Part shown: positions 1 to 64,000 of the stretch, in pieces
How positions within the stretch are numbered: position 1 is the first letter of the stretch
Layout: each line of letters opens with the position of its first letter
Assembly (NCBI GenBank): GCA_964446495.1
Contig: CAYUOY010000001.1
Location: forward strand, 17,735-81,734
From: an uncultured Woeseiaceae bacterium
Lineage (GTDB): Bacteria; Pseudomonadota; Gammaproteobacteria; Steroidobacterales; Woeseiaceae
Direction of reading: 5' to 3'
DNA: 64,000 bases
Program-made: the position numbers and the translations under genes
The notes under the pieces: model-generated
The model's input: the letters and a program-made list of their open reading frames with translations, nothing else
Told to the model about the DNA's origin: nothing
The model's database searches: none

Positions 1-2142
1 ACCGCGGCCATATATACCGCGCGCAGTAATCTTGTTGGCGTTGTGACCAATGGCACGGCCGTGCTGGGTCTGGGAGATATTGGTCCTCTTGCGGCAAAAC
101 CGGTCATGGAAGGTAAAGCGGTTCTCTTTAAGAAGTTCGCAAATATTGATGCATTCGATCTCGAGTTAAGCGAGGCAGACCCACACAAATTGGTCGAAGC
201 CGTCTCCAAGCTGGAGCCGACATTCGGCGCCATCAACCTTGAGGACATAAAGGCACCGGATTGCTTCATTGTTGAAGCAGCGCTCCGGGAGAAAATGAAC
301 ATACCAGTGTTCCATGATGATCAGCATGGAACGGCTATTGTGGTCGCGGCAGCGATCAGGAACGGCCTTGAATTGATTGGCAAGAAGCTCACTGACATTA
401 AGTTGGTTGCGACCGGCGGTGGTGCAGCCAGTCTCTCGTGTCTGGATCTCCTGGTCGAGCTTGGGCTGCCGCGACAGAATGTGACCCTGATTGATGTGGA
501 AGGCATCGTTTATGTCGGGCGAACAGAAGACATGAACGAGTACAAATCCCGTTATGCCGTGGAGACCAGCATGAGAACGCTTGCTGATGCGATTGTTGAT
601 GCGGATTTGTTTCTCGGGCTGTCTGCACCTGGCATTCTGACCGGCGATATGGTCAAGGACATGGCTGATAAGCCGATAATCATGGCGCTGGCAAACCCGA
701 CTCCCGAAATCCTTCCGGAAATCGCGTTTGAGGCCCGGCCGGACGCCATTATTGCGACGGGTCGGTCTGACTATCCGAATCAGGTCAACAACGTACTGTG
801 TTTCCCCTTCATTTTTCGTGGCGCGCTGGACGTCGGGGCAACCACGATCAATAAGGAAATGAAGGCGGCCTGCGTCGACGCGATCGCATCGATTGCGAAG
901 CGTGAATCCACCGACGAGGTGGCCAGTGTTTACAAAGATGAGAGCCTGCAATTCGGGCCAACCTATTTGATACCAAAACCTTTTGATGCACGATTGTTTG
1001 TCGATGTGTCATTCGCCGTGGCCAAAGCGGCCATGGACTCTGGAGTGGCATTGCGGCCGATCGAAGATCTGGATGGGTACAAGGAAAAACTTCAGGCCTT
1101 TAGTAATCGATCGTTGATGTTCATGCAGCCGGTTATCGATGTGGCCAAGCGTGATCGTGAGCGGCTGGTCTTCGCTGAAGGTGAGAATAAAAATGTGCTG
1201 CGGACGGTGCAAACGGTCGTAAGAGAGGGTATTGCCGAACCACTCGTCGTCGGGCGAGAAAGTGTTGTGCGCAAACGCTTGGTGGAATTGGGTATCGATT
1301 TGACGATAGGGAAGGATTTTCAGCTAATCGACCCGCAGAACGATGCCCGTTACAGTCAATACTGGAAGTTTTATCACAGCAAGGTTTCCCGGCGCGGTGT
1401 ATCGGTGGCGGCGGCACAAACGGTCATGCGAACCAACAACACGGCGATCGCGGCTTGCATGGTGACACAAGGTGATGCGGACGCTTTGATATGTGGCACT
1501 GAGGGACGCTTCGATCATCACCTGCAGCACATTATTGAGGTTATCGGCATTGCGAGGCCGGGCGAGAAAATCTCATCGCTCGCTGTTTTAATTTTGCCTC
1601 AGGGTCCTATTTTTATCACGGATGCTTTTATCGAAGTGGATCCGACGGCAGAGCAAATCGCCAATACGACACTGGCCAGCGCAAGGCGTATCCGGGACTT
1701 TGGCATAAAGCCCAGGGTTGCGCTTCTATCCCACTCCAATTTCGGTTCTTCACGTGCACCTTCCGCGATCAAGATGCGCAAAGCCACGCAGATACTGCAG
1801 CGAATCGCCCCTGACCTGGAGGTTGACGGGGAGATGCATGCGGATGCGGCATTGAGCGAAAAGATCCGGAATGCAGTGAATAATGATACCAATCTCAACG
1901 GTCCGGCCAACTTGCTGGTGATGCCAAACCTGGACGCAGCTAACATTGCCGTTGAAATGATTCGCTCGATTAATGACGTGTTGATGATCGGGCCCATTCT
2001 GTCGGGGACCGCGAAGTCAGCGCATATTGTCACGCCGTCTTCAACCGTTAGAGGAATCTTCAATATTTGTGCTGTCGCGGTTGCTGATACCTGGCGGCGG
2101 AAAAATGAAGAAGGGCAGCCCAGTCAAACCGAATTGGCCTGA
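1..2142 (+). CDS. maeB: NADP-dependent malic enzyme (malic-enzyme domains fused to a phosphotransacetylase-like C-terminal domain); 5' end outside window
   Basis: Frame 1 is open from base 1 (..[44 protein letters not shown]..). [11 protein letters not shown] and the following NAD(P)-domain region are typical of malic enzyme. The last ~330 aa resemble the PTA-like domain of MaeB-type enzymes. Stop at 2140-2142. Confidence 0.9.
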
Positions 2143-2162
2143 AATAGCCGCTTGCCACCTCG

Positions 2163-2291
2163 CCCGGTCGCGTTAACCTGATGGGCGAGCACGTTGACTA
2201 CAATGATGGTGTCTGCTTGCCGATGGCGAATATGCGCTGCGTCGCCAACAATGCAACATCGCGAAACTGGAAAGGGGCATTGCGTCGGTGA
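2163..2291 (+). pseudogene. galK: galactokinase gene relic (only ~22 recognisable codons)
   Basis: 2163-2228 translates to [22 protein letters not shown], the galactokinase N-terminal signature (E. coli GalK ..[23 protein letters not shown]..). There is no start codon. Similarity disappears afterwards and the frame stops at 2289-2291. Confidence 0.6.
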
Positions 2292-2830
2292 TTGAAGTCT
2301 GGGCGGATCAGACTTGTAAGCTCGGGAAAAAATTTCGGTGGGTTCAGGTCTTCGAAAACAAGGGTGTGGTTATGGGCTGCTCCAATCCCCATCCTCACGG
2401 GCAAATTTGGGCAAGCAACCATATTCCACACATTCCGGGTGTCGAGGATGAGCGGCAACTGGAATACAGTCGAGAACATTCGAACATCTCGCTACTCGAC
2501 TATATGCGACGAGAGAAAGAAGCCCAGGAGAGAATTGTAGTTGACTCCGAGTACTGCCTGGCCGTTGTTCCGTATTGGGCATCCTGGCCTTACGAAATTC
2601 TCTTGCTGCCAAAGCGGCACGTACTGCGGCTGCCGGACCTGACCGACGTGGAACGCATCGATCTGCCGGCAGAGCGATTGCGGGCGGTGGGCGCCCCGGC
2701 GATTAGTGTCCGGGATGGATGCGCGCCAGGCCCGGCATGTTTCGATGGTACGGCTGCAAGAGGCTACCTGACGTTCGACCCGAACAATCCCGTCAACGGG
2801 CAAACTAGCTGGAAATATGTCGCCGGATAA
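2288..2830 (+). pseudogene. galT: galactose-1-phosphate uridylyltransferase relic (lacks N-terminal third, internal deletion, lost stop)
   Basis: [42 protein letters not shown]...[36 protein letters not shown] aligns with the middle of E. coli GalT (..[55 protein letters not shown]..). It then jumps directly to AERLRAV, the extreme C-terminus of GalT, so about 90 codons are missing. The Zn-binding N-terminal third is absent. The ORF reads on into the 3' end of the convergent gene. Confidence 0.75.
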
Positions 2831-3371
2831 TTTGGTATAGCTCCGGTCGATTCTCCATGATTTCCTCCACCGTCAGTCCTTCCAGAGAATGCGGGTATTT
2901 GAGCCAGGCTTCCGTTTCGTGAAGGTAGTAATCGGGTTGCTGGTCGGTCTGGTTGCGTGTTGGTTTGTAATACGGTACCGCAACACGAATATCCTGCGGT
3001 GTATTTAGCCGCGCTTTTTCTTTCAAGTGCCCTATGACAGCGGAAATAGTGTGCCCCGTATCAAACACATCATCGACGATAAGCAGTCGATCTTCGTGGC
3101 ACACGTTTTTGATCAGGTAATTCATGCCATGAATGCGAATCTCCGAGGAGCGCCCATCAATGCCGCTGTAGGACGAGGTGCGGATAGCGATGTGATCGGT
3201 CTCGATGCCGTGATAGGCAAGTAATTCCTGGACAGCGATACCGATGGGTGTACCGCCTCGCCAAATGGCGGTAATCATCGTTGGCCTGTAGCCGCTGGCG
3301 AGGACCTTTGCCCCGAGGCGAAAAGAATCCTCCAGCAGCTGCTGCGCCGACAAATAGGTTTTGCCGCTCAC
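2805..3371 (-). CDS. phosphoribosyltransferase-family protein (purine PRT-like), paralogue A
   Basis: PRPP-binding loop RLLIVDDVFDTGHT. Clearly paralogous to the divergent neighbour. GTG at 3371 is preceded by AGGAG with a 6-nt spacer. The longer ORF to 3479 would overlap the neighbour's start. Confidence 0.75.
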   Translation of the reverse strand: MSGKTYLSAQQLLEDSFRLGAKVLASGYRPTMITAIWRGGTPIGIAVQELLAYHGIETDHIAIRTSSYSGIDGRSSEIRIHGMNYLIKNVCHEDRLLIVDDVFDTGHTISAVIGHLKEKARLNTPQDIRVAVPYYKPTRNQTDQQPDYYLHETEAWLKYPHSLEGLTVEEIMENRPELYQIIRRHISS

Positions 3372-3462
3372 AGTGTTCTCCTGCCGATAAGTGGTGTCGA
3401 GGCCATGTGGCGCAGTATAGTGTCCCCGGTCACAGATGTCTGAACATATAACGGGATGCGGG

Positions 3463-4044
3463 ATGGAGAAACAGTACATAGAAGAAGAGGCGTTGCTGGC
3501 CGATTCCTACCGCCTTGCGATTCAAGTCTACGAAAGCGGCTTCCGGCCCCAGTTTATTGTTGGCGTGTGGCGGGGTGGTTCTACTGTGGGTATATATGTT
3601 CAGGAGTGTCTGCAATATCTGGGCGTCAATACCGACCATATCGCTATAAGAACCTCTTATCGCGGTATGGATGAGTACATGCAACACCTTGAAAAAGAAA
3701 CTGATATTCGCGTTCATGGCCTGCAGTACGTATTTGAAACAGTCAATCGGCACGACTCCCTGCTGATCGTTGACGATGTCTACGGTACCGGTCGTAATAT
3801 CGATGCAGTAATTCGGCGGTTGGCGGCAAAAATGAAACGCAACATGCCCCATGACGTTCGTATTGCGACACCGTTCTATCGATCAAAGCAGAATCAAACC
3901 TGTCGGGAACCGGATTTTTTCCTCCATGACACCGATAAGTGGCTGGTGTTTCCGTATGAGTTGACCGGACTGTCAGACCAGGAAATTCGCCAAAACAAAT
4001 CATGGATATTGCCGATTCTCGAGGAATGCGAGGGCACTGGTTAG
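3463..4044 (+). CDS. phosphoribosyltransferase-family protein (purine PRT-like), paralogue B
   Basis: PRPP loop SLLIVDDVYGTGRN. MEKQYIEEEALLADSYRLAIQVYESGFRPQFIVGVWRGG parallels SGKTYLSAQQLLEDSFRLGAKVLASGYRPTMITAIWRGG of paralogue A. The start was chosen at ATG 3463 by that alignment; ATG 3436 is the alternative. Confidence 0.7.
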   Translation: MEKQYIEEEALLADSYRLAIQVYESGFRPQFIVGVWRGGSTVGIYVQECLQYLGVNTDHIAIRTSYRGMDEYMQHLEKETDIRVHGLQYVFETVNRHDSLLIVDDVYGTGRNIDAVIRRLAAKMKRNMPHDVRIATPFYRSKQNQTCREPDFFLHDTDKWLVFPYELTGLSDQEIRQNKSWILPILEECEGTG

Positions 4045-4090
4045 TGTTGATTTTCGTGTGCGAATACTGATTGAGGATTGAGAAGCCCCT

Positions 4091-4933
4091 ATGCGCAAGA
4101 TCTCGGCAGTTTTCATAGCGATAATTCATTTGCTCGCCACTGGGTCTGCATCCGCTGAGTCGGCTGATGTCGCGGCCGACGTCCTGTTTCTTGTACTGGG
4201 AAAGATGGCCCTTTACGACCAGTCATCGGACGGGAATTTGTCGCTGCGTAACCATCATTTCGTCGCCGAAATAATGCCCAGAAATGGACGCCAGATAATC
4301 TCCGGGACTTTGATCAGTACAGATGCGTCCAAAGAGGTGTTGCAATTTAGCTCAGAGGGAAGTGCTTTCCTCGCTCACGGCGCACGTGTCATGGATCCCG
4401 CCGAATTACACCGGTTACACCCGGACGGCGAATACCTTTTTTCCTACGAGACCCAAAGTGGACGCATGGATTCACAACCGGTGACGTTGATGAAGCGAGC
4501 GAACATTGATGCGATGCCGGCGGCGGCAAAGGTGACACTCAGTCAAGGCGATGAGGAATTGTCGTCGTCGAATGTTCAACCTGATGCCGATCTGACTGTT
4601 TCCTGGCAGTCGATGCCAGGCAATACGCGGGTCTCGGACAGTGAACTGGATGATCTGATTTTCGTTCTGGCTTTCGATTGTTTCGGTGAGAATATTGCCC
4701 ATAGTGGGCGCCCTTATCAGGGCGGGCCGTATCTGACGTTCGCAGACTCACAATTTGTCATTGCCGGATCCAGCCTGGTATCCGGAATGAGCTACAAAGT
4801 GATCGTCGAACAGGCGACAGCCGACGTGAAGACGTTTCTTGGTGTACCCAGCATAGCCACTTATGCAACCCTGACTTTTGTTGAATTTCAAACGTCCGGA
4901 GAGACGCAAAATTGCCCGGTTAAAAGCCGTTAG
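4091..4933 (+). CDS. secreted hypothetical protein
   Basis: 280-aa ORF with an N-terminal signal peptide (MRKISAVFIAIIHLLATGSASA/ES). I recognise no family motif. Confidence 0.55.
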   Translation: MRKISAVFIAIIHLLATGSASAESADVAADVLFLVLGKMALYDQSSDGNLSLRNHHFVAEIMPRNGRQIISGTLISTDASKEVLQFSSEGSAFLAHGARVMDPAELHRLHPDGEYLFSYETQSGRMDSQPVTLMKRANIDAMPAAAKVTLSQGDEELSSSNVQPDADLTVSWQSMPGNTRVSDSELDDLIFVLAFDCFGENIAHSGRPYQGGPYLTFADSQFVIAGSSLVSGMSYKVIVEQATADVKTFLGVPSIATYATLTFVEFQTSGETQNCPVKSR

Positions 4934-4939
4934 TCCGGG

Positions 4940-6511
4940 CTACGATGCGGGAGGATTCAGCGTCGATAATTCCTGTGCGTCAACCTGATTTAAGAGATTC
5001 GTCTCCCACTCCAGGTAACGGCGTGATGCCTGGAGATCGCCATCGTGACGCGAATGGACAAAGAACAGGAAATCGATGCAGTCCTTTTCACTGGGCTGAT
5101 CATCACTCGCCACAACGTTTAGTCCTGCTTTGCGCCAGTCGGCAGGCGCGCCTTCCAGGCGACTAATTTTTGAAACTCCACGTTCGCGTAAATCAATGGC
5201 AGCAAGCTCGGCTATTTCCCGGCCGCGACTCGCAAGAACAATGTTGGTGTCTGTTGCGACGTCGAGCAGGTCAAGCCGTGGGCGGATCGCCCAGACTGCT
5301 CCTTCGATGTGGTCTTTACGAAAGTCCATGCCGGGTGACAGGTCAAGCAACAGGGCGCCATTTGCCAGGCGGGCAGGTAACGCATCGAGTGTTGTGACGG
5401 GCAGTCTCAACGTTGGTTCTTTCAGTTCCGGACCGGTGCGGTCGTTTTTCGTGCTTGCATCATTCCTGAGCACATAAACGTTATGCCCCATGCCGCGTAA
5501 CCACAATGCGGTATTTGCCGCGCGCAAACCGGTGTCGTCGGACAACACGATGCGGGCGCCTCGTACGGCAACCCATTGGTCAGTCGCCTGGACGAGCTGA
5601 CCACCTGGCGCATGGGTTGCACCGGTAATATGACCAGCCGCATATTCTTTAGCCGTACGGACGTCAAACAGATAAAGCGTACGCGTAACATCCTGGTCCC
5701 AGGATGACAGGGTTTCGGCATCGATTTCCGGAATACCGAATCGTGACATCAATGTGGCCGCGCGCTCTCCTGAAACGGCGAGCGCGGCTTCGTCGAGTTC
5801 TGGCAACTCAATCGGTTCGGTGCCTCGTTCGAGCTCGAGCCCGGACAAACACCATCCCTGAGTGCCATTTTTCAGCGCATAAATACTGTTTCCTGGTTGC
5901 AAATTACGCAACGATTGGGCGCCGATAATAGATCGGGTACGGCCGGCACAATTTATGACAACGGTCACATGCGGATCATTGACCATTATAGGCAAGCGAT
6001 GTGGAAGCTCTGCATTAGGGCAGGATAGTGCGCCCGGAATATTCATTGTCCGAAACTCCTGCGGGGAACGACCGTCGAGAATAATGAATTGATCGCCCTG
6101 GTTTCGCCGTTCGTTTAACTCTTCAACCGTGATCGACGGCGTGCCCATGGCATGTTCAACCAGTTCACCAAACGCTTTGGATGGCAGATTGACGCCCTTG
6201 AAGAGGGTATAACCGGCTTCTTTCCAGGCCCGTGCGCCGCCCTCCAGAAGACAGACATCGTCATAGCCGAGAGTTGTTAGCCGCCGTGCCGCTTTATCGG
6301 CAACACCATCTTTGTCATCAAGTAACAGCACTTTTACGGTCTTGCGCGGGATGCGACCAGCCACATCTAGCTCAAGTCGACTGTAAGGCAGGTTCACGAC
6401 AAAAAACGGATGTCCTTCGCCGTATTGTCCATGCTCGCGCACATCGACAAACGCGATTTCTTCATTCGCGGTAAGGAGTTCCCTGGCAACCGCCGGCGAC
6501 AATCGTTGCAT
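4940..6511 (-). CDS. multi-domain rhodanese-like sulfurtransferase
   Basis: About four tandem rhodanese-like repeats (..FVDVREHGQYGEGHP.., ..ILDGRSPQEFRTMNIPGA.., ..LFDVRTAKEYAAGHITGA..). Active-site-type loop INCAGRTRS. ATG 6511 lies 4 nt after the stop of the upstream cupin gene; the track ORF to 6589 would overlap it. Confidence 0.8.
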   Translation of the reverse strand: MQRLSPAVARELLTANEEIAFVDVREHGQYGEGHPFFVVNLPYSRLELDVAGRIPRKTVKVLLLDDKDGVADKAARRLTTLGYDDVCLLEGGARAWKEAGYTLFKGVNLPSKAFGELVEHAMGTPSITVEELNERRNQGDQFIILDGRSPQEFRTMNIPGALSCPNAELPHRLPIMVNDPHVTVVINCAGRTRSIIGAQSLRNLQPGNSIYALKNGTQGWCLSGLELERGTEPIELPELDEAALAVSGERAATLMSRFGIPEIDAETLSSWDQDVTRTLYLFDVRTAKEYAAGHITGATHAPGGQLVQATDQWVAVRGARIVLSDDTGLRAANTALWLRGMGHNVYVLRNDASTKNDRTGPELKEPTLRLPVTTLDALPARLANGALLLDLSPGMDFRKDHIEGAVWAIRPRLDLLDVATDTNIVLASRGREIAELAAIDLRERGVSKISRLEGAPADWRKAGLNVVASDDQPSEKDCIDFLFFVHSRHDGDLQASRRYLEWETNLLNQVDAQELSTLNPPAS

Positions 6512-6515
6512 TGAA

Positions 6516-7124
6516 TTATGCTTCCTGACCGGCACTCGGAATGGGGCGGGTTTTTGTACCAATGTCCATGATCCGGCAGGTGCCTGCATTGATATCGAAG
6601 CTCAGCCTTTCGTCCAGACTCTCCAACGGCCGACCGTATAAATGAAGGTGCCGTATTGCCTGATCGCCAACAATCTCAACGTGATGAATATCATCGGGCA
6701 TCAATGCGACACCACCACCAGGTGCCACAGTAATATGTGTCGTCTGCCGGAGTTCAGCCTTCCCGGCCACGGAGGCATCATCAATGCGTTCGTACAGGTA
6801 ATTCTGTTCCTCACCCGAAACGGCGGCGATACAGGCCCAGGTCGTATGGTTGTGTGGGGGCGTTTTGTTGCCCGGCCGCATCACATTGAGATAGAGAGTC
6901 AGGTCACCAGCCTGGGCGACGAGGTAGCGCGCGTGTAGTGAGTCCCCGGTGGATTGAGGGAAGTCATTGGTGCGCCAGAGAGCCGAACGGCTGGCGAGTT
7001 CGATCATTTTCTCGCGAATCTGTGCCAGCGAGTCCTGATCGAGGCTCTGATCCTGGAGAATGGTTTGTACGTTTGCCAGCAAGGCCTGTGTGACTTGGTC
7101 GCGCGTTTCGTTGATCGAGGTCAT
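6516..7124 (-). CDS. cupin, cysteine-dioxygenase type I-like (thiol dioxygenase, 3-mercaptopropionate dioxygenase-like)
   Basis: ~200 aa. Metal-ligand-type motifs PPHNHTTWA and DDIHHVE in a cupin-like beta-rich context. ATG 7124 is preceded by GAAGGAG with a 7-nt spacer. Paired with a long rhodanese gene, as in known bacterial thiol dioxygenase loci. Confidence 0.6.
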   Translation of the reverse strand: MTSINETRDQVTQALLANVQTILQDQSLDQDSLAQIREKMIELASRSALWRTNDFPQSTGDSLHARYLVAQAGDLTLYLNVMRPGNKTPPHNHTTWACIAAVSGEEQNYLYERIDDASVAGKAELRQTTHITVAPGGGVALMPDDIHHVEIVGDQAIRHLHLYGRPLESLDERLSFDINAGTCRIMDIGTKTRPIPSAGQEA

Positions 7125-7264
7125 AGTTGTGCTCCTTCGTCTGGGGATGGCAGATCCCGATCCCCTGGTTAGGCGTTGATCTTGTGTCAGGTTGTGCTCC
7201 CACAGTCGACTTGATGGTGAGTCTTCAGGAGCCCAACCTGCCCGGAAGCCGCCAATATCCAAGA

Positions 7265-8446
7265 CTATCCTGCCATCTTACTAAAAGCGGCTTCGGCGTC
7301 GTTAATCAAATCATCTACGTCTTCCAGACCGACATGAAACCGAACAAATGGTCCTCTGCCACTCCAGTCGACAGTTTCTCTGCTGGCTTGTGGGTTAATA
7401 ATAACGGCCAGGCTTTCGTAGCCGCCCCAGGAAGCGCCAATGCCGAAAAGCTGCAAACCGTCCACGAGTCGAATGGTTTCCTCCATCGATATTTCCGGCT
7501 TCATTTCAATTGTGACGAGTCCATTCGCAGCGCTAAAATCCCGCTTCCAGATGGCATGATTCGGGTGACTTTCCAGGGCCGGGTAATACACGGTCGCAAC
7601 CTCACTTCGCTGTAGCAACCATGCAGCAAAAGCCAATGCACTTTCCTGATGCGCCTGCATGCGAACATCGAGGGTCCTGATACCCCTCAATACCAACGAG
7701 GCGTCATCCGGGCTGGCCGTCATGCCGAAAGTCGATCCGATCGCGGAAAAATTAGCCCACTCTTTTTCATTGCAAATGACCATTCCCAGCATGACATCGG
7801 AATGGCCACTCAGATATTTGGTCGCGGCCACGATGGAAATATCCGCGCCGAATTTCAACGGCGTGAAGCAATAGGAGGAGCCGTAGGTGTTATCAATAGC
7901 CACCGGGATATTGTGTGCATGTGCAACGCCGGCAAGCTTGGGAAGATCGGCTAGTTCGTAGAGCAAGGATCCCGGTATTTCACAAAGCAGTAGTTGGGTG
8001 TTGGGCCGAATTTTTTCCTCCAGGTCGCTGCCATCCGGTTTGATGAAATCGTACTGGATATCATTTTCTCGAAGATAGACATCGCAAAAGGGCTTGACCG
8101 GCTGGTAGATGCAATCGGCAATCAGGATATGGCCGCCGGTACGGGCATAGTTAAGAATGACCAGTGTCAACGCAGCAAGGCCTGTTGGAAATAACTGCGC
8201 CCGGTACCCGCCCTCCAGTTCGGTGACCAGGTTTTCCAGTTCAAAAGTTGTATCCGTTCCTCTGGCCCCATAGCTGAGAAGCCTTTCGGACGAACGCCGC
8301 ATGCGGGTGTCAATCCAGCTAGCGTGATTCTCGAACAGGACCGTGCTGGCTCTCATAATCGGTGGATTGACCGGTTTGACGGGTTTGTCTTCCCCTCGGC
8401 CACTGTGAATGAGAGTCGTTCTGGGCGTATTTTTCTGAGTACTCAT
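7265..8446 (-). CDS. metC: cystathionine beta-lyase-type PLP-dependent C-S lyase
   Basis: Collinear with E. coli MetC: TTLIHSGR.., AATKYLSGHSDVMLG (PLP lysine motif), WGGYESL, RFHVGLEDVDDLINDAEAAF. Confidence 0.85.
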   Translation of the reverse strand: MSTQKNTPRTTLIHSGRGEDKPVKPVNPPIMRASTVLFENHASWIDTRMRRSSERLLSYGARGTDTTFELENLVTELEGGYRAQLFPTGLAALTLVILNYARTGGHILIADCIYQPVKPFCDVYLRENDIQYDFIKPDGSDLEEKIRPNTQLLLCEIPGSLLYELADLPKLAGVAHAHNIPVAIDNTYGSSYCFTPLKFGADISIVAATKYLSGHSDVMLGMVICNEKEWANFSAIGSTFGMTASPDDASLVLRGIRTLDVRMQAHQESALAFAAWLLQRSEVATVYYPALESHPNHAIWKRDFSAANGLVTIEMKPEISMEETIRLVDGLQLFGIGASWGGYESLAVIINPQASRETVDWSGRGPFVRFHVGLEDVDDLINDAEAAFSKMAG

Positions 8447-8454
8447 GGGTCGTT

Positions 8455-9999
8455 TTATCCAGCGTTGGCCTGAGCCGATTTTGTGCGTAGCCGATTTATG
8501 ACGGGCAGCAATACAAATACCAGCGAAGCCAGTAACAGTCCAAAACTAATTGGATGATTGCCGGGACTGACAAATATAAACCAGTCGCCATTGGAAATAG
8601 TCATGGAATTCGAAAACGATTCTTCCAGTCGTTCACCCAATACCAGGGCAAGTATGAGCGGAGCGTGTGGGATATGCACCTTGTGGAAAAAATAGCCGAC
8701 AAAGCCAGCGATCAGGGCCACCCAGATGTTGAACACGGAATTGCCCTCGGCAAAAGCACCGCTGAGACACAAAATGGCGATGACGGGTATCAGGACCTCT
8801 TTCGGCAAGCGATATATGGTGCCGGATATATGCCGAATGACGAAAATAGCCAGCGGCCCCATCACGAGATTGGCCACCAGGAATGCAGCCATGATCATCC
8901 AAGCAATGTCGGCATGTTGCATAAAAAGCAAGGGTCCGGGCACCATGCCATGGATCATCAGCGCACCAATGAACAATGCCGACACTGAGTTGCCGGGGAT
9001 TCCCAGGGACAGTAATGGCACCATTGAACTTGCCACCACCGCGTTATTAGAGGCTTCTGGCGCCGCTATGCCCTCTGGGGCTCCCTCGCCCCAATCGGCT
9101 TCCCCGGGCTTGCCGGCATACTTGCGCTGGTAGCGTCGTGCCGCCTGGTTGAAGGCGAGATAAATGGCCATCAGCATGCCGGCGCCGGGTAGTACGCCAA
9201 TGACATTTCCGATCGCCGAAGCGCTAATCCAGGTCGGTAGCAGGCGTCGTACCAGCTTCCTGCCCGGAATCAGGCTGCCTTCAATACTTGGGACCTGCCG
9301 GATCTCCTGTTGCGTGCGGCGAGCATGAAAGATTTCTTCGGCCAGGCTGAGGGCGGCGGAGATCCCGAAAAGGCCAACCAGCATTGGTACAAACGGAATG
9401 CCCTCGTAGAGATTGCTTTGGCCGAACGTGAAACGTGGAAATCCGGATTCGAGGCTCAAGCCGACCGTTGCCAGTAGTAAACCGATCGCGGCTGCCAGAA
9501 GCCCTTTGGTGACGTTTTTTTCGAGCATACCCACCACGGCGGTGAGGCCCAGTACACATAGTGCGAAATTCTCGACATATCCAAAGCGCAGGGCGACATC
9601 TGCGAGCACTGGAGCGAAAAGCAATAGAACGATGGCACTGGTCAGCCCGCCAACTACCGAGGATGAAACAGCGATGCCGAGTGAGACGTTGGCCTTGCCC
9701 TGCAACGCCAAAGCATTGCCATCAATGGCTGTCAGCATCGCGGAAGCCGTGCCGGGCACCTTGATCATGATGGCGGGGATCGCGCCACCGACGGCGGCAG
9801 CACAATATATTCCAACCATGAGCGCGAGAGCCGCTGTGGGTTCCAGAGCGAAAGAGAACGGCAGGAATACGGCGAAAGCAATGTTTTCGTTGAGACCGGG
9901 AATCGAGCCGATGACCAGGCCAAGTAGCACACCGCCAACGAGAAACGCCAGCGGCGCGGGTTGGAGCAGAGTCGTGAGTCCCAGAACAATCGTTTCCAC
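8455..9999 (-). CDS. tctA: tripartite tricarboxylate transporter (TTT) large permease
   Basis: 514-aa polytopic membrane protein with TctA/DUF112-type repeats (..GSIPGL.., ..GVLPGAG.., ..LGIPGNS..). Follows tctC and tctB. Confidence 0.85.
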   Translation of the reverse strand: METIVLGLTTLLQPAPLAFLVGGVLLGLVIGSIPGLNENIAFAVFLPFSFALEPTAALALMVGIYCAAAVGGAIPAIMIKVPGTASAMLTAIDGNALALQGKANVSLGIAVSSSVVGGLTSAIVLLLFAPVLADVALRFGYVENFALCVLGLTAVVGMLEKNVTKGLLAAAIGLLLATVGLSLESGFPRFTFGQSNLYEGIPFVPMLVGLFGISAALSLAEEIFHARRTQQEIRQVPSIEGSLIPGRKLVRRLLPTWISASAIGNVIGVLPGAGMLMAIYLAFNQAARRYQRKYAGKPGEADWGEGAPEGIAAPEASNNAVVASSMVPLLSLGIPGNSVSALFIGALMIHGMVPGPLLFMQHADIAWMIMAAFLVANLVMGPLAIFVIRHISGTIYRLPKEVLIPVIAILCLSGAFAEGNSVFNIWVALIAGFVGYFFHKVHIPHAPLILALVLGERLEESFSNSMTISNGDWFIFVSPGNHPISFGLLLASLVFVLLPVINRLRTKSAQANAG

Positions 10000-10034
10000 A
10001 GAGCGGCCTTCTTTGTAGCGACAAGGGTCCTGGT

Positions 10035-10508
10035 TCAGCCGAGCAACGACTGAACGCCACGATGCAGCGGTAGCGGCACGTCAAGAATCAGGTAGAACAA
10101 AATGAAAACAGTCACGACGATGCCACATGACGTTAATGCGACACGTCCAAAATTCCGCAGACCTAACAGCCAAAGTGCCGCCGCAATAATCAGGAAACTG
10201 CTGAGGAGGTACCCGACCTCACTGGATAGCAGCAGTGTCCACAGCATGAACAATCCCAGGATCACCATGCCGCCGATCATTTGCTGGCCTAGCAATTTTA
10301 AATCAACCGTATCGCGGCGGTGATTTCTGACAGCTTCGATGAACAGGATAACGGCCAGTACAATCACGCATACCGACAACGCTTGCGGATAATCACGGGA
10401 TACGTCGTCGAATGTTCGGCTTTGCGACCAGGCCCACAGGCCGGCTGTGAAAAGAGCAATGCTCAGCCACACATCAATCTTGTAGAGCATCTTCACAAAA
10501 ACGTCCAA
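10035..10508 (-). CDS. tctB: TTT small membrane subunit
   Basis: 157-aa four-TM-like hydrophobic protein sitting between tctC and tctA. Confidence 0.7.
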   Translation of the reverse strand: MDVFVKMLYKIDVWLSIALFTAGLWAWSQSRTFDDVSRDYPQALSVCVIVLAVILFIEAVRNHRRDTVDLKLLGQQMIGGMVILGLFMLWTLLLSSEVGYLLSSFLIIAAALWLLGLRNFGRVALTSCGIVVTVFILFYLILDVPLPLHRGVQSLLG

Positions 10509-10557
10509 CGTCTTTCAGGAGCCGGTTGACGACAGATGCAAGTTAACAGCGGCATAT

Positions 10558-11511
10558 TCACTTTTTGCGCATCGCGTCGATAATGGGTTTGGTCAATGTA
10601 TCGTAGCGGGTGATGACCTCGGTGTAGCCTGACGAATCACGAAAAGCCAGCGGATATCCCTGCGCCCGCATTTTGGCGATGTAGTCCGGGTCCCGATTCA
10701 CGCGCGCGAGCAGGTCGGACAGGTATTCCACCACGATGTCCGGTGTGTCGGCGGGCACAGCCCAGCCGCGAAATGTGCTCCATTGTCGGATCTTCAGGCC
10801 ACCGTCCAGCCAGGTTTCAAGATCGGGCTCGTTTTCCAGGGGTGCGTCGGTTGCCACGCCGAGAAGGCGGACAGTACCCGCATCAACATGTGGTTTTGCT
10901 TCTCCGTAGGACCACAAGGCGGCGTCAACGTGGCCGCCGAGAACGGCCTGGAGTTGCGAGCCAAACCCTCTGGTATGAATGAAGCGCAATTGCAGGTCTG
11001 ACCTCTCCAGTATGGCGAGTCCGGCCAGGTGATGGGAGGTGCCCAGGCCGGCTTCTGCAATCGAAAGTGGTGCCTTGCTGGAAGCCGCAATGAAATCAGC
11101 GATGCTTTTAAGCGGCGAATTGGCTCTTACCGCGATGACTTCGGGGTCCAGAGTATAAAGGGCGACAGCGCGGAAATCGGAGACCTCGTATTCGACCTGC
11201 TTGAGCCTGGGGTTGGTTACCACGGAACTTGTCATGGCCAGAATGGTATAGCCATCGGGATCGGCATTCGCCGCATAAGTCTGGCCGACGACACCGCCGC
11301 CACCGGCACGATTTTCCACCCTGATTACTGCGCCACCAAGGTGTTTTTCCGCAAACTTAGCGATGATGCGGGAGGTGGTGTCAACGGCACCACCCGGCTT
11401 GAACGGCACGATGAGTCGTATGTCCTTCTCGGGAAAGGTCTCCGCGCACGCTGATCCGCCTATCAGCAGCACCAGGACGAATATTACTGCCTGCTTGCAT
11501 ACGTTTTTCAT
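10558..11511 (-). CDS. tctC: TTT periplasmic substrate-binding protein (Bug/TctC family)
   Basis: Signal peptide plus the Bug-family core ..IRLIVPFKPGGAVDTTSRIIA...VENRAGGGGVVGQTYAANADPDGYTIL.. Confidence 0.85.
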   Translation of the reverse strand: MKNVCKQAVIFVLVLLIGGSACAETFPEKDIRLIVPFKPGGAVDTTSRIIAKFAEKHLGGAVIRVENRAGGGGVVGQTYAANADPDGYTILAMTSSVVTNPRLKQVEYEVSDFRAVALYTLDPEVIAVRANSPLKSIADFIAASSKAPLSIAEAGLGTSHHLAGLAILERSDLQLRFIHTRGFGSQLQAVLGGHVDAALWSYGEAKPHVDAGTVRLLGVATDAPLENEPDLETWLDGGLKIRQWSTFRGWAVPADTPDIVVEYLSDLLARVNRDPDYIAKMRAQGYPLAFRDSSGYTEVITRYDTLTKPIIDAMRKK

Positions 11512-11745
11512 AGTGGCGATTCCATTGTCGCGTCATGAATAATTTCAGGCAATCCTGTCCGCAACAGGTGACTCCGATGAGCCGTTTTTCTCATAGCTAT
11601 GGCGGACAGTCAATCGAGATTTCGCCCGAGAAAAAAGCTTGCGAGGGCCGCGGGACCATTTTGAGCCACAGACCAGCCATTCCTTGGGCACGATACGCAA
11701 CAGCCGGCACACCGGGAGGCAGCAGGTCTGGCGCCGGAGCGTCCA

Positions 11746-12765
11746 TTGCGTGAGAATAGGGCAACTGATTCGTACACTATTGTAGGGATATTCACCTTGT
11801 TTTCGAAATCTGACCTGGAAGCGGCCGCGAGCCTTGTTTACCAATACGTTCCGGCAACGGCGCAATATGCCTGGCCATTGCTACAAAAAGAAACGGGTTG
11901 CGAAGTATGGGTTAAACATGAAAACCATACTTCAACGGGCGCATTCAAAGTACGTGGCGGCATTACCTATATAGACTGGCTGAAACGTACCCAGCCAGAT
12001 GTAACTGGCATTGTAACGGCCACGCGGGGCAATCACGGCCAGTCACAGTCGCTCGCCGCAACCCGCGCAGGGCTCACTGCGACAATTTATGTGCCGAAGG
12101 GAAACTCGATTGAGAAAAACGCCGCCATGCGAGCTTTCGGGGGCAATGTCATCGAACATGGCATGGACTTCGAGGAAGCCAAAGATGAGGCGATGCGACA
12201 GGCGGTAGTGAACAACTGGCACGCTGTGCCACCATTTCACCTGGAGATCGCTCGTGGCGTTGCCACCTACGCACTGGAATTATTTACGGCGGCGCCACAC
12301 CTGGATACGGTTTACGTGCCCATAGGGTGTGGATCTGGCATCTGTGCGACGGTTCTGGCGCGTGACGCGCTGGGGCTGAAAACCCGGATCGTCGGCGTGG
12401 TCTCGACTCTGGCAATGGGCGCCAAACTATCGTTCGAGCAGGGGACGCTGGTGGAAACCGATAGTGCGAATACGTTCGCGGATGGGGTCGCCGTGCGTGT
12501 TCCCGTGCCGGAGGCTTTCGAAATCTACGCAAAAGGTGCTGACCGGGTGGTTGCGGTCAGCGAGGAAGAGATTGCCGAGGCGATGAGAATCTACTATCGG
12601 ACCATTCACACGGTGGCTGAGGGTGCCGGGGCGGCGGCGCTGGCCGCGCTGATGCAGGAACGAGACGCAATGACCGGCAAGGCCGTCGGTGTCATTTTGA
12701 CCGGCGGTAACATCGATATGGACAAGTACCTCACGGTGCTGGGTGGCGGCGTGCCGAGTCCCTGA
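11746..12765 (+). CDS. PLP-dependent threonine/serine dehydratase family (no regulatory domain)
   Basis: PLP-lysine motif HTSTGAFKVRGG, then TATRGNHGQS and the glycine-rich loop PIGCGSG. The track start is TTG 11746. An in-frame TTG at 11797 is an equally plausible start. Confidence 0.75.
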   Translation: MRENRATDSYTIVGIFTLFSKSDLEAAASLVYQYVPATAQYAWPLLQKETGCEVWVKHENHTSTGAFKVRGGITYIDWLKRTQPDVTGIVTATRGNHGQSQSLAATRAGLTATIYVPKGNSIEKNAAMRAFGGNVIEHGMDFEEAKDEAMRQAVVNNWHAVPPFHLEIARGVATYALELFTAAPHLDTVYVPIGCGSGICATVLARDALGLKTRIVGVVSTLAMGAKLSFEQGTLVETDSANTFADGVAVRVPVPEAFEIYAKGADRVVAVSEEEIAEAMRIYYRTIHTVAEGAGAAALAALMQERDAMTGKAVGVILTGGNIDMDKYLTVLGGGVPSP

Positions 12766-12798
12766 AGAAATGAATAGTGGCAGGCACGGGTAGATCGA

Positions 12799-13479
12799 AT
12801 GAGTAGTAGCGAAAACGAACCAACGAATCAAGGTACTGGTATGGACGTATCCTCGTTGCGGATCGCTGCAACGGGTCTGACTCTCGAGCATGAGGATCTC
12901 GATGCCGATCCCGTGAAGCAGTTTGCCGACTGGTTTCGACAGGCTTGCGATACGCAGACACTCGAACCGAATGCCATGAGTCTGACGACCGTGGACGAAC
13001 AGCAGAGGCCATTTTGTCGTACCGTTCTGCTCAAATACTTCGACGAAAGAGGGTTCGTCTTCTTCACCAACCAGTCAAGCAACAAAGCGCAGCACATTGC
13101 CGAAAATCCAAACGTTGCCTTGCTGTTTTTCTGGCCCGTACTGGGCCGACAGATTGCCATTCGTGGTACAGCGGACAAAATATCCACTCAGGAAACGATG
13201 CGTTATTTCATGACTCGCCCGCGCGGCAGCCAGATAGGGGCCTGGGTCTCTGTACAGAGTCGCGTCATAACCTCACGCGCACTGCTTGAAGCAAAGTTTG
13301 ATGAAATGAAACGCAAGTTCGCCGACAAGAAGGTGCCGTTGCCTTCGTTTTGGGGTGGATATCGGGTGCGGCCGAGGGAATTTGAGTTTTGGCAAGGTCG
13401 TTCCGATCGATTGCACGATCGATTCTTGTATAGCGACAGGGGTGCAGGTAACTGGGGCATTGAACGGCTGTCGCCGTAG
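12799..13479 (+). CDS. pdxH: pyridoxamine 5'-phosphate oxidase
   Basis: ..EPNAMSLTTVDEQQRPFCRTVLLK..FFTN..S.K..IAENPNVALLFFW..LGRQIAIRG.. and the family-typical C-terminus WGIERLSP. Confidence 0.9.
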   Translation: MSSSENEPTNQGTGMDVSSLRIAATGLTLEHEDLDADPVKQFADWFRQACDTQTLEPNAMSLTTVDEQQRPFCRTVLLKYFDERGFVFFTNQSSNKAQHIAENPNVALLFFWPVLGRQIAIRGTADKISTQETMRYFMTRPRGSQIGAWVSVQSRVITSRALLEAKFDEMKRKFADKKVPLPSFWGGYRVRPREFEFWQGRSDRLHDRFLYSDRGAGNWGIERLSP

Positions 13480-13632
13480 CGTGCGAAAGTAGTGCGGAGA
13501 GCGGCGGCTATGGAAAGACCGGCGCCGTGATAAACTTCGACATGGCTGTTTGATGATGATTTTGCCGACCAAAAACGGTGGCATCAGCCTGGTTCAGCTT
13601 GCCCTGTAACAAAAAACAATAGTGGGGTATCA

Positions 13633-16600
13633 GTGCGCTACTTACGAATACTCATTTATACCCTCGGCGGTACCATAGCGATATTGCTGGTCGCGATACT
13701 GATACTGATCTCCATTGACCTGGGTATGTTCAAAAACCGGGTCGAGGTATGGGTTACAGATTTAATTGGGCGTGAATTTCGAATCGATGGAGAATTCCAC
13801 CTCAACATCGGATCCGATATCGAGTTGTACGTCGAGGATCTGTATCTTGCGAATCCGGAATGGGCTGGCGATGACGCGTTCATCACCACACGCAAAATCT
13901 ATATCGTTGCTGATGTATGGTCGCTGATCTATGGGCCGGTCGAGATCGAACGCCTTGAAATTGATGGCATCAGAGTTCAGGCAGAGCGGAACGAAGCACG
14001 GGAAACCAGCTGGGAATTTGAACGTCTGGCGGTTGCCAACGGATCTGCGGATTCCGGTTTTTTCGGGGATCTGGCTAATGACAATGAGTTCAGCCGCAAA
14101 CTGCCGCTGATACTTGCCACCGCCACGGTCACCGACTCGCAAGTCTCGTACACTACGCCCGCCATGGCGATGCCACTGTCGTTTCTCGCCGATACTTTGC
14201 AGTGGCACATCAAGGATGATGTTCTGACAGTCGACCTCACGGGCTCCCTCAACGGAATGCCGGTCCATGCGACCAAGACCACGTCCCCGGTGAAAAATCT
14301 GATGGCCCTGGAAGATGTGACGATCGATGTCGTCGGCAGCATCGGCGAAATCACGTGGCGGGGCGCCGCGCATGTTGACGACTTGCTAGCGCCGAAGCGG
14401 CCACGTCTGCAGTTTGACCTTGAAGGCCCAAGTGCCAAATACCTTACCGATCTTCTCACGATGGAACCGATAACGGCGGGACCATTGAAAATGTCGGCGA
14501 TGATTGAGGCGGATGGTGAGAGCATGATTGCGACCGCCCAGGGAATTTTCGGTGAATTCACATACGCGCTATCCGGTCGCTTTCAGGATCTTCAGGATGT
14601 GCATCAGTTTGACCTGGATGTTTCAGCAAACGGCCCGGATATGGGCGCGATCATCCGGCTATTCGGTGGTCACTATGATGAAATTGACCCCTACGAAATT
14701 CAGGCAGAAATTCACCGGATTGGCCCAGAGGTGCGTATTGACCGCTTTCAGGTAGACATAGGTGCCAGCCATCTGACGATCGACGGGAGTCTTCCCGATT
14801 TTCGTAGTCCGAAAGGAGCTCGTTTGTCGTTGCGAGCATCAGGCCCGGATTACGGGCGTTTCAATCGGATGCTCCAGATGCCGGGCCGACTTGCGGGACC
14901 GTTCGTGACGGAGCTGGATCTGACGACAGACCTCAGCGGGGCGACCCAGGTTACCCTTAATGCGAGCAGTTCCGATATCAAGATCTCATTTGAGAGCTTG
15001 CTTAGCACGGCGGAGAACTTCGAAGGAACAAGCGGCACATTGGAGATCAGCGGGCCGAATATCGAGGCAATCGCGGCGACCCGCGGAATTGACGGTTTTC
15101 CTGCCGACAAGTTTCTTGTGACGGCGCATGTTGAAAAAGTTCGGGAGGGCTATCTGATACGGGAATTCGAAGCCGTGGTGGACGATGATGTATTCAGATT
15201 CAGCGGCCAGACAGGTGAGTGGCCATTTTGGCGGGGTGCGAACCTGGACATTGATATATCCGGGGTTGATCTGGGTGCGAGCATTTTCGCCGCCCTCGGT
15301 CAGGTCGATCGCGTGCCAAACGGCGCCTTTTACTTGCGAGGCAACGTGCAAGGGCAGGACGACAGGCTCTTGTTAAACGATCTGCAAGCTGCGATCGGAG
15401 ATGCTGAAGAGTATCGTTTCCAGATATCCGGGTCACTGTATCCCGCACAGGATTTCGTCGATAGTCAGGTGAAAATTCGCGCACGCGGTGCGAGCATCGA
15501 GGCACTGGGAGGGCTGGAGGGAATTCCCGATATGCCTTTTGCTGTTGAAGCGTCTGTTCGTCGTGGCGTGTCGAACATTGTTTTCGAGCAGGGGAGCTTC
15601 AAATCCGGAGCGGTCGCTGTGGATTTTTCGGGACATATTGGCGACAAGCCGCTCGATGATGACATGGCGTTGACATTCAATGTATCTGTGCCATCGCTTA
15701 CAGAGGTCATGGCCAAATACGACGTAGTGGTTGACGGCCTGCCCAATGGTGATTTGCTGGCGTCCGGTTCGGTGCTAAAGGAAGCCGGGGTCCTGGCGAT
15801 CGAAGAATTAACGGCATCGATTTCCGGGCTTAGCCTGGAGGCCAGCGGCAAAATTGGTCAACTTCCATCGTTCGTTGACACCAGTATCGACCTGAAATTG
15901 AAGGGTGAAGACCTGTCTCAACTGTGGCCGAAAATAACCTCGAACGGATCGCTGGCACATTCTTTCACCGCCTCGGCCAGTGTGAACGTTGTTGGAAACA
16001 CGTTGCAGATTGAACGTTTGAACGCCAGCTTCGGACCTGCAAAACTGAAAGGAAGTCTCAATTTCAACCTCGACCCGATTCTTGAGAACGGTCGTTTCGA
16101 CCTCACTGTGGATTCCCCGAATGTTAGGCCGTTTTTCCCTCCAACGAAAACGGCGTCTGCGCCGCAAGAAGTGAAGCTGAAGTACCAGGGTACTGGCAAT
16201 TGGTCCGACAATTTTTGGGATTTTGAGCGGTTTCGGCTGGAATTGGGAGAAGGGCATTTTGAGTTACGAGGCACGATCGATGGTCCACCAACCTTCGAAC
16301 AAACGGATCTGTCGGTCGATCTCTTGCTCCCGCACACTTCCAGATTGAGCATGATCGCTGGCCGGGAACTCCCTGATGAGGCGTTGCGTTTGACGGGGCA
16401 TTTGATTGGAACTCGTGAAATCATGTCCATGCAGGATTTCGAGATGAGGTTGGGTGAGAGCGATCTGAGCGGACGGCTCACGATGCAATTCGACGAAATT
16501 CCAGTCGTGAGTGTTGATTTGAGATCGACCTTGTTCGATATTTCAGGGTACTTGCCAGAGACTGGTACTGAATCAGATCCCGAATCGGCTAAAAGTACCG

Positions 16601-17529
16601 GCAAGCTGATTCCAGATATACCACTGCCATTGGAATTCCTGCGTAAATTTAACGCCAACCTGAATATCGATGCCGCCGAGCTGCGAAACGGACCGGCGAA
16701 ATTACTGCACGTCAAGTTAAGTAGTTCGCTGTCATCAGGTGCCCTGACAGTCGAAAACTACTCGTTCGAGACAGTGCGTGGAGGACATTTTCATTTGTCG
16801 GCAAGCTTGCTGCCCAATGACAGGGACGGTGCAGACGTCTTGATAGCCGCCGCTGGTGAACAATTCGTTCTCGGCATCCTGGCGAATGCCCAGCGCGAAG
16901 TGGAGAAGCTACCCCTGTATGACATTGAGACCGAGCTGGCGGCGAGCGGCGCGACCACTCGCGATATGGCTGGATCACTGAATGGATATTTTCATATAGT
17001 TGGTCGTGATGGGCTTGTACCTGCCGGCGCGATGTCCTTGTTCACCGGAGACTTGCTCTCGGAATTGTTGCGGAGCTTGAACCCGTTCGCCAAGAATGAT
17101 TCCTATAATCGAATTGAATGTGCGGTCCTGACAATGGATTTTGATCATGGTGCTGCTTCGGGCGAGCCGGCATTTGTGTTGCAAACCGATAAGCTGCGCG
17201 TTTTCGCGAAAGCAGATGTTGACCTGAAAACAGAGGCATTAGACGTCAATTTTCGCATTGTGCCACGAAAAGGTCTTGGTATCAGTCTCTCGGGACTTGT
17301 CAATCCCTACATCAAACTAACCGGGACATTGACCGAGCCATCCCTGATTCTCGATCCGGAGGGAGCGTTGGTGGAGGGAGGAGTGGCCGTCGCAACGGCG
17401 GGACTCTCGATTCTGGCCAAGGGGCTGAAAGATCGTTATCTTTCTGACCCGGACCCGTGTGGCACTGCGCTGGCGACGGCCAGGGAGGTACAAGCGAAAA
17501 AGGTCGAGGCACGGTCCAGATTGCAGTGA
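13633..17529 (+). CDS. AsmA-family large envelope protein (putative inter-membrane lipid-transfer protein)
   Basis: 1298 aa. A single N-terminal TM anchor (MRYLRILIYTLGGTIAILLVAILILISIDL) is followed by a long beta-rich region. The AsmA-type N-terminus reads ..FKNRVEVWVTDLIGREFRIDGEFHLNIG.. GTG start at 13633. Confidence 0.75.
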   Translation: MRYLRILIYTLGGTIAILLVAILILISIDLGMFKNRVEVWVTDLIGREFRIDGEFHLNIGSDIELYVEDLYLANPEWAGDDAFITTRKIYIVADVWSLIYGPVEIERLEIDGIRVQAERNEARETSWEFERLAVANGSADSGFFGDLANDNEFSRKLPLILATATVTDSQVSYTTPAMAMPLSFLADTLQWHIKDDVLTVDLTGSLNGMPVHATKTTSPVKNLMALEDVTIDVVGSIGEITWRGAAHVDDLLAPKRPRLQFDLEGPSAKYLTDLLTMEPITAGPLKMSAMIEADGESMIATAQGIFGEFTYALSGRFQDLQDVHQFDLDVSANGPDMGAIIRLFGGHYDEIDPYEIQAEIHRIGPEVRIDRFQVDIGASHLTIDGSLPDFRSPKGARLSLRASGPDYGRFNRMLQMPGRLAGPFVTELDLTTDLSGATQVTLNASSSDIKISFESLLSTAENFEGTSGTLEISGPNIEAIAATRGIDGFPADKFLVTAHVEKVREGYLIREFEAVVDDDVFRFSGQTGEWPFWRGANLDIDISGVDLGASIFAALGQVDRVPNGAFYLRGNVQGQDDRLLLNDLQAAIGDAEEYRFQISGSLYPAQDFVDSQVKIRARGASIEALGGLEGIPDMPFAVEASVRRGVSNIVFEQGSFKSGAVAVDFSGHIGDKPLDDDMALTFNVSVPSLTEVMAKYDVVVDGLPNGDLLASGSVLKEAGVLAIEELTASISGLSLEASGKIGQLPSFVDTSIDLKLKGEDLSQLWPKITSNGSLAHSFTASASVNVVGNTLQIERLNASFGPAKLKGSLNFNLDPILENGRFDLTVDSPNVRPFFPPTKTASAPQEVKLKYQGTGNWSDNFWDFERFRLELGEGHFELRGTIDGPPTFEQTDLSVDLLLPHTSRLSMIAGRELPDEALRLTGHLIGTREIMSMQDFEMRLGESDLSGRLTMQFDEIPVVSVDLRSTLFDISGYLPETGTESDPESAKSTGKLIPDIPLPLEFLRKFNANLNIDAAELRNGPAKLLHVKLSSSLSSGALTVENYSFETVRGGHFHLSASLLPNDRDGADVLIAAAGEQFVLGILANAQREVEKLPLYDIETELAASGATTRDMAGSLNGYFHIVGRDGLVPAGAMSLFTGDLLSELLRSLNPFAKNDSYNRIECAVLTMDFDHGAASGEPAFVLQTDKLRVFAKADVDLKTEALDVNFRIVPRKGLGISLSGLVNPYIKLTGTLTEPSLILDPEGALVEGGVAVATAGLSILAKGLKDRYLSDPDPCGTALATAREVQAKKVEARSRLQ

Positions 17530-17642
17530 GCGCAAGAATATCTGCTATGCCGGGGGCAATCGCACGGAAAAGGCGAGCACTGGTCTGACGAATGGTAGTA
17601 TGCGCGCTGTCTTTTGAAGCCATCTTTTCTTCATGAAGCTGA

Positions 17643-19169
17643 TTGATCACGAAACCAGTTGCCGGCGCGGAATTCGGATCATCGAACCGCTACAAATCCA
17701 AACAACATAACTTGCGTGAATTCGACCGGACTATACGAAAGGCACTCTGCAGAATAGTGTACGCGATATCAACTCTTTGGGCCGCAAGGTTCGTTTTCCT
17801 GACATGTGTTGTATTGCTATCGACACGCGTGAGAAGCCAGGAGATTTGGGAAATTCCATTTTTCAACGCCCCCCCGGGCACGGCTGGCCTGGGGGAAAGT
17901 TTTCGATTTGGCCGGAATCCCTATTTGTCGCGCGGTAATGGCGATCAGGAAAAGCTGGATTTGATTCCGCTGTTTTTGTACGAAGGCAAGCTTTTGTTCC
18001 TTCGTGGTACCTCGGCTGGCGTACATATTGTGAAAAACGAGTCGATCGAATTGAATCTTTACAGCAAGTATCGTTTTCAGAAACTGGACCCAAACTGGAA
18101 TACATTTTACGAGGGTCTTGAGAACCGCGAGCAGACGCTGGACGCTGGTATTCAGCTGAAAACGTCCAGAAAATGGGGGCAATTTCATCTTTATTGGATC
18201 GCCGATACGCTCGGCAAACACAATGGCCAGGAAGCACAAGTTAGTTACCGGTACCAATTCGAAACAGGGCGTTGGAAGATTTCACCGTTTGCGAGCTTTA
18301 CCTGGCAGGATGATGATCTCACCAATTACTATTTCGGCGTTAACGAGGCAGAGGCGCAGGCTGGCCGGCCCGCCTATATGCCTGGCAAGTCACAGTGGTT
18401 CGGCTTCGGCCTCAACACAGCCTGGCGTATGAGTGATCGCACGGTATTTTTTGGCAACGTCGGTTTTTCAATTGCCAATTCGGCTGTTTCGAACAGTCCA
18501 CTCGTTGAGGAGCCGTGGTCTTCGCAAGTATTTGTAGGTGCCACCCATATTGTGGGCAATGCTCTGCGGCCCGACTACATCGTCGACAAGGAGCGGCAAG
18601 GCGAGTGGTCGTGGCGGGTCAATTATGGCTATCAGGCAGACGGGAACATCGTCAGTGAAATCGATCAGGGTGAATTTGGCAAGAGCTCGGTCGCGGATAC
18701 GAATATTGCCGGTCTGGCTTTCAGCAAATTACTGTCGGCTGGCAAGCGTATCGACTTTTTGGGAAATATCGCATTGTTCCGGCACCTGGAGGAAGATGAG
18801 GGAAATGGCAATTTCTGGAGTTACGCCACGTATATCAAAGCAAGGGGTAGGGGTTACGCACCTTGGAGTCAGGAAGAGTTGTTTCGTTGGAGCCTGGGCT
18901 TTGGCATGTCCTTTGCGGAAAAAAATCCGATCGTGGAGCAACGCAAGCAGGAGTCGAAAGGCGACAACACCTCGCACTTCCTGAGTTACCTGGAATTGTC
19001 GCTCGATTTTCCTTTAAGAAAGATATCCGGGGCGAAATGGTTACAACGGTGCTACGCGGGAGTCACGCTGGTGCACCGCTCGGGGATCTTCGGATCGTCA
19101 GACCTTTTGGGCGAAGTGTCAGGCGGTTCGGATTGGGTTTCGGCTCATTTTGAGTGTACGCGGGGATGA
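17643..19169 (+). CDS. outer-membrane protein with a MipA/OmpV-like domain plus a ~200-aa C-terminal barrel-like extension (possibly PagL-like)
   Basis: The central part (..LDLIPLFLYEGKLLFLRGTSAGVHI..YWIADTLGKHNGQEAQVSYRYQF..FASFTWQDDDLTNYYFGV..) resembles the MipA/OmpV family. The C-terminal part has alternating beta-strand patterns and GVTLVHRSGIFG..GE. The start is uncertain: the track start is TTG, and an in-frame GTG at 17757 gives a signal-peptide-like N-terminus. Confidence 0.6.
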   Translation: MITKPVAGAEFGSSNRYKSKQHNLREFDRTIRKALCRIVYAISTLWAARFVFLTCVVLLSTRVRSQEIWEIPFFNAPPGTAGLGESFRFGRNPYLSRGNGDQEKLDLIPLFLYEGKLLFLRGTSAGVHIVKNESIELNLYSKYRFQKLDPNWNTFYEGLENREQTLDAGIQLKTSRKWGQFHLYWIADTLGKHNGQEAQVSYRYQFETGRWKISPFASFTWQDDDLTNYYFGVNEAEAQAGRPAYMPGKSQWFGFGLNTAWRMSDRTVFFGNVGFSIANSAVSNSPLVEEPWSSQVFVGATHIVGNALRPDYIVDKERQGEWSWRVNYGYQADGNIVSEIDQGEFGKSSVADTNIAGLAFSKLLSAGKRIDFLGNIALFRHLEEDEGNGNFWSYATYIKARGRGYAPWSQEELFRWSLGFGMSFAEKNPIVEQRKQESKGDNTSHFLSYLELSLDFPLRKISGAKWLQRCYAGVTLVHRSGIFGSSDLLGEVSGGSDWVSAHFECTRG

Positions 19170-19729
19170 ATAACAGCAGGCGTAAGGGGCTGGTGACGGT
19201 GCTCGCGTGTTGCTGGTGTTTGTCCGGTGCCAATCTTGCGCTGGCAGACTGGCAAGCAGATCCGAACGACAGGAAACAGCTGCAGGCCGAGTCGGCAATT
19301 GCACGGTTTAAAGAGAAAATTCCGCGTAGCGCCACGTATTTCGAAAATGCCTATGGCTTTGCTATTCTGCCGGCAGTAACGCGCGCCGCGATCGGCTTTG
19401 GCGGGGCCTACGGGAAAGGCCTGGTGATCGAAGGCGAGACCCTGATCGGCAAGACGGGATTCTGGCAGTTCACGTCCGGATTGCAGCTGGGAGCGAAAAA
19501 CTTCAGCATGATCGTCTTCTTCAAAGACAAGGATGCGCTGGAGTATTTCAAGACCCGCCAAGTACAGTTTACGGGCCAGGCCGGCCTTGATCTTGCCACG
19601 TACGGAGTCGCTGGCACGCCTGCCTACAATGAAGGTGTCGCCATAATAACGCTGACGAATCTGGGGTTGATGGGCGAGTTCTCGTACGGGGGGATCAAAT
19701 TTACTTACCAGGCACTGTCACCGGAATAG
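19166..19729 (+). CDS. SYLF (Ysc84/DUF500) lipid-binding-domain protein, exported
   Basis: ATG 19166 overlaps the upstream stop (ATGA). Signal peptide MNNSRRKGLVTVLACCWCLSGANLALA. Core ..AYGFAILPAVTRAAIGFGGAYGKGLV...GLQLGAKNFSMIVFF... is typical of the SYLF domain. Confidence 0.65.
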   Translation: MNNSRRKGLVTVLACCWCLSGANLALADWQADPNDRKQLQAESAIARFKEKIPRSATYFENAYGFAILPAVTRAAIGFGGAYGKGLVIEGETLIGKTGFWQFTSGLQLGAKNFSMIVFFKDKDALEYFKTRQVQFTGQAGLDLATYGVAGTPAYNEGVAIITLTNLGLMGEFSYGGIKFTYQALSPE

Positions 19730-19890
19730 TGCCACCGTATGGTCTGCGGGCACATTTTGTCAAATAGACCGACCCATCGGCTATTACGTATACCAAGATA
19801 GCCTTGTCGGCTTGTATATTCCTGAGGCATAACTGCAGTTATTCGACGTCGCTAATGATGCCCATGGCGCTACGGCGGAGGCTTTGAGAA

Positions 19891-20967
19891 ATGACAGACG
19901 GCGCTATCGCAATGGCCACTGCCCCAAGATTCAATAGCAATATCCTGATAGTCAGTATTTGTGTTGCCCTGGCAGTTGGCATCCTGATCGTTGATATCGC
20001 GTCTTTACCGTTAGGGGTAGCAGCCGGCGTAGCCTACGTTGCGGTTGTCCTGGTTTCTTTGTGGTTGCCCAGGTGGCGTCATTCCCTGTTAGTCGCCGCT
20101 GCGGTATCGGTGCTTACTCTCATCGGCTACTTGTGGTCGGAACCCTCGGGTCTTCAATGGATGGTCATTACCAATCGCTTGCTGGCGTTAGCCGCCGTCT
20201 GGTCGACGGCAGTGATCGGAGGTTGGCTGGTGTTCGCAAGGCGGCAGGGTACAGAAGACGCTCTAAAATCTGCCGAGAAAGAAACGGAGAGAGCGCAAAA
20301 CGCAAAATCCCGATTCCTGGAATCGACGAGCAACGATATGCGGCAACATCTACAGACATTGAGCTTGCTGGGTGCTGTGATGAGCAAGAGCGTTGCAGAC
20401 CGCAAGGCACAGGAAGTCTGTGCCAAACAGAATGACGCAGTCGCTCACCTTGGAGATCTGCTGAATTCGATCCTTGAGTTTTGCGAACTGGAGTCTGGCG
20501 ATGTTAAACCGGCGCTGGCGTCGACGTCGGTTGATGATATTTTTCGCAGGCTAGAGAGTGAATTCGCACCGCAGGCTCGGGCCAAGGGTCTGAAGATCCA
20601 ATTTCATTCAGAAAAGCAAGACGCTTATTCAGATGGCATATTGCTTATGCAGGTGCTTCGCAGCCTGCTTTCCAATGCCATTCGTTATACCAATGAAGGT
20701 GGGATAAATGTTACTTGCGTCGATACATCAGACGGTATGCGAGTATCAGTTGAGGACTCGGGCATCGGCATAGCACCGGATAAATTGAACATTATTTTCG
20801 ATGAGTTCTATCGGGTGGATAGCGATCCGGTCGGCCAAAATGGTGGCCGGGGATTGGGGCTGTCGATTGTTGATCGGGGTCTCAAATTGCTGGAAACCCA
20901 GGTTGAGGTCGAGTCCATGCTGGGCAAGGGGTCGAAATTCTCCTTCGTTGTGCCGGCGGTTGGCTAA
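19891..20967 (+). CDS. membrane histidine-kinase-like protein (HisKA-like + HATPase_c) with a non-canonical H-box
   Basis: About four N-terminal TM segments. Dimerisation/H-box region KSRFLESTSNDMRQHLQTL, where canonical kinases read S-H-D/E-L-R-x-P-L. N box LLSNAIRYT, G1 VEDSGIGI, F box IFDEFYRV, G2 GGRGLGLSIV. Confidence 0.75.
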   Translation: MTDGAIAMATAPRFNSNILIVSICVALAVGILIVDIASLPLGVAAGVAYVAVVLVSLWLPRWRHSLLVAAAVSVLTLIGYLWSEPSGLQWMVITNRLLALAAVWSTAVIGGWLVFARRQGTEDALKSAEKETERAQNAKSRFLESTSNDMRQHLQTLSLLGAVMSKSVADRKAQEVCAKQNDAVAHLGDLLNSILEFCELESGDVKPALASTSVDDIFRRLESEFAPQARAKGLKIQFHSEKQDAYSDGILLMQVLRSLLSNAIRYTNEGGINVTCVDTSDGMRVSVEDSGIGIAPDKLNIIFDEFYRVDSDPVGQNGGRGLGLSIVDRGLKLLETQVEVESMLGKGSKFSFVVPAVG

Positions 20968-21102
20968 CGGTCGAGGTCAAAAAAAAGAGTGGCAATGCTG
21001 TGGCTCACTCGTGCCTCTATTGGGAGACCATGCGATCCTGCCAAAAAAAGCCGCAGGCTGGTAAGATTAGAATCTCTGGAGATTGCTCACAGCTTGCCCT
21101 AA

Positions 21103-22131
21103 ATGCATCGAAATTTATTCATCGCAGGAGTTTTGCTGGCACTCAACGTGGCGGTTGCCACGGCACAGGATGCGACGGAGGGCAACAAGCAAGAGGAGAT
21201 TGGTGTCGAACTTTCTCAGCTTGACAAGGCATCCACCGAGGGAGCCGAATTGCCCCGTAGCGTGAAAGCACAGCAGTATGTCACGTTAAAAGTTGATCAA
21301 ACGGCCAAATGGTTCGACTCGTTTTTTGATGACCCGAACTACGTGGCAGAAGATGCCAGTTCGCGAGTTCGATTTCGGCCGGAATTATATCTGCGGGAGG
21401 AGCAAGGGACAAAAGTTCGGGTCAAAGTCGCGGCAAAGGTTAATTTGCCCAACTTGAATCGAAAAATGAGTCTGGTTATTGGCGGTGATGACGGCACCGG
21501 GGATTTCGAAAACTCTTTGGATGACACCCTGGATGGAGCGAGCATCGGCCTGCAGGCCTTCGGACGGGCGAGTAAGAAGTGGAACCTGAGTGTTACGGCC
21601 GGAGTCAAATTGGATGACTTCGCTTTTTTTGCGGGGCCCCGTGTTCGATACCTTCACGCTATCGGCGATCGCTCGCAATTTCGTTTCGTACAGATTTTTC
21701 GTTGGTTTACCGACAATGGCTGGGACACACGCACCCGTATCGATTTTGATCATGTCTTCGATAACGGGATGTTCTTCCGGCAGACGATTGATGGGCGCCG
21801 CAGGGCTGACAGGTATGACGAAGAGGGTTTTCGGACCCGTGTCAGTACCTCATTGATCAAACGCCTGAGTAGTGATTCTGGTCTCCAGTATGAGTGGTTC
21901 ACCATATTTAACACCAAGCCTGAAAATAAGATCGATAGCACTACTGTGGCGCTGCGGTATAGAAAACGCTACAAATACGACTGGCTATTTTATGAGATCG
22001 TGCCGCAGCTGGCCTTCGAGGATGAATTCGACTGGGACATTAATCCGGGCATTCGTTTCCGGATCGAAATAATTTTTGGCAAGGAGGTACGCAAGGGCAA
22101 GGCGCTCGATGATGATGGCTTCCTTTGGTGA
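21103..22131 (+). CDS. putative outer-membrane beta-barrel protein (uncharacterised)
   Basis: Signal peptide (..LALNVAVATA/QD), alternating hydrophobic beta-strand patterns and a C-terminal aromatic residue (..GFLW). Confidence 0.5.
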   Translation: MHRNLFIAGVLLALNVAVATAQDATEGNKQEEIGVELSQLDKASTEGAELPRSVKAQQYVTLKVDQTAKWFDSFFDDPNYVAEDASSRVRFRPELYLREEQGTKVRVKVAAKVNLPNLNRKMSLVIGGDDGTGDFENSLDDTLDGASIGLQAFGRASKKWNLSVTAGVKLDDFAFFAGPRVRYLHAIGDRSQFRFVQIFRWFTDNGWDTRTRIDFDHVFDNGMFFRQTIDGRRRADRYDEEGFRTRVSTSLIKRLSSDSGLQYEWFTIFNTKPENKIDSTTVALRYRKRYKYDWLFYEIVPQLAFEDEFDWDINPGIRFRIEIIFGKEVRKGKALDDDGFLW

Positions 22132-22199
22132 TACCGGACTAGCGCTGATCGTCAGGAAAACTTGCGCGCAATTTCATAAACGGGGCGGTCAGTCCCCCA

Positions 22200-23213
22200 T
22201 TATTGATGGTGTTCCTGGAACTCCTTCGGTGCCATGCTGGTCCAGCGCTTGAAAGCTCGGGAAAAGTTGCTCTGATCTGAAAACCCCAGCAAATACGCGA
22301 TTTGGGCCTGCGAGTGTTTTTGCTCGCGCAAATAGTCTTCTGCCAGGCGACGGCGGGTGCTTTCGAGTACGTCCCGGTAGCTTGAGCCCTCCTGACTTAG
22401 TTGTCGTTGCAACGTGCTGACGCTGCGATTCATCCGATCGGATATTATCGATTGATCGGTTTCCCCGGAAGGCAATAAATCAATCAAAAGTCGTCGAACC
22501 TCGGATGCGACCTTATGGGAATCAAGCGACTCAATATACTTTTCGGCAATCCTGTCGGTTGCCCTGGCGATATCGGGCGCATCGCTTCGCAGTCTGCGTT
22601 GCAGTGTCGTTTTGTCAAAGTGAAAGCGCTGTATATCCGAATCGAAATCGACAGGCGCGCGGAGGGCGGCTTCGTATGCCGCGGGATGTACTGTCGCGGG
22701 GCTCGTCAACTCAACTCGAAGCGGGCGAATCTCCTCTCCTGAAGCGAGATCGCATAACGTCAGCAAAGCGACCATACCGCAGTCACTGCCTTCCTTGGGC
22801 GGACTGCGTGTGATATCCGGGAATGTCGTGGATAGAACGTAACTATCAGTCGATTCCGTGAGCCTGATCTGCACCGAAGCAGTTGATAGCAAGCGGTGGT
22901 AGCGTACCAGGCGCTGCATGGCGTCCAGCAATGTTGAACTGGCCATCCACGCACAACCAAGAGCATAGAGCTGGGTCGGACGTACGTACTTGCCGGTCTT
23001 AAGGCCAATAGCAGCATCGCCCGTCGCTACCCTGGCAAGATCCCATAACTTCCGCATCCCGGATAATGGGTAACGCTGTTGCGGCGAAGGTGGCTGGTCG
23101 AGATCAAAACCTGCAGCGGTGAAAATCGGCGCTGGATCAATCCCGTACTCCTTGCGCAGCGCGGTGGCCAGAACATGGGTCAGAGCAGCCAGAGTTGTGG
23201 GTTCAGAAAACAT
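22200..23213 (-). CDS. AraC-family transcriptional regulator (N-terminal AraC-type effector-binding-like domain)
   Basis: C-terminal double HTH ..SVSTLQRQLSQEGSSYRDVLESTRRRLAEDYL...IAYLLGFSDQSNFSRAFKRWTSMAPKEF. Confidence 0.85.
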   Translation of the reverse strand: MFSEPTTLAALTHVLATALRKEYGIDPAPIFTAAGFDLDQPPSPQQRYPLSGMRKLWDLARVATGDAAIGLKTGKYVRPTQLYALGCAWMASSTLLDAMQRLVRYHRLLSTASVQIRLTESTDSYVLSTTFPDITRSPPKEGSDCGMVALLTLCDLASGEEIRPLRVELTSPATVHPAAYEAALRAPVDFDSDIQRFHFDKTTLQRRLRSDAPDIARATDRIAEKYIESLDSHKVASEVRRLLIDLLPSGETDQSIISDRMNRSVSTLQRQLSQEGSSYRDVLESTRRRLAEDYLREQKHSQAQIAYLLGFSDQSNFSRAFKRWTSMAPKEFQEHHQ

Positions 23214-23284
23214 ACGAGGTCCATTGAATAGAACTTGGTGGACTTAGACAAGAGGAATATGTCCTGTTGTTCTAACTTACGCGC

Positions 23285-23698
23285 ATGAAGTTCAACCAAA
23301 CAATCAAGTCCGCCGAGATGCTGGACGAAAGCTCTCTGGATACGGCCGATGCTGTCGCGCGGGCTGCACATATTTGGATACGGTCCTTGTGCCTGACTGA
23401 TCTGCAGACAAAAGAAGAGCGTCATGTGTTGGCCTGCGGACTGGTGGCGGGGCTCTGCGAGCGACTACAACTGGATCCGAAGATTCAGGAACTCGTCGCC
23501 TACGTCTATGCGCTACTCGATGATGAGGGGAGTCAGGCACTTGCCGTATCGCGCCTGATGTTAGCCACACCAGTGCCGCTTACCCAGCATCAGGCGTACA
23601 AAAAAGGCCGGGAAGAGGCCGCGGCTATTGTGGAAATGCTCATTTACCACGGGCATTCCAATTCTGAAGTGACGCAAATTGACCGACAATCTACCTGA
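23285..23698 (+). CDS. hypothetical protein
   Basis: 137-aa ORF divergent from the AraC gene. No motif recognised. Confidence 0.4.
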   Translation: MKFNQTIKSAEMLDESSLDTADAVARAAHIWIRSLCLTDLQTKEERHVLACGLVAGLCERLQLDPKIQELVAYVYALLDDEGSQALAVSRLMLATPVPLTQHQAYKKGREEAAAIVEMLIYHGHSNSEVTQIDRQST

Positions 23699-23770
23699 GA
23701 TGACACGCCAGGCGGGGCCGTGTCCAGGTCATTCATTGCAAGCTCAGGACGAAACTATGTGGTGGCAATC

Positions 23771-24064
23771 ATGAAGATAAAAACGTATGGCTACGGTGCA
23801 GGTGGGTTTGCACTGAGTCTATTTTTCTCCATTGTTGCCGGTTTCGGTTTGCAATTTATTTTGGACTCTATATGGGTAAGTCCTGAAAGTTTCGTTGCGA
23901 TTTATAGTTCGTCTTTCGCGAGTGCGATTGTGGCAGTCGCGTTAACATGGTCTTGCTTGCTGCGGGGACTGAAGAACGATGCAGTGATTCGGGGTGTCTG
24001 GGGTCATATTTATTTGACCGCATTGCTTAGTATTATTGGTTTGGCTGTCATGCTATTTGCCTAG
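23771..24064 (+). CDS. small hypothetical membrane protein
   Basis: Three hydrophobic helices (..GGFALSLFFSIVAGFGLQFIL.., ..FASAIVAVALTWSCLL.., ..IYLTALLSIIGLAVMLFA). ATG 23771 was chosen; the track ORF starts at GTG 23720. Confidence 0.4.
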   Translation: MKIKTYGYGAGGFALSLFFSIVAGFGLQFILDSIWVSPESFVAIYSSSFASAIVAVALTWSCLLRGLKNDAVIRGVWGHIYLTALLSIIGLAVMLFA

Positions 24065-24138
24065 CCCGGGCCAGTCGTGTTTTGGAATGATGGTGTTGAA
24101 AATACCATGGACGTTTTTTCAACAGACTGCCTGGCTAA

Positions 24139-25287
24139 TTACGCCGTTGCGTATTCCCGGACAAGCGCATTCCAGGTACCGCGAGACTCGTAGAACGCCG
24201 CGCGTGCATCAACAACTCGCTGCCGCGCATGGCGCTTGAATTCATCAGAATAGGCGTTGACCTGATCGCGCAGCAGCTGGCGATAATCCGTCGCGGCGGA
24301 CTCCCAGGCCTGCAGGTTTTCGCGCAGTTTCTCATAACGACTTCGTACCTGGTTATGAAGATTTCCACTTAATTCGGAGGCAAAATCCCCGCGTTCCGAA
24401 AGCCACCGGGTAACGCGTGTTTCCTCACCAGCAAACCGTGCGGCCAGAATACGGAAGTTCGAGACGCGCTTCAGGTCCCAGACCATGCCAAATTTTTCCA
24501 GTGTCGCAATCAACCATTTGCTGGGATCAAACTGGTACCAGCGTACGCCATTGCGATAGTCGGCGGCGAAACGGTGGTGAAAGTTGTGATAGCCCTCGCC
24601 AAAATTGAAAAACGCGGTAAACCAGTTATCCCGTGCACTCGAATCAATGTCATAAGTGGCGGTCCCAAAGGTATGACAAACGGAATTGACGATAAAAGTC
24701 GTGTGATAGACCAGCGTCAGGCGTAATGCGAAGCCAATCAGGATCGCGCCCAGAAGGTGTCCCGTCAACGCACCAATAAGGATTGGCGTAAGCATACCGG
24801 CCACAATCGCCCACGGTATGTAGTAGCGGTGCTGGTGCATCACAAGCGGATCGGACTGCAGTCGTTTGACCTTGTCATAACGGGTATGGTGTTGCCAAAA
24901 AATCAACCAGCCAATATGGGCGTAGAAAAACCCTTTGCCAATGGAGTACGGGTCTCGTTCGGTGTCGACATAACGATGATGATCATGGTGCTGAGCGGAC
25001 CATTCAAGAGCCGATTGCTGGAAAGCGGCAGCACCGAAAAACAGCAGGAGAAAACGCACTACGCGATTGGCCTTGTAGGTGGCGTGGGCAAAAAGGCGAT
25101 GGTAACCCACGGTAATACTCATTCCAGTGGCACCGAAATAGAATACAGCCAGGGCGATTTCGCTTGCCGCAATGCCATTCTGGTGGATGTAGACGGGTGC
25201 GCCGATCAGTCCCATTAGCGTCGTGATCGAGAAAAAAGTGATATTTACCCAGTTGTTTTTTCGGGTCGCCAGGGCAGGTGCTGTCAT
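24139..25287 (-). CDS. acyl-CoA (delta-9-type) fatty-acid desaturase
   Basis: The three histidine boxes of membrane desaturases: HRLFAH, HHDHHRY and HNFHH. Four N-terminal TM segments. Confidence 0.85.
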   Translation of the reverse strand: MTAPALATRKNNWVNITFFSITTLMGLIGAPVYIHQNGIAASEIALAVFYFGATGMSITVGYHRLFAHATYKANRVVRFLLLFFGAAAFQQSALEWSAQHHDHHRYVDTERDPYSIGKGFFYAHIGWLIFWQHHTRYDKVKRLQSDPLVMHQHRYYIPWAIVAGMLTPILIGALTGHLLGAILIGFALRLTLVYHTTFIVNSVCHTFGTATYDIDSSARDNWFTAFFNFGEGYHNFHHRFAADYRNGVRWYQFDPSKWLIATLEKFGMVWDLKRVSNFRILAARFAGEETRVTRWLSERGDFASELSGNLHNQVRSRYEKLRENLQAWESAATDYRQLLRDQVNAYSDEFKRHARQRVVDARAAFYESRGTWNALVREYATA

Positions 25288-25400
25288 TCGTCATCTCACT
25301 TGATTGGGTGCGTCCAGGTGCGCATTGCGCTCATTGTACAATAATAGAGATCAGGGCTTGGCCGCAATGGTGGACTTACGGTAAGATTCGCGCCCACGGT

Positions 25401-25477
25401 CGGGCTGTGGCGCAGCCTGGTAGCGCATCTGTCTCGGGGTCAGAGGGTCGCAAGTTCGAATCTTGCCAGCCCGACCA
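25401..25477 (+). tRNA. tRNA-Pro (anticodon CGG)
   Basis: CGGGCTG acceptor stem pairs with CAGCCCG before ACCA. D arm GCGC/AGCCTGGTA/GCGC. Anticodon loop CTCGGGG. T arm GCAAG/TTCGAAT/CTTGC. Close to E. coli proK. Confidence 0.9.
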
Positions 25478-25505
25478 ATTTCCTTCTCAGCCCGGCAGCA
25501 CCGGA

Positions 25506-26504
25506 TTATGAACGTCTCTTGACGGCAAATTCGGCGATGGCTATCAGTGCGTCCTTAAAAACAGAATCGGGAATTCCCCTCAAAGCGCTGATGGCTTTGT
25601 CGGCGGCCTCCTGAGCACGGGCTGCCGTGTACTTCAATGCGCCGGTGGATTCAATAACGGCCTGAATGTCATCCAGTCTGTCGAGGCCATCAGCTTCAAT
25701 GGCCGCCCGAATCATGTCCCTCTCGGCAGCGGTTCCTTTCTCCATGGCGTAGATAAGCGGCAACGTCGGTTTGCCCTCCGCCAGGTCATCGCCCAGATTT
25801 TTCCCCAATTCGTCGGGTGAAGCATCGTAGTCCAGTGCATCATCGACCAGTTGGAAAGCGGTCCCGAGGGACTGACCATAGGTGATCATCGCTGTTTCAT
25901 CATTGGGGTCCCGGTCGGCAAGAATGGCGGCGATCTGGGCCCCCGCTTCGAACAATCGCGCTGTCTTGCGGTAGATCACCAAGTTGTAATTTTCTTCACT
26001 GACATCGGGGTCGTGCACATTCATTAACTGCATGACCTCACCAGCCGCGATCGTGTTAGTCGCATCGGCGAGAATTTGCATGATTGGCATGTGACCAATA
26101 TCGACCATCATTTGAAATGCCCGCGAGTACAGAAAGTCACCCACCAGGACGCTGGCCTGGTTGCCGAAGACGGCGTTGGCCGTGTCCTGGCCTCGTCGTC
26201 TTGATGAATCGTCCACCACATCGTCGTGCAGCAGCGTTGCCGTGTGAATGAATTCGATAATGGCGGCAGCATTGATGTGGTGCTTGCCAGGGTATCCGAG
26301 TGCCCGGGCGGCCAGAAGTACGATCAGAGGTCGCAAGCGCTTGCCTCCGCTGGTCACAATATAGGCGGACACCTGCGAAACCAGTGCCACATCGCTGCTC
26401 AGGCTGTCTTGAATCAGCGCATCGACGGCGCGCATATCGGCGCTGGCGAGGTCTTTGACGTCCTCGAACGTGCCGGAAACCGATTTTTCAGGGGCGGGCT
26501 GCAT
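25506..26504 (-). CDS. ispB: octaprenyl-diphosphate synthase
   Basis: Collinear with E. coli IspB: GGKRLRP, first DDxxD motif LLHDDVVDDS, second FQLVDDALDY, GKPTLPLIYA. ATG 26504 was chosen by alignment to the E. coli N-terminus; ATG 26519 and the longer track ORF are alternatives. Confidence 0.85.
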   Translation of the reverse strand: MQPAPEKSVSGTFEDVKDLASADMRAVDALIQDSLSSDVALVSQVSAYIVTSGGKRLRPLIVLLAARALGYPGKHHINAAAIIEFIHTATLLHDDVVDDSSRRRGQDTANAVFGNQASVLVGDFLYSRAFQMMVDIGHMPIMQILADATNTIAAGEVMQLMNVHDPDVSEENYNLVIYRKTARLFEAGAQIAAILADRDPNDETAMITYGQSLGTAFQLVDDALDYDASPDELGKNLGDDLAEGKPTLPLIYAMEKGTAAERDMIRAAIEADGLDRLDDIQAVIESTGALKYTAARAQEAADKAISALRGIPDSVFKDALIAIAEFAVKRRS

Positions 26505-26619
26505 TGCGTCGCCGATCATGCCTGAAAAGCGGATTCTTCGCGACCCGCGCAACGAATTAGATCCTATTTGGTCGAATTGCAAGCTGTTGAATTAAAGTAG
26601 GATTTTTCACTCGCTAGCG

Positions 26620-26648
26620 TTGACCCGGAGGCGGCAAATCTATAGAAT
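26620..26648 (+). promoter_or_regulatory. candidate sigma-70 promoter of rplU-rpmA
   Basis: TTGACC (26620-26625), 17-bp spacer, TAGAAT (26643-26648), about 120 bp upstream of the rplU start. Confidence 0.45.
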
Positions 26649-26770
26649 TCCGGCTCCGTTGGGACTGCAGTCTCGCTGGAGGCCGATATTCGGCTGATCA
26701 GACTCCCAAAACATTCATAATATTCAGCAAGTTGCAAACTGCTGCGACGGGCCAAATGGAGCATGTAACA

Positions 26771-27259
26771 ATGTACGCAGTTTTTCGCTCAGGCGGCAAA
26801 CAGTACCGAGCCAAAGCAGGCGAACGCTTGCAACTGGAGAAACTGGACGCCGAAGAGGGCACAAGCGTCAGTTTTGACGAAGTATTGCTCGTTGGTGAGG
26901 GCAGTGACGTTAAAGTCGGCAGCCCATTGCTGGCAGGAACTTCCGTCACCGCAACGGTTTTGCGTCAGGGCAAGAGCCGTAAGGTGCCTGTGGTGAAGTT
27001 CAAGCGCCGCAAAAACTATCTTCGCCAGGGTACGCACCGGCAGTTTTTCACTGAGGTGGAGATAACCGCGATTGGCGCGAGCACCAAGTCGGCGCCAAAG
27101 AAAGCGGCCGAAAAGAGCGAAGATAAGAAGCCAGCCGCCAAGAAGGCAGCGACGAAAAAGCCGGCGGCCAAGAAAGCGGCGGCCAAGAAGCCTGTGGCGA
27201 AGAAGGCCGCGACAAAAACGGCTTCCGGGAAGAAGGCAAGCAAGAAAACGAGCAAATAG
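26771..27259 (+). CDS. rplU: 50S ribosomal protein L21 with a ~59-aa Lys/Ala-rich C-terminal extension
   Basis: MYAVFRSGGKQYRAKAGERLQLEKL...KFKRRKNYLRQGTHRQFFTEVEITAI matches L21 end to end. It is followed by KSAPKKAAEKSEDKKPAAKKAATKKPAAKKAAAKKPVAKKAATKTASGKKASKKTSK. Confidence 0.9.
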   Translation: MYAVFRSGGKQYRAKAGERLQLEKLDAEEGTSVSFDEVLLVGEGSDVKVGSPLLAGTSVTATVLRQGKSRKVPVVKFKRRKNYLRQGTHRQFFTEVEITAIGASTKSAPKKAAEKSEDKKPAAKKAATKKPAAKKAAAKKPVAKKAATKTASGKKASKKTSK

Positions 27260-27327
27260 CTCAGACAGAATTGATGAGTCACTACTCTGAACGGTGGTTG
27301 ACTCCATGAAACGAAAGGAATATTGCA

Positions 27328-27579
27328 GTGGCTCATAAAAAAGCAGGCGGCAGTACCAAGAACGGTCGCGATTCGGAAAGTAAACGACTGGGCGTCAAAA
27401 TTTATGGCGGACAGCAGGTAGTTGCCGGCAACATCATCGTGCGGCAGCGTGGCACCCATTTTCATGCTGGCCTTAATGTCGGCATTGGACGTGATCACAC
27501 CCTGTTCGCGAAACAGGATGGCACGGTCAAATTTCAACGGAAGGGACCGAAAAACCGTCAGCACGTCAACGTAGTCTGA
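27328..27579 (+). CDS. rpmA: 50S ribosomal protein L27
   Basis: GTG start. (M)[38 protein letters not shown]. Confidence 0.95.
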
Positions 27580-27614
27580 AGGTATGCGGCGCTAGCCGCT
27601 CAGACGACCGTGAC

Positions 27615-27650
27615 AAAAAAGCCCCGCCATGCGGGGCTTTTCACTTTGTG
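27615..27650 (+). terminator. intrinsic terminator after rpmA
   Basis: AAAGCCCCGC-cat-GCGGGGCTTT hairpin followed by a T-rich run, ~40 nt after the rpmA stop. Confidence 0.8.
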
Positions 27651-27692
27651 ACGGGAACATTTTTCCCTCGTAGATAAGCGTATATTCACACC

Positions 27693-28763
27693 ATGAAATT
27701 TGTTGACGAAGCAACGATTCGAGTTAAGGCGGGCAATGGCGGTCATGGCTGCCTGAGTTTTCTCCGTGAAAAATTTGTCGCCAAGGGTGGGCCGGATGGC
27801 GGCGATGGAGGCCGTGGTGGCAGTGTCTACCTGGTTGCGACCGACGCGACCAGTACACTGGCGGATTTTCGAGTGGCGCGAAGGTACGCGGCTGAGAATG
27901 GCCAGCCCGGTGCGGGCAAGAACAGGACCGGCAAGTCCGGCAACAATCTCGACGTTATCGTGCCCTGTGGCACGGTGGTGCATGATGTTGATACCGGTGA
28001 ACTCATTGGTGACCTGACCAAAATAGGTCAGAGGCTGAAAGTTGCGGAGGCCGGGCACCCGGGCCTTGGCAATACGCGCTTCAAAAGCAGCATCAATCGG
28101 GCGCCGCGAAAAACGACGCTTGGGAGTCCGGGCGAAGCGCGGCACCTGCAACTTGAACTCAAGGTTATTGCCGATGTAGGTCTGGTGGGTATGCCGAATG
28201 CGGGCAAATCTACCTTGATTCGAGCGCTATCAGCGGCCAGGCCGAAAGTGGCGGACTATCCGTTTACTACGCTGTTTCCGAACCTGGGTGTAGTAGGCGT
28301 TGGCCCATTGCAGAGTTTCGTAATGGCCGATATACCCGGATTGATCGAAGGAGCGGCTGAAGGGCACGGTCTCGGAATTCAGTTCTTGAAACACTTGCAG
28401 CGTACCCGATTGCTGCTGCACCTTATCGATATCGCACCGATCGATGAGTCGATTGATCCAGCCGCAGAATTTCGCGCTATTGAGAAGGAACTGGTGAAAT
28501 TTTCGGAGAATCTGTCGACTAAACCTCGCTGGCTGGTTATTAACAAGATGGATTTGCTGGCGACAGATCAGCGTCCCGTTGCGCGCCAGGAGCTGCTGGA
28601 CAAGCTTGAATGGGATGGACCGTTTTTTGAAATCAGCGCGATTTCAGGGGAAGGAACGCCGCAGCTTGCACAAGCGGTTATGCTTGAGTTCGAGAGAATC
28701 GACGAGGAAGAGGCAGAAAGGCTACGGTCGTCTGAACAGACGACCACGGCGCTTGAAGACTAA
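27693..28763 (+). CDS. obg: GTPase Obg/CgtA
   Basis: [47 protein letters not shown] (Obg fold), then G motifs GMPNAGKST and DIPGLIEGA. Confidence 0.95.
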
Positions 28764-28818
28764 GACTCGAGTTACAGGGCCGATTGTCCGGCCCCGATGG
28801 TTGTTTCTGGCGTGGGGG

Positions 28819-29085
28819 CTAGGCTGCCAGCGCTTTGACTTTCTTATTCAGGCGACTCTTGTGCCGGGCCGCTTTATTTTTGTTCACGACGCCCTTGTTG
28901 ATCATGCTGTCGATCACAGGCACGGCGGCTTGATACGCAGCAACCGCGGCCTCTTTATCACCTTTTTCCACGGCGGAGATAACATTCTTAATGCTGGTGC
29001 GCAATTTTGAACGCAGTCCCATTTTATGGAGGCGGGTCTTTTCCGCCTGCTTGGCGCGTTTGCGCGCCGATTTAATATTGGCCAC
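28819..29085 (-). CDS. rpsT: 30S ribosomal protein S20
   Basis: GTG 29085. (M)ANIKSARKRAKQAEKTRLHKMGLRSKLRTSIKNV.., 88 aa. The longer track ORF is an upstream read-through. Confidence 0.9.
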   Translation of the reverse strand: MANIKSARKRAKQAEKTRLHKMGLRSKLRTSIKNVISAVEKGDKEAAVAAYQAAVPVIDSMINKGVVNKNKAARHKSRLNKKVKALAA

Positions 29086-29293
29086 TCGATATTTCCGTTT
29101 GATTTTGGGTCTGCCCGGGCAATGTTTGAGCCGCCCAGGTCCGAAGAGCCGCGTATTATTCGCGGCTCGCGACAGATTGTCAATGGCCTTGGTCAACGAC
29201 ACGGAGATGCCGGGTTTTCGGCGCCTAAAGCACTGATTCTTAGTCGCATTTAAGGCTAAACTAGCCCCCAACGACGCTCATTCCCGACTTGAT

Positions 29294-30916
29294 ATGCCAG
29301 CCGACGATCTGCCTGAAAAAGTCTATTCTCCCCAGGAACCCGAATCCGTCACCTCCGGGCGCGGCTTGCTGAGGTCGACTTCAGTGGTCAGCCTGATGAC
29401 TTTGCTCTCAAGAATCCTCGGGTTGGTGCGGGACATCGTCTTTGCGCGGTTTTTCGGTGCGACGATCGTCATGGACGCGTTCATAGTGGCGAACCGGATT
29501 CCGAACATGCTGCGGCGATTTTTTGCGGAGGGTGCGTTCTCGCAAGGATTCGTACCGGTGATGGCACGTTATCGCGAGAGTCACAGTCACGATGAGGCTC
29601 GAGAATTGGTCGATGCCGTAGCGGGGACACTTGGCCTCATTCTCTTTGTGATCACGGCCATCGGAGTGATTGCCGCTCCGTTGCTGGTTTTGATTGTGGC
29701 ACCCGGATTCACTGGCGATGACGGTCGATTCGAACTGGCCACTTTGATGCTACGTTTCACGTTTCCCTATCTATTTTTTGTTTCACTGACCGCTTTCGCC
29801 GGAGGGATTCTAAATACCTACGGGAAGTTTGCGGTGCCCGCCTTCACGCCGGTGATCCTGAATGCTGTACTGATCTCCTTCGCGGTATGGCTCGGGCCGT
29901 TGCTGGACGAACCTGGGATGGCGCTGGCGTATGGAGTCCTTGTCGCGGGCGTCGTACAACTCCTGTTTCAAGTGCCATTTCTTGCACGCATTCACGCCGT
30001 GCCAAGGCCGCGCTGGAATCCGGCCCACTCGGGTGTGCGGCGTATTGGCAAGCTAGTGTTACCAGCCATCTTTGGTTCATCTGTCGCACAGATCAATGTT
30101 CTGCTCGGCGGAATCATTGCCTCGCTGTTGGGGGTGGGAAAAATCAGCTTATTGTATTTTTCCGACCGGCTCATGGAGTTTCCGCTGGGTCTGTTTGGAA
30201 TCGCTCTTGCGACGGTCACCTTGCCGCATTTATCACGGCAATTCGCCGCAAAGTCTGAGCGGGGTTTCTCGAATACTGTTGATTGGTCGATGAAGTTAGT
30301 GGTTTTGGTGGCTGTGCCGGCTGCATTGGGGCTTATCGTAATGGCCGAGCCACTGGTGACCACGATTTTTTATGGCGGCGAATTCACCAAGCTCGATGTT
30401 CGTATGACCTCGCTGAGTCTGCAGGCTTTTTCCGTCGGCCTCGTTGGCTTCTCCTTCGTCAAAATTCTGGCACCCGCCTATTTCGCTCGCGAGGATACGC
30501 GCACTCCGGTGAAAATCGGCCTGATCGCACTATTGGTCAACTTCATATTAAGCGTAGTCCTGGCCTACGTATTGCAGCGGGCGGGGTATTTCGCCGCACA
30601 CGCAGGTCTCGCACTCGCGATTTCAGTGGCCGCGCTCTTAAACGCCTGGTTGTTGTATCGGGGTCTGCGTCGAGACGGCGTTGTTCATCATTCGCCTGGC
30701 TGGCGCACTATGTTGCTGAAATTCCTGGTGGCCAATATAGGCATGGTGGCTGCATTAGTGCTGCTAATGCGCCCACTTGGATGGTGGATAGAAGCTGGCA
30801 TACTGGACAGAGTCACCTGGGTCTTGTTGGAAACAGTGGTCGGTGCTGCTGTCTATTTTCTGACATTGTTCGCATTGGGTGTCAGAACATCGACGCTGCG
30901 ATTACGCACCGATTGA
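29294..30916 (+). CDS. murJ: lipid II flippase MurJ (MviN)
   Basis: ..LLSRILGLVRDIVFARFFGATIVMDAFIVANRIPNMLRRFFAEGAFSQGFVPV.. and ~14 TM segments. Confidence 0.9.
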   Translation: MPADDLPEKVYSPQEPESVTSGRGLLRSTSVVSLMTLLSRILGLVRDIVFARFFGATIVMDAFIVANRIPNMLRRFFAEGAFSQGFVPVMARYRESHSHDEARELVDAVAGTLGLILFVITAIGVIAAPLLVLIVAPGFTGDDGRFELATLMLRFTFPYLFFVSLTAFAGGILNTYGKFAVPAFTPVILNAVLISFAVWLGPLLDEPGMALAYGVLVAGVVQLLFQVPFLARIHAVPRPRWNPAHSGVRRIGKLVLPAIFGSSVAQINVLLGGIIASLLGVGKISLLYFSDRLMEFPLGLFGIALATVTLPHLSRQFAAKSERGFSNTVDWSMKLVVLVAVPAALGLIVMAEPLVTTIFYGGEFTKLDVRMTSLSLQAFSVGLVGFSFVKILAPAYFAREDTRTPVKIGLIALLVNFILSVVLAYVLQRAGYFAAHAGLALAISVAALLNAWLLYRGLRRDGVVHHSPGWRTMLLKFLVANIGMVAALVLLMRPLGWWIEAGILDRVTWVLLETVVGAAVYFLTLFALGVRTSTLRLRTD

Positions 30917-30930
30917 CCGGGACCGACACG

Positions 30931-31875
30931 ATGTATCTGGCACGGTCGAACCTGGCATTTCCGTTTACGCAAGTCTCCCAGGGCAGCGTGGTCACGATTG
31001 GCGCATTTGACGGCCTTCACCTGGGCCACCAGCGATTGCTGAATCGTGTTTTGGAGGAAGCGACCGCCCGCAAACTTCGGGCCGTCGTTATGAGTTTCGA
31101 GCCCACGCCCAAAGAGTTTTTCGCCGGTAAAAATCGATCCGCAAGATTAACCCGATTCCGCGAAAAGTATCTTCTGTTGAAGAATATGGGTTTTGACGTT
31201 TTCTTTTGTCCGCCATTCAATAGATCAATGAAAAGCATCACCGCCGATGCCTTCATCAGGACGCTGCTTGTACATGCATTGAACATTCGGCATCTGGTGA
31301 TTGGCGATGACTTCCAATTCGCGCGGAACCGCGAGGGAAACGTGGCGTTGTTGCGGCGCGCGGGCAAGGTGCTGAATTTTGGTGTTGAACAGATGGCGAG
31401 TGTCGTAGTGGAAGGGGAAAGGGTCAGCAGTACTGCGATTCGGGATGCATTGGGTCAGGGTGACCTGATACGTGCGCGCCGCTTACTTGGTGACAACTAC
31501 CAAATGGCGGGCAAGGTTATTCGTGATCCTGGCTATGCGGTTGACGAACGCATTGTATTTATCAGCACGCAGCGCCGACTTAGCCCGGTTGAGGGCATTT
31601 TTGCTGTTAAAGTGCACGGTATCGGCGAGAATGCACTGGGAGCTTCGGCTTGCATCGGCATGAATACTTCAATGGCGGCTCGCACGCCGTTTTTCACACT
31701 AGGTGGTATTGACGTCGAGCGGCTTTCGGACAGAGTTCATGTCAACATAGAATTCATGGCACGAATTAGAGGTCCGGAAGCGTGCAGAAGTATTGCAGAG
31801 GGCATTGCACAACTGCATGAATGCGAAAGCGAGGTTCAGCGTGTCCTGGCCGAGCGTGAACAGGACAGTTCTTGA
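30931..31875 (+). CDS. ribF: bifunctional-type riboflavin kinase/FAD synthetase; FMN adenylyltransferase domain intact, kinase domain motif-poor
   Basis: ATG 30931. VVTIGAFDGLHLGHQRLL and VSSTAIRDAL match the FMNAT domain of E. coli RibF. The C-terminal 130 aa keep the RibF scaffold (RRLSPVEGIFAVKVHGIGE..) but not the kinase motifs (see findings). The 530-aa track ORF is a 5' read-through over murJ. Confidence 0.85.
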   Translation: MYLARSNLAFPFTQVSQGSVVTIGAFDGLHLGHQRLLNRVLEEATARKLRAVVMSFEPTPKEFFAGKNRSARLTRFREKYLLLKNMGFDVFFCPPFNRSMKSITADAFIRTLLVHALNIRHLVIGDDFQFARNREGNVALLRRAGKVLNFGVEQMASVVVEGERVSSTAIRDALGQGDLIRARRLLGDNYQMAGKVIRDPGYAVDERIVFISTQRRLSPVEGIFAVKVHGIGENALGASACIGMNTSMAARTPFFTLGGIDVERLSDRVHVNIEFMARIRGPEACRSIAEGIAQLHECESEVQRVLAEREQDSS

Positions 31876-32402
31876 GGGGCGATGGTTTGAGTGACACCGT
31901 GAGCGAGAAAACGAGTCGCCGGATGCGGTTTGCATTGTGGGTGCTGTTGTCGGCAACGATTGCCGGACTAGATCAGTTGACTAAAATTGCCATTGTGAAA
32001 TGGGTGCCGCTTTACGACAAGATTCCGTTGGCATCTTTTGTCAATATTACGCATCAGCGAAATACCGGGGCGGCTTTCAGTTTCCTGGCCGATGCCGGCG
32101 GCTGGCAACGATGGTTTTTCTCGGTGCTGGCCGGAGTCGTCAGCGCTGTGATCTTCGTTTGGCTTTATCAGTTGCGACAGCAGAAGCAGATGGTTCTTGC
32201 CTCCGGACTGATTCTGATTCTCGGCGGCGCGGTAGGTAATCTGATCGATCGTATTCGATTGGGTTACGTGGTCGATTTCTTTCAGGTCTTGATCGCCGGG
32301 TGGCCATTTCCGTCTTTCAACGTGGCTGACGCCGCAATCACCGTTGGCGCCGGACTGATCATATTCGACTCGTTGTTTCTTTCCGGTAAAAAAGCCGTCT
32401 GA
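31872..32402 (+). CDS. lspA: lipoprotein signal peptidase (signal peptidase II)
   Basis: ..GLDQLTKIAIV..NITHQRNTGAAFSFLADAGGWQRWFF..LGGAVGNLIDR..VVDF..FPSFNVADAAITVGA.. is collinear with E. coli LspA. The TTG track start overlaps the ribF stop (TTGA). In-frame GTG 31899 and ATG 31923 are alternatives. Confidence 0.9.
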   Translation: MRGDGLSDTVSEKTSRRMRFALWVLLSATIAGLDQLTKIAIVKWVPLYDKIPLASFVNITHQRNTGAAFSFLADAGGWQRWFFSVLAGVVSAVIFVWLYQLRQQKQMVLASGLILILGGAVGNLIDRIRLGYVVDFFQVLIAGWPFPSFNVADAAITVGAGLIIFDSLFLSGKKAV

Positions 32403-32470
32403 TCAGCTTAGATGCTGGATTGGCGGTCGCGCTTGTTCCAGCGGATTCCGCACCGAAAAACGTCCTGGTA

Positions 32471-32884
32471 CTACCGAGTTCGCGTCCAGCAATCCGCTAG
32501 TGGGGCCGATCCCTTCACCCCGGCGGCGGTAATCGTTAGAGACGCACATTTACCGGCTTCGTCACCGCCCAACAGGAAAGTTGCGGTCGCGGTATAGGTG
32601 TTTGCATTCGCGGGCGCAACAGAGATGCGGTAGGAACCGGTTTCGGTATCGAACGGACTTGCCTGGAAGCCAAGATCAGTCAGGTCGGTCGTGTAGCTGT
32701 TGTTGTTCAGGTAAAACCGCTCCTGATTGGTTGCCACCCGCAGCAAAGCCGCTCTCGCTTCGTTGCGTTTGGCGCGAGCCGCGAAATCACGATAGTTCGG
32801 GTAACCGACGGCGGCCAAAATACCAATGATGACAACAACAATCATCAACTCCATCAAGGTGATGCCGCTCATATATTTACGCAT
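32471..32884 (-). CDS. pilE: type IV pilin-like minor pilin PilE
   Basis: Prepilin N-terminus MRKYMSG/ITLMELMIVVVIIGILAAVGYPNY (Glu at +5). C-terminal Cys pair (..GKCASLTITAAGVKGSAPLADCW..). ATG 32884 is preceded by GGAG. Confidence 0.85.
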   Translation of the reverse strand: MRKYMSGITLMELMIVVVIIGILAAVGYPNYRDFAARAKRNEARAALLRVATNQERFYLNNNSYTTDLTDLGFQASPFDTETGSYRISVAPANANTYTATATFLLGGDEAGKCASLTITAAGVKGSAPLADCWTRTR

Positions 32885-32908
32885 TTTCGATCTCCGTCCA
32901 GGTAACAC

Positions 32909-35900
32909 CTAGTTGGTGCCGTCCTGGGTCCAAAGGGTTCTGACCGGATTGTTCGCATAACCCGGATTGAAACATTCTACACCGACACAGCCGATTGGCG
33001 GTGGTGCACATTCCTCGCCCTGACAATTCGGGTCTGTCGGACTCGGGAACAGGAACGACGGTCGCGGTGCAATGCCACCTTGCGCCAATTCTGTTACCCG
33101 TTCCTCATTTACCTGAACCGGATTATCCGGGTCAATCGTTTCCGACGGGTTAAACGGGTCGCCGGTTGCCGCATCCACGCGATACAAACGATTCAGGCTC
33201 AGACCAGCCTGGCACGGATCGGTAGATGCGATCATGGGTTCAAATGAGACAAAGAAAATCGAATCGTTAAAAGTCGTCGAATCGGATAGAATTTTTTCCC
33301 CGGGCGGCAGTGTCAGGCGCCAGCCACGATCATTGATGCCAACAACACTGTTAAGCACGCCGCTAACCTCAACCATATCGTTATTACCAGCAATTGGGTA
33401 ACTGTCATACTGAACCTGTGTCAGGCTGTGGAAGACATCGGTATCGCGCAAGGAGTAAAAACGATCGCCGGCACTCTTGTCCAGCGGATGAGCACGATAA
33501 CCACTGCCGATGCTGATAGCCAGATAACGGCTTTGACGATTCCTGTCACGTACCAGTGATACGTCCGGTGTAGTATAAAATCGGCGCGTTTGAGCAGGTG
33601 TTGGGCTTGATTGTCCTTCTGCGCCGAATTGTGCGATAACGCCGCCTCTAACTAATGTGTTGGGCGAGTTGCCGCTTAGAATATCAAAGCGCCACACCTG
33701 TCCACCAAGGTCCGCAGCGTACATTCTGTCGGCAAATCCATCTCCGCTGAGGTCCAGAACGCGAACTCTTGCAGGTATCGAGCGAGTCATGCTGGACAGG
33801 GTCAAATTGGCTCCGTTATCGGGACCTGCGCTCCAAACCTTGGCACCGGTCTCGATATCGAGCATGACTATGCCCGTTCCCTCGGCGTCGGCCGTTTGTG
33901 GGTGTGCCGCCTGATCGTGCACCGTGTCATAGCCCGCACCTAGTATTAGTACTGCATTGTCGACACTGGTTTGATAGGGGCTGTTTACCTTGACGCGTGC
34001 TGCAACCGGAGATGACCAGGTTTGTCCGAATTCCGGGTAGCTCTGGAGCCACTTGAATTTCGGCGCATTCTTGTCTGTTACGTCCAGTGCATAGTAGTTG
34101 TTGCCGCCGCGTCGCATGCCAAAAAACAGATAGACGAAGTCAGTCCCGACATCGATAACACCGTTGTTGTTTCTGTCGGCGACGACCGGCACGATATCCC
34201 CGTCGATTCCGTAGTGCTTGAAATTAATGTTTTCATTGAAATAGAGATCGGCCAGATCAGGCAACAATTCACGCGGAATGAAGGACCAGAGTTCGAGCCC
34301 ACTTTTGGCATCGATCGCGTGCAAGTATCCATCGTTGGTGGCGGTGAAGACGACAATGTCAGGGTCTCCATTCGCATCAGTGCCGTAGACGATTGACGCA
34401 GGCTGCGAATGCAGCGTATCCCCCATGATCTGTCGGGTGGTGGTCAAGGGATCGTTATCCTCGTCTTTCACGTCCGCACCGCGCGCCCATTCAATTAGTG
34501 TTGGCAAATCCGGCTCGCCCGGAGCACCCGACAAGCCCAAATCGGCCGGTGTGAATGCGGCAATATTTGCAGCAGATACACTATTGGAGCTGTCGGTGAG
34601 ACTGGTGGCACCATTGTTCGTGTAGAGTTTTCGCGAATCTGCGCTGGGCAGCAGATTGGCGGCTCCACCGACGTTTACATCAGGTCCATCCATATCACCG
34701 GCCACGTTCCAGAAATTGCTTGCCGAGTCGGCAAAGAAACCGGTATTCGGGTCGACGGCGGGGTTCGAATATTGATCGACGATCTCAGCATTGACGATGG
34801 TGTATTTCTTGATATTGCCTGGCCAATGTTGCTTGCTGGTCGCGCGAAATACAGAAACGTACAAATCATTCAGGTGCTGTGTACGGTTGAACGCATTCAC
34901 GGCAATCGAGGGTGCGGTGAAGGAAATATCGCGATCGAAAATGTTAGTGACAATATCAGTCAGCGCTTTCGTCAATGAAGTGACGTCTTCAGCCAGGTAG
35001 TACTTACCCCCGGAATTCTCGGCAGTTGCCTTCAATAGAGGTAAATCGACCGTGAAGCCAATCGTGTAGGTGGTGACATTCTGGTTTCCGGGAACATTTG
35101 CGTTGATGTCTGTCTTCGACAGGTACTCGGAAATATCGTCAAGACAGGCACCATTCACGTTGCCGCCGGTACAACTGCTGCGACCCATTGTTGCCGTAAA
35201 ATTGGGCAGACTGCTCACCCTGCCGTAAGCGCCGGTATCCTGGGTTGGCTGTCCGTCTGTCAGCAGGACCGTAAAGTTCTTGGCGCAGGCGTATTCTGCC
35301 GGTTGTTTGTACATGCCGTTGTTGCCGACAACCAGCGCATCCGGATCGGTCGAGGACAACGCACCGTATTGCCTGCTAACGCCGTTCCAATACCGTGCCG
35401 CTTCGTACATGGTTTCTGACAGCGGCGTCCAGCCGCTTGCCGGTAGTGAATCGACCACTGAGTTCGCTTCGCTTCTGTTGGTATCGAGGTCCTTCAAGGC
35501 CATCATGACCGGACCGCCTTCGTTGTTGTGAAAACGCATGAAGCCGATGTTCACATTGTTTATACCGCCCAGGACATTCTTGGTTACCGCTTTGACGATA
35601 TCCGTGCGCCGCATGCTGCTTCCAGGGGGATTGTAAAACCAGTTCAGGTAATTCGAATCGTAAACCGTGACGATTTGATGCGTTGGCGAGGAGCCCCAAT
35701 CGACTTCGGCGCTCGAAACTGATGTGAAGAGACTGCCGGTATTTGAGCCGATTTTGGCGTAAACCTGGCCAGCCGTGCCATCACCGTGAACGCCGGAATC
35801 GGCGGCGCACTCGACATAACTTTGCGTTTTACTTCTCGAAATCGTCTGCCATTTCCATTTGCCGCGGCGTTTGCGGTACTGTGCCATGGTGTCGGTGTAT

Positions 35901-36259
35901 GAACCGGCATCGCTTATCTGGGTAACACCCTGATCGCAAACGAAATAGGATTTTTCAAATCGCCTTAATTTGCTGCCGGTACAACTGGGCAAGTTTGAGT
36001 TTTTTGACCAGTAGTAATAGCCATTGTCGCAGGCACCGGAATAAGTCTTGTTTTTGTCAAAAGGTTCCTGACTAACTTCGACAGACGTCATACTGCCCGA
36101 ACTGTCCAGAATGAACAGGACGTTCGGTTTTGCAGCTACACTGGCACCGGGTACTGACAAAAGCAGCTCGACATCCTCCGCCCAGGCGGGTGCGCCGGCC
36201 AAAAATGCGATTGTCAGTCCAACACCAGCCCAAGCGGTGTGTAATCTGGACTTTCTCAC
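32909..36259 (-). CDS. pilY1: PilY1-family pilus tip adhesin/biogenesis protein, copy B (vWA domain + PilC/PilY1 beta-propeller)
   Basis: GTG start after AAGGA. Signal peptide ..AGAPAWA/ED. vWA MIDAS motifs NVLFILDSSGSMT and FTVLLTDGQPTQD. C-terminal propeller with ..FFGMRRGGNNYYALDVT.. and EF-hand-like DLSGDGFAD followed by ..LGGQVWRFD. Confidence 0.9.
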   Translation of the reverse strand: MRKSRLHTAWAGVGLTIAFLAGAPAWAEDVELLLSVPGASVAAKPNVLFILDSSGSMTSVEVSQEPFDKNKTYSGACDNGYYYWSKNSNLPSCTGSKLRRFEKSYFVCDQGVTQISDAGSYTDTMAQYRKRRGKWKWQTISRSKTQSYVECAADSGVHGDGTAGQVYAKIGSNTGSLFTSVSSAEVDWGSSPTHQIVTVYDSNYLNWFYNPPGSSMRRTDIVKAVTKNVLGGINNVNIGFMRFHNNEGGPVMMALKDLDTNRSEANSVVDSLPASGWTPLSETMYEAARYWNGVSRQYGALSSTDPDALVVGNNGMYKQPAEYACAKNFTVLLTDGQPTQDTGAYGRVSSLPNFTATMGRSSCTGGNVNGACLDDISEYLSKTDINANVPGNQNVTTYTIGFTVDLPLLKATAENSGGKYYLAEDVTSLTKALTDIVTNIFDRDISFTAPSIAVNAFNRTQHLNDLYVSVFRATSKQHWPGNIKKYTIVNAEIVDQYSNPAVDPNTGFFADSASNFWNVAGDMDGPDVNVGGAANLLPSADSRKLYTNNGATSLTDSSNSVSAANIAAFTPADLGLSGAPGEPDLPTLIEWARGADVKDEDNDPLTTTRQIMGDTLHSQPASIVYGTDANGDPDIVVFTATNDGYLHAIDAKSGLELWSFIPRELLPDLADLYFNENINFKHYGIDGDIVPVVADRNNNGVIDVGTDFVYLFFGMRRGGNNYYALDVTDKNAPKFKWLQSYPEFGQTWSSPVAARVKVNSPYQTSVDNAVLILGAGYDTVHDQAAHPQTADAEGTGIVMLDIETGAKVWSAGPDNGANLTLSSMTRSIPARVRVLDLSGDGFADRMYAADLGGQVWRFDILSGNSPNTLVRGGVIAQFGAEGQSSPTPAQTRRFYTTPDVSLVRDRNRQSRYLAISIGSGYRAHPLDKSAGDRFYSLRDTDVFHSLTQVQYDSYPIAGNNDMVEVSGVLNSVVGINDRGWRLTLPPGEKILSDSTTFNDSIFFVSFEPMIASTDPCQAGLSLNRLYRVDAATGDPFNPSETIDPDNPVQVNEERVTELAQGGIAPRPSFLFPSPTDPNCQGEECAPPPIGCVGVECFNPGYANNPVRTLWTQDGTN

Positions 36260-36300
36260 GTTTCCTTACCTCAAGTTAGATCAATCCGTGACCCTATCGC

Positions 36301-36639
36301 TCAATTAGCTACTTCTATGCTGCGTACGGTATTGGTCTCTGTATCAATGAGAATCAGTGCATAGCCATCGCGACTATGCCGGCCATTGTTGAAACCTTGC
36401 CTGAAATCGGCAAGCTTCATAGCCGTGCCATTCAGGGAATAGACTGTCGTCGGCGTCAGACGAGCTGTCACGTATTCACAATCCTCACAGGATTTGAATG
36501 AAAGCCGGCTATTGACACTTGTTGGTACATTGAGGAATGAAGGATCTGTTTCGATCGCATCAACCAGTGTACGAATCTCGGCGTGTGCCAATGTGCCTGC
36601 ACATAAAAAGGCAATAACCGCGCACCTTAAAAGTCTCAT
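36301..36639 (-). CDS. small exported CxxC protein encoded immediately upstream of pilY1 copy B (uncharacterised)
   Basis: ATG 36639. Signal peptide MRLLRCAVIAFLCAGTLAHA/EIR. Mature ~92 aa with SRLSFKSCEDCEY. Homologous to the ORF at 40126-40467. Confidence 0.65.
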   Translation of the reverse strand: MRLLRCAVIAFLCAGTLAHAEIRTLVDAIETDPSFLNVPTSVNSRLSFKSCEDCEYVTARLTPTTVYSLNGTAMKLADFRQGFNNGRHSRDGYALILIDTETNTVRSIEVAN

Positions 36640-36742
36640 TGTCACTGTTCCACCATTTCCCTGTTGCAAAAATCCAAATTCCATTTGGCGTAGTTCTGCG
36701 ACTCACATCATCGGTTATTGCCGGCTTCCTGGCGAGGAACTG

Positions 36743-39700
36743 CTACTCAATTCCATCCTGTGTCCACAAAGTTCGGACCGGATTATTGGCAAATCCTGGT
36801 TCATTACACTCGACACCAATACACAGGATTGGCGGTGGTGAGCATGCGGCACCGGTACAATTTGATTCCGGACTGGGGAAAAGAATGGTCGGCGATGGCG
36901 CGATACCACCTTGTGCCAGTGTCGTGCGGCGAGCGATGTCTTCGTCACCCGGAGCGATTGAGTCAAGGTTGTTGACGACAGGATCCCCGTTGACCACTTT
37001 GACGCGATAGAGGAAGTTCGTCCCGCGTCCCGCGGAACAGCTTGCAGCAGCCAGCGTATCCGGTGTGAAGGAGACAAAGAAAACTTCATCGTCAAACGTA
37101 ACCGAATCAGCCAGAACTTTCTGATTTCCCGGGAGGGTGAATTTCCAGCCAGCCATACCTGAGCCCACGACGACTTCTGTTTGTCCACTGATTTCAACCA
37201 GGTCGGAATCAGTAATAACAGTGTAGCTATCGTATTCACTCTGATTGAGCTGGTTGAACACGTTGGGATCTCTTATCGAGAAAAATCGATCGGAAGCAGT
37301 GAGGTCGAACGGACGTGCCCGATAGCCTGAACCGATGCTGATCGAAATGTAACGCCGCCCCTGTTGCGGATCAGAGAATATTGAAAGATCAGGAGCGCTG
37401 TAAAATCGACGGGTGTCGGCCGCGCCCGGCGCTCCGAGTCCTTCGGCACCTACTTGTGCAATGACACCACCGTTTACAAGGTTGGCAGGAGTGGCACCTT
37501 TAACGATATCAAAGCGCCAAATCTGACCGCCCAGATCCGAGGTGTACATGCGATCGGCGAAATTATCACCATTCATATCGGCCACGCGAATCTGATTTGG
37601 CATCGCCCTCGTCATAGCGGTGAATTGCTTGGTTGTGCCACTGGAACTAGCGCCTCCATTCCACAGCGTTGCGCCGGATTCGAGGTCCAGAATGTGAATG
37701 CCGGCACCGACCGCGTCGGCGGTTACCGGGTGACCCGAGGTGTCATGAACGGTGTCATAACCGCCACCAATTACTACGACTGCTTTGTCGCTGTTGAGGC
37801 CGGAATCATTGATATCCATGCGAGCGACAACCGGTGTTGACCAGCTTTCACCCGCGTTGGCAAGTGTACGTGTCCAGAGAAGATCCGGTGAATTCTTGTC
37901 GGTGACGTCCAGGGCGTAATACGTTGTGCCACCGCGGCGCATGCCGAACAATATACGGACGAAGTCCCCATCGCTGGATTCAATTACGCCATCTTTGTCC
38001 ACGTCCTTAACGATAGGAACAATGTTGCCATCCAGTCCGTATTGCTTGAATTTGGCACTCGGGTCGAAAAAGAGTCGCGTCATATTGCTCAGTAACTGTT
38101 TTGGCACAAATGACCACAACTCCACGCCGGTCGTACCGTTGATGGCATGCAAATATCCGTCATTGGTCGCTGTGTAGACGACAACATCCGGATTAGCAGC
38201 GGTGCCACCGTAAACCACGGCGGCAGGTTGGGAATGCAACGGATCGCCCATGGCAAACCGTTGAGTGGTCGCCGGATTTCCGTCCTCGTCGCGCACATCT
38301 TCGCCACGCATCCAGCGGATGATGTCGCTTTTGCTGGGTTCACCGGTTGCGCCAGTCAAACCGAAATCGGCGTCCGTAAACGCCATCGCGTTACCGGTCG
38401 TAATTGCGTTGGTGCCGCCAGCCAGATTAACGCTGACGCCATTGTTGGTGAACAAATTACGGCTTGAAAAGTTGGGTAGAACGTTGGCAGCACCACCCAG
38501 ACGTACATCCGATCCGTCATTGGCCCCAGCCGTCCAGATGCTGCGGGCGGAGTCGAAAAAGAAACCCGTGAGGGGGTCAACGGCCGGCAGGTCGTTGTCA
38601 TCTACAATAACCCCGTCGGAAATTCCGTATTTTTTCAGGTTTCCTGGCCAGTGAGCTTTGCCTCTGGCACCGAACATAGTCAGGTACAAGTCATTCAGGT
38701 TTCGCGTACGATTAAATGTGTTCACCGAAACTGCTGGTGCGGAAAATGACAGGGAACGATCGTTGATTTCACCGACGATGCGCAATAGCGCAATAGTCAG
38801 GCTCTCAACATCATCTGCGAGAAAGTAGCTCCCGCCGGATGCGATTGCAGTATTTCTAAGGATATCCAGATCGACCGAAAAACCGATCGTATGAGTGACT
38901 ACCGTTTGATTGCCATCCAGTGCGGTATTGGTATCCACTTTGCCGAGATATTCTGCGATATCGTCCAGGCATTGCCCCTGGCCTGAGCCATTACAAGAGC
39001 TCCGGCCGAGAACTGACGTAAAATTGGGCAGGGTCGGCGCACGCACGGGCCCATCGTCGTCCTGGGTGGGTGCTCCATCTGTCAGAAGGACGTTGAAGTT
39101 CTTGGCACAGGAATCGAGTGTCGGGCTCTGATATACCTCGGGTCCGGTTGAAAAGAGAGCGCCCGGATCGGTTGTGTATTCACTAACTTGTTCGCCGTAC
39201 CACGCCGGCGCGCCTGTCCAATAAAGCGCATTTTCGTACAGGGTCTCTGACAGTGGCGTCCAGCCATTGGCGTCGAGTCCGTCAATCGTGTCCAGAATGA
39301 CCTGGCGATTCGTGTCCAGGTCGGTTAGCCCAAGGAGGACCGGGCCACCCTGAGTCTGGTTGAATCGCATGACGCCGACATTCAGGTTGTTGATCGAATC
39401 AAGTACCTTCGTCGTCACGATTTTCATGATTTGCGTACGACTGAGTGAGATAGTGTTAGGCGAGCTCTTCCAGTTCAAATAATTGCCGTCGAAGACGGTA
39501 TACGAAAGGTTTCTCGGCGCGCTACCCCAGGATAATTCCTGAGTAGAGTCGCTGGTCCAGGGAGTCGCACCGGATGCGCTCGCCGCATAGACTTCTCCGG
39601 GTGTGCCATCGCCATGAGTTCCTCGGTCAGCCCTGCACTCTACAGAGTTGGAATTGTCACCGGGCTCCAGATACTGCCAAGAGGTTGCCCCGGTTCCGGC

Positions 39701-40090
39701 ATCACGATACTGGACCATGGTATCGGTGTAACTACCAATACCCGAGAGCTGCCGCGCCGCAAACTCGCACTGAAATGAGTTCTTGGCGATGAATTGTGTT
39801 TCGTTACCGTCGCAGACCGGCAATGTATCCACATCGGTCCAGAACAGGGCGCCGGCATCACAACTGCCGGGATAGGGTACGGCACTGTCATACGGTTCGA
39901 CGGTCGTTTCGTTCGAGTTCATGCTGCCGGACGTATCCAGGATGAACATCACGTTCGGCTTCGGGTTCAACGAAGGGTCCGGGTTGATCAACAGCAATTC
40001 GGTATCGTCAGCTATTGCCGGCGTGCCGAGCAACAGCGTCAGAGAGCAACTGAGACTCATCCATGTGGTTTTTCTTGCAGAGATCATCAT
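36743..40090 (-). CDS. pilY1: PilY1-family pilus tip adhesin/biogenesis protein, copy A (vWA domain + PilC/PilY1 beta-propeller)
   Basis: Signal peptide ..LLGTPAIA/DD. NVMFILDTSGSMN and FNVLLTDGAPTQD. ..FGMRRGGTTYYALDVT.., DMNGDNFAD ..LGGQIWRFD. Collinear over its full length with copy B, including the shared C-terminus ..ANNPVRTLWTQDG. Confidence 0.9.
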   Translation of the reverse strand: MMISARKTTWMSLSCSLTLLLGTPAIADDTELLLINPDPSLNPKPNVMFILDTSGSMNSNETTVEPYDSAVPYPGSCDAGALFWTDVDTLPVCDGNETQFIAKNSFQCEFAARQLSGIGSYTDTMVQYRDAGTGATSWQYLEPGDNSNSVECRADRGTHGDGTPGEVYAASASGATPWTSDSTQELSWGSAPRNLSYTVFDGNYLNWKSSPNTISLSRTQIMKIVTTKVLDSINNLNVGVMRFNQTQGGPVLLGLTDLDTNRQVILDTIDGLDANGWTPLSETLYENALYWTGAPAWYGEQVSEYTTDPGALFSTGPEVYQSPTLDSCAKNFNVLLTDGAPTQDDDGPVRAPTLPNFTSVLGRSSCNGSGQGQCLDDIAEYLGKVDTNTALDGNQTVVTHTIGFSVDLDILRNTAIASGGSYFLADDVESLTIALLRIVGEINDRSLSFSAPAVSVNTFNRTRNLNDLYLTMFGARGKAHWPGNLKKYGISDGVIVDDNDLPAVDPLTGFFFDSARSIWTAGANDGSDVRLGGAANVLPNFSSRNLFTNNGVSVNLAGGTNAITTGNAMAFTDADFGLTGATGEPSKSDIIRWMRGEDVRDEDGNPATTQRFAMGDPLHSQPAAVVYGGTAANPDVVVYTATNDGYLHAINGTTGVELWSFVPKQLLSNMTRLFFDPSAKFKQYGLDGNIVPIVKDVDKDGVIESSDGDFVRILFGMRRGGTTYYALDVTDKNSPDLLWTRTLANAGESWSTPVVARMDINDSGLNSDKAVVVIGGGYDTVHDTSGHPVTADAVGAGIHILDLESGATLWNGGASSSGTTKQFTAMTRAMPNQIRVADMNGDNFADRMYTSDLGGQIWRFDIVKGATPANLVNGGVIAQVGAEGLGAPGAADTRRFYSAPDLSIFSDPQQGRRYISISIGSGYRARPFDLTASDRFFSIRDPNVFNQLNQSEYDSYTVITDSDLVEISGQTEVVVGSGMAGWKFTLPGNQKVLADSVTFDDEVFFVSFTPDTLAAASCSAGRGTNFLYRVKVVNGDPVVNNLDSIAPGDEDIARRTTLAQGGIAPSPTILFPSPESNCTGAACSPPPILCIGVECNEPGFANNPVRTLWTQDGIE

Positions 40091-40125
40091 GATTCTCCCT
40101 TAATTCAGCGGTCGGTTCGACGTAT

Positions 40126-40467
40126 CTAAAGTGTTATCGACACGGATGTAATCGTGTCTGATTCAAGATTGCGCAGGACAATAATCATTTCATGATTACG
40201 ATTGCGAACAGTGGCAAGCATCTTTCGAAAATCGCTCAATTCCATTGGCGAATTATTGCGCAGGTAGCGGGTCTCGCTGGTTACGCGATAGGAGTGCGTA
40301 ACGCATCCGGTACACTCACTGAATGACAGTACGCCGTTGCTGCTTGCTGGCATACGAAATTCACTCAGCGCTACTTCGTGCGCCAGATCAATCGTGTCGA
40401 AGTCGGCGCCCGCCGGCAGACTGAATACGAGGGCGATGCTAAGTATCAGTGTTCTGTATTTGGTCAT
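40126..40467 (-). CDS. small exported CxxC protein encoded immediately upstream of pilY1 copy A (uncharacterised)
   Basis: ATG 40467. Signal peptide MTKYRTLILSIALVFSLPAGA/DFD. GVLSFSECTGCVTH..MELSDFRK.. parallels SRLSFKSCEDCEY..MKLADFRQ.. of the other copy. Confidence 0.65.
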   Translation of the reverse strand: MTKYRTLILSIALVFSLPAGADFDTIDLAHEVALSEFRMPASSNGVLSFSECTGCVTHSYRVTSETRYLRNNSPMELSDFRKMLATVRNRNHEMIIVLRNLESDTITSVSITL

Positions 40468-40504
40468 TGGTCTTACTCCCAATCCCTGGTGATTCGGTTG
40501 ATAT

Positions 40505-40978
40505 CTAAAGAGTCTGGTCCTCAGGACCGACTACATAAAAAGCTTGTGAGTGGACCGCAGAAGCGTCGCGATCTGTCGTGCCACCACCGCCTGCAATTCG
40601 TCGTGACACGGCCGTCGATGTTGAATTGAAATGGTAGGCAGCAATGCCACTGCCAACGCCCAGGCTAAACGCCCGATCGGGCACCATCGTGGCATCCTCA
40701 AAGACGATGACCGCCGTATAAGATTCGTTTGCATTGACATTCTGGGTCAACGTAACGTTATTCAGTGTGTCAAATTGCCCTTGTGCAATCGATTGCTCCA
40801 GACCTGTCTCTGCGGCCTGAAAAGCATTTTCGTTATTCTGGTCATTACGCGCCATGGCAATTTCAGTGGTAGCAGTATTCATACCCGAAATGGCGAGCAC
40901 CGTAATAACGACCAGCAAAATAAGGCCTACAACCAGTGCGGCACCATTCTGTGTTCGTTTTAAAGGGTATTTTTTCAT
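40505..40978 (-). CDS. pilX: type IV pilus minor pilin/assembly protein PilX
   Basis: MKKYPLKRTQNGAALVVGLILLVVITVLAISGMNTATTEIAMARN.., a PilX-type N-terminus lacking Glu5. Position between pilW and pilY1. Confidence 0.8.
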   Translation of the reverse strand: MKKYPLKRTQNGAALVVGLILLVVITVLAISGMNTATTEIAMARNDQNNENAFQAAETGLEQSIAQGQFDTLNNVTLTQNVNANESYTAVIVFEDATMVPDRAFSLGVGSGIAAYHFNSTSTAVSRRIAGGGGTTDRDASAVHSQAFYVVGPEDQTL

Positions 40979-41000
40979 TGTCTGAGCCTGTGATTTCTCA

Positions 41001-42002
41001 TTAAGATCTGGCGTTACGCAACAGTATGGTCTTCGATACGATCAGACGTCGAAACTCATCGTTCGGTACGCCGAGACCTACGTCTCCTGGAGTGTAATCA
41101 GTTGTATCCACGATTCCGGTTTCCACTGAAATCGAACGAACGACCAGCCAAACTCGTGCGGTCATCACTCTGGCGGTTGGCACCCAGCCGGCGTTGGCGG
41201 GGTTAAGCACCGGGTCGCCCGGGTTTACGTAACGATCGACGGTATTGTCGCCGTCCATGTCAACGCCGAACTGTATCTGCATGTTCTCAACACCGGGTGC
41301 GACTTCAATATCGGTAATTTGCGGCGCACCGCCACTGACACCGAGTGTTTTTCGACGTAAAGTCGGCACGCCCGGGATCAACGTTGAGCTGGCGGCGACG
41401 TAGTAGGAGTTGATGAGTAAGTTGTGAGTTTCCGATGTCAGTGCATCAAACCCGGGCGGTATCTGGCCGTCGTCCATAATTTGACCTTGCAGGCGCGTCG
41501 ACTGAATCTGTAGTCGTCCCTCACCGGGCACGAGAGCCGCCGCGAATACACTTGCCCGTCGCGTCGTCACTGTGTCGGAATTTGCTTGCGCACCACCGGC
41601 CCCGGTTGCCGCACAAGTCAATGCGTAGGCATTGTTGTCACCTTCAATCGGCCGAGTCAGGTCGAGTATCCAGTCAGCACCGCAACTGTTGTCCAGTGTC
41701 AGTCCGTAAGGATTGTTGTCCCCATTTATCGACCGGCCTTCAACCGTGTCGCCACGACTGTTTCGACCAAAATTGCTGGCCATGCGCAGGTCGGCCTCAA
41801 TGGTATCCATCGCGAATTGTGCCGTTTCCTGCACGCGTGCGATGGAGTCATTGATAATGTAGGCGTGACGACTCTGACTGTATATCTGGACTGAACCAAC
41901 CATCAGAAATGAGCCAATGGCGAGTGACACCATGAGTTCTATCAGCGTGAGGCCGGCCATGCGGCGGTACGATGTGTGCTTTCGAAGCTGCCTGCTATTC
42001 AT
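41001..42002 (-). CDS. pilW: type IV pilus minor pilin PilW
   Basis: ..RRMAG/LTLIELMVSLAIGSFLMVGSVQIY..ARVQETAQFAMDTIEADLRMA... The size (333 aa) and position are typical of PilW. Confidence 0.85.
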   Translation of the reverse strand: MNSRQLRKHTSYRRMAGLTLIELMVSLAIGSFLMVGSVQIYSQSRHAYIINDSIARVQETAQFAMDTIEADLRMASNFGRNSRGDTVEGRSINGDNNPYGLTLDNSCGADWILDLTRPIEGDNNAYALTCAATGAGGAQANSDTVTTRRASVFAAALVPGEGRLQIQSTRLQGQIMDDGQIPPGFDALTSETHNLLINSYYVAASSTLIPGVPTLRRKTLGVSGGAPQITDIEVAPGVENMQIQFGVDMDGDNTVDRYVNPGDPVLNPANAGWVPTARVMTARVWLVVRSISVETGIVDTTDYTPGDVGLGVPNDEFRRLIVSKTILLRNARS

Positions 42003-42005
42003 TGT

Positions 42006-42500
42006 TTATATTCCAAAGACCGGGATGGTGATTCGGTATTGTGGTGGAGGATTCTGCCCCGCCTCAGTCCAGGCAATGGTGATCTGATAGGTGTTTGGCA
42101 CAACCGCATTGTCCAGGACAATATTTACGGTACCACCGGGCAAAGTGTCGCCGGCCTGCAATGCCCACAGGAAGATATCCTGTTGAGCCATCTCCGCCGG
42201 CGTGCAATCAATGCCGCCATTGACACAGTTGTTGTCGACTCCACCGACGACATAGCCGGCACCGGCGCGCGGATTCGCGCGAATGCGATCAGCAACATCT
42301 CCGGCCAGCGTGACAGCGTGATGTCGAAACAATGACGTTCGACCGGCTTGCATCGTGTGCACGTAAAGACCGGCGATCCCGAGCATTCCTACCGACATGA
42401 TGACCAGCGCTATCAGGACTTCGACAAGCGAAAAGCCAGCCGCTGATTTCTTGATGCATTTGATTCGATTCAATTTCACTGCTCTGCTCTCAAATTTCAT
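42006..42500 (-). CDS. pilV: type IV pilus minor pilin PilV
   Basis: ..KKSAAG/FSLVEVLIALVIMSVGMLGIAGL... ATG 42500 was chosen; the track start at 42521 is TTG directly abutting the fimU stop. Confidence 0.8.
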   Translation of the reverse strand: MKFESRAVKLNRIKCIKKSAAGFSLVEVLIALVIMSVGMLGIAGLYVHTMQAGRTSLFRHHAVTLAGDVADRIRANPRAGAGYVVGGVDNNCVNGGIDCTPAEMAQQDIFLWALQAGDTLPGGTVNIVLDNAVVPNTYQITIAWTEAGQNPPPQYRITIPVFGI

Positions 42501-42521
42501 TTGCAGGAATAGGGTTGCCAA

Positions 42522-43115
42522 CTACGGGCAACCTCCTTGTGCGTCAATCTGGTCTTTGTCTCGCAGAACCGTGGCACGACCAATTGGCGTAATGATCAAA
42601 ACTCTGGCCGCGGAATCGTTGGCGCCCACCACAACCACGTTGCCGCGGTCGTCACAAATTCGTGCCGCCGATAGCGCTGTTCCATTGACATTGCCGCGCC
42701 CGAGACCGGTCCCTGCAAAACTGAAGTAGGTGGCACCACCGTTAGTTACTATGTTCAGTCCGGTATCGATGGCGGGAAAAGCCTTTAGAACATTTTCAGT
42801 CGCAACATCGCGTGCTGCCGCCGGAGCATTGATGTCAGCGAATATGATCCAGCCATCATCGAAGGTGCCATCACAAGCTGCGGCGGCGGTCATTGGTGCC
42901 AGGCTGCCGCAAATCGTAATGTTGTTCTTGGATCTGGCCGCTTCAGAGCGCGCCAGGTACAAGCTCGAATGGAGATCATTGGCCGTCGCTGTAACGCGAC
43001 TGTTCTGTGTGAAAGCGGTGAGGTTTGGCAGACCAAGGCCCAGAACCACGCCTGCAATCAACATCGTGATCAGCAATTCGTAGAGTGTGAAGCCGTTCTG
43101 GTATCGATTTTTCAT
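42522..43115 (-). CDS. fimU: GspH/FimT-family minor pilin FimU
   Basis: MKNRYQNG/FTLYELLITMLIAGVVLGLGLPNLTAFTQNSRVTATANDLHSSLYLARSEA.. First gene of the co-directional block fimU-pilV-pilW-pilX. Confidence 0.8.
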   Translation of the reverse strand: MKNRYQNGFTLYELLITMLIAGVVLGLGLPNLTAFTQNSRVTATANDLHSSLYLARSEAARSKNNITICGSLAPMTAAAACDGTFDDGWIIFADINAPAAARDVATENVLKAFPAIDTGLNIVTNGGATYFSFAGTGLGRGNVNGTALSAARICDDRGNVVVVGANDSAARVLIITPIGRATVLRDKDQIDAQGGCP

Positions 43116-43158
43116 GCGGGCAATATACGCCCGGGTTCCAGCTTCTGTCGGTGTATCC

Positions 43159-43167
43159 GACTAACGG
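43159..43167 (-). promoter_or_regulatory. possible AlgR-type binding motif upstream of fimU
   Basis: On the minus strand CCGTTAGTC lies ~45 bp upstream of the fimU ATG. It differs at one position from the P. aeruginosa AlgR core CCGTTCGTC. Confidence 0.25.
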
Positions 43168-43212
43168 TAAAAGATGAGCGACAGGCGGTCCGAAACACAC
43201 CATTGACTTAAC

Positions 43213-43752
43213 TTAACGCGCACATTGGTAGGCCTTGCCGCGGGTATTCTTGCGGGCAACGCGGGGCCTACCGGTATAACTGATCACAACGGCCCGTGAT
43301 TCTGCCCGGTTGCTACGATCGCATATCGTCAGCGTGCCGTTGGTTGCGCGCAAATGCGTGGAACGAAACGAGAACGCCGCCCTGTTTGACCGAATTTGTG
43401 CTGTGGCGCCGACCTTGTGATGGCTAATAAGTGTTTCACTGTCATTCCGCAAGGCCAACCCGGTACGCCCCCTGTTGACGAATACGATCCAGCCTTGCGA
43501 CCAATCCCCCTCCGGGTCGCAGTAGCGAGCGTCAGCGCTCGGACAGATGGTGACGACGCGCCGCCGTACAATAGATTCCTGACGGGCCCTGTGAACCGCG
43601 TGAAAGAGGGCGGTAGACTCGACGAGGAGGCGTTTATCGGCGGCGAGATGACCGAAAGAGGGCACGCCCAGGCCGAGAATAATGGCTGCGAGCCCCAGTG
43701 TCATGATCAATTCATAAAGGCTGTAGCCCATCTGCCGGTACCGTTGATTCAT
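43213..43752 (-). CDS. fimT: GspH/FimT-family minor pilin FimT
   Basis: ATG 43752 preceded by GGGAGG. MNQRYRQMG/YSLYELIMTLGLAAIILGLGVPSFGHLAADKRL... Basic C-terminal tail ..YTGRPRVARKNTRGKAYQCAR. Confidence 0.8.
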   Translation of the reverse strand: MNQRYRQMGYSLYELIMTLGLAAIILGLGVPSFGHLAADKRLLVESTALFHAVHRARQESIVRRRVVTICPSADARYCDPEGDWSQGWIVFVNRGRTGLALRNDSETLISHHKVGATAQIRSNRAAFSFRSTHLRATNGTLTICDRSNRAESRAVVISYTGRPRVARKNTRGKAYQCAR

Positions 43753-43853
43753 CGCGAACCTCCCTGTCCAAGAAGGTGAGGTTACTGCAGAGAGGAAACC
43801 CGGCAGCGTATAGAAACAGGGGAAAACGAGGCATTTTGCTGACCATCGGGCCA

Positions 43854-43869
43854 AATGAGAACGATTTTC
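43854..43869 (+). promoter_or_regulatory. possible Fur-box-like operator upstream of the fur-family gene
   Basis: AATGAGAACGATTTTC versus the consensus core AATGATAATCATTATC (12 of 16 positions), ~45 bp upstream of ATG 43911. Confidence 0.3.
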
Positions 43870-43910
43870 GCTTATACTGCCAGATTGGACTCAATCTAAA
43901 GGATCTGCCG

Positions 43911-44318
43911 ATGTCTCGATCGGACATTCAGGCCCGAATGGACAAATTCGGAATCGCAGCAACGCCACAACGGCTTGAAGTTGCAGGCGTTCTCCTGGAG
44001 AAACCACAGCATTTGGCCGCGGACCAGATCCTCGCCACGCTACGGAAAAATGGCAGCCGGGTATCCAAAGCCACGGTTTACAACACCCTGCATCTGTTTG
44101 CTGAAAAAGGGTTGGTGCGGGCGCTGAACGTGGATCCAAGCCGCACCTTTTATGATTCTACGACCCACCCGCACCACCATTTTTACCATGTAGGCATGCG
44201 TGAACTGAGTGACATTCCCGATGAGCAGATTCGAATCCTTGATCTGCCGCCGTTGCCGAAGGGCACGGAATTGGAGAATGTCGAAGTCCTCGTGAAAATT
44301 CGCGACAGACAGATCTAG
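43911..44318 (+). CDS. Fur-family transcriptional regulator lacking the CxxC structural-zinc motifs (Irr-like or Cys-less Fur type)
   Basis: MSRSDIQARMDKFGIAATPQRLEVAGVLLEKPQHLAADQILATL....VSKATVYNTLHLFAEKGLV (winged helix). Histidine cluster THPHHHFYHV where Fur has HHHDHLIC. No cysteine in the protein. Confidence 0.75.
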   Translation: MSRSDIQARMDKFGIAATPQRLEVAGVLLEKPQHLAADQILATLRKNGSRVSKATVYNTLHLFAEKGLVRALNVDPSRTFYDSTTHPHHHFYHVGMRELSDIPDEQIRILDLPPLPKGTELENVEVLVKIRDRQI

Positions 44319-44452
44319 CAGCCTGTTGAAAAAACCTGTCTTTCGGCAGACCGCAGAGGAATTTGGCCGCCGCGCTGGTGGTCAAGAGTTGGCAGCGCTA
44401 TACTCTCGCGCCGCCAGTTGTCGCGATCGCGATTCGCTGAAAATTCTTTTTA

Positions 44453-44528
44453 GCCGGTATAGCTCAGTTGGTAGAGCGCCACATTCGTAATGTGGAAGTC
44501 AGGTGTTCGAATCACCTTACCGGCACCA
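44453..44528 (+). tRNA. tRNA-Thr (anticodon CGT)
   Basis: GCCGGTA acceptor stem pairs with TACCGGC before ACCA. D arm GCTC/AGTTGGTA/GAGC. Anticodon stem CCACA/TGTGG with loop TTCGTAA. T arm AGGTG/TTCGAAT/CACCT. Confidence 0.9.
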
Positions 44529-44565
44529 TTTCCTCTATAAAAGCAGTCGAAAGGCAAAGCATCAT

Positions 44566-45588
44566 TCAGCCGATTTCATCGATTTTTTCGAGCCACCGGG
44601 TCTTGCTGGCATCATCCAGAAAGCTGGCGCCAAAGCCGTTCCTGAGCAATTGTATGACCTGTTCACGACTCGGCCGCAACGCCTCAATGATCGCCGCAAA
44701 ATTCCGATTCAAATATCCACCGAAATAAGCCGGGTCATCCGAATTAATTGTGACCACTAAACCTTGATCGAGTAACTCCAGCAAAGGGTGCTGGTGCATG
44801 GACTCATAGAGACACAAGCGTATATTCGAAAGTGGGCAGACGGTCAGTGGAATCTGTGCGCGGGCAATCTCGGCCAGCAAATCAGCGTCTTCCGTAATGC
44901 GTACTCCATGATCGATTCGGGATACCTGTAATTGCTCCACGGCCTGGCGAATATAGTCAGGCGGGCCCTCTTCTCCGGCATGTGCCACAGTCTTCAGTCC
45001 GGCATCACGCGCCCTTTCGAATACCTCGCCAAAGAGGCGGGGCGGAAAATCACGTTCGGCAGAATCAAGTCCCACGCCATCGATGCGATCCAGCCAGGGC
45101 TCGGCCAGGCGCCAGGTTGACAAGGCATCGTCAGCCGACAAATGGCGGAGATAACACATGATGAGGCGGCTGCTGATATTCAGTTTAGTTTTCGCCTCTG
45201 ACAATGCTCCGTGAATTCCGTCGATGACCACTTTGAATGGAATACCACGGCAGGTATGACTTTGGGGGTCGAAGAAGATCTCTGTGTGGACGATATTCTC
45301 TGCATTGCATTGCTTAAGATAGGCCCAGGTCAAGTCGAAAAAATCCTGTTCCGTTTGCAGAACCTCGGTTGCCTGATAATACAAATCGAGAAACGATTGC
45401 AGGTCCTTGAACGCGTACAGCGCTTTGAGTTCCTCTGTCGAGGTGAAGGGCAGGTCGATCCGATTGCGTCGCGCCATTTGCATGACCATCTCTGGCTCCA
45501 GGCTGCCTTCTATGTGCAGGTGCAGCTCGGCTTTCGGCAGGCGCCTTACGAGGTCAGTCAGTTCGGTCGAGTTGTTCATGGATGGCAT
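44566..45588 (-). CDS. adenosine-deaminase-superfamily enzyme, probably adenine deaminase type
   Basis: LPKAELHLHIEGSLEPE (metal-binding HxH) and ..VTINSDDPAYFGGYL.., the motif shared with fungal and Pseudomonas-type adenine deaminases. ATG 45588 was chosen; ATG 45579 is also possible. Confidence 0.8.
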   Translation of the reverse strand: MPSMNNSTELTDLVRRLPKAELHLHIEGSLEPEMVMQMARRNRIDLPFTSTEELKALYAFKDLQSFLDLYYQATEVLQTEQDFFDLTWAYLKQCNAENIVHTEIFFDPQSHTCRGIPFKVVIDGIHGALSEAKTKLNISSRLIMCYLRHLSADDALSTWRLAEPWLDRIDGVGLDSAERDFPPRLFGEVFERARDAGLKTVAHAGEEGPPDYIRQAVEQLQVSRIDHGVRITEDADLLAEIARAQIPLTVCPLSNIRLCLYESMHQHPLLELLDQGLVVTINSDDPAYFGGYLNRNFAAIIEALRPSREQVIQLLRNGFGASFLDDASKTRWLEKIDEIG

Positions 45589-45644
45589 GCTAGCAGACTG
45601 TGGCGAATGAATTGTGGGTGACGAGATCACCACGGTGCAGAAGG

Positions 45645-45672
45645 GAAAAACCCCGCACCTTTCGGTGCGGGG
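45645..45672 (-). terminator. intrinsic terminator downstream of the lipoprotein gene
   Basis: CCCCGCACC-gaaa-GGTGCGGGG hairpin followed by TTTTT when read on the minus strand, ~75 nt after the stop at 45748. Confidence 0.75.
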
Positions 45673-45747
45673 TCGGGCTCTGTATCGCTGCAGTTTCGGA
45701 GCACATGACCGCGCCAGTAAAGAGCGGGATGTACCGGCAGCTGCTGT

Positions 45748-47652
45748 CTAGGGCTCCAGCAAAAAGACACCGATCTTGTACGCCGAGAAGGTGTTGCTGG
45801 CGGCATCGTATTGGCCGCGGGCGAACATTGACCGTGCCCTTGAACCGGCGCCGAGTTCATTTGACACCGCCGTGACGAAGTCATCGAAATCAGCGTAAAG
45901 CTGCAGGCTGTCGGTCGTCTTGACGATGAACAATTTGCGTCCGGTCTCTCGTGGCGTAATCAAGGTGCTGGAATCGAGTTCAGCCAGATCGATCAGGACC
46001 GGACCGCTCTTGATGTGATGACGTTGGTCGATGTCCGGATTCTGGTTGTCGAGCAACATTCCTTCACCGTCGAGCGATAGGTATGGTGCCGCCGTACCGG
46101 CCGCGCCCCAGCCGACACCGAGCACGCTGCGTACCTGTGTAAAGTCGACCAGCGTCCGGCCTGCGAAGTCCGGTGGCGCGTTGCCAAAGGCATTGGGAAA
46201 ACCGAAGACGACAACCGGCTTGCCACTGGCCTGGAACGGCATCATCAGGTTCCCGGTGGATACTTCGTAGTTATCCGGATCGGCGTCCGTATCGGCACTC
46301 ATTCCGGTACCGCTGAAGTCGAAGACCTGGGCCCTGCGGCGGTCGATCGCATGCAGCTGTATATCGATCTGCCCGGGCATGACGGTATTTATTATGCCAC
46401 TCAGGTGAGTCACGTTCATGCGCACGACTCCGGCTGTTGCATCCATGTGTAGGCCGGCATCGTCTCGGCGGGTTACATCGCCGCGGATGGTCACGTTCTG
46501 TCCGATCGAGATAGCTTCAATCGTCAATTGGCCGTCGAATGTGGTTTTGAATACCTTGGTATCCGGGCCAACGGTGACGGTAATATCATCCCGAAAAAAT
46601 GCGCGTTCGTCGTTCAGGATGACGGTGCCGCCGCGAACGACGAGTTCATTGCCAGTCCGGGAGATAACACTGCCCTTGACGGCGTCGACGTCACTGCCGG
46701 GTACGCTGTCGCCGGCAAGTACAATGCTGGCCGTAAACTCTCGCTCGACAACATTCAATGTTCCCTGTGCCACAGTCAAGGTTCCACGCCCGGCAGCATT
46801 GAGGGCGCGCAGACCTTCAACGCCGATGAATGCATCGCCATTGACTTCAAACTCGGTCAGGTCGGTTACATGCACCTGTACACGGCCAAAATCACCGGCG
46901 CGATCGTGAAACGGGCGAATCGCGACCGTGTAAATCATCTCGGCTTCATTGGCCTCAATGAACAGGCCACGCACACGAATTTCCTTGCTGTCCACTGGAT
47001 CAATTTCGGCAACGATGAAGGGTTCCGAGGTCGCAATGGCCGGCGTCGAAGTAATGTCGACGGAGTGTGATGCGGCAAGATCGAAATCGATGGTGAGCAA
47101 AGACGCCCGCCCACGTGTGATCAGCAAACGCTCACGATCCGGTAGCACGATCTTAAGCGTCGTCTGGGTAAGCGCCACACCGTCACTATCAACAACGATA
47201 GCTTCCTTGGCTGCGCCGTCCGCTTCGACAAAAACTTCTGCATCGCTGTAGTCCAGGGTTATCGTCCCGGCAACGTAGGTGCCGGGAGGTACTGTTGTGG
47301 CGGACACAAATTCCGTCAAATCAACATACTGTGAAAAGTCGATTCGGGTCGTGCCGGGCAATGTTTCGATAACCGAGCCGTCGGCTTTCTCCAGCAGCAA
47401 CGAAACGACATCGACCGAATAACTCAGAAAGTCGCCGTCAGCATCCGTGATGCCGATCAACAATGTGCCGCATTCAGAAACAGTATCCGGATTGCCGGGA
47501 TCGCAGCTGGTAGCGATCGGGTCAGGTGTTGCAGTTGCGGTCGTACCGCCACCGCCACCGCATCCGCCCAGCATCAGCAGCATGAGGGTCATGGAAATCC
47601 ATATCAATTTGGCGCCTGTATACCCGGTAAGGCGATTATCGGAAAAAATCAT
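45748..47652 (-). CDS. large lipoprotein, uncharacterised (N-terminal region resembles the DUF4382-type beta-sandwich family)
   Basis: ATG 47652 preceded by GGGAG. Lipobox ..LLMLGG/CGGGGGTTATATPD. ..LLIGITDADGDFLSYSVDVVSLLLEKADGS.. The track ORF start at 47796 is an upstream extension. Confidence 0.6.
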   Translation of the reverse strand: MIFSDNRLTGYTGAKLIWISMTLMLLMLGGCGGGGGTTATATPDPIATSCDPGNPDTVSECGTLLIGITDADGDFLSYSVDVVSLLLEKADGSVIETLPGTTRIDFSQYVDLTEFVSATTVPPGTYVAGTITLDYSDAEVFVEADGAAKEAIVVDSDGVALTQTTLKIVLPDRERLLITRGRASLLTIDFDLAASHSVDITSTPAIATSEPFIVAEIDPVDSKEIRVRGLFIEANEAEMIYTVAIRPFHDRAGDFGRVQVHVTDLTEFEVNGDAFIGVEGLRALNAAGRGTLTVAQGTLNVVEREFTASIVLAGDSVPGSDVDAVKGSVISRTGNELVVRGGTVILNDERAFFRDDITVTVGPDTKVFKTTFDGQLTIEAISIGQNVTIRGDVTRRDDAGLHMDATAGVVRMNVTHLSGIINTVMPGQIDIQLHAIDRRRAQVFDFSGTGMSADTDADPDNYEVSTGNLMMPFQASGKPVVVFGFPNAFGNAPPDFAGRTLVDFTQVRSVLGVGWGAAGTAAPYLSLDGEGMLLDNQNPDIDQRHHIKSGPVLIDLAELDSSTLITPRETGRKLFIVKTTDSLQLYADFDDFVTAVSNELGAGSRARSMFARGQYDAASNTFSAYKIGVFLLEP

Positions 47653-47930
47653 GTTTGTCTCCCTGGTCGAAATAAATTGTTCGTTACGAGCTATAACGAG
47701 GCTCGGCGAAATCGGTTGACCTGAGGTCGATACCACCCGGAATTCATCCGCGTGGTAGCGGTCAGTACAGGAGGAAGGTACAAATAATACAGTCACTTAC
47801 CTTGTATTCTTCCGGTAACCTGTCAATATGTGCAGGCAACACAGCAGCGAAAGTGAGAATGTCCTGTTACGCCACGAACAGCAAAGGCGAGTGACTTGAT
47901 GCCGTCGATAAATACGGCGATCATGGCCCC

Positions 47931-50633
47931 ATGAGTACACCGTCTTACGGGAAACCATCAAACCCCGTTCCGTTGCGTAAACGGCGGCCACGTGCCGGCG
48001 AGAGAAATCGCGGTTCTGTTGACGCCTTGCAAACCAAAATTGCGGTCAACATCCAGAATCTGGATCCCGATCGGTTTATTGAACAACTCAAAAGTAACGT
48101 TGCCGAATTGCCGGACGCAAGTGGTTGTGACGCGGCGTTTCTGGCGCTATTCAGTGCAGACGGTTCCATCTTCGAGACTGTATTGTCCTCCGGTTCCGTT
48201 TTCTGCAGCTGCAACCCGGATGCGCTCACCAACGAGTCACTCGCACACTGGCCCTGGCTCAGCAAACGCCTTGGACATTTGCGTTTGATTGAAATTGCGA
48301 ATTCGGATGAAGGGCCAAATATCGCCGCCGATGAATATTCCCGGCTGGCCGATTTACACATGGGATCGTGCCTGATCATTGGCTTTGCGGTGCGCAACGA
48401 GATCGCAGGATTCCTCGCACTGGCGAATGAACGGCCGGTGGATTCCTGGGATGCCAACAATCATTTGCTGATGAAGTTGATCGGCTCGTCGCTGGCGTCG
48501 GGACTTGAGCGTCTGCGCGCGAGCGAACAACTGGCGGAGCTTGAAGAGCGCCGGGATCTGGTCAACCTTATCGCGCACGACGGTGTGTGGGATTTCGATG
48601 GCGAAACGAAGCGCATCAAATTGTCGCGTCGGTGGCGCGAGATGCTCGGTTACGATCTCGATCAGGAAGATGTGTTGCCGGACTGGTATCGACTCGTTCA
48701 TCCGGACGACATGTCGCGGGTACAAGGGAAAATGCGAGATCACCTCGAGGGAAAAACACCATTCTTCGAAAGTGTTCATCGCATGAAGCATCAGAACGGG
48801 GGATGGCGCTGGATGACGAGCCGTGCGAAGGCACGTACGGATGATCGAGGGCGATTGTTGCGCCTGCTTGGCGTGGAAGTAGACATTACCGATCGCAAAC
48901 TCTATGAAGAAGCGCTGTTCCGCGAAAAAGAGAGCGCCCAGATCACCTTACGCTCTATTGGTGACGGTGTTATCACCACCGATGCGGACTATAACGTTGA
49001 GTACATCAATCCGATTGCCGAGGAACTGACCGGCTGGAAAGTGGACGACGCCAGCGGGCGGCCGATTGATGAGATTTTCCGCGGTTTCCATGAAGAAACC
49101 TGTGAGCCACTCGAAAATCCGCTGGCCGTCTCCATTCGGCGTAATCGACCGATTAAGTCCGTGCGACCGACACTGCTGATTCGTCGTGATGGCAACGAGC
49201 TCTACATCGAAAACACGGCATCACCGATTCGTAACGGCAATGGTGATGTCACAGGCGGTGTGCTGGTGTTCCATGACGTCAGTGAGTCGCGGGAACTGAA
49301 TCGCCGCTTGTCCTATCACGCGAGTCACGACATTCTGACCGGACTGGTCAATCGCCGCGAGTTCGAGAATCGGCTGGAGCGTGCGCTGAAGAGCGCGAGA
49401 GCAAGAGAAACTGCCTACGCCCTGTGCTATCTCGATATTGATCAGTTCAAGATCGTCAACGATTCCTGTGGACACAGCGCAGGCGATGCGTTGCTCGGCC
49501 AGCTTGGTGCGCTGCTCAAGTCGAAGATTCGCTGGCGCGATACGCTGGCGAGACTCGGTGGCGATGAGTTCGGGGTTTTGCTCGAGAGTTGCAGTTTGGA
49601 AGAGGCCATGCAGACCGCAGAGGTGTTGCGCGTTGCAGTCAGTGAATTCAAGTTTATGTGGGACGATCGCAGTTTCCGTCTCGGGGTGAGTATTGGCGTC
49701 GTACCCATTTCCGCTGACAACGAAGACGTTGCCGCGTTGCTCAGCGCGGCTGATAGTGCGTGTGCGGCCGCGAAAGAGGCGGGTAGAGACCGTATCCATA
49801 GTTTCCGCGAGAATGACATTGATCTGATGCGTCGCCGTCGCGAAATGCAATGGGCAGCGCGGATTAACAATGCGCTTGAAGAAGATCGTTTCGAGTTGTA
49901 CCGACAAACCATTCTGCCCTTGCAAACCGAAGAGCCAGGCGTTCATTACGAAATTCTCTTGCGCATGCGGGATGAGTCGGGCGGCATTGTAGCCCCGGGT
50001 TTGTTTATCGAAGCCGCGGAGCGTTACAGCATCACTCCAAGCATTGATCGATGGGTAATCACCAATACGTTTCGCTGGCTGGTGTCTGAAGCCGATGAAC
50101 GTGAACGCCTGGCATTGTGCTCCATTAACCTGTCCGGCCAGAGCCTGGGTGACGATAAATTCCTGCCCTTCGTCATCGATCAGTTCCAGATGAGTGGACT
50201 GGATGCGACCAAGATCTGTTTTGAAATTACCGAAACGGCAGCCATTGCCAGTTACTCGCAGGCGAATCGCTTTATCAATGCACTGAAGGAGCTGGGTTGT
50301 AAGTTCGCGCTGGACGACTTCGGTACTGGATTGTCATCATTCGGCTACCTCAAACATTTTCCTGTGGATTTCCTGAAGATTGACGGCAGTTTCGTCAAGG
50401 AAATTCTGCATGATCCGATTGATCGGGAGATGGTTCGTTCGATCAATGAAATCGGCCACCTGACCGGCAAGCGCACGATTGCGGAGTTTGCCGAAAACGA
50501 AGAAATTATAACGATGTTGAAAGGCATGGGTGTGGACTACGCTCAGGGCTATGGCGTTTCAGAACCAAAGCCTGTTGCCATCGGCATCACAGCACAGATC
50601 GAAAGCAGCGAATCGCCTTCATCCGAGGCTTAA
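47931..50633 (+). CDS. multidomain c-di-GMP turnover protein (N-terminal sensory/GAF-like region, PAS domains, GGDEF, EAL)
   Basis: PAS/PAC-type segments (..HDGVWDFDGETKRIKLSRRWREMLGY..HPDD..; ..ITLRSIGDGVITTD..). GGDEF motif RLGGDEFGVLL with an RxxD I-site (RWRD) 5 residues upstream. EAL domain ..YEILLRM.., ..NLSG.., ..EITE.., ..LDDFGTG.., ..LKIDGSF... Confidence 0.9.
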   Translation: MSTPSYGKPSNPVPLRKRRPRAGERNRGSVDALQTKIAVNIQNLDPDRFIEQLKSNVAELPDASGCDAAFLALFSADGSIFETVLSSGSVFCSCNPDALTNESLAHWPWLSKRLGHLRLIEIANSDEGPNIAADEYSRLADLHMGSCLIIGFAVRNEIAGFLALANERPVDSWDANNHLLMKLIGSSLASGLERLRASEQLAELEERRDLVNLIAHDGVWDFDGETKRIKLSRRWREMLGYDLDQEDVLPDWYRLVHPDDMSRVQGKMRDHLEGKTPFFESVHRMKHQNGGWRWMTSRAKARTDDRGRLLRLLGVEVDITDRKLYEEALFREKESAQITLRSIGDGVITTDADYNVEYINPIAEELTGWKVDDASGRPIDEIFRGFHEETCEPLENPLAVSIRRNRPIKSVRPTLLIRRDGNELYIENTASPIRNGNGDVTGGVLVFHDVSESRELNRRLSYHASHDILTGLVNRREFENRLERALKSARARETAYALCYLDIDQFKIVNDSCGHSAGDALLGQLGALLKSKIRWRDTLARLGGDEFGVLLESCSLEEAMQTAEVLRVAVSEFKFMWDDRSFRLGVSIGVVPISADNEDVAALLSAADSACAAAKEAGRDRIHSFRENDIDLMRRRREMQWAARINNALEEDRFELYRQTILPLQTEEPGVHYEILLRMRDESGGIVAPGLFIEAAERYSITPSIDRWVITNTFRWLVSEADERERLALCSINLSGQSLGDDKFLPFVIDQFQMSGLDATKICFEITETAAIASYSQANRFINALKELGCKFALDDFGTGLSSFGYLKHFPVDFLKIDGSFVKEILHDPIDREMVRSINEIGHLTGKRTIAEFAENEEIITMLKGMGVDYAQGYGVSEPKPVAIGITAQIESSESPSSEA

Positions 50634-50638
50634 TGGCA

Positions 50639-51496
50639 TCATTGAGCTACGCAGCGCATCGACAGGTCGATGGCGTCAATGTTCTTGGTGATAGCCCCCA
50701 CTGAAATATAGTTCACGCCGGTTCCTGCAACTGCTGCGATTTCGTCCATTGTCAGCCCGCCCGAAGCCTCCAGTTCAGCCGCTGGATTGCCCACTTTCTG
50801 ATTGATGGCGACAGCCTTTTCAAGCATTTCGATTTGGAAGTTATCAAGGAGAACTCGCTCGGCATTTTCTGCCAGGGCTGCTCGCAATTCTGCCAGCGAT
50901 TCGACCTCAATCTCTATGGGCATGTCAGGATGCAGTTGCCTGGCTGCGATGATGGCGGCAGGAATTCCGCCGGCACTCGTGATGTGATTTTCTTTGATCA
51001 GAATTGCATCGAACAGACCGACCCGATGATTGCAACCACCACCACAAACAACCGCATATTTCTGTGCCAGGCGCAGTCCCGGCAGTGTCTTGCGCGTGTC
51101 GAGAATCCGGCAATTTGTGTCGCTCACAGCATGGACGTATTTCGCGGTTACTGTGGCCGTCGCTGACAGCGTTTGCAGGATATTCAATGCCGCGCGCTCG
51201 CCCGTCAGGATAGATCGAGCACGACCATGAAGGCGGCAGAGCGTAGAATTCGCGGCGACACTGTCGCCATCCGCTGCTGCCCAATCCAGGGCAATACCAG
51301 AATCCAGCTGCCGAAACACTTCGTCGACCCAGGGTTGACCCGCCAGCGTCATGGAATCTCGTGTTATCAGTGTTGCTTCGATCACCGCGCCGGCTGGAAT
51401 GAGTTCGGCCGTCAGATCGCCACTGCCTACATCTTCCTGCAACGCGCGCGCGACCAGCGTGCGTATGTCCTGCCGTAATGTGTCGTCGATATGCAT
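50639..51496 (-). CDS. nadC: nicotinate-nucleotide (quinolinate) pyrophosphorylase
   Basis: ..ARALQEDVGSGDLTAELIP.., ..ILTGERAALNILQTLS..A.., ..RILDTRKT.PGLR...KYAV..GGG.NHR.GL.D..LIKENH.. are characteristic of NadC. Confidence 0.9.
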   Translation of the reverse strand: MHIDDTLRQDIRTLVARALQEDVGSGDLTAELIPAGAVIEATLITRDSMTLAGQPWVDEVFRQLDSGIALDWAAADGDSVAANSTLCRLHGRARSILTGERAALNILQTLSATATVTAKYVHAVSDTNCRILDTRKTLPGLRLAQKYAVVCGGGCNHRVGLFDAILIKENHITSAGGIPAAIIAARQLHPDMPIEIEVESLAELRAALAENAERVLLDNFQIEMLEKAVAINQKVGNPAAELEASGGLTMDEIAAVAGTGVNYISVGAITKNIDAIDLSMRCVAQ

Positions 51497-51510
51497 ATCG
51501 TGCGGAGCCC

Positions 51511-51539
51511 AAAAGAAACCCGGCGCACGGCCGGGTTTC
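51511..51539 (-). terminator. intrinsic terminator downstream of the membrane-protein gene
   Basis: GAAACCCGGC-cgtgc-GCCGGGTTTC perfect 10-bp hairpin followed by TTTT on the minus strand, between the stop at 51562 and the nadC start. Confidence 0.7.
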
Positions 51540-51561
51540 CTGTACCGGGTCGGTTTTCCGT

Positions 51562-52179
51562 CTACATCATGAAGCCGTGGTGCGATCCCACCATGCTCAT
51601 TACCATCGGGATGGACATCAGGGTGTTGGAGCGCGAAGCTAAAAATGCAATGCGTTTGCCTTTTGCGATTTCGTCTGCGCTGGCTTCAACCATGCCAAGG
51701 ATCTTCTTTTGGTTCGGCCATATCAGAATCCAGACATTGAACAACATGAACGTACCAAGCCAGGCGCCGATACCAATAGTCAGAGCCCGCTGGTTGACGA
51801 CGTCGCCGCTCATGCCCAGCATGAAAACGTCCAGGAAGTCGTATGACGGGGTATGCATCAAATAGGCAGCACCGGTTATCCAGGTAAATGCCGCGCCCCA
51901 GCGAAACCACCATAATGCGCGGGGAGCGACGTATTTCGTAATTCCCGCGCCACCAGGTCCGCCGTCATCGCTGGCCGCTTCGCCTAATGCCGGGACCTGC
52001 ACAAAATTGAAATAATAAAGAAGTCCGATCCAGGTGATACCCGAGAGTACGTGTAACCAGATCATGGACGCATCGGCCACTGAAACTACTACGTGATTAC
52101 CCAGTGTTGCCAGTACGATTACAATCGACAGGACAATGCCCGCGATAATAGTACCGCCTACGGTATTTAATGGATTCAT
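51562..52179 (-). CDS. integral membrane protein (resembles the N-terminal membrane domain of PuuD-type urate hydroxylases)
   Basis: 205 aa, ~5 TM segments. ..HVLSGITWIGLLYYFNFVQVP.. and ..ALWWFRWGAAFTWITGA.. recall that domain family, but no cytochrome c part is present. Confidence 0.45.
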   Translation of the reverse strand: MNPLNTVGGTIIAGIVLSIVIVLATLGNHVVVSVADASMIWLHVLSGITWIGLLYYFNFVQVPALGEAASDDGGPGGAGITKYVAPRALWWFRWGAAFTWITGAAYLMHTPSYDFLDVFMLGMSGDVVNQRALTIGIGAWLGTFMLFNVWILIWPNQKKILGMVEASADEIAKGKRIAFLASRSNTLMSIPMVMSMVGSHHGFMM

Positions 52180-52358
52180 GTCTGGTGTCTCCCTGGTATT
52201 GGTTGTTTTCTTATAACAATTATTATTGCCCGGCGTGGTACCCCGAGGGACGACTGCTTCCTACCGGCAGTCGTGCGAGGGCCATTATAGAGTCTGATTG
52301 TGCCTTTTAGCCAGTCGCGTACAATATTGTCGAAATCTGGTCTGTTTGAGACACAAAG

Positions 52359-52700
52359 ATGAAATTTCTTTCACTTTTGGTGGCAATCTGGGTGCTCGGC
52401 GGCTGTACCTCGATGCTTGTCGGTGCTTCAGGAGACTCGGCGGGCAGTGCTATTGGCTCGAACAATCGCAGTGCGTCTCAGACCTCGATGGACGATGAGA
52501 TTTCAACGAAGATCCGCAGCCGGTTTGCGCTGGATGGAGACCTGAGCGGGATGGGTCTGCGGGTTGCTACTCGCCAGGGCATCGTCACCTTGCGTGGTAC
52601 GGCAGGCAGTTTTGCAGAGCGTGATCGGGCGATTCGGCTGGCCAGGGATGTGAAACACGTGGTACGGGTTGACAGTCAAATCAATATCAACACAAAATGA
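52359..52700 (+). CDS. BON-domain lipoprotein (OsmY-like)
   Basis: Lipobox MKFLSLLVAIWVLGG/C. BON-type ..VATRQGIVTLRGTAGSFAERDRAIRLARDVKHVVRVDSQI.. Confidence 0.7.
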   Translation: MKFLSLLVAIWVLGGCTSMLVGASGDSAGSAIGSNNRSASQTSMDDEISTKIRSRFALDGDLSGMGLRVATRQGIVTLRGTAGSFAERDRAIRLARDVKHVVRVDSQININTK

Positions 52701-52774
52701 GCGCTGGCTTGAATTGGCGGCCGTTGGCCTCAAATCAGTGGGTCGGTTAACTAAATTCAGAAGAGTGAGCAATC

Positions 52775-53110
52775 GTGGATATAAATGAAAGAATCAAGGA
52801 CCAACTGGGCAGTCACTCTGTACTTTTGTACATGAAGGGAACGCCTGATTTCCCGCAATGCGGATTTTCCGGCCAAACCGTGGCCGCCCTGAACGCAATT
52901 GGCAAGCCCTATGCCACCGTCAATATTCTGGAAGACTCCGAGATTCGTGAGGGCATGAAAGTCTATTCAAACTGGCCGACATTCCCGCAACTCTACGTTA
53001 ACGGCGAGTTGGTGGGTGGTTGCGATATTATTGTGGAGATGTACCACTCCGGTGAGTTGAAGAGTCTTGTTCAGGACGCGGGCGAGCAGGACACCGCGAC
53101 AGAGACCTAG
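52775..53110 (+). CDS. grxD: monothiol glutaredoxin (Grx4 family)
   Basis: ..VLLYMKGTPDFPQCGFSGQ..WPTFPQLYVNGELVGGCDI.. Confidence 0.9.
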   Translation: MDINERIKDQLGSHSVLLYMKGTPDFPQCGFSGQTVAALNAIGKPYATVNILEDSEIREGMKVYSNWPTFPQLYVNGELVGGCDIIVEMYHSGELKSLVQDAGEQDTATET

Positions 53111-53130
53111 CTAGCCTGGCTCTTCCTTAC

Positions 53131-53805
53131 TCAGGACTCATGTTTTTGCGGGGTCGACATTTCCTTTTCGTTGTCCCAGTCCTGGGGTCGTGCTGACTCG
53201 AAGACCGGTCGGAATCGATTGACGACGTCACAAAAAATATCGGCGGTAATCTCGGCGTCGTAGGCGGCCGAATGTGCCTGGCTCTCATCCCAGGCCATCC
53301 CTGCCGCCTTCACCGCGCGCGCCAGCACGGTTTGTCCATAGGCCACACCACACAATGTAGCCGTGTCAAAACAACTGAACGGGTGGAATGGATTACGTTT
53401 GATCTCCGTGCGTTTCATTGCTGCATTCAGGAAGCCAAGATCAAAGGCCGCGTTATGTCCGACCAAAATAGCCCGGGTACAGCCCTGCTCACGTACAGCG
53501 CGTCGAACCTCACGAAAAATGCGTTGTAGCGCATCCCGTTCATCAATCGCCGGACGCAACGGGTGGTTCGGATCAATTCCGTTAACCGCCAGAGAGGCCG
53601 GTTCCATGTTGGCACCCTCAAACGGCGTGACGTGGTAACGAAATGTTTCTCCGCGTACCAGCGAACCGTCCGCTTGCGGGTCGACCAGCACGGCGGCTAT
53701 TTCCAAAAGTGCATCTGTTTGTGCGTTGAAGCCGCCGGTTTCGACGTCGACAACTACCGGCAGGAAACTTCGAAACCGATCCGCTATTGCAAAGTGATCA
53801 CTCAT
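53131..53805 (-). CDS. rnt: ribonuclease T
   Basis: ..[63 protein letters not shown].. is collinear with E. coli RNase T. Confidence 0.9.
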
Positions 53806-53807
53806 CG

Positions 53808-55376
53808 CTATTTTACGCCCACTGGTCGTTGCCAGTTGTCATTGTCAAGAACGCCTTTATCCAGAATCAGATCCAGCGAAAAGCGAACGCCGAAGCCGGT
53901 AATTTCGGTCGGGATATGTGCCAGACCACCCTTGCGCTGGCAGGCACTCAAATCGACATGTACCCATGGAATGTCGGCATCGACAAACTCGTTGAGAAAG
54001 CTGGCAGCCAGAATATGATCGCCACCACCGTTGGCTGAACACTGCATCAGGTCGGCCGTGTCACTCTTGAGATCTTCAAGAAACTCTTTGCCGGTTGGAA
54101 ATGGCCATACTCGCTCACCACTGTCGCGCCCGCTTGCCTTCAGGACGGGGTGCAGATCAGGATGATTGGTGAAAACGCCGCTGTACCGTGTCGTGATAGC
54201 GGTCATGCAGGCGCCAGTAAGGGTCGCATAGTCCAATAGGAAATCGGGTTTCTCCCGGCAGGCGAAAACCAGCGTGTCCGCCAGGGCCATCCGACCTTCC
54301 GCGTCAGTATGAATTGTCTGGATGGTCTTGCCATTTGCCGCGGTCACCACATCCTGCGATTTGTAGGCATCAGGTCCGGTGCGATTTTCGGTAATGGCGA
54401 GCCAGCAATCGATGGCAAAAGGCACCTCAAGCTCTGTCAATGCCTGCAACGTGCCGACGGCAACCGCGCTGCCACCCATGTCGATATGCATATCAAGCAT
54501 GGAGGTGAATGGCTTCAAATTGGTGCCGCCGGTATCGAAGATGATGCCTTTGCCAACGAGGCTTAGAGTGGGCGACTTCGTTTTCTTGGATGGACGATAA
54601 CGCAGGCAAACGATGGCAGCGCTGTCATCGGCGTTGCCTTGTGCAACCGCCAGGAAAGCGCCAGCCCCCATTTTCTTCAGCGCGGCAACACTGAATTTCC
54701 TGAATTGCCAGTTGTTGGTCCTGGCAAACTTACGCAGCAGGTTCACATACTCCGTGGCATCAAGTTTGTTTGGCGGCAGTGCCGTGAGCCCGCGCGCAAG
54801 GTTATTGCCGCGGGCTTCCGCCGTTACCCGACCCAAATCCATTCTCTGCTCCAGGCCGACCAATCGTATTGATTTTATTTTCTCCGGCGCCGGTTTCTCC
54901 CGGAATGTTGGCAATGCGTAGCCGGCGGCCAGTGCGGCCGAAAGCATGTCGTGGACTAGCTGCTGTTGTTCGCTAACATCGAAACCCAATACCCAGATAC
55001 CGAGCGTGCCCGCTTTTTCGGATAGTGCGGCAGCAACCAGCTTGCGGGAGAAACCCAGCCGTTTGAATGGCTCGTCAGTGACGGCCACATGACCCGCATG
55101 TAGTGCAGTTTGTCGCTTGTTACTGAGTCGGCTTGAAATAGCCGGCACACTTCCTGGTTGCCGTCGTTTTGCAAGTGCTTTTAGTTTGTTGCCCTGCGGA
55201 ATCTGGCGCCATACGGAGGCCGGGACCTTTTGCGGCAACACCAGCAACAGCTGATCAATTCCGTCAAAAATCGCTGCATCCGGTCGCCCGACGGATTGGG
55301 TGATTTTCAGATGGTTTCCGATGAATTCGTTCGCATCCAGACATGTCATTTCAGCACTAACCTTCGAGGCCCACAT
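53808..55376 (-). CDS. M17-family leucyl aminopeptidase-like protein
   Basis: ..[17 protein letters not shown]...[13 protein letters not shown].. and ..[13 protein letters not shown].. are M17 catalytic-domain motifs. ATG 55349 is an alternative start. Confidence 0.8.
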
Positions 55377-55524
55377 GGGCCATAATACGTATAATCAATG
55401 AGGCGCCATCGAGCGACTGGGGTCTGCGAGCTCGACGAGTGCGGTGATCCTAGCAGGACGCCTTATCTAATTCACGCCACAAAAAAACTGGCCAAGCCGC
55501 AAAGGTATTGTTGTAGACAATAAT

Positions 55525-58188
55525 ATGAGTGATTTCAGCCGATTTGACGACACGGATCCGACCGAAACCAGGGAGTGGCTAGAGTCTATTGACTCAGTAC
55601 TGCAGCAACATGGGCCGGACAGGGCGCATTATCTGTTGAACCAGATGATCGATTTCGCACGCCGCTCAGGTGCCTACCTGCCTTACAGTCCCAATACCGC
55701 CTACCTGAATACCATTCCCGTTGGGCGGCAACCGGAGTACCCCGGCGATCGCGCTATCGAGAAACGAATTGAGGCTTATATTCGCTGGAACGCCATTGCG
55801 ATGGTATTGCACGCGAATCGCGAGAGCACAGAGTTCGGTGGGCACATTTCCAGTTACGCCTCCTCAGCGACCCTGTACGAAGTAGGTTTCAATCATTTCT
55901 GGCGAGCGCCGACGGATGCGCACCTCGGCGATATGGTGTTCATGCAGGGACACTCCGCGCCAGGTATTTATTCCCGCGCCTTCCTTGAAGGGCGCCTGGA
56001 CGAAGCCAAACTCGATCGCTTCCGCAAGGAAGTCGGTGGGGGAGGGTTGTCGTCATATCCGCATCCGTGGCTGATGCCGGACTTCTGGCAGTTCCCGACG
56101 GTCTCCATGGGACTGGGGCCGATGATGGCGATTTACCAGGCACGCTTCATGCGTTACATGGAACATCGTGAAATGGTCGCGAAGAGCGATCGAAAAATAT
56201 GGTGTTACCTCGGCGATGGCGAGATGGATGAACCGGAGTCAATGGGTGCGATCACGATGCCCGTGCGGGAAGGTCTCGACAACCTGATCTTCGTCGTTAA
56301 CTGCAATTTGCAACGCCTTGACGGTCCCGTGCGCGGCAATGGCAAGATTATTCAGGAGCTGGAAGCCGCCTTTGGCGGTGCCGGTTGGAATGTCATCAAA
56401 GTAGTATGGGGGTCGCGCTGGGATCCCTTGCTGGCGAGAGATAATCAGGGTCTGCTGCGACGTACCATGGAAGAGTGTGTCGACGGTGAATACCAGAACT
56501 TCAAATCGAAAGATGGCGCCTATGTGCGGGAGCATTTCTTCGGGCGGCATCCGGAGACGCTGGCGATGGTCGCGAATATGTCGGACGACGATGTGTGGCG
56601 GCTCAATCGTGGCGGCCACGATGCGCGCAAGGTATATGCAGCCTATGACGCCGCGGTCAAGCATGAAGGCCGGCCGACGATCATTCTGGCCAAGACCGTC
56701 AAGGGATTCGGCATGGGTGGGGCGGGTGAAGGGCAGAATATCGCGCACCAGCAAAAGAAAATGGATATCGATGCGCTAAAGGAATTCAGGGATCGGTTCA
56801 ACATTCCCATTGCGGACAAGGACATCGCGGAAGTTCCCTATTTCAAGCCCGCTCCGGACAGTCCGGAGATGGAATATTTGCAGGAGCGTCGCCGTTCACT
56901 GGGCGGCTATTTGCCACAACGCCGTTCGAACCCCAAGCCTCTCACGGTGCCGCCGCTCGAAATGTTCAAGTCGCAACTGGAAGGTACGGGTGAGCGCGAA
57001 GCGTCAACGACGATGGCCTTTGTCCGTATCCTGACCGCACTGATGCGTGACAAGCAGATTGGCAAAAATATCGTGCCGATCGTGCCCGATGAAGCACGCA
57101 CCTTTGGCATGGAGGGCATGTTCCGGCAAGTCGGCATCTACTCCTCCAAAGGGCAGCTCTACACGCCACAGGATGCGGAGCAACTGATGTTCTACCGCGA
57201 GGATAAGAAGGGACAAATCCTGGAAGAGGGTATCAATGAGGGCGGGGCATTTTGTTCGTGGCTGGCGGCGGGAACCTCGTACAGCAATCATGATACGCAA
57301 ATGATCCCGTTCTACATTTATTATTCGATGTTCGGCTTTCAACGCATCGGCGATTTCATTTGGGCAGGCGGTGACCTGCAATCCCGAGGCTTTCTTATGG
57401 GAGGCACTGCCGGACGAACGACACTCGCTGGTGAGGGCTTGCAGCATCAGGACGGGCACAGCCTCGTTAATGCCTCGACCGTGCCAAATTGCGTGTCCTA
57501 TGACCCGACTTATGCCTACGAACTGGCCGTCATTATTCAGGATGGTTTGCGTCGCATGATCGGCGAGCAGGAAAACATTTTCTACTACATCACCTGCATG
57601 AACGAGAACTATGTACAGCCACCGATGCCGGCCGGCGTTGAAGACGGCATATTGCGTGGCATGTATTTGCTGCAGGTGGGCGGGCAGGGACAAATTCGAC
57701 CGCAACTGATGGGTTCCGGAACCATTCTCCGGGAGGTCCTCGGAGCGGCCGAACTTCTGATGGATGATTTTGGTCTGCCGTGCGACGTGTGGTCTGTGAC
57801 CAGTTTCAACGAGCTGCGCCGTGATGCACTCGAGACCGAACGCTGGAATCAGCTGCATCCGCAGGAAACGCCCAGGAAAAGTTACGTTGAGTCCTGTCTC
57901 GCCGAGCGAACCGGGCCTTATATAGCCGCCACCGATTACATGAAAATCGTGCCGGATCAGATACAACGTTGGGTACCCGGTCAGTTTGTCTCACTGGGTA
58001 CGGATGGCTATGGGCGCAGCGACGGCCGCGCCGCTTTGCGTGATCATTTCGAAGTGGACAAACGATACATTGCCGTAGCCGCCCTGAAGGCCCTGGCTGA
58101 CGACGGCGTACTTGATCAACAAACCGTCGCCAATGCGATTGAAAAATACGGTATCGATCCGGCGAAACCGGATCCGGTGAAGCTGTGA
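55525..58188 (+). CDS. aceE: pyruvate dehydrogenase E1 component (homodimeric type)
   Basis: 887 aa. ..DPTETREWLESIDSVL...RWNA.AMV..AN......GGHISSYASSATLYEVGFNHFWR.., ThDP motif ..YLGDGEMDEPES.. Confidence 0.95.
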   Translation: MSDFSRFDDTDPTETREWLESIDSVLQQHGPDRAHYLLNQMIDFARRSGAYLPYSPNTAYLNTIPVGRQPEYPGDRAIEKRIEAYIRWNAIAMVLHANRESTEFGGHISSYASSATLYEVGFNHFWRAPTDAHLGDMVFMQGHSAPGIYSRAFLEGRLDEAKLDRFRKEVGGGGLSSYPHPWLMPDFWQFPTVSMGLGPMMAIYQARFMRYMEHREMVAKSDRKIWCYLGDGEMDEPESMGAITMPVREGLDNLIFVVNCNLQRLDGPVRGNGKIIQELEAAFGGAGWNVIKVVWGSRWDPLLARDNQGLLRRTMEECVDGEYQNFKSKDGAYVREHFFGRHPETLAMVANMSDDDVWRLNRGGHDARKVYAAYDAAVKHEGRPTIILAKTVKGFGMGGAGEGQNIAHQQKKMDIDALKEFRDRFNIPIADKDIAEVPYFKPAPDSPEMEYLQERRRSLGGYLPQRRSNPKPLTVPPLEMFKSQLEGTGEREASTTMAFVRILTALMRDKQIGKNIVPIVPDEARTFGMEGMFRQVGIYSSKGQLYTPQDAEQLMFYREDKKGQILEEGINEGGAFCSWLAAGTSYSNHDTQMIPFYIYYSMFGFQRIGDFIWAGGDLQSRGFLMGGTAGRTTLAGEGLQHQDGHSLVNASTVPNCVSYDPTYAYELAVIIQDGLRRMIGEQENIFYYITCMNENYVQPPMPAGVEDGILRGMYLLQVGGQGQIRPQLMGSGTILREVLGAAELLMDDFGLPCDVWSVTSFNELRRDALETERWNQLHPQETPRKSYVESCLAERTGPYIAATDYMKIVPDQIQRWVPGQFVSLGTDGYGRSDGRAALRDHFEVDKRYIAVAALKALADDGVLDQQTVANAIEKYGIDPAKPDPVKL

Positions 58189-58208
58189 TTATGGGTCGGA
58201 GTAATTAA

Positions 58209-59846
58209 GTGGCGGACCAGATGGATATCGTAATCCCGGATCTCGGCGACTTCGAGGATGTAGAAGTCATCGAAGTGCTGGCGTCTGTCGGTGAGAAAGT
58301 CGCCAGAGAAGACGGTCTGATTACGCTGGAAACCGACAAGGCGTCGATTGATGTGCCAGCGCCGGTCGGGGGTGAAATTCTTGAACTTACCGTCAACGTA
58401 GGCGACCGGGTTTCCAGCGGCGATCGCATTGGCGCCATGTCGGTCGAGGTCGGTGACACGGTTCTGCTGACACCGGCGATTGAGGCGAAGATCTTGCAGG
58501 GTGAAACCACCGTGGTGGCACCCGATGATGCACTACCGCTGGCGGTGGCGAAAAAAGTGACCGTCGCTGTGCCGGATATTGGCGACTTCACCGACGTAGA
58601 GGTCATCGAGGTGCTCGTTTCCGTGGGTGACAAAGTCGATCTTGAAGATCCACTGCTGACACTGGAAACGGACAAGGCTGCCATGGATGTGCCGAGCACG
58701 ACCAGCGGTACCGTGGAGTCTGTGCTGGTCGCAGTCGGCGACACCGTTTCGGAAGGATCGCCTTTGGTGGTTGTCGATGCCGTAGTTGCAGCGCAGGTGA
58801 TGAGCGACCCGGCTGACAAAACGGTGGCGATTCGGACCGTGTCGGAAGTCGCCGCGAAAAAAGATAGTGTGGCCTCGCCAGCAGCACCGCCACCGACGTC
58901 GCAGACGAAGGGCCTGCCCGCCATAGACGAAGCGGGTTTCTCACGTGCACACGCGAGTCCCTCGGTGCGCAAGCTGGCGCGAGAGCTGGGTGTCGATCTG
59001 GTCCAGGTAAAGGGTTCAGGTGCAAAATCGCGCATTCTCCACGACGACGTAAAAGCCTTCGTCAAGAAAATTCTAAGTGGCGATATCACGACGCCTGGCG
59101 GCGGCTTGCCCAAAGTACCTTCTGTTGATTTTGCCAAGTTTGGCCCGATTGACCTGCAACCATTGACACGCATTCAGAAGATATCGGGGCCTCGCTTGCA
59201 GGCGAGCTGGATCAACCTGCCGCACGTCACGCAACATGATCTGGCGGACATTACTGAGCTCGAAGCACGACGCCAGCAGTTGAAGGGACCGGCCAAAGAG
59301 CGCGGCATTAGTCTGACACCGCTGGCCTTTATCCTGAAAGCCTGTGTGGCGGCGCTAAAAGAGTATCCAAAGGTGAACGCGTCCCTGACAGAAGACGGTA
59401 AATCACTGGCGTACAAAGAATACTGTCATCTTGGTTTCGCCGCTGAGACGGAAAACGGATTGATGGTGCCCGTCATTCGCGATGCGGACAAGAAAGACGT
59501 TTACGAGTTGGCCCAGGAACTGGCCGAACTCTCACGGGCGGCGCGCGAAGGCAAACTGAAAGCCGATCAGATGCAAGGGGCAAGTTTCACCATTTCGAGC
59601 CTCGGTGGCATCGGTGGAACGGCGTTCACGCCAATCGTCAACGCACCAGAGGTTGCCATACTGGGCGTATCGCGTTCTACCATGCAGCCGGTCTGGAGTG
59701 GGTCCGAGTTTGAACCGCGCCTGATGTTGCCGGTGTCTTTTTCCTACGATCATCGAGTGATCGATGGTGCCTATGCCGTTCGATTTACCACCTTCCTCGG
59801 TAAGACGTTGGCGGACGTCGATGGCCTGCTGCAGGCGATTCCCTAG
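58209..59846 (+). CDS. aceF: dihydrolipoamide acetyltransferase (E2) with two lipoyl domains
   Basis: Two lipoyl-lysine motifs (..LITLETDKASIDVPAP.. and ..LLTLETDKAAMDVPST..). E3-binding segment SPSVRKLARELGVDL. Catalytic ..SYDHRVIDGA... GTG 58209 follows GGAG with a 7-nt spacer. Confidence 0.9.
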   Translation: MADQMDIVIPDLGDFEDVEVIEVLASVGEKVAREDGLITLETDKASIDVPAPVGGEILELTVNVGDRVSSGDRIGAMSVEVGDTVLLTPAIEAKILQGETTVVAPDDALPLAVAKKVTVAVPDIGDFTDVEVIEVLVSVGDKVDLEDPLLTLETDKAAMDVPSTTSGTVESVLVAVGDTVSEGSPLVVVDAVVAAQVMSDPADKTVAIRTVSEVAAKKDSVASPAAPPPTSQTKGLPAIDEAGFSRAHASPSVRKLARELGVDLVQVKGSGAKSRILHDDVKAFVKKILSGDITTPGGGLPKVPSVDFAKFGPIDLQPLTRIQKISGPRLQASWINLPHVTQHDLADITELEARRQQLKGPAKERGISLTPLAFILKACVAALKEYPKVNASLTEDGKSLAYKEYCHLGFAAETENGLMVPVIRDADKKDVYELAQELAELSRAAREGKLKADQMQGASFTISSLGGIGGTAFTPIVNAPEVAILGVSRSTMQPVWSGSEFEPRLMLPVSFSYDHRVIDGAYAVRFTTFLGKTLADVDGLLQAIP

Positions 59847-61357
59847 TGAGCGACGAAACGCACGATGCAACCATCGTCATGGATGCGATTGAGCAAGAGG
59901 ATATCTTGTCTGCGGCGGCCACGATTAAGCAAGAAGTGCTCAAGCCAGAGTCCAATACGGCACATAACGCAGAGCTGGTGGTCATAGGTTCCGGTCCGGG
60001 TGGCTATACGGCCGCATTTCGTGCCGCCGACCTCGGCCTGCAGGTCACATTGGTCGAGCGCTACCCGATCCTTGGGGGCGTTTGCCTGAATGTCGGCTGT
60101 ATTCCCTCCAAAGCATTACTGCATGCTGCAAAAGTGATCGACGAAACGGCAGCGATGGCGGCGCATGGTGTGGTTTTCGGCAAACCTGACATCGATGTCG
60201 TGGCATTGGGGGATTGGAAGAATAGCGTGGTGTCGCGGCTGACCGGTGGCCTGAAGCAGCTGGCCAGGCAGCGTAAAGTCACGGTAATTCAAGGAACTGC
60301 AAAGTTCGAAAGCGCCAATCGCCTGCGGCTGGACAATGGCGACACGATTGATTTTCAGAAATGCATTATCGCGGCGGGTTCGCAGAGTGCACGTATTCCC
60401 GGTCTTCCGGACGATCCGCGCATCGTCAATTCAAGCGGTGCTCTTGAACTCGACCCATTGCCGAAAAGACTGCTTGTCGTCGGCGGTGGAATCATCGGTT
60501 TGGAGATGGCCTGTGTTTATAGCGCGCTCGGCGTCGAGGTCAGCGTCGTTGAGCTCATGGATTCGCTCATGCCAGGCACAGATCCGGACCTGGTGCGGCC
60601 GTTTCAAAAAATCATCAAGAAGCGCTATGACAGCATCATGCTCGGCACGAAAGTTACCGGCATGGAGGCCAAAGTTCCCGGAATTGAAGTCAGTTTTGAG
60701 GGCGCCAACGCGCCGATAGCGCAAGTGTACGATCGTGTGCTCATCGCTGTTGGCCGACGTGCCAACGGCGATCAGCTGGATGCCGACAAAGCGGGCGTAG
60801 CTGTTGGTGAACGCGGTGTTATCCAAGTGAACAAGCAGATGCAAACCAACATAGCGCATATTTTTGCCATCGGTGATCTGGTGCCAGGCCCCATGCTCGC
60901 TCACAAAGCATCGCATGAAGCGAAAGTCGCCGCAGAAGTGGCGGCCGGTGAGAAAAGCGCATTCGATGTTCGCACTATTCCCTCGGTTGCCTACACGGAC
61001 CCGGAGATTGCCTGGGTCGGTCTTACGGAGACAGAAGCGAAGCGCGACGGTATAGCTTACGAGAAGGCCCAGTTCCCCTGGGCCGCGAGCGGTCGGGCAT
61101 TATCGCTGGCACGCGACGAAGGCTTCACCAAGCTGTTGTTTGATAAAACCAGCGGACGCGTGCTCGGCGGTGGCATCGTCGGACCCGGAGCAGGAGACTT
61201 GATTGCAGAGGTCGGTCTGGCGGTGGAAATGGGGGCGGATGCAACCGATATCGGTATGACCATTCATCCACATCCGACGCTATCCGAAACTATCGCTTTT
61301 GCCGCCGAAGCGTTTGAGGGCACCCTGACGGATCTCTATATGCCGAAGAAGCGATAA
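59846..61357 (+). CDS. lpdA: dihydrolipoyl dehydrogenase (E3)
   Basis: ..LVVIGSGPGGYTAAFRAADLGLQVTLVERYPILGGVCLNVGCIPSKALLH.. (FAD motif and redox-active CxxxxC). The start is uncertain: the track GTG 59846 overlaps the aceF stop and gives a ~38-aa N-terminal extension; in-frame ATG 59879 and GTG 59936 are alternatives. Confidence 0.9.
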   Translation: MSDETHDATIVMDAIEQEDILSAAATIKQEVLKPESNTAHNAELVVIGSGPGGYTAAFRAADLGLQVTLVERYPILGGVCLNVGCIPSKALLHAAKVIDETAAMAAHGVVFGKPDIDVVALGDWKNSVVSRLTGGLKQLARQRKVTVIQGTAKFESANRLRLDNGDTIDFQKCIIAAGSQSARIPGLPDDPRIVNSSGALELDPLPKRLLVVGGGIIGLEMACVYSALGVEVSVVELMDSLMPGTDPDLVRPFQKIIKKRYDSIMLGTKVTGMEAKVPGIEVSFEGANAPIAQVYDRVLIAVGRRANGDQLDADKAGVAVGERGVIQVNKQMQTNIAHIFAIGDLVPGPMLAHKASHEAKVAAEVAAGEKSAFDVRTIPSVAYTDPEIAWVGLTETEAKRDGIAYEKAQFPWAASGRALSLARDEGFTKLLFDKTSGRVLGGGIVGPGAGDLIAEVGLAVEMGADATDIGMTIHPHPTLSETIAFAAEAFEGTLTDLYMPKKR

Positions 61358-61416
61358 ACCAGAAGGAAACTGGCAAGTTGTTGATGGAGCCTTTGAAGTC
61401 CGTACATTGTGTGCCG

Positions 61417-61454
61417 AAAAAAACAGGGCCGCTTTTCGCGGCCCTGCTAAAATT
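61417..61454. terminator. bidirectional intrinsic terminator between lpdA and the DoxX gene
   Basis: CAGGGCCGC-ttttc-GCGGCCCTG perfect 9-bp hairpin flanked by an A-run upstream and a T-containing run downstream, between convergent genes. Confidence 0.75.
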
Positions 61455-61478
61455 ACATACGGCGACTGAATAAGGCCC

Positions 61479-62078
61479 TTAGCCGCTGCTCCTGGAAAAA
61501 CGCGCAGCAATTAAATGATCTACGCTGAGCTTGCCGGCGCCGGTAAAAAACAGTGCCAGCAGCATGATGAAATAGGTTGCAGCCCACTCGATTCCATTGT
61601 TTGAGACGACAAAATTTCCAGTCTCGGTCAACCACTCATAGTTGCCGTTGGCTTTCAGCAAATCTTTCGCCTTGTCCAATCGGTCGATCGCGCCCAGGGC
61701 ACTCTCATTGGCGAAAGGACTCATCGGATCGGCGATGGCCTGCCAGCCATGTTTCCAATGTACGCTGAAAATGGCGACCAGCATGGTGACCATCAGCGGG
61801 ATGGAGAACCAGCGTGTGCCGAGACCGATAAGCAGCGCGATAGCCCCGAGAACCTCTGAACCAACCGCCATCCATGCCAGTAGAGTCGGGAAGGGCAAGC
61901 CCAGTCCCCAGTCGGGGTTGCCGAACCAGGCGATTACATTATCCATGCCGTCAAGTTTGTTGGTTCCGGCCGTCCAGAAAACGGGTACCAGGTACAGCCT
62001 TAGTGCCAGCGGTCCGAGAAAGTCGACCGCTTTGGTCGAATTCATCCAGCCCTGCAAGCGAATGAGAAATTGCATCAT
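61479..62078 (-). CDS. DoxX-family membrane protein (of the type linked to DUF692/DUF2063 RiPP-maturation clusters)
   Basis: ..LALRLYLVPVFWTAGTNKL...GLPFPTLLAWMAVGSEVLGAIALLIGLGTRWFSIPLMVTMLVAI.. Last gene of the co-directional DUF692-DUF2063-DoxX block. Confidence 0.75.
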   Translation of the reverse strand: MMQFLIRLQGWMNSTKAVDFLGPLALRLYLVPVFWTAGTNKLDGMDNVIAWFGNPDWGLGLPFPTLLAWMAVGSEVLGAIALLIGLGTRWFSIPLMVTMLVAIFSVHWKHGWQAIADPMSPFANESALGAIDRLDKAKDLLKANGNYEWLTETGNFVVSNNGIEWAATYFIMLLALFFTGAGKLSVDHLIAARFSRSSG

Positions 62079-62138
62079 TTTGTCTCCGTTTGAGTGAATT
62101 GTTGTTAGTAGAGGCAGCGTTCGTTCGAGCGGCGGCGT

Positions 62139-62909
62139 CTATGCTTCGATCCGCGTGCCGATAAGAATTTCCGCATCCCGCATTTCCCGCAGGACGGTCG
62201 CACCATGCTTGATCAGGGCCGCCGGGTCGGGATAAGCAATTTCCGCGGCCAGTGCCTCGAGGAGTTCACGTCCACTGCGGGTATCATTTTCACCGACGAG
62301 TTCGAGCAGTCGAGCGGTGACGGGGTTCAATTCCATAAAACCCAGTTCGTCGTCCGCGCGGCGGTAAATGACCATGAACGTGGGTTGGTCACCCGCCTCA
62401 TCGGGTTGATAGGATTCCGAAATACGGTGTACCGGAAAACGATAGGTTAACGGCCACGCAAGCGTCGACTGCACCGGGATTCCTGCCAGCAGATCACCAT
62501 CGCCGTCGAGCATTTGATCATCGTTCGACTCCTCCGAAACCGACAGCGCGAGTTCGACCCATTCATAGTGAGCCAACTCCAGCAGAAACGGGAAATCATC
62601 AGCACCGGGTTCGTATTCATTCTCCAGGAAAGCCAGAAACTCCTTTGGGATTTCAAGGAAATAAGGTGTTTCCGCCTGATGGGTGATCATGAATTGACGA
62701 ATAAAGGATTGCCATTTCTCGTGACTGTGCAGTTTCGTCAGCACCGGGAACGTACTACTCAAAAGTTTTGACAGGTTATTGAAAAACAGCTCGCGGTAGA
62801 TCGCCATGCGGCGATCTTCGATTTCGATTGGTGCCGGGTTGTTGTCCGGGTCGCGTATATGCGCGGCAAAAGCGTACTGCTTCTTTTGAAAATCGGGAGT
62901 CTCAGCCAC
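62139..62909 (-). CDS. DUF2063-family protein (partner of MNIO enzymes; HvfC/BufC-like)
   Basis: ..FQKKQYAFAAHIRDPDNNPAPIEIEDRRMAIYRELFFNNLSKLLSSTFPVL... is the typical DUF2063 N-terminus. GTG 62909 overlaps the DUF692 stop by 8 nt. Confidence 0.75.
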   Translation of the reverse strand: MAETPDFQKKQYAFAAHIRDPDNNPAPIEIEDRRMAIYRELFFNNLSKLLSSTFPVLTKLHSHEKWQSFIRQFMITHQAETPYFLEIPKEFLAFLENEYEPGADDFPFLLELAHYEWVELALSVSEESNDDQMLDGDGDLLAGIPVQSTLAWPLTYRFPVHRISESYQPDEAGDQPTFMVIYRRADDELGFMELNPVTARLLELVGENDTRSGRELLEALAAEIAYPDPAALIKHGATVLREMRDAEILIGTRIEA

Positions 62910-63774
62910 CGACAGCCTCCGCGGCCCGATTCAGACCGGCGTCTTCCTGCATCGTCTTGATGCGCCGAACTTCGGCCAGCAGGTCCGCCATGGGTGGAAA
63001 ATTGAAATCGCGTTCCAACAGTGTAGGGACCGGCCCAAATTGCGCGTAGGCCTCTCCCAGGAGGTTCCAGACAGGGTCGATGACGGCATCACCGTGGGTA
63101 TCTATGCGCAGATCTTCCGCTTCGACATAATGGCCTGCCAGATGGAAATAACTGATTCGCTCTGCCGGCATGGAGAGCAGGAATTCTTTGGCGTCGTAGC
63201 GATGGTTGATGCTGTTGACGACAATATTGTTGATATCCAGTAACAGGTCGCAATCGGCTTCTTCAATGACCGCTTTAAGAAAATCAGCCTCGGTCATCGA
63301 GGTATCGGTGGGCGCGTAATAAGACACATTTTCGATCGCCATGCGCTGTTCCAGAATATCCTGGACGCGTTCGATGCGTGCCGCGACATATTTAACCGAA
63401 TCTTCGGTAAAGGGGATTGGCATCAGATCATAAAGCTGGCCGTCGTCGCCACAGTAACTCAGATGTTCCGAATAGAAACCAATATCATGCTCGCGCATGA
63501 ATGCTTTGATATCGCGGACCAGGGTCTCATTGAGAGGTGACGGTGCCCCGATGCTGAGCGACAAACCATGCACAAGAACCGGGTAGCGTTCAGTAAAAAA
63601 GCGGAATTTTTTGCCGAGCTTGCCACCTACATGGATCCAGTTCTCCGGCGCCACTTCCATGAAGTCGACTTCTGCGGGCGGATCTTCCATCAATTTGTCA
63701 ATGAAGCCCCGTCGCAGACCTAGACCTGCACCAGAGACCGGGTAGTTTTTCGTTTCTGTGGCCATGGAATTCAA
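62902..63774 (-). CDS. DUF692/UPF0276 multinuclear non-heme iron oxidase (MNIO; MbnB/HvfB/BufB-like)
   Basis: ..GAGLGLRRGF..FMEVAPENW......YPVLVHGLSLSIG....L.......SEHLSYC....LYDLMPIPFTEDSV..V..RIERVQDIL....AIENVSYY..........EADFL......DC.LLLDINNIVVNS.NH......FL.....RISYFHLAGH......IDTHG..V...VW.L......GPVPTLLERD.N.P.. is the full-length family pattern. The track start is TTG 63774; ATG 63765 is more likely. Confidence 0.85.
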   Translation of the reverse strand: MNSMATETKNYPVSGAGLGLRRGFIDKLMEDPPAEVDFMEVAPENWIHVGGKLGKKFRFFTERYPVLVHGLSLSIGAPSPLNETLVRDIKAFMREHDIGFYSEHLSYCGDDGQLYDLMPIPFTEDSVKYVAARIERVQDILEQRMAIENVSYYAPTDTSMTEADFLKAVIEEADCDLLLDINNIVVNSINHRYDAKEFLLSMPAERISYFHLAGHYVEAEDLRIDTHGDAVIDPVWNLLGEAYAQFGPVPTLLERDFNFPPMADLLAEVRRIKTMQEDAGLNRAAEAVGG

Positions 63775-63854
63775 TACATTAGCGGTGAATGGAATCCTCC
63801 TATTAGACCACGCACCGGGCCGGATTATTACAATGTCCGGGCAAGCGAAGCCTG

Positions 63855-64000
63855 TCAGGCTAACTGCCGGAGTCTCTCTACATACCTGGCCTCGTCAGGC
63901 ATAGCGTTTGCGGCCTGGGCCTCCCAGAGCGTTTCGGCCAGCGCTTCCAGCATCTGGTGTTCAGCGGCATGCGGATCGCCGCGCTTGCGCGTCAGATCGC
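63855..64000 (-). CDS. 3' end of an unidentified gene (runs out of the window)
   Basis: The minus-strand frame is open to the window edge. It ends ..DLTRKRGDPHAAEHQMLEALAETLWEAQAANAMPDEARYVERLRQLA with stop at 63855-63857. No cysteines and no family assignment possible. Confidence 0.35.
   Translation of the reverse strand, partial: DLTRKRGDPHAAEHQMLEALAETLWEAQAANAMPDEARYVERLRQLA

Follow-up and report, generated by a model that had tools for sequence, protein, structure and literature searches.

Small exported proteins encoded ahead of each of two PilY1 genes in a Woeseiaceae minor-pilin operon form an undescribed family with a probable PilY1-accessory role

Type IVa pili carry at their tip the adhesin PilY1, which also senses surfaces and acts as a priming factor. 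The window analyzed here, meaning the whole stretch of 64,000 nucleotides from an uncultured Woeseiaceae bacterium, carries two pilY1 genes within one minor-pilin operon, each directly preceded by a small gene, which raises the question of what these small proteins (here termed minis) are and what they do for the adhesins encoded behind them. The open reading frame (ORF) list gives the order fimT-fimU-pilV-pilW-pilX, mini-A, PilY1-A, mini-B, PilY1-B, pilE on the minus strand (Table 1), in agreement with an earlier sequence-only reading of this DNA that placed two mini-PilY1 units between pilX and pilE. The tight spacing seen in that reading also stands, although its figures of 36 to 42 bp become 35 nt (A) and 41 nt (B) from mini stop to PilY1 start. 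In addition, pilE begins (32908) at the base right after the PilY1-B stop (32909), leaving no room for a pilY2 gene, so that a small gene lies ahead of each pilY1 and none follows the last, as had been proposed. Two of the minor pilins of the operon match GspH (Pfam), and in related loci a FUR gene (PF01475) adjoins the operon at the position of the fur-like gene, a conserved neighbor that we regard as context only. A promoter and terminator scan of the operon gave chance-level results, with no site in any intergenic gap.

Table 1. Coordinates of the operon genes and associated features within the window.
Feature	Position	Strand	Description
pilE-like minor pilin	32471-32908	-	ORF and Pfam (PilE/ComP)
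PilY1-B	32909-36259	-	1116 aa, type 2; architecture as in PilY1-A
mini-B	36301-36639	-	112 aa, exported; type-2 member of the family of mini-A
PilY1-A	36743-40090	-	1115 aa, type 1; signal peptide, vWA domain with MIDAS, C-terminal propeller, conserved tail
PilY1-A vWA insert	39476-39907 (approximate)	-	~145 aa, residues about 62-205
mini-A	40126-40467	-	113 aa, exported; type-1 member of an unnamed PilY1-linked family
pilX	40505-40978	-	ORF and Pfam (PilX_N); stop 37 nt upstream of mini-A start
pilW	41001-42002	-	ORF and Pfam (PilW); in the same operon as the minis
pilV	42006-42521	-	Tt1218-like pilin fold (Pfam); true start probably later than the listed ORF start
fimU-like	42522-43115	-	ORF and Pfam
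fimT-like	43213-43854	-	ORF and Pfam; true start probably later than the listed ORF start
fur-like gene	43776-44318	+	Divergent from the operon; named by synteny, ORF only

The two large genes encode PilY1/PilC tip adhesins, as seen from their propeller, calcium loop, vWA domain with MIDAS, and position in a minor-pilin operon. Both score above the cutoff for the PF05567 propeller and match the Pseudomonas aeruginosa PilY1 structure 3HX6 (E 4e-13), while the NCBIfam PilC model is matched only weakly (E 0.0077). They are collinear over their full length at 52% identity, bearing out the view of them as well-diverged copies. The MIDAS elements (DxSGS, Thr and LLTDG) are conserved in both and in all partner PilY1s of related loci, with DTSGS of PilY1-A at 39923-39937. 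The calcium loop of PilY1-A, DMNGDNFAD (37553-37579), aligns with DNNSDGVAD of P. aeruginosa, and its pattern Dx[NS]GDxxAD is kept in 15/15 relatives. The C-terminal PVRTLWTQDG shared by both proteins is likewise conserved in relatives, so the MIDAS, LLTDG, propeller and common end noted earlier are all present. The vWA domain of PilY1-A is split just after DxSGS by an insert with four conserved Cys, because of which the VWA Pfam matches of the window PilY1s are weak, split and below the cutoff. According to the divergence profile, this insert is among the regions that differ most between type-1 and type-2 PilY1s.

The small genes are somewhat shorter than their listed ORFs (40126-40482, 118 aa, for mini-A and 36301-36684, 127 aa, for mini-B). 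The most likely starts are ATG 40467, with GGGAG ahead, for mini-A (113 aa), and ATG 36639, with GGTGGA ahead, for mini-B (112 aa), and the proteins so obtained have exact counterparts in the database, P0001 and P0008, respectively. Comparison of mini-A with a relative at 84% identity in locus L005 gives a dN/dS of 0.19, which shows that the minis are real genes under purifying selection. The two minis are homologous to each other, as first noted from sequence alone (31% identity over 108 aa, E 9e-13). Their predicted signal peptides end in ..PAGA|DFD (mini-A) and ..LAHA|EIR (mini-B), both AxA sites, and across the family the Ala residues of this site are 84 to 85% conserved, in line with the cleavable Sec signal peptides proposed earlier. 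Neither a lipobox nor a pilin signal is found in the family.

An exhaustive profile search recovers 768 clusters (hundreds of clusters at 50% identity), all of about 112 aa, and mini-A matches the family profile at E 4.5e-39. No Pfam or NCBIfam assignment was obtained for the two window minis, nor any Pfam assignment for 69 members scanned at E 1, and the source names read "hypothetical" throughout. The minis thus represent a real, large and unnamed family that was hitherto undescribed, as the sequence-only reading had suspected. Named loci from a genome-collection scan with a narrower alignment number three, all of them Woeseiaceae metagenome-assembled genomes (MAGs), so the taxonomic breadth of the family is poorly defined. 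One Glu is invariant (241/241 members), as is a Cys pair, whose spacing is Cx2C (148 members) or Cx3C (98). In mini-A the pair (Cys52 and Cys55, codons within 40303-40314) reads CTGCV, and in mini-B (Cys51 and Cys54, 36478-36489) CEDCE. The residue after the second Cys is Asp or Glu in 76% of members and His in none of 240. We rejected an origin of the minis by fission of a PilY1 gene, since the mini profile matches no PilY1 ORF.

AlphaFold2 (AF2) models of the minis (pLDDT 83.8 for mini-A and 88.8 for mini-B) predict a small, beta-rich protein of seven beta strands and one helix, with the Cys pair in a loop between two strands. Foldseek searches with both models found no relative of this fold in the PDB. 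A first run pointed to an OB-fold (best probability 0.97, TM 0.44, E 0.06), but the second, better model did not reproduce this lead (best E 0.15), and we therefore assign no fold to the minis. A PDB sequence search with the family profile gave chance-level matches only, to a RIG-I CTD zinc knuckle (E 1.1) and TRIM29 (E 1.7). The conserved Cys pair is most likely a structural disulfide that staples a beta-hairpin, and contact with a partner is a candidate role for the invariant Glu.

Several known families can be set aside. The minis are not c-type cytochromes, as the lack of any cytochrome Pfam match, of CxxCH, and of a largely helical model indicates; here the earlier exclusion of c-type heme proteins holds. 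Nor are they minor pilins: all neighboring pilins match the N_methyl Pfam model and the minis do not, carrying a cleavable AxA signal peptide. Weak matches to ExbD/TolR (PF02472; 7/69 members, best E 0.004) fade in hhalign, where the E. coli sequences gave probabilities of 0.2% (ExbD) and 9.5% (TolR).

What the family does share is its neighborhood. All 25 nonredundant minis (17 genomic contexts) are encoded 2 to 86 bp upstream of a PilY1 ORF and in its orientation, in keeping with the linkage anticipated earlier, with the qualification that most of these loci were fetched via the mini itself, so that the sample carries an ascertainment bias. An independent retrieval with P. aeruginosa PilY1 gave 80 PilY1 loci, of which only one holds a mini, and it precedes a second, window-type PilY1. 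In two loci the mini and PilY1 stand apart from minor-pilin genes: in L013 the pair is alone, far from any minor pilins, and in L014 obg and rpsT flank the inserted pair, with 2 nt from mini stop to PilY1 start. Where two tandem minor-pilin sets occur (L100), the mini is found only in the set that contains PilY1. The single window-type PilY1 that has no mini, L075, is likewise devoid of the vWA insert, a link between mini and insert that depends on this one negative case. The double mini-PilY1 unit is present in eight genomes, at a locus GC of 54 to 63%, and the mini and PilY1 trees show a matching deep split into types 1 and 2. The pair was therefore duplicated long ago as a unit and has been kept as a pair, as the sequence-only reading had held. 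Segment-wise mirror-tree correlation of the minis with PilY1 regions singled out no region.

The closest functional parallel is TfcP of Myxococcus xanthus, whose gene lies immediately upstream of pilY1.1 and is conserved only with that PilY1 type (PMC13190605). TfcP, a periplasmic factor, is absent from pili and stabilizes PilY1.1 (PMC8833165). Like TfcP, the minis are predicted to be small soluble periplasmic proteins, with genes directly upstream of one PilY1 type in a minor-pilin cluster. However, TfcP is a heme-binding cytochrome c with CxxCH, and the minis show no homology to it and never have His after the Cys pair. By analogy, a similar role is likely for the minis, which have the gene position and the Sec signal peptide in common with TfcP. 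A different parallel is offered by PilC1 and PilC2 of Neisseria, two diverged PilY1-family paralogues that coexist in one genome with a single minor-pilin set, as do the window PilY1s. To our knowledge, these two lie apart as single genes and neither has a small partner of its own, whereas the window paralogues are in tandem inside the operon, each with its own partner gene.

In every genome examined the mini lies directly ahead of a window-type pilY1, and it is thus most likely a dedicated helper of that adhesin. We consider it probable, on the strength of gene linkage, that the mini works in the periplasm as an accessory factor reserved for the cognate PilY1 encoded downstream. The stand-alone pairs argue for this, as they show the mini and PilY1 moving as a unit, and so do the restriction of the mini to the PilY1-containing set of L100, the matching tree split, the one independently fetched locus with a mini, the joint absence of mini and insert in L075, the Sec signal peptide with its AxA site, the purifying selection, and the TfcP precedent. 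We count against it the indifference of the mirror-tree correlations to any PilY1 region, the ascertainment bias, the dependence on L075 as a single case, and the fact that the genome-collection scan named Woeseiaceae MAGs only. Mechanistically, mini and PilY1 would be coproduced from the minor-pilin operon and exported via the Sec pathway, and the mature mini, soluble in the periplasm and about 90 residues long once its signal peptide is removed, would bind its cognate PilY1 there. As a guess, the two may meet at the N-terminal vWA region of PilY1, where the Cys-containing insert lies beside the MIDAS. Binding would preserve the stability of PilY1, or its competence for assembly, up to its docking on the FimU-PilV-PilW-PilX priming complex, possibly through the C-terminal tail common to both PilY1s. 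Duplication of the whole pair in an ancestor has given two cognate mini-PilY1 pairs served by one common minor-pilin set, and perhaps two alternative tip complexes.

Instead of acting transiently, the minis might just as well remain attached at the tip of the pilus. A stronger version, in which the mini is a stable structural co-subunit that accompanies PilY1 out of the cell and takes part in adhesion or gates it, for instance with the invariant Glu serving as a MIDAS pseudo-ligand in the vWA domain until the tip meets a surface, appears to us unlikely. In its favor are the strict 1:1 gene pairing at spacings down to 2 nt, the Glu and the usually acidic residue after the second Cys, the fully conserved MIDAS of all partner PilY1s, and the fact that the minis and the MIDAS-adjacent insert are the most diverged parts between types. 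It sits poorly with the absence from pili of TfcP, the only characterized analogue, and with the mirror-tree analysis, which does not favor the insert. Less likely still is its most specific form, an obligate, type-specific PilY1 co-subunit with a so far unseen fold that would use its Glu to cap the vWA MIDAS and would come off, or rearrange, once the pilus tip is exposed.

The sequence-only reading had instead suggested a disulfide or metal chaperone for a Cys-rich N-terminal half of PilY1 with about 14 Cys. That count was wrong: 12 Cys are conserved overall, 7 in the N-terminal half and 5 between residues 1018 and 1095. The odd number in each half, along with the invariant mini Cys pair, would suit a thiol-disulfide or metal chaperone whose CxxC oxidizes, isomerizes or metallates PilY1 Cys, but we consider such a role improbable, given the non-thioredoxin predicted fold with its Cys pair between beta strands, the absence of Dsb or thioredoxin matches in Foldseek and Pfam, the variable spacing of two or three residues, unusual for a redox-active CxxC, and the fact that two Cys alone make no complete metal site. 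We give very little credence to a diverged, relocated PilY2 or an operon passenger with a function unrelated to PilY1. PilY2 is indeed a beta-rich, exported nonpilin of about 100 to 115 aa whose function is poorly understood and whose gene adjoins pilY1 in the same type of operon, and hhalign joins the last, C-terminal beta strand of both families (11 columns, probability 66%). Its gene, however, lies downstream of pilY1 and before pilE (fimU-pilVWXY1Y2E), opposite to the minis; it has no conserved Cys pair, and each family accompanies a different PilY1 clade. The PilY2 model PF14481 matched neither window mini at E 0.1 and 0/69 members at E 1, versus 13/14 small pilY1-pilE ORFs (best E 5e-31) from Pseudomonas-like relatives (up to 74% identity) obtained by metagenome scan, with downstream ORFs identified by Pfam, so the earlier distinction from PilY2 is upheld. 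A passenger role is contradicted by the stand-alone pairs and by co-duplication.

If the minis are indeed accessory factors of PilY1, they add to a short list, as we know of no characterized dedicated periplasmic PilY1 helper other than TfcP, and PilY2 is still an obscure protein. Another helper family, not related to the first, would point to a common need of PilY1 proteins for partners of their own. The family of the minis is large, keeps strictly to a single PilY1 clade and was duplicated along with it. With 90 residues, one invariant Glu and one Cys pair, the mini offers a concrete target for studying the periplasmic handling of vWA-propeller adhesins. Capping of the MIDAS, if true, would make the mini a new component of the type IV pilus tip and provide Woeseiaceae-like bacteria with two tip adhesins, both switchable, on a single minor-pilin platform. 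Woeseiaceae rank with the most abundant bacteria in marine sediments, and since the taxonomically named relatives all belong to this family, the finding bears on how these bacteria attach to particles.

Within a type IVa minor-pilin operon on the minus strand of the window, two small exported proteins, mini-A and mini-B, are each encoded upstream of their own pilY1 (table). The sequence-only reading had described this arrangement as a duplicated mini and PilY1 module, and ORFs, Pfam and pairwise identities confirm it: the minis share 31% identity (E 9e-13), and PilY1-A (1115 aa) and PilY1-B (1116 aa), both assigned by Pfam to the PilY1 propeller family PF05567, are collinear at 52% identity. 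The pilin assignments are likewise backed by Pfam. The likely ATG of mini-A lies behind GGGAG and yields a 113-aa product identical to database protein P0001, and that of mini-B lies behind GGTGGA and yields 112 aa, identical to P0008. Spacing is 37 nt from pilX to mini-A, 35 nt from mini-A to PilY1-A, 103 nt from PilY1-A to mini-B, 41 nt from mini-B to PilY1-B, and 0 nt from PilY1-B to pilE. In none of the gaps did a consensus scan place a promoter or terminator, and its counts were at chance level.

Features of the minor-pilin operon in the window
Feature	Position in window	Strand	Basis or remark
fimT-like	43213-43854	minus	ORF, Pfam
fimU-like	42522-43115	minus	ORF, Pfam
pilV	42006-42521	minus	ORF, Pfam
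pilW	41001-42002	minus	ORF, Pfam
pilX	40505-40978	minus	ORF, Pfam
mini-A	ORF 40126-40482; likely start ATG 40467	minus	ORF
PilY1-A	36743-40090	minus	ORF, Pfam PF05567
vWA insert, PilY1-A residues about 62-205	39476-39907		equivalent part also in PilY1-B
mini-B	ORF 36301-36684; likely start ATG 36639	minus	ORF
PilY1-B	32909-36259	minus	ORF, Pfam PF05567
pilE	32471-32908	minus	ORF, Pfam

A fur-family regulator gene, in the window named by synteny (43776-44318, plus strand), is always divergent from, and adjoining, the first gene of the operon in this lineage, with the same adjacency in the related loci L001, L002, L005, L009, L011, L016, L018, L099, and L100, pointing to possible metal-dependent regulation of the operon. 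Immediately downstream of fur is tRNA-Thr(CGU) (44453-44528), which together with tRNA-Pro(CGG) (25401-25477) makes up the only Rfam/ARAGORN matches in the window. On the other side, lspA (31872-32402) comes immediately after ribF, the ribF stop overlapping the lspA start (30283-32402), without the ileS that usually lies between them in Gammaproteobacteria. This adjacency is also seen in most related loci showing that flank; in L011 and L012, lspA is directly beside murJ with no intervening ribF.

The linkage of the mini family to a single PilY1 clade, the window-type PilY1s, is strict and specific. We obtained loci through mini relatives and scanned them with the mini family HMM; with near-identical contigs collapsed and L091 of an independent set included, this gave 25 mini genes in 17 genomic contexts with a GC content of 54 to 67%. 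All 25 lie on the same strand as, and 2-86 nt upstream of, a PilY1 ORF, in a census biased by the retrieval of most loci via the mini itself; the adjacency that the sequence-only reading had proposed to check thus holds throughout. The order mini-PilY1-mini-PilY1 is found in eight contexts (the window, L006, L007, L009, L011, L018, L099, and L101), whose visible flanks are as in the window, with fur at one end and lspA, ribF, murJ, rpsT, and obg at the opposite end, and L002 and L016 carry a single unit within the operon. Pairs also occur elsewhere: L014 has an extra one (8001-11728) flanked by obg and rpsT, not far from the PilY1 and pilE of the operon itself, and that of L013 (8001-11760) is distant from any minor pilin, beside unrelated genes. 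The L013 PilY1 frame is broken into 1013 aa and 91 aa, which may reflect a frameshift, a pseudogene, or misassembly. In L100 (2092-12215), two minor-pilin sets stand in tandem, one composed of fimT, pilV, pilW, pilX, and pilE without PilY1 or mini, the other with both; because only the PilY1-bearing set has a mini, the mini follows PilY1 and not pilX.

Neighbor-joining trees built for the minis and for PilY1 residues 1-700 have an identical deepest split. Every first-position unit falls into type 1 together with the lone unit of L002, and type 2 takes in every second-position unit, the lone L016 unit, and the L013 and L014 pairs that stand by themselves. Duplication of the pair therefore predates the divergence of these genomes, and the mini family has been co-duplicated and co-relocated with its PilY1 clade. 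Cognate partners have remained together ever since, with lineages later retaining one type or both.

Neither mini has a match in Pfam or NCBIfam, and word-indexed searches recover few close relatives. A HMMER profile run exhaustively against 1.84 billion cluster representatives returned 768 proteins at E <=1e-3, 219 of them at E <=1e-10; of the 150 mini relatives among the matches listed, nearly all are 100-130 aa long, and where a source name is given it is "hypothetical protein." Scanned against Pfam, 69 diverse members pointed to no consistent family, and we found no published description, which bears out the earlier suggestion of an undescribed family. A scan of a species-level genome collection returned three mini loci, the sole ones to carry an informative taxonomic label, all in Woeseiaceae MAGs, and the scope of the family as established is Woeseiaceae-like Pseudomonadota. 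The family is exported and under purifying selection: the signal-peptidase site AxA is 84-85% conserved, and comparison of mini-A with its L005 relative (84% identical) gives a dN/dS of 0.19, so the reading frame is constrained. Across 241 full-length members, three residues are invariant, one Glu and the two Cys (E31, C52, and C55, mini-A numbering), followed by P40 (98%), T66 (95%), and F80 (94%). Two residues separate the Cys in 148 members and three in 98, and the position following the second Cys is occupied by Asp or Glu in 76% and by His in none.

AlphaFold2 models of mini-A (from 10 sequences, pLDDT 83.8) and mini-B (from 80 sequences, pLDDT 88.8) share a topology past the signal peptide of five short beta strands, one helix, and two longer strands, with the Cys pair in the loop joining strands 2 and 3. 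Foldseek searches of the PDB gave no significant match to either model (best E 0.018 and 0.15, TM <=0.44), and comparing the family profile with PDB sequences yielded chance-level matches only; no known fold is therefore assigned. A weak OB-fold likeness in the first of the two Foldseek runs did not recur in the second. We also rejected a c-type cytochrome or TfcP, in line with the earlier reading (no CxxCH, no cytochrome domain, a beta-rich predicted fold); a Dsb/thioredoxin protein (wrong fold, Cys pair in a beta-hairpin loop, variable spacing); a pilin (no class III signal peptide); and ExbD/TolR, whose weak Pfam matches were unconfirmed by hhalign.

In the PilY1s, the sequence-only reading had counted about 14 Cys in the N-terminal half, which proved wrong: 12 are conserved overall, seven in that half and five at residues 1018-1095. 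In PilY1-A these five (window about 36806-37039) fall within the last 100 residues, with a C-x4-C...C-x4-C pattern just ahead of the invariant PVRTLWTQDG tail. The odd number in each half is suggestive of either a long-range disulfide or a free thiol. Against the P. aeruginosa PilY1 structure 3HX6, the PilY1-A propeller gives a match at E 4e-13; the propeller loop DMNGDNFAD lines up with DNNSDGVAD of 3HX6, which we take to be the calcium site. In 15 of 15 mini-linked PilY1s, the vWA domain is interrupted after the MIDAS DxSGS by an insert of ~145 residues carrying four conserved Cys. A second, window-type PilY1 in L075 (13269-16292), a locus of the independent PilY1 set, is without a mini and has a contiguous vWA domain; this single negative case suggests that the mini goes together with the insert. 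Types 1 and 2 diverge most at residues 101-200 and 1001-1050 and least at the extreme C-terminus, PVRTLWTQDG, consistent with a possible shared docking end on a single minor-pilin set.

We infer from this genomic evidence that the mini is probably a dedicated accessory factor of its cognate PilY1, and it would serve, in the periplasm, the PilY1 encoded by its own pair. The closest functional precedent is TfcP, likewise a small gene immediately upstream of a pilY1, pilY1.1 (PMC13190605); TfcP is a periplasmic protein that promotes calcium binding by PilY1.1, thereby stabilizing it, and it does not occur in pili (PMC8833165), but unlike TfcP the minis have neither CxxCH nor a cytochrome domain. 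A stable tip co-subunit or a MIDAS cap acting through the invariant Glu seems unlikely to us. Segment-wise mirror-tree analysis located no PilY1 binding region for the mini. The redox or metal chaperone proposed earlier, including its disulfide-chaperone form, is less probable still, as the predicted fold and the variable Cys spacing speak against it; the simplest reading of the Cys pair is a structural disulfide.

That the mini is a diverged PilY2 or a mere hitchhiker we regard as very improbable. A metagenome scan with a 200-aa P. aeruginosa PilY1 stretch from the 3HX6 alignment gave 80 PilY1 loci at 43-74% identity, 17 of which encode another small exported protein between pilY1 and pilE. 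Among 14 of these proteins that were aligned and scanned, 13 match PF14481 (Fimbrial_PilY2; E down to 5e-31). The minis, located upstream of pilY1 rather than between pilY1 and pilE, do not match PF14481, and profile-profile comparison with PilY2 aligned just 11 columns; they are therefore not PilY2. The mini HMM matches one of the 80 loci, L091, where the mini lies within a second minor-pilin cluster, ahead of a 1136-aa window-type PilY1. This high-GC genome (L091 5064-16627) carries a Pseudomonas-type PilY1 (1469 aa, no mini) adjacent to the mini/window-type cluster, and in its window-type PilY1 a further EF-hand-like motif lies around residue 1056-1070.

The general kind, a pilY1-adjacent gene for a private periplasmic helper, is already known; what is new here is the mini protein family, the fold predicted for it, and the arrangement of cognate pairs in tandem within one operon.
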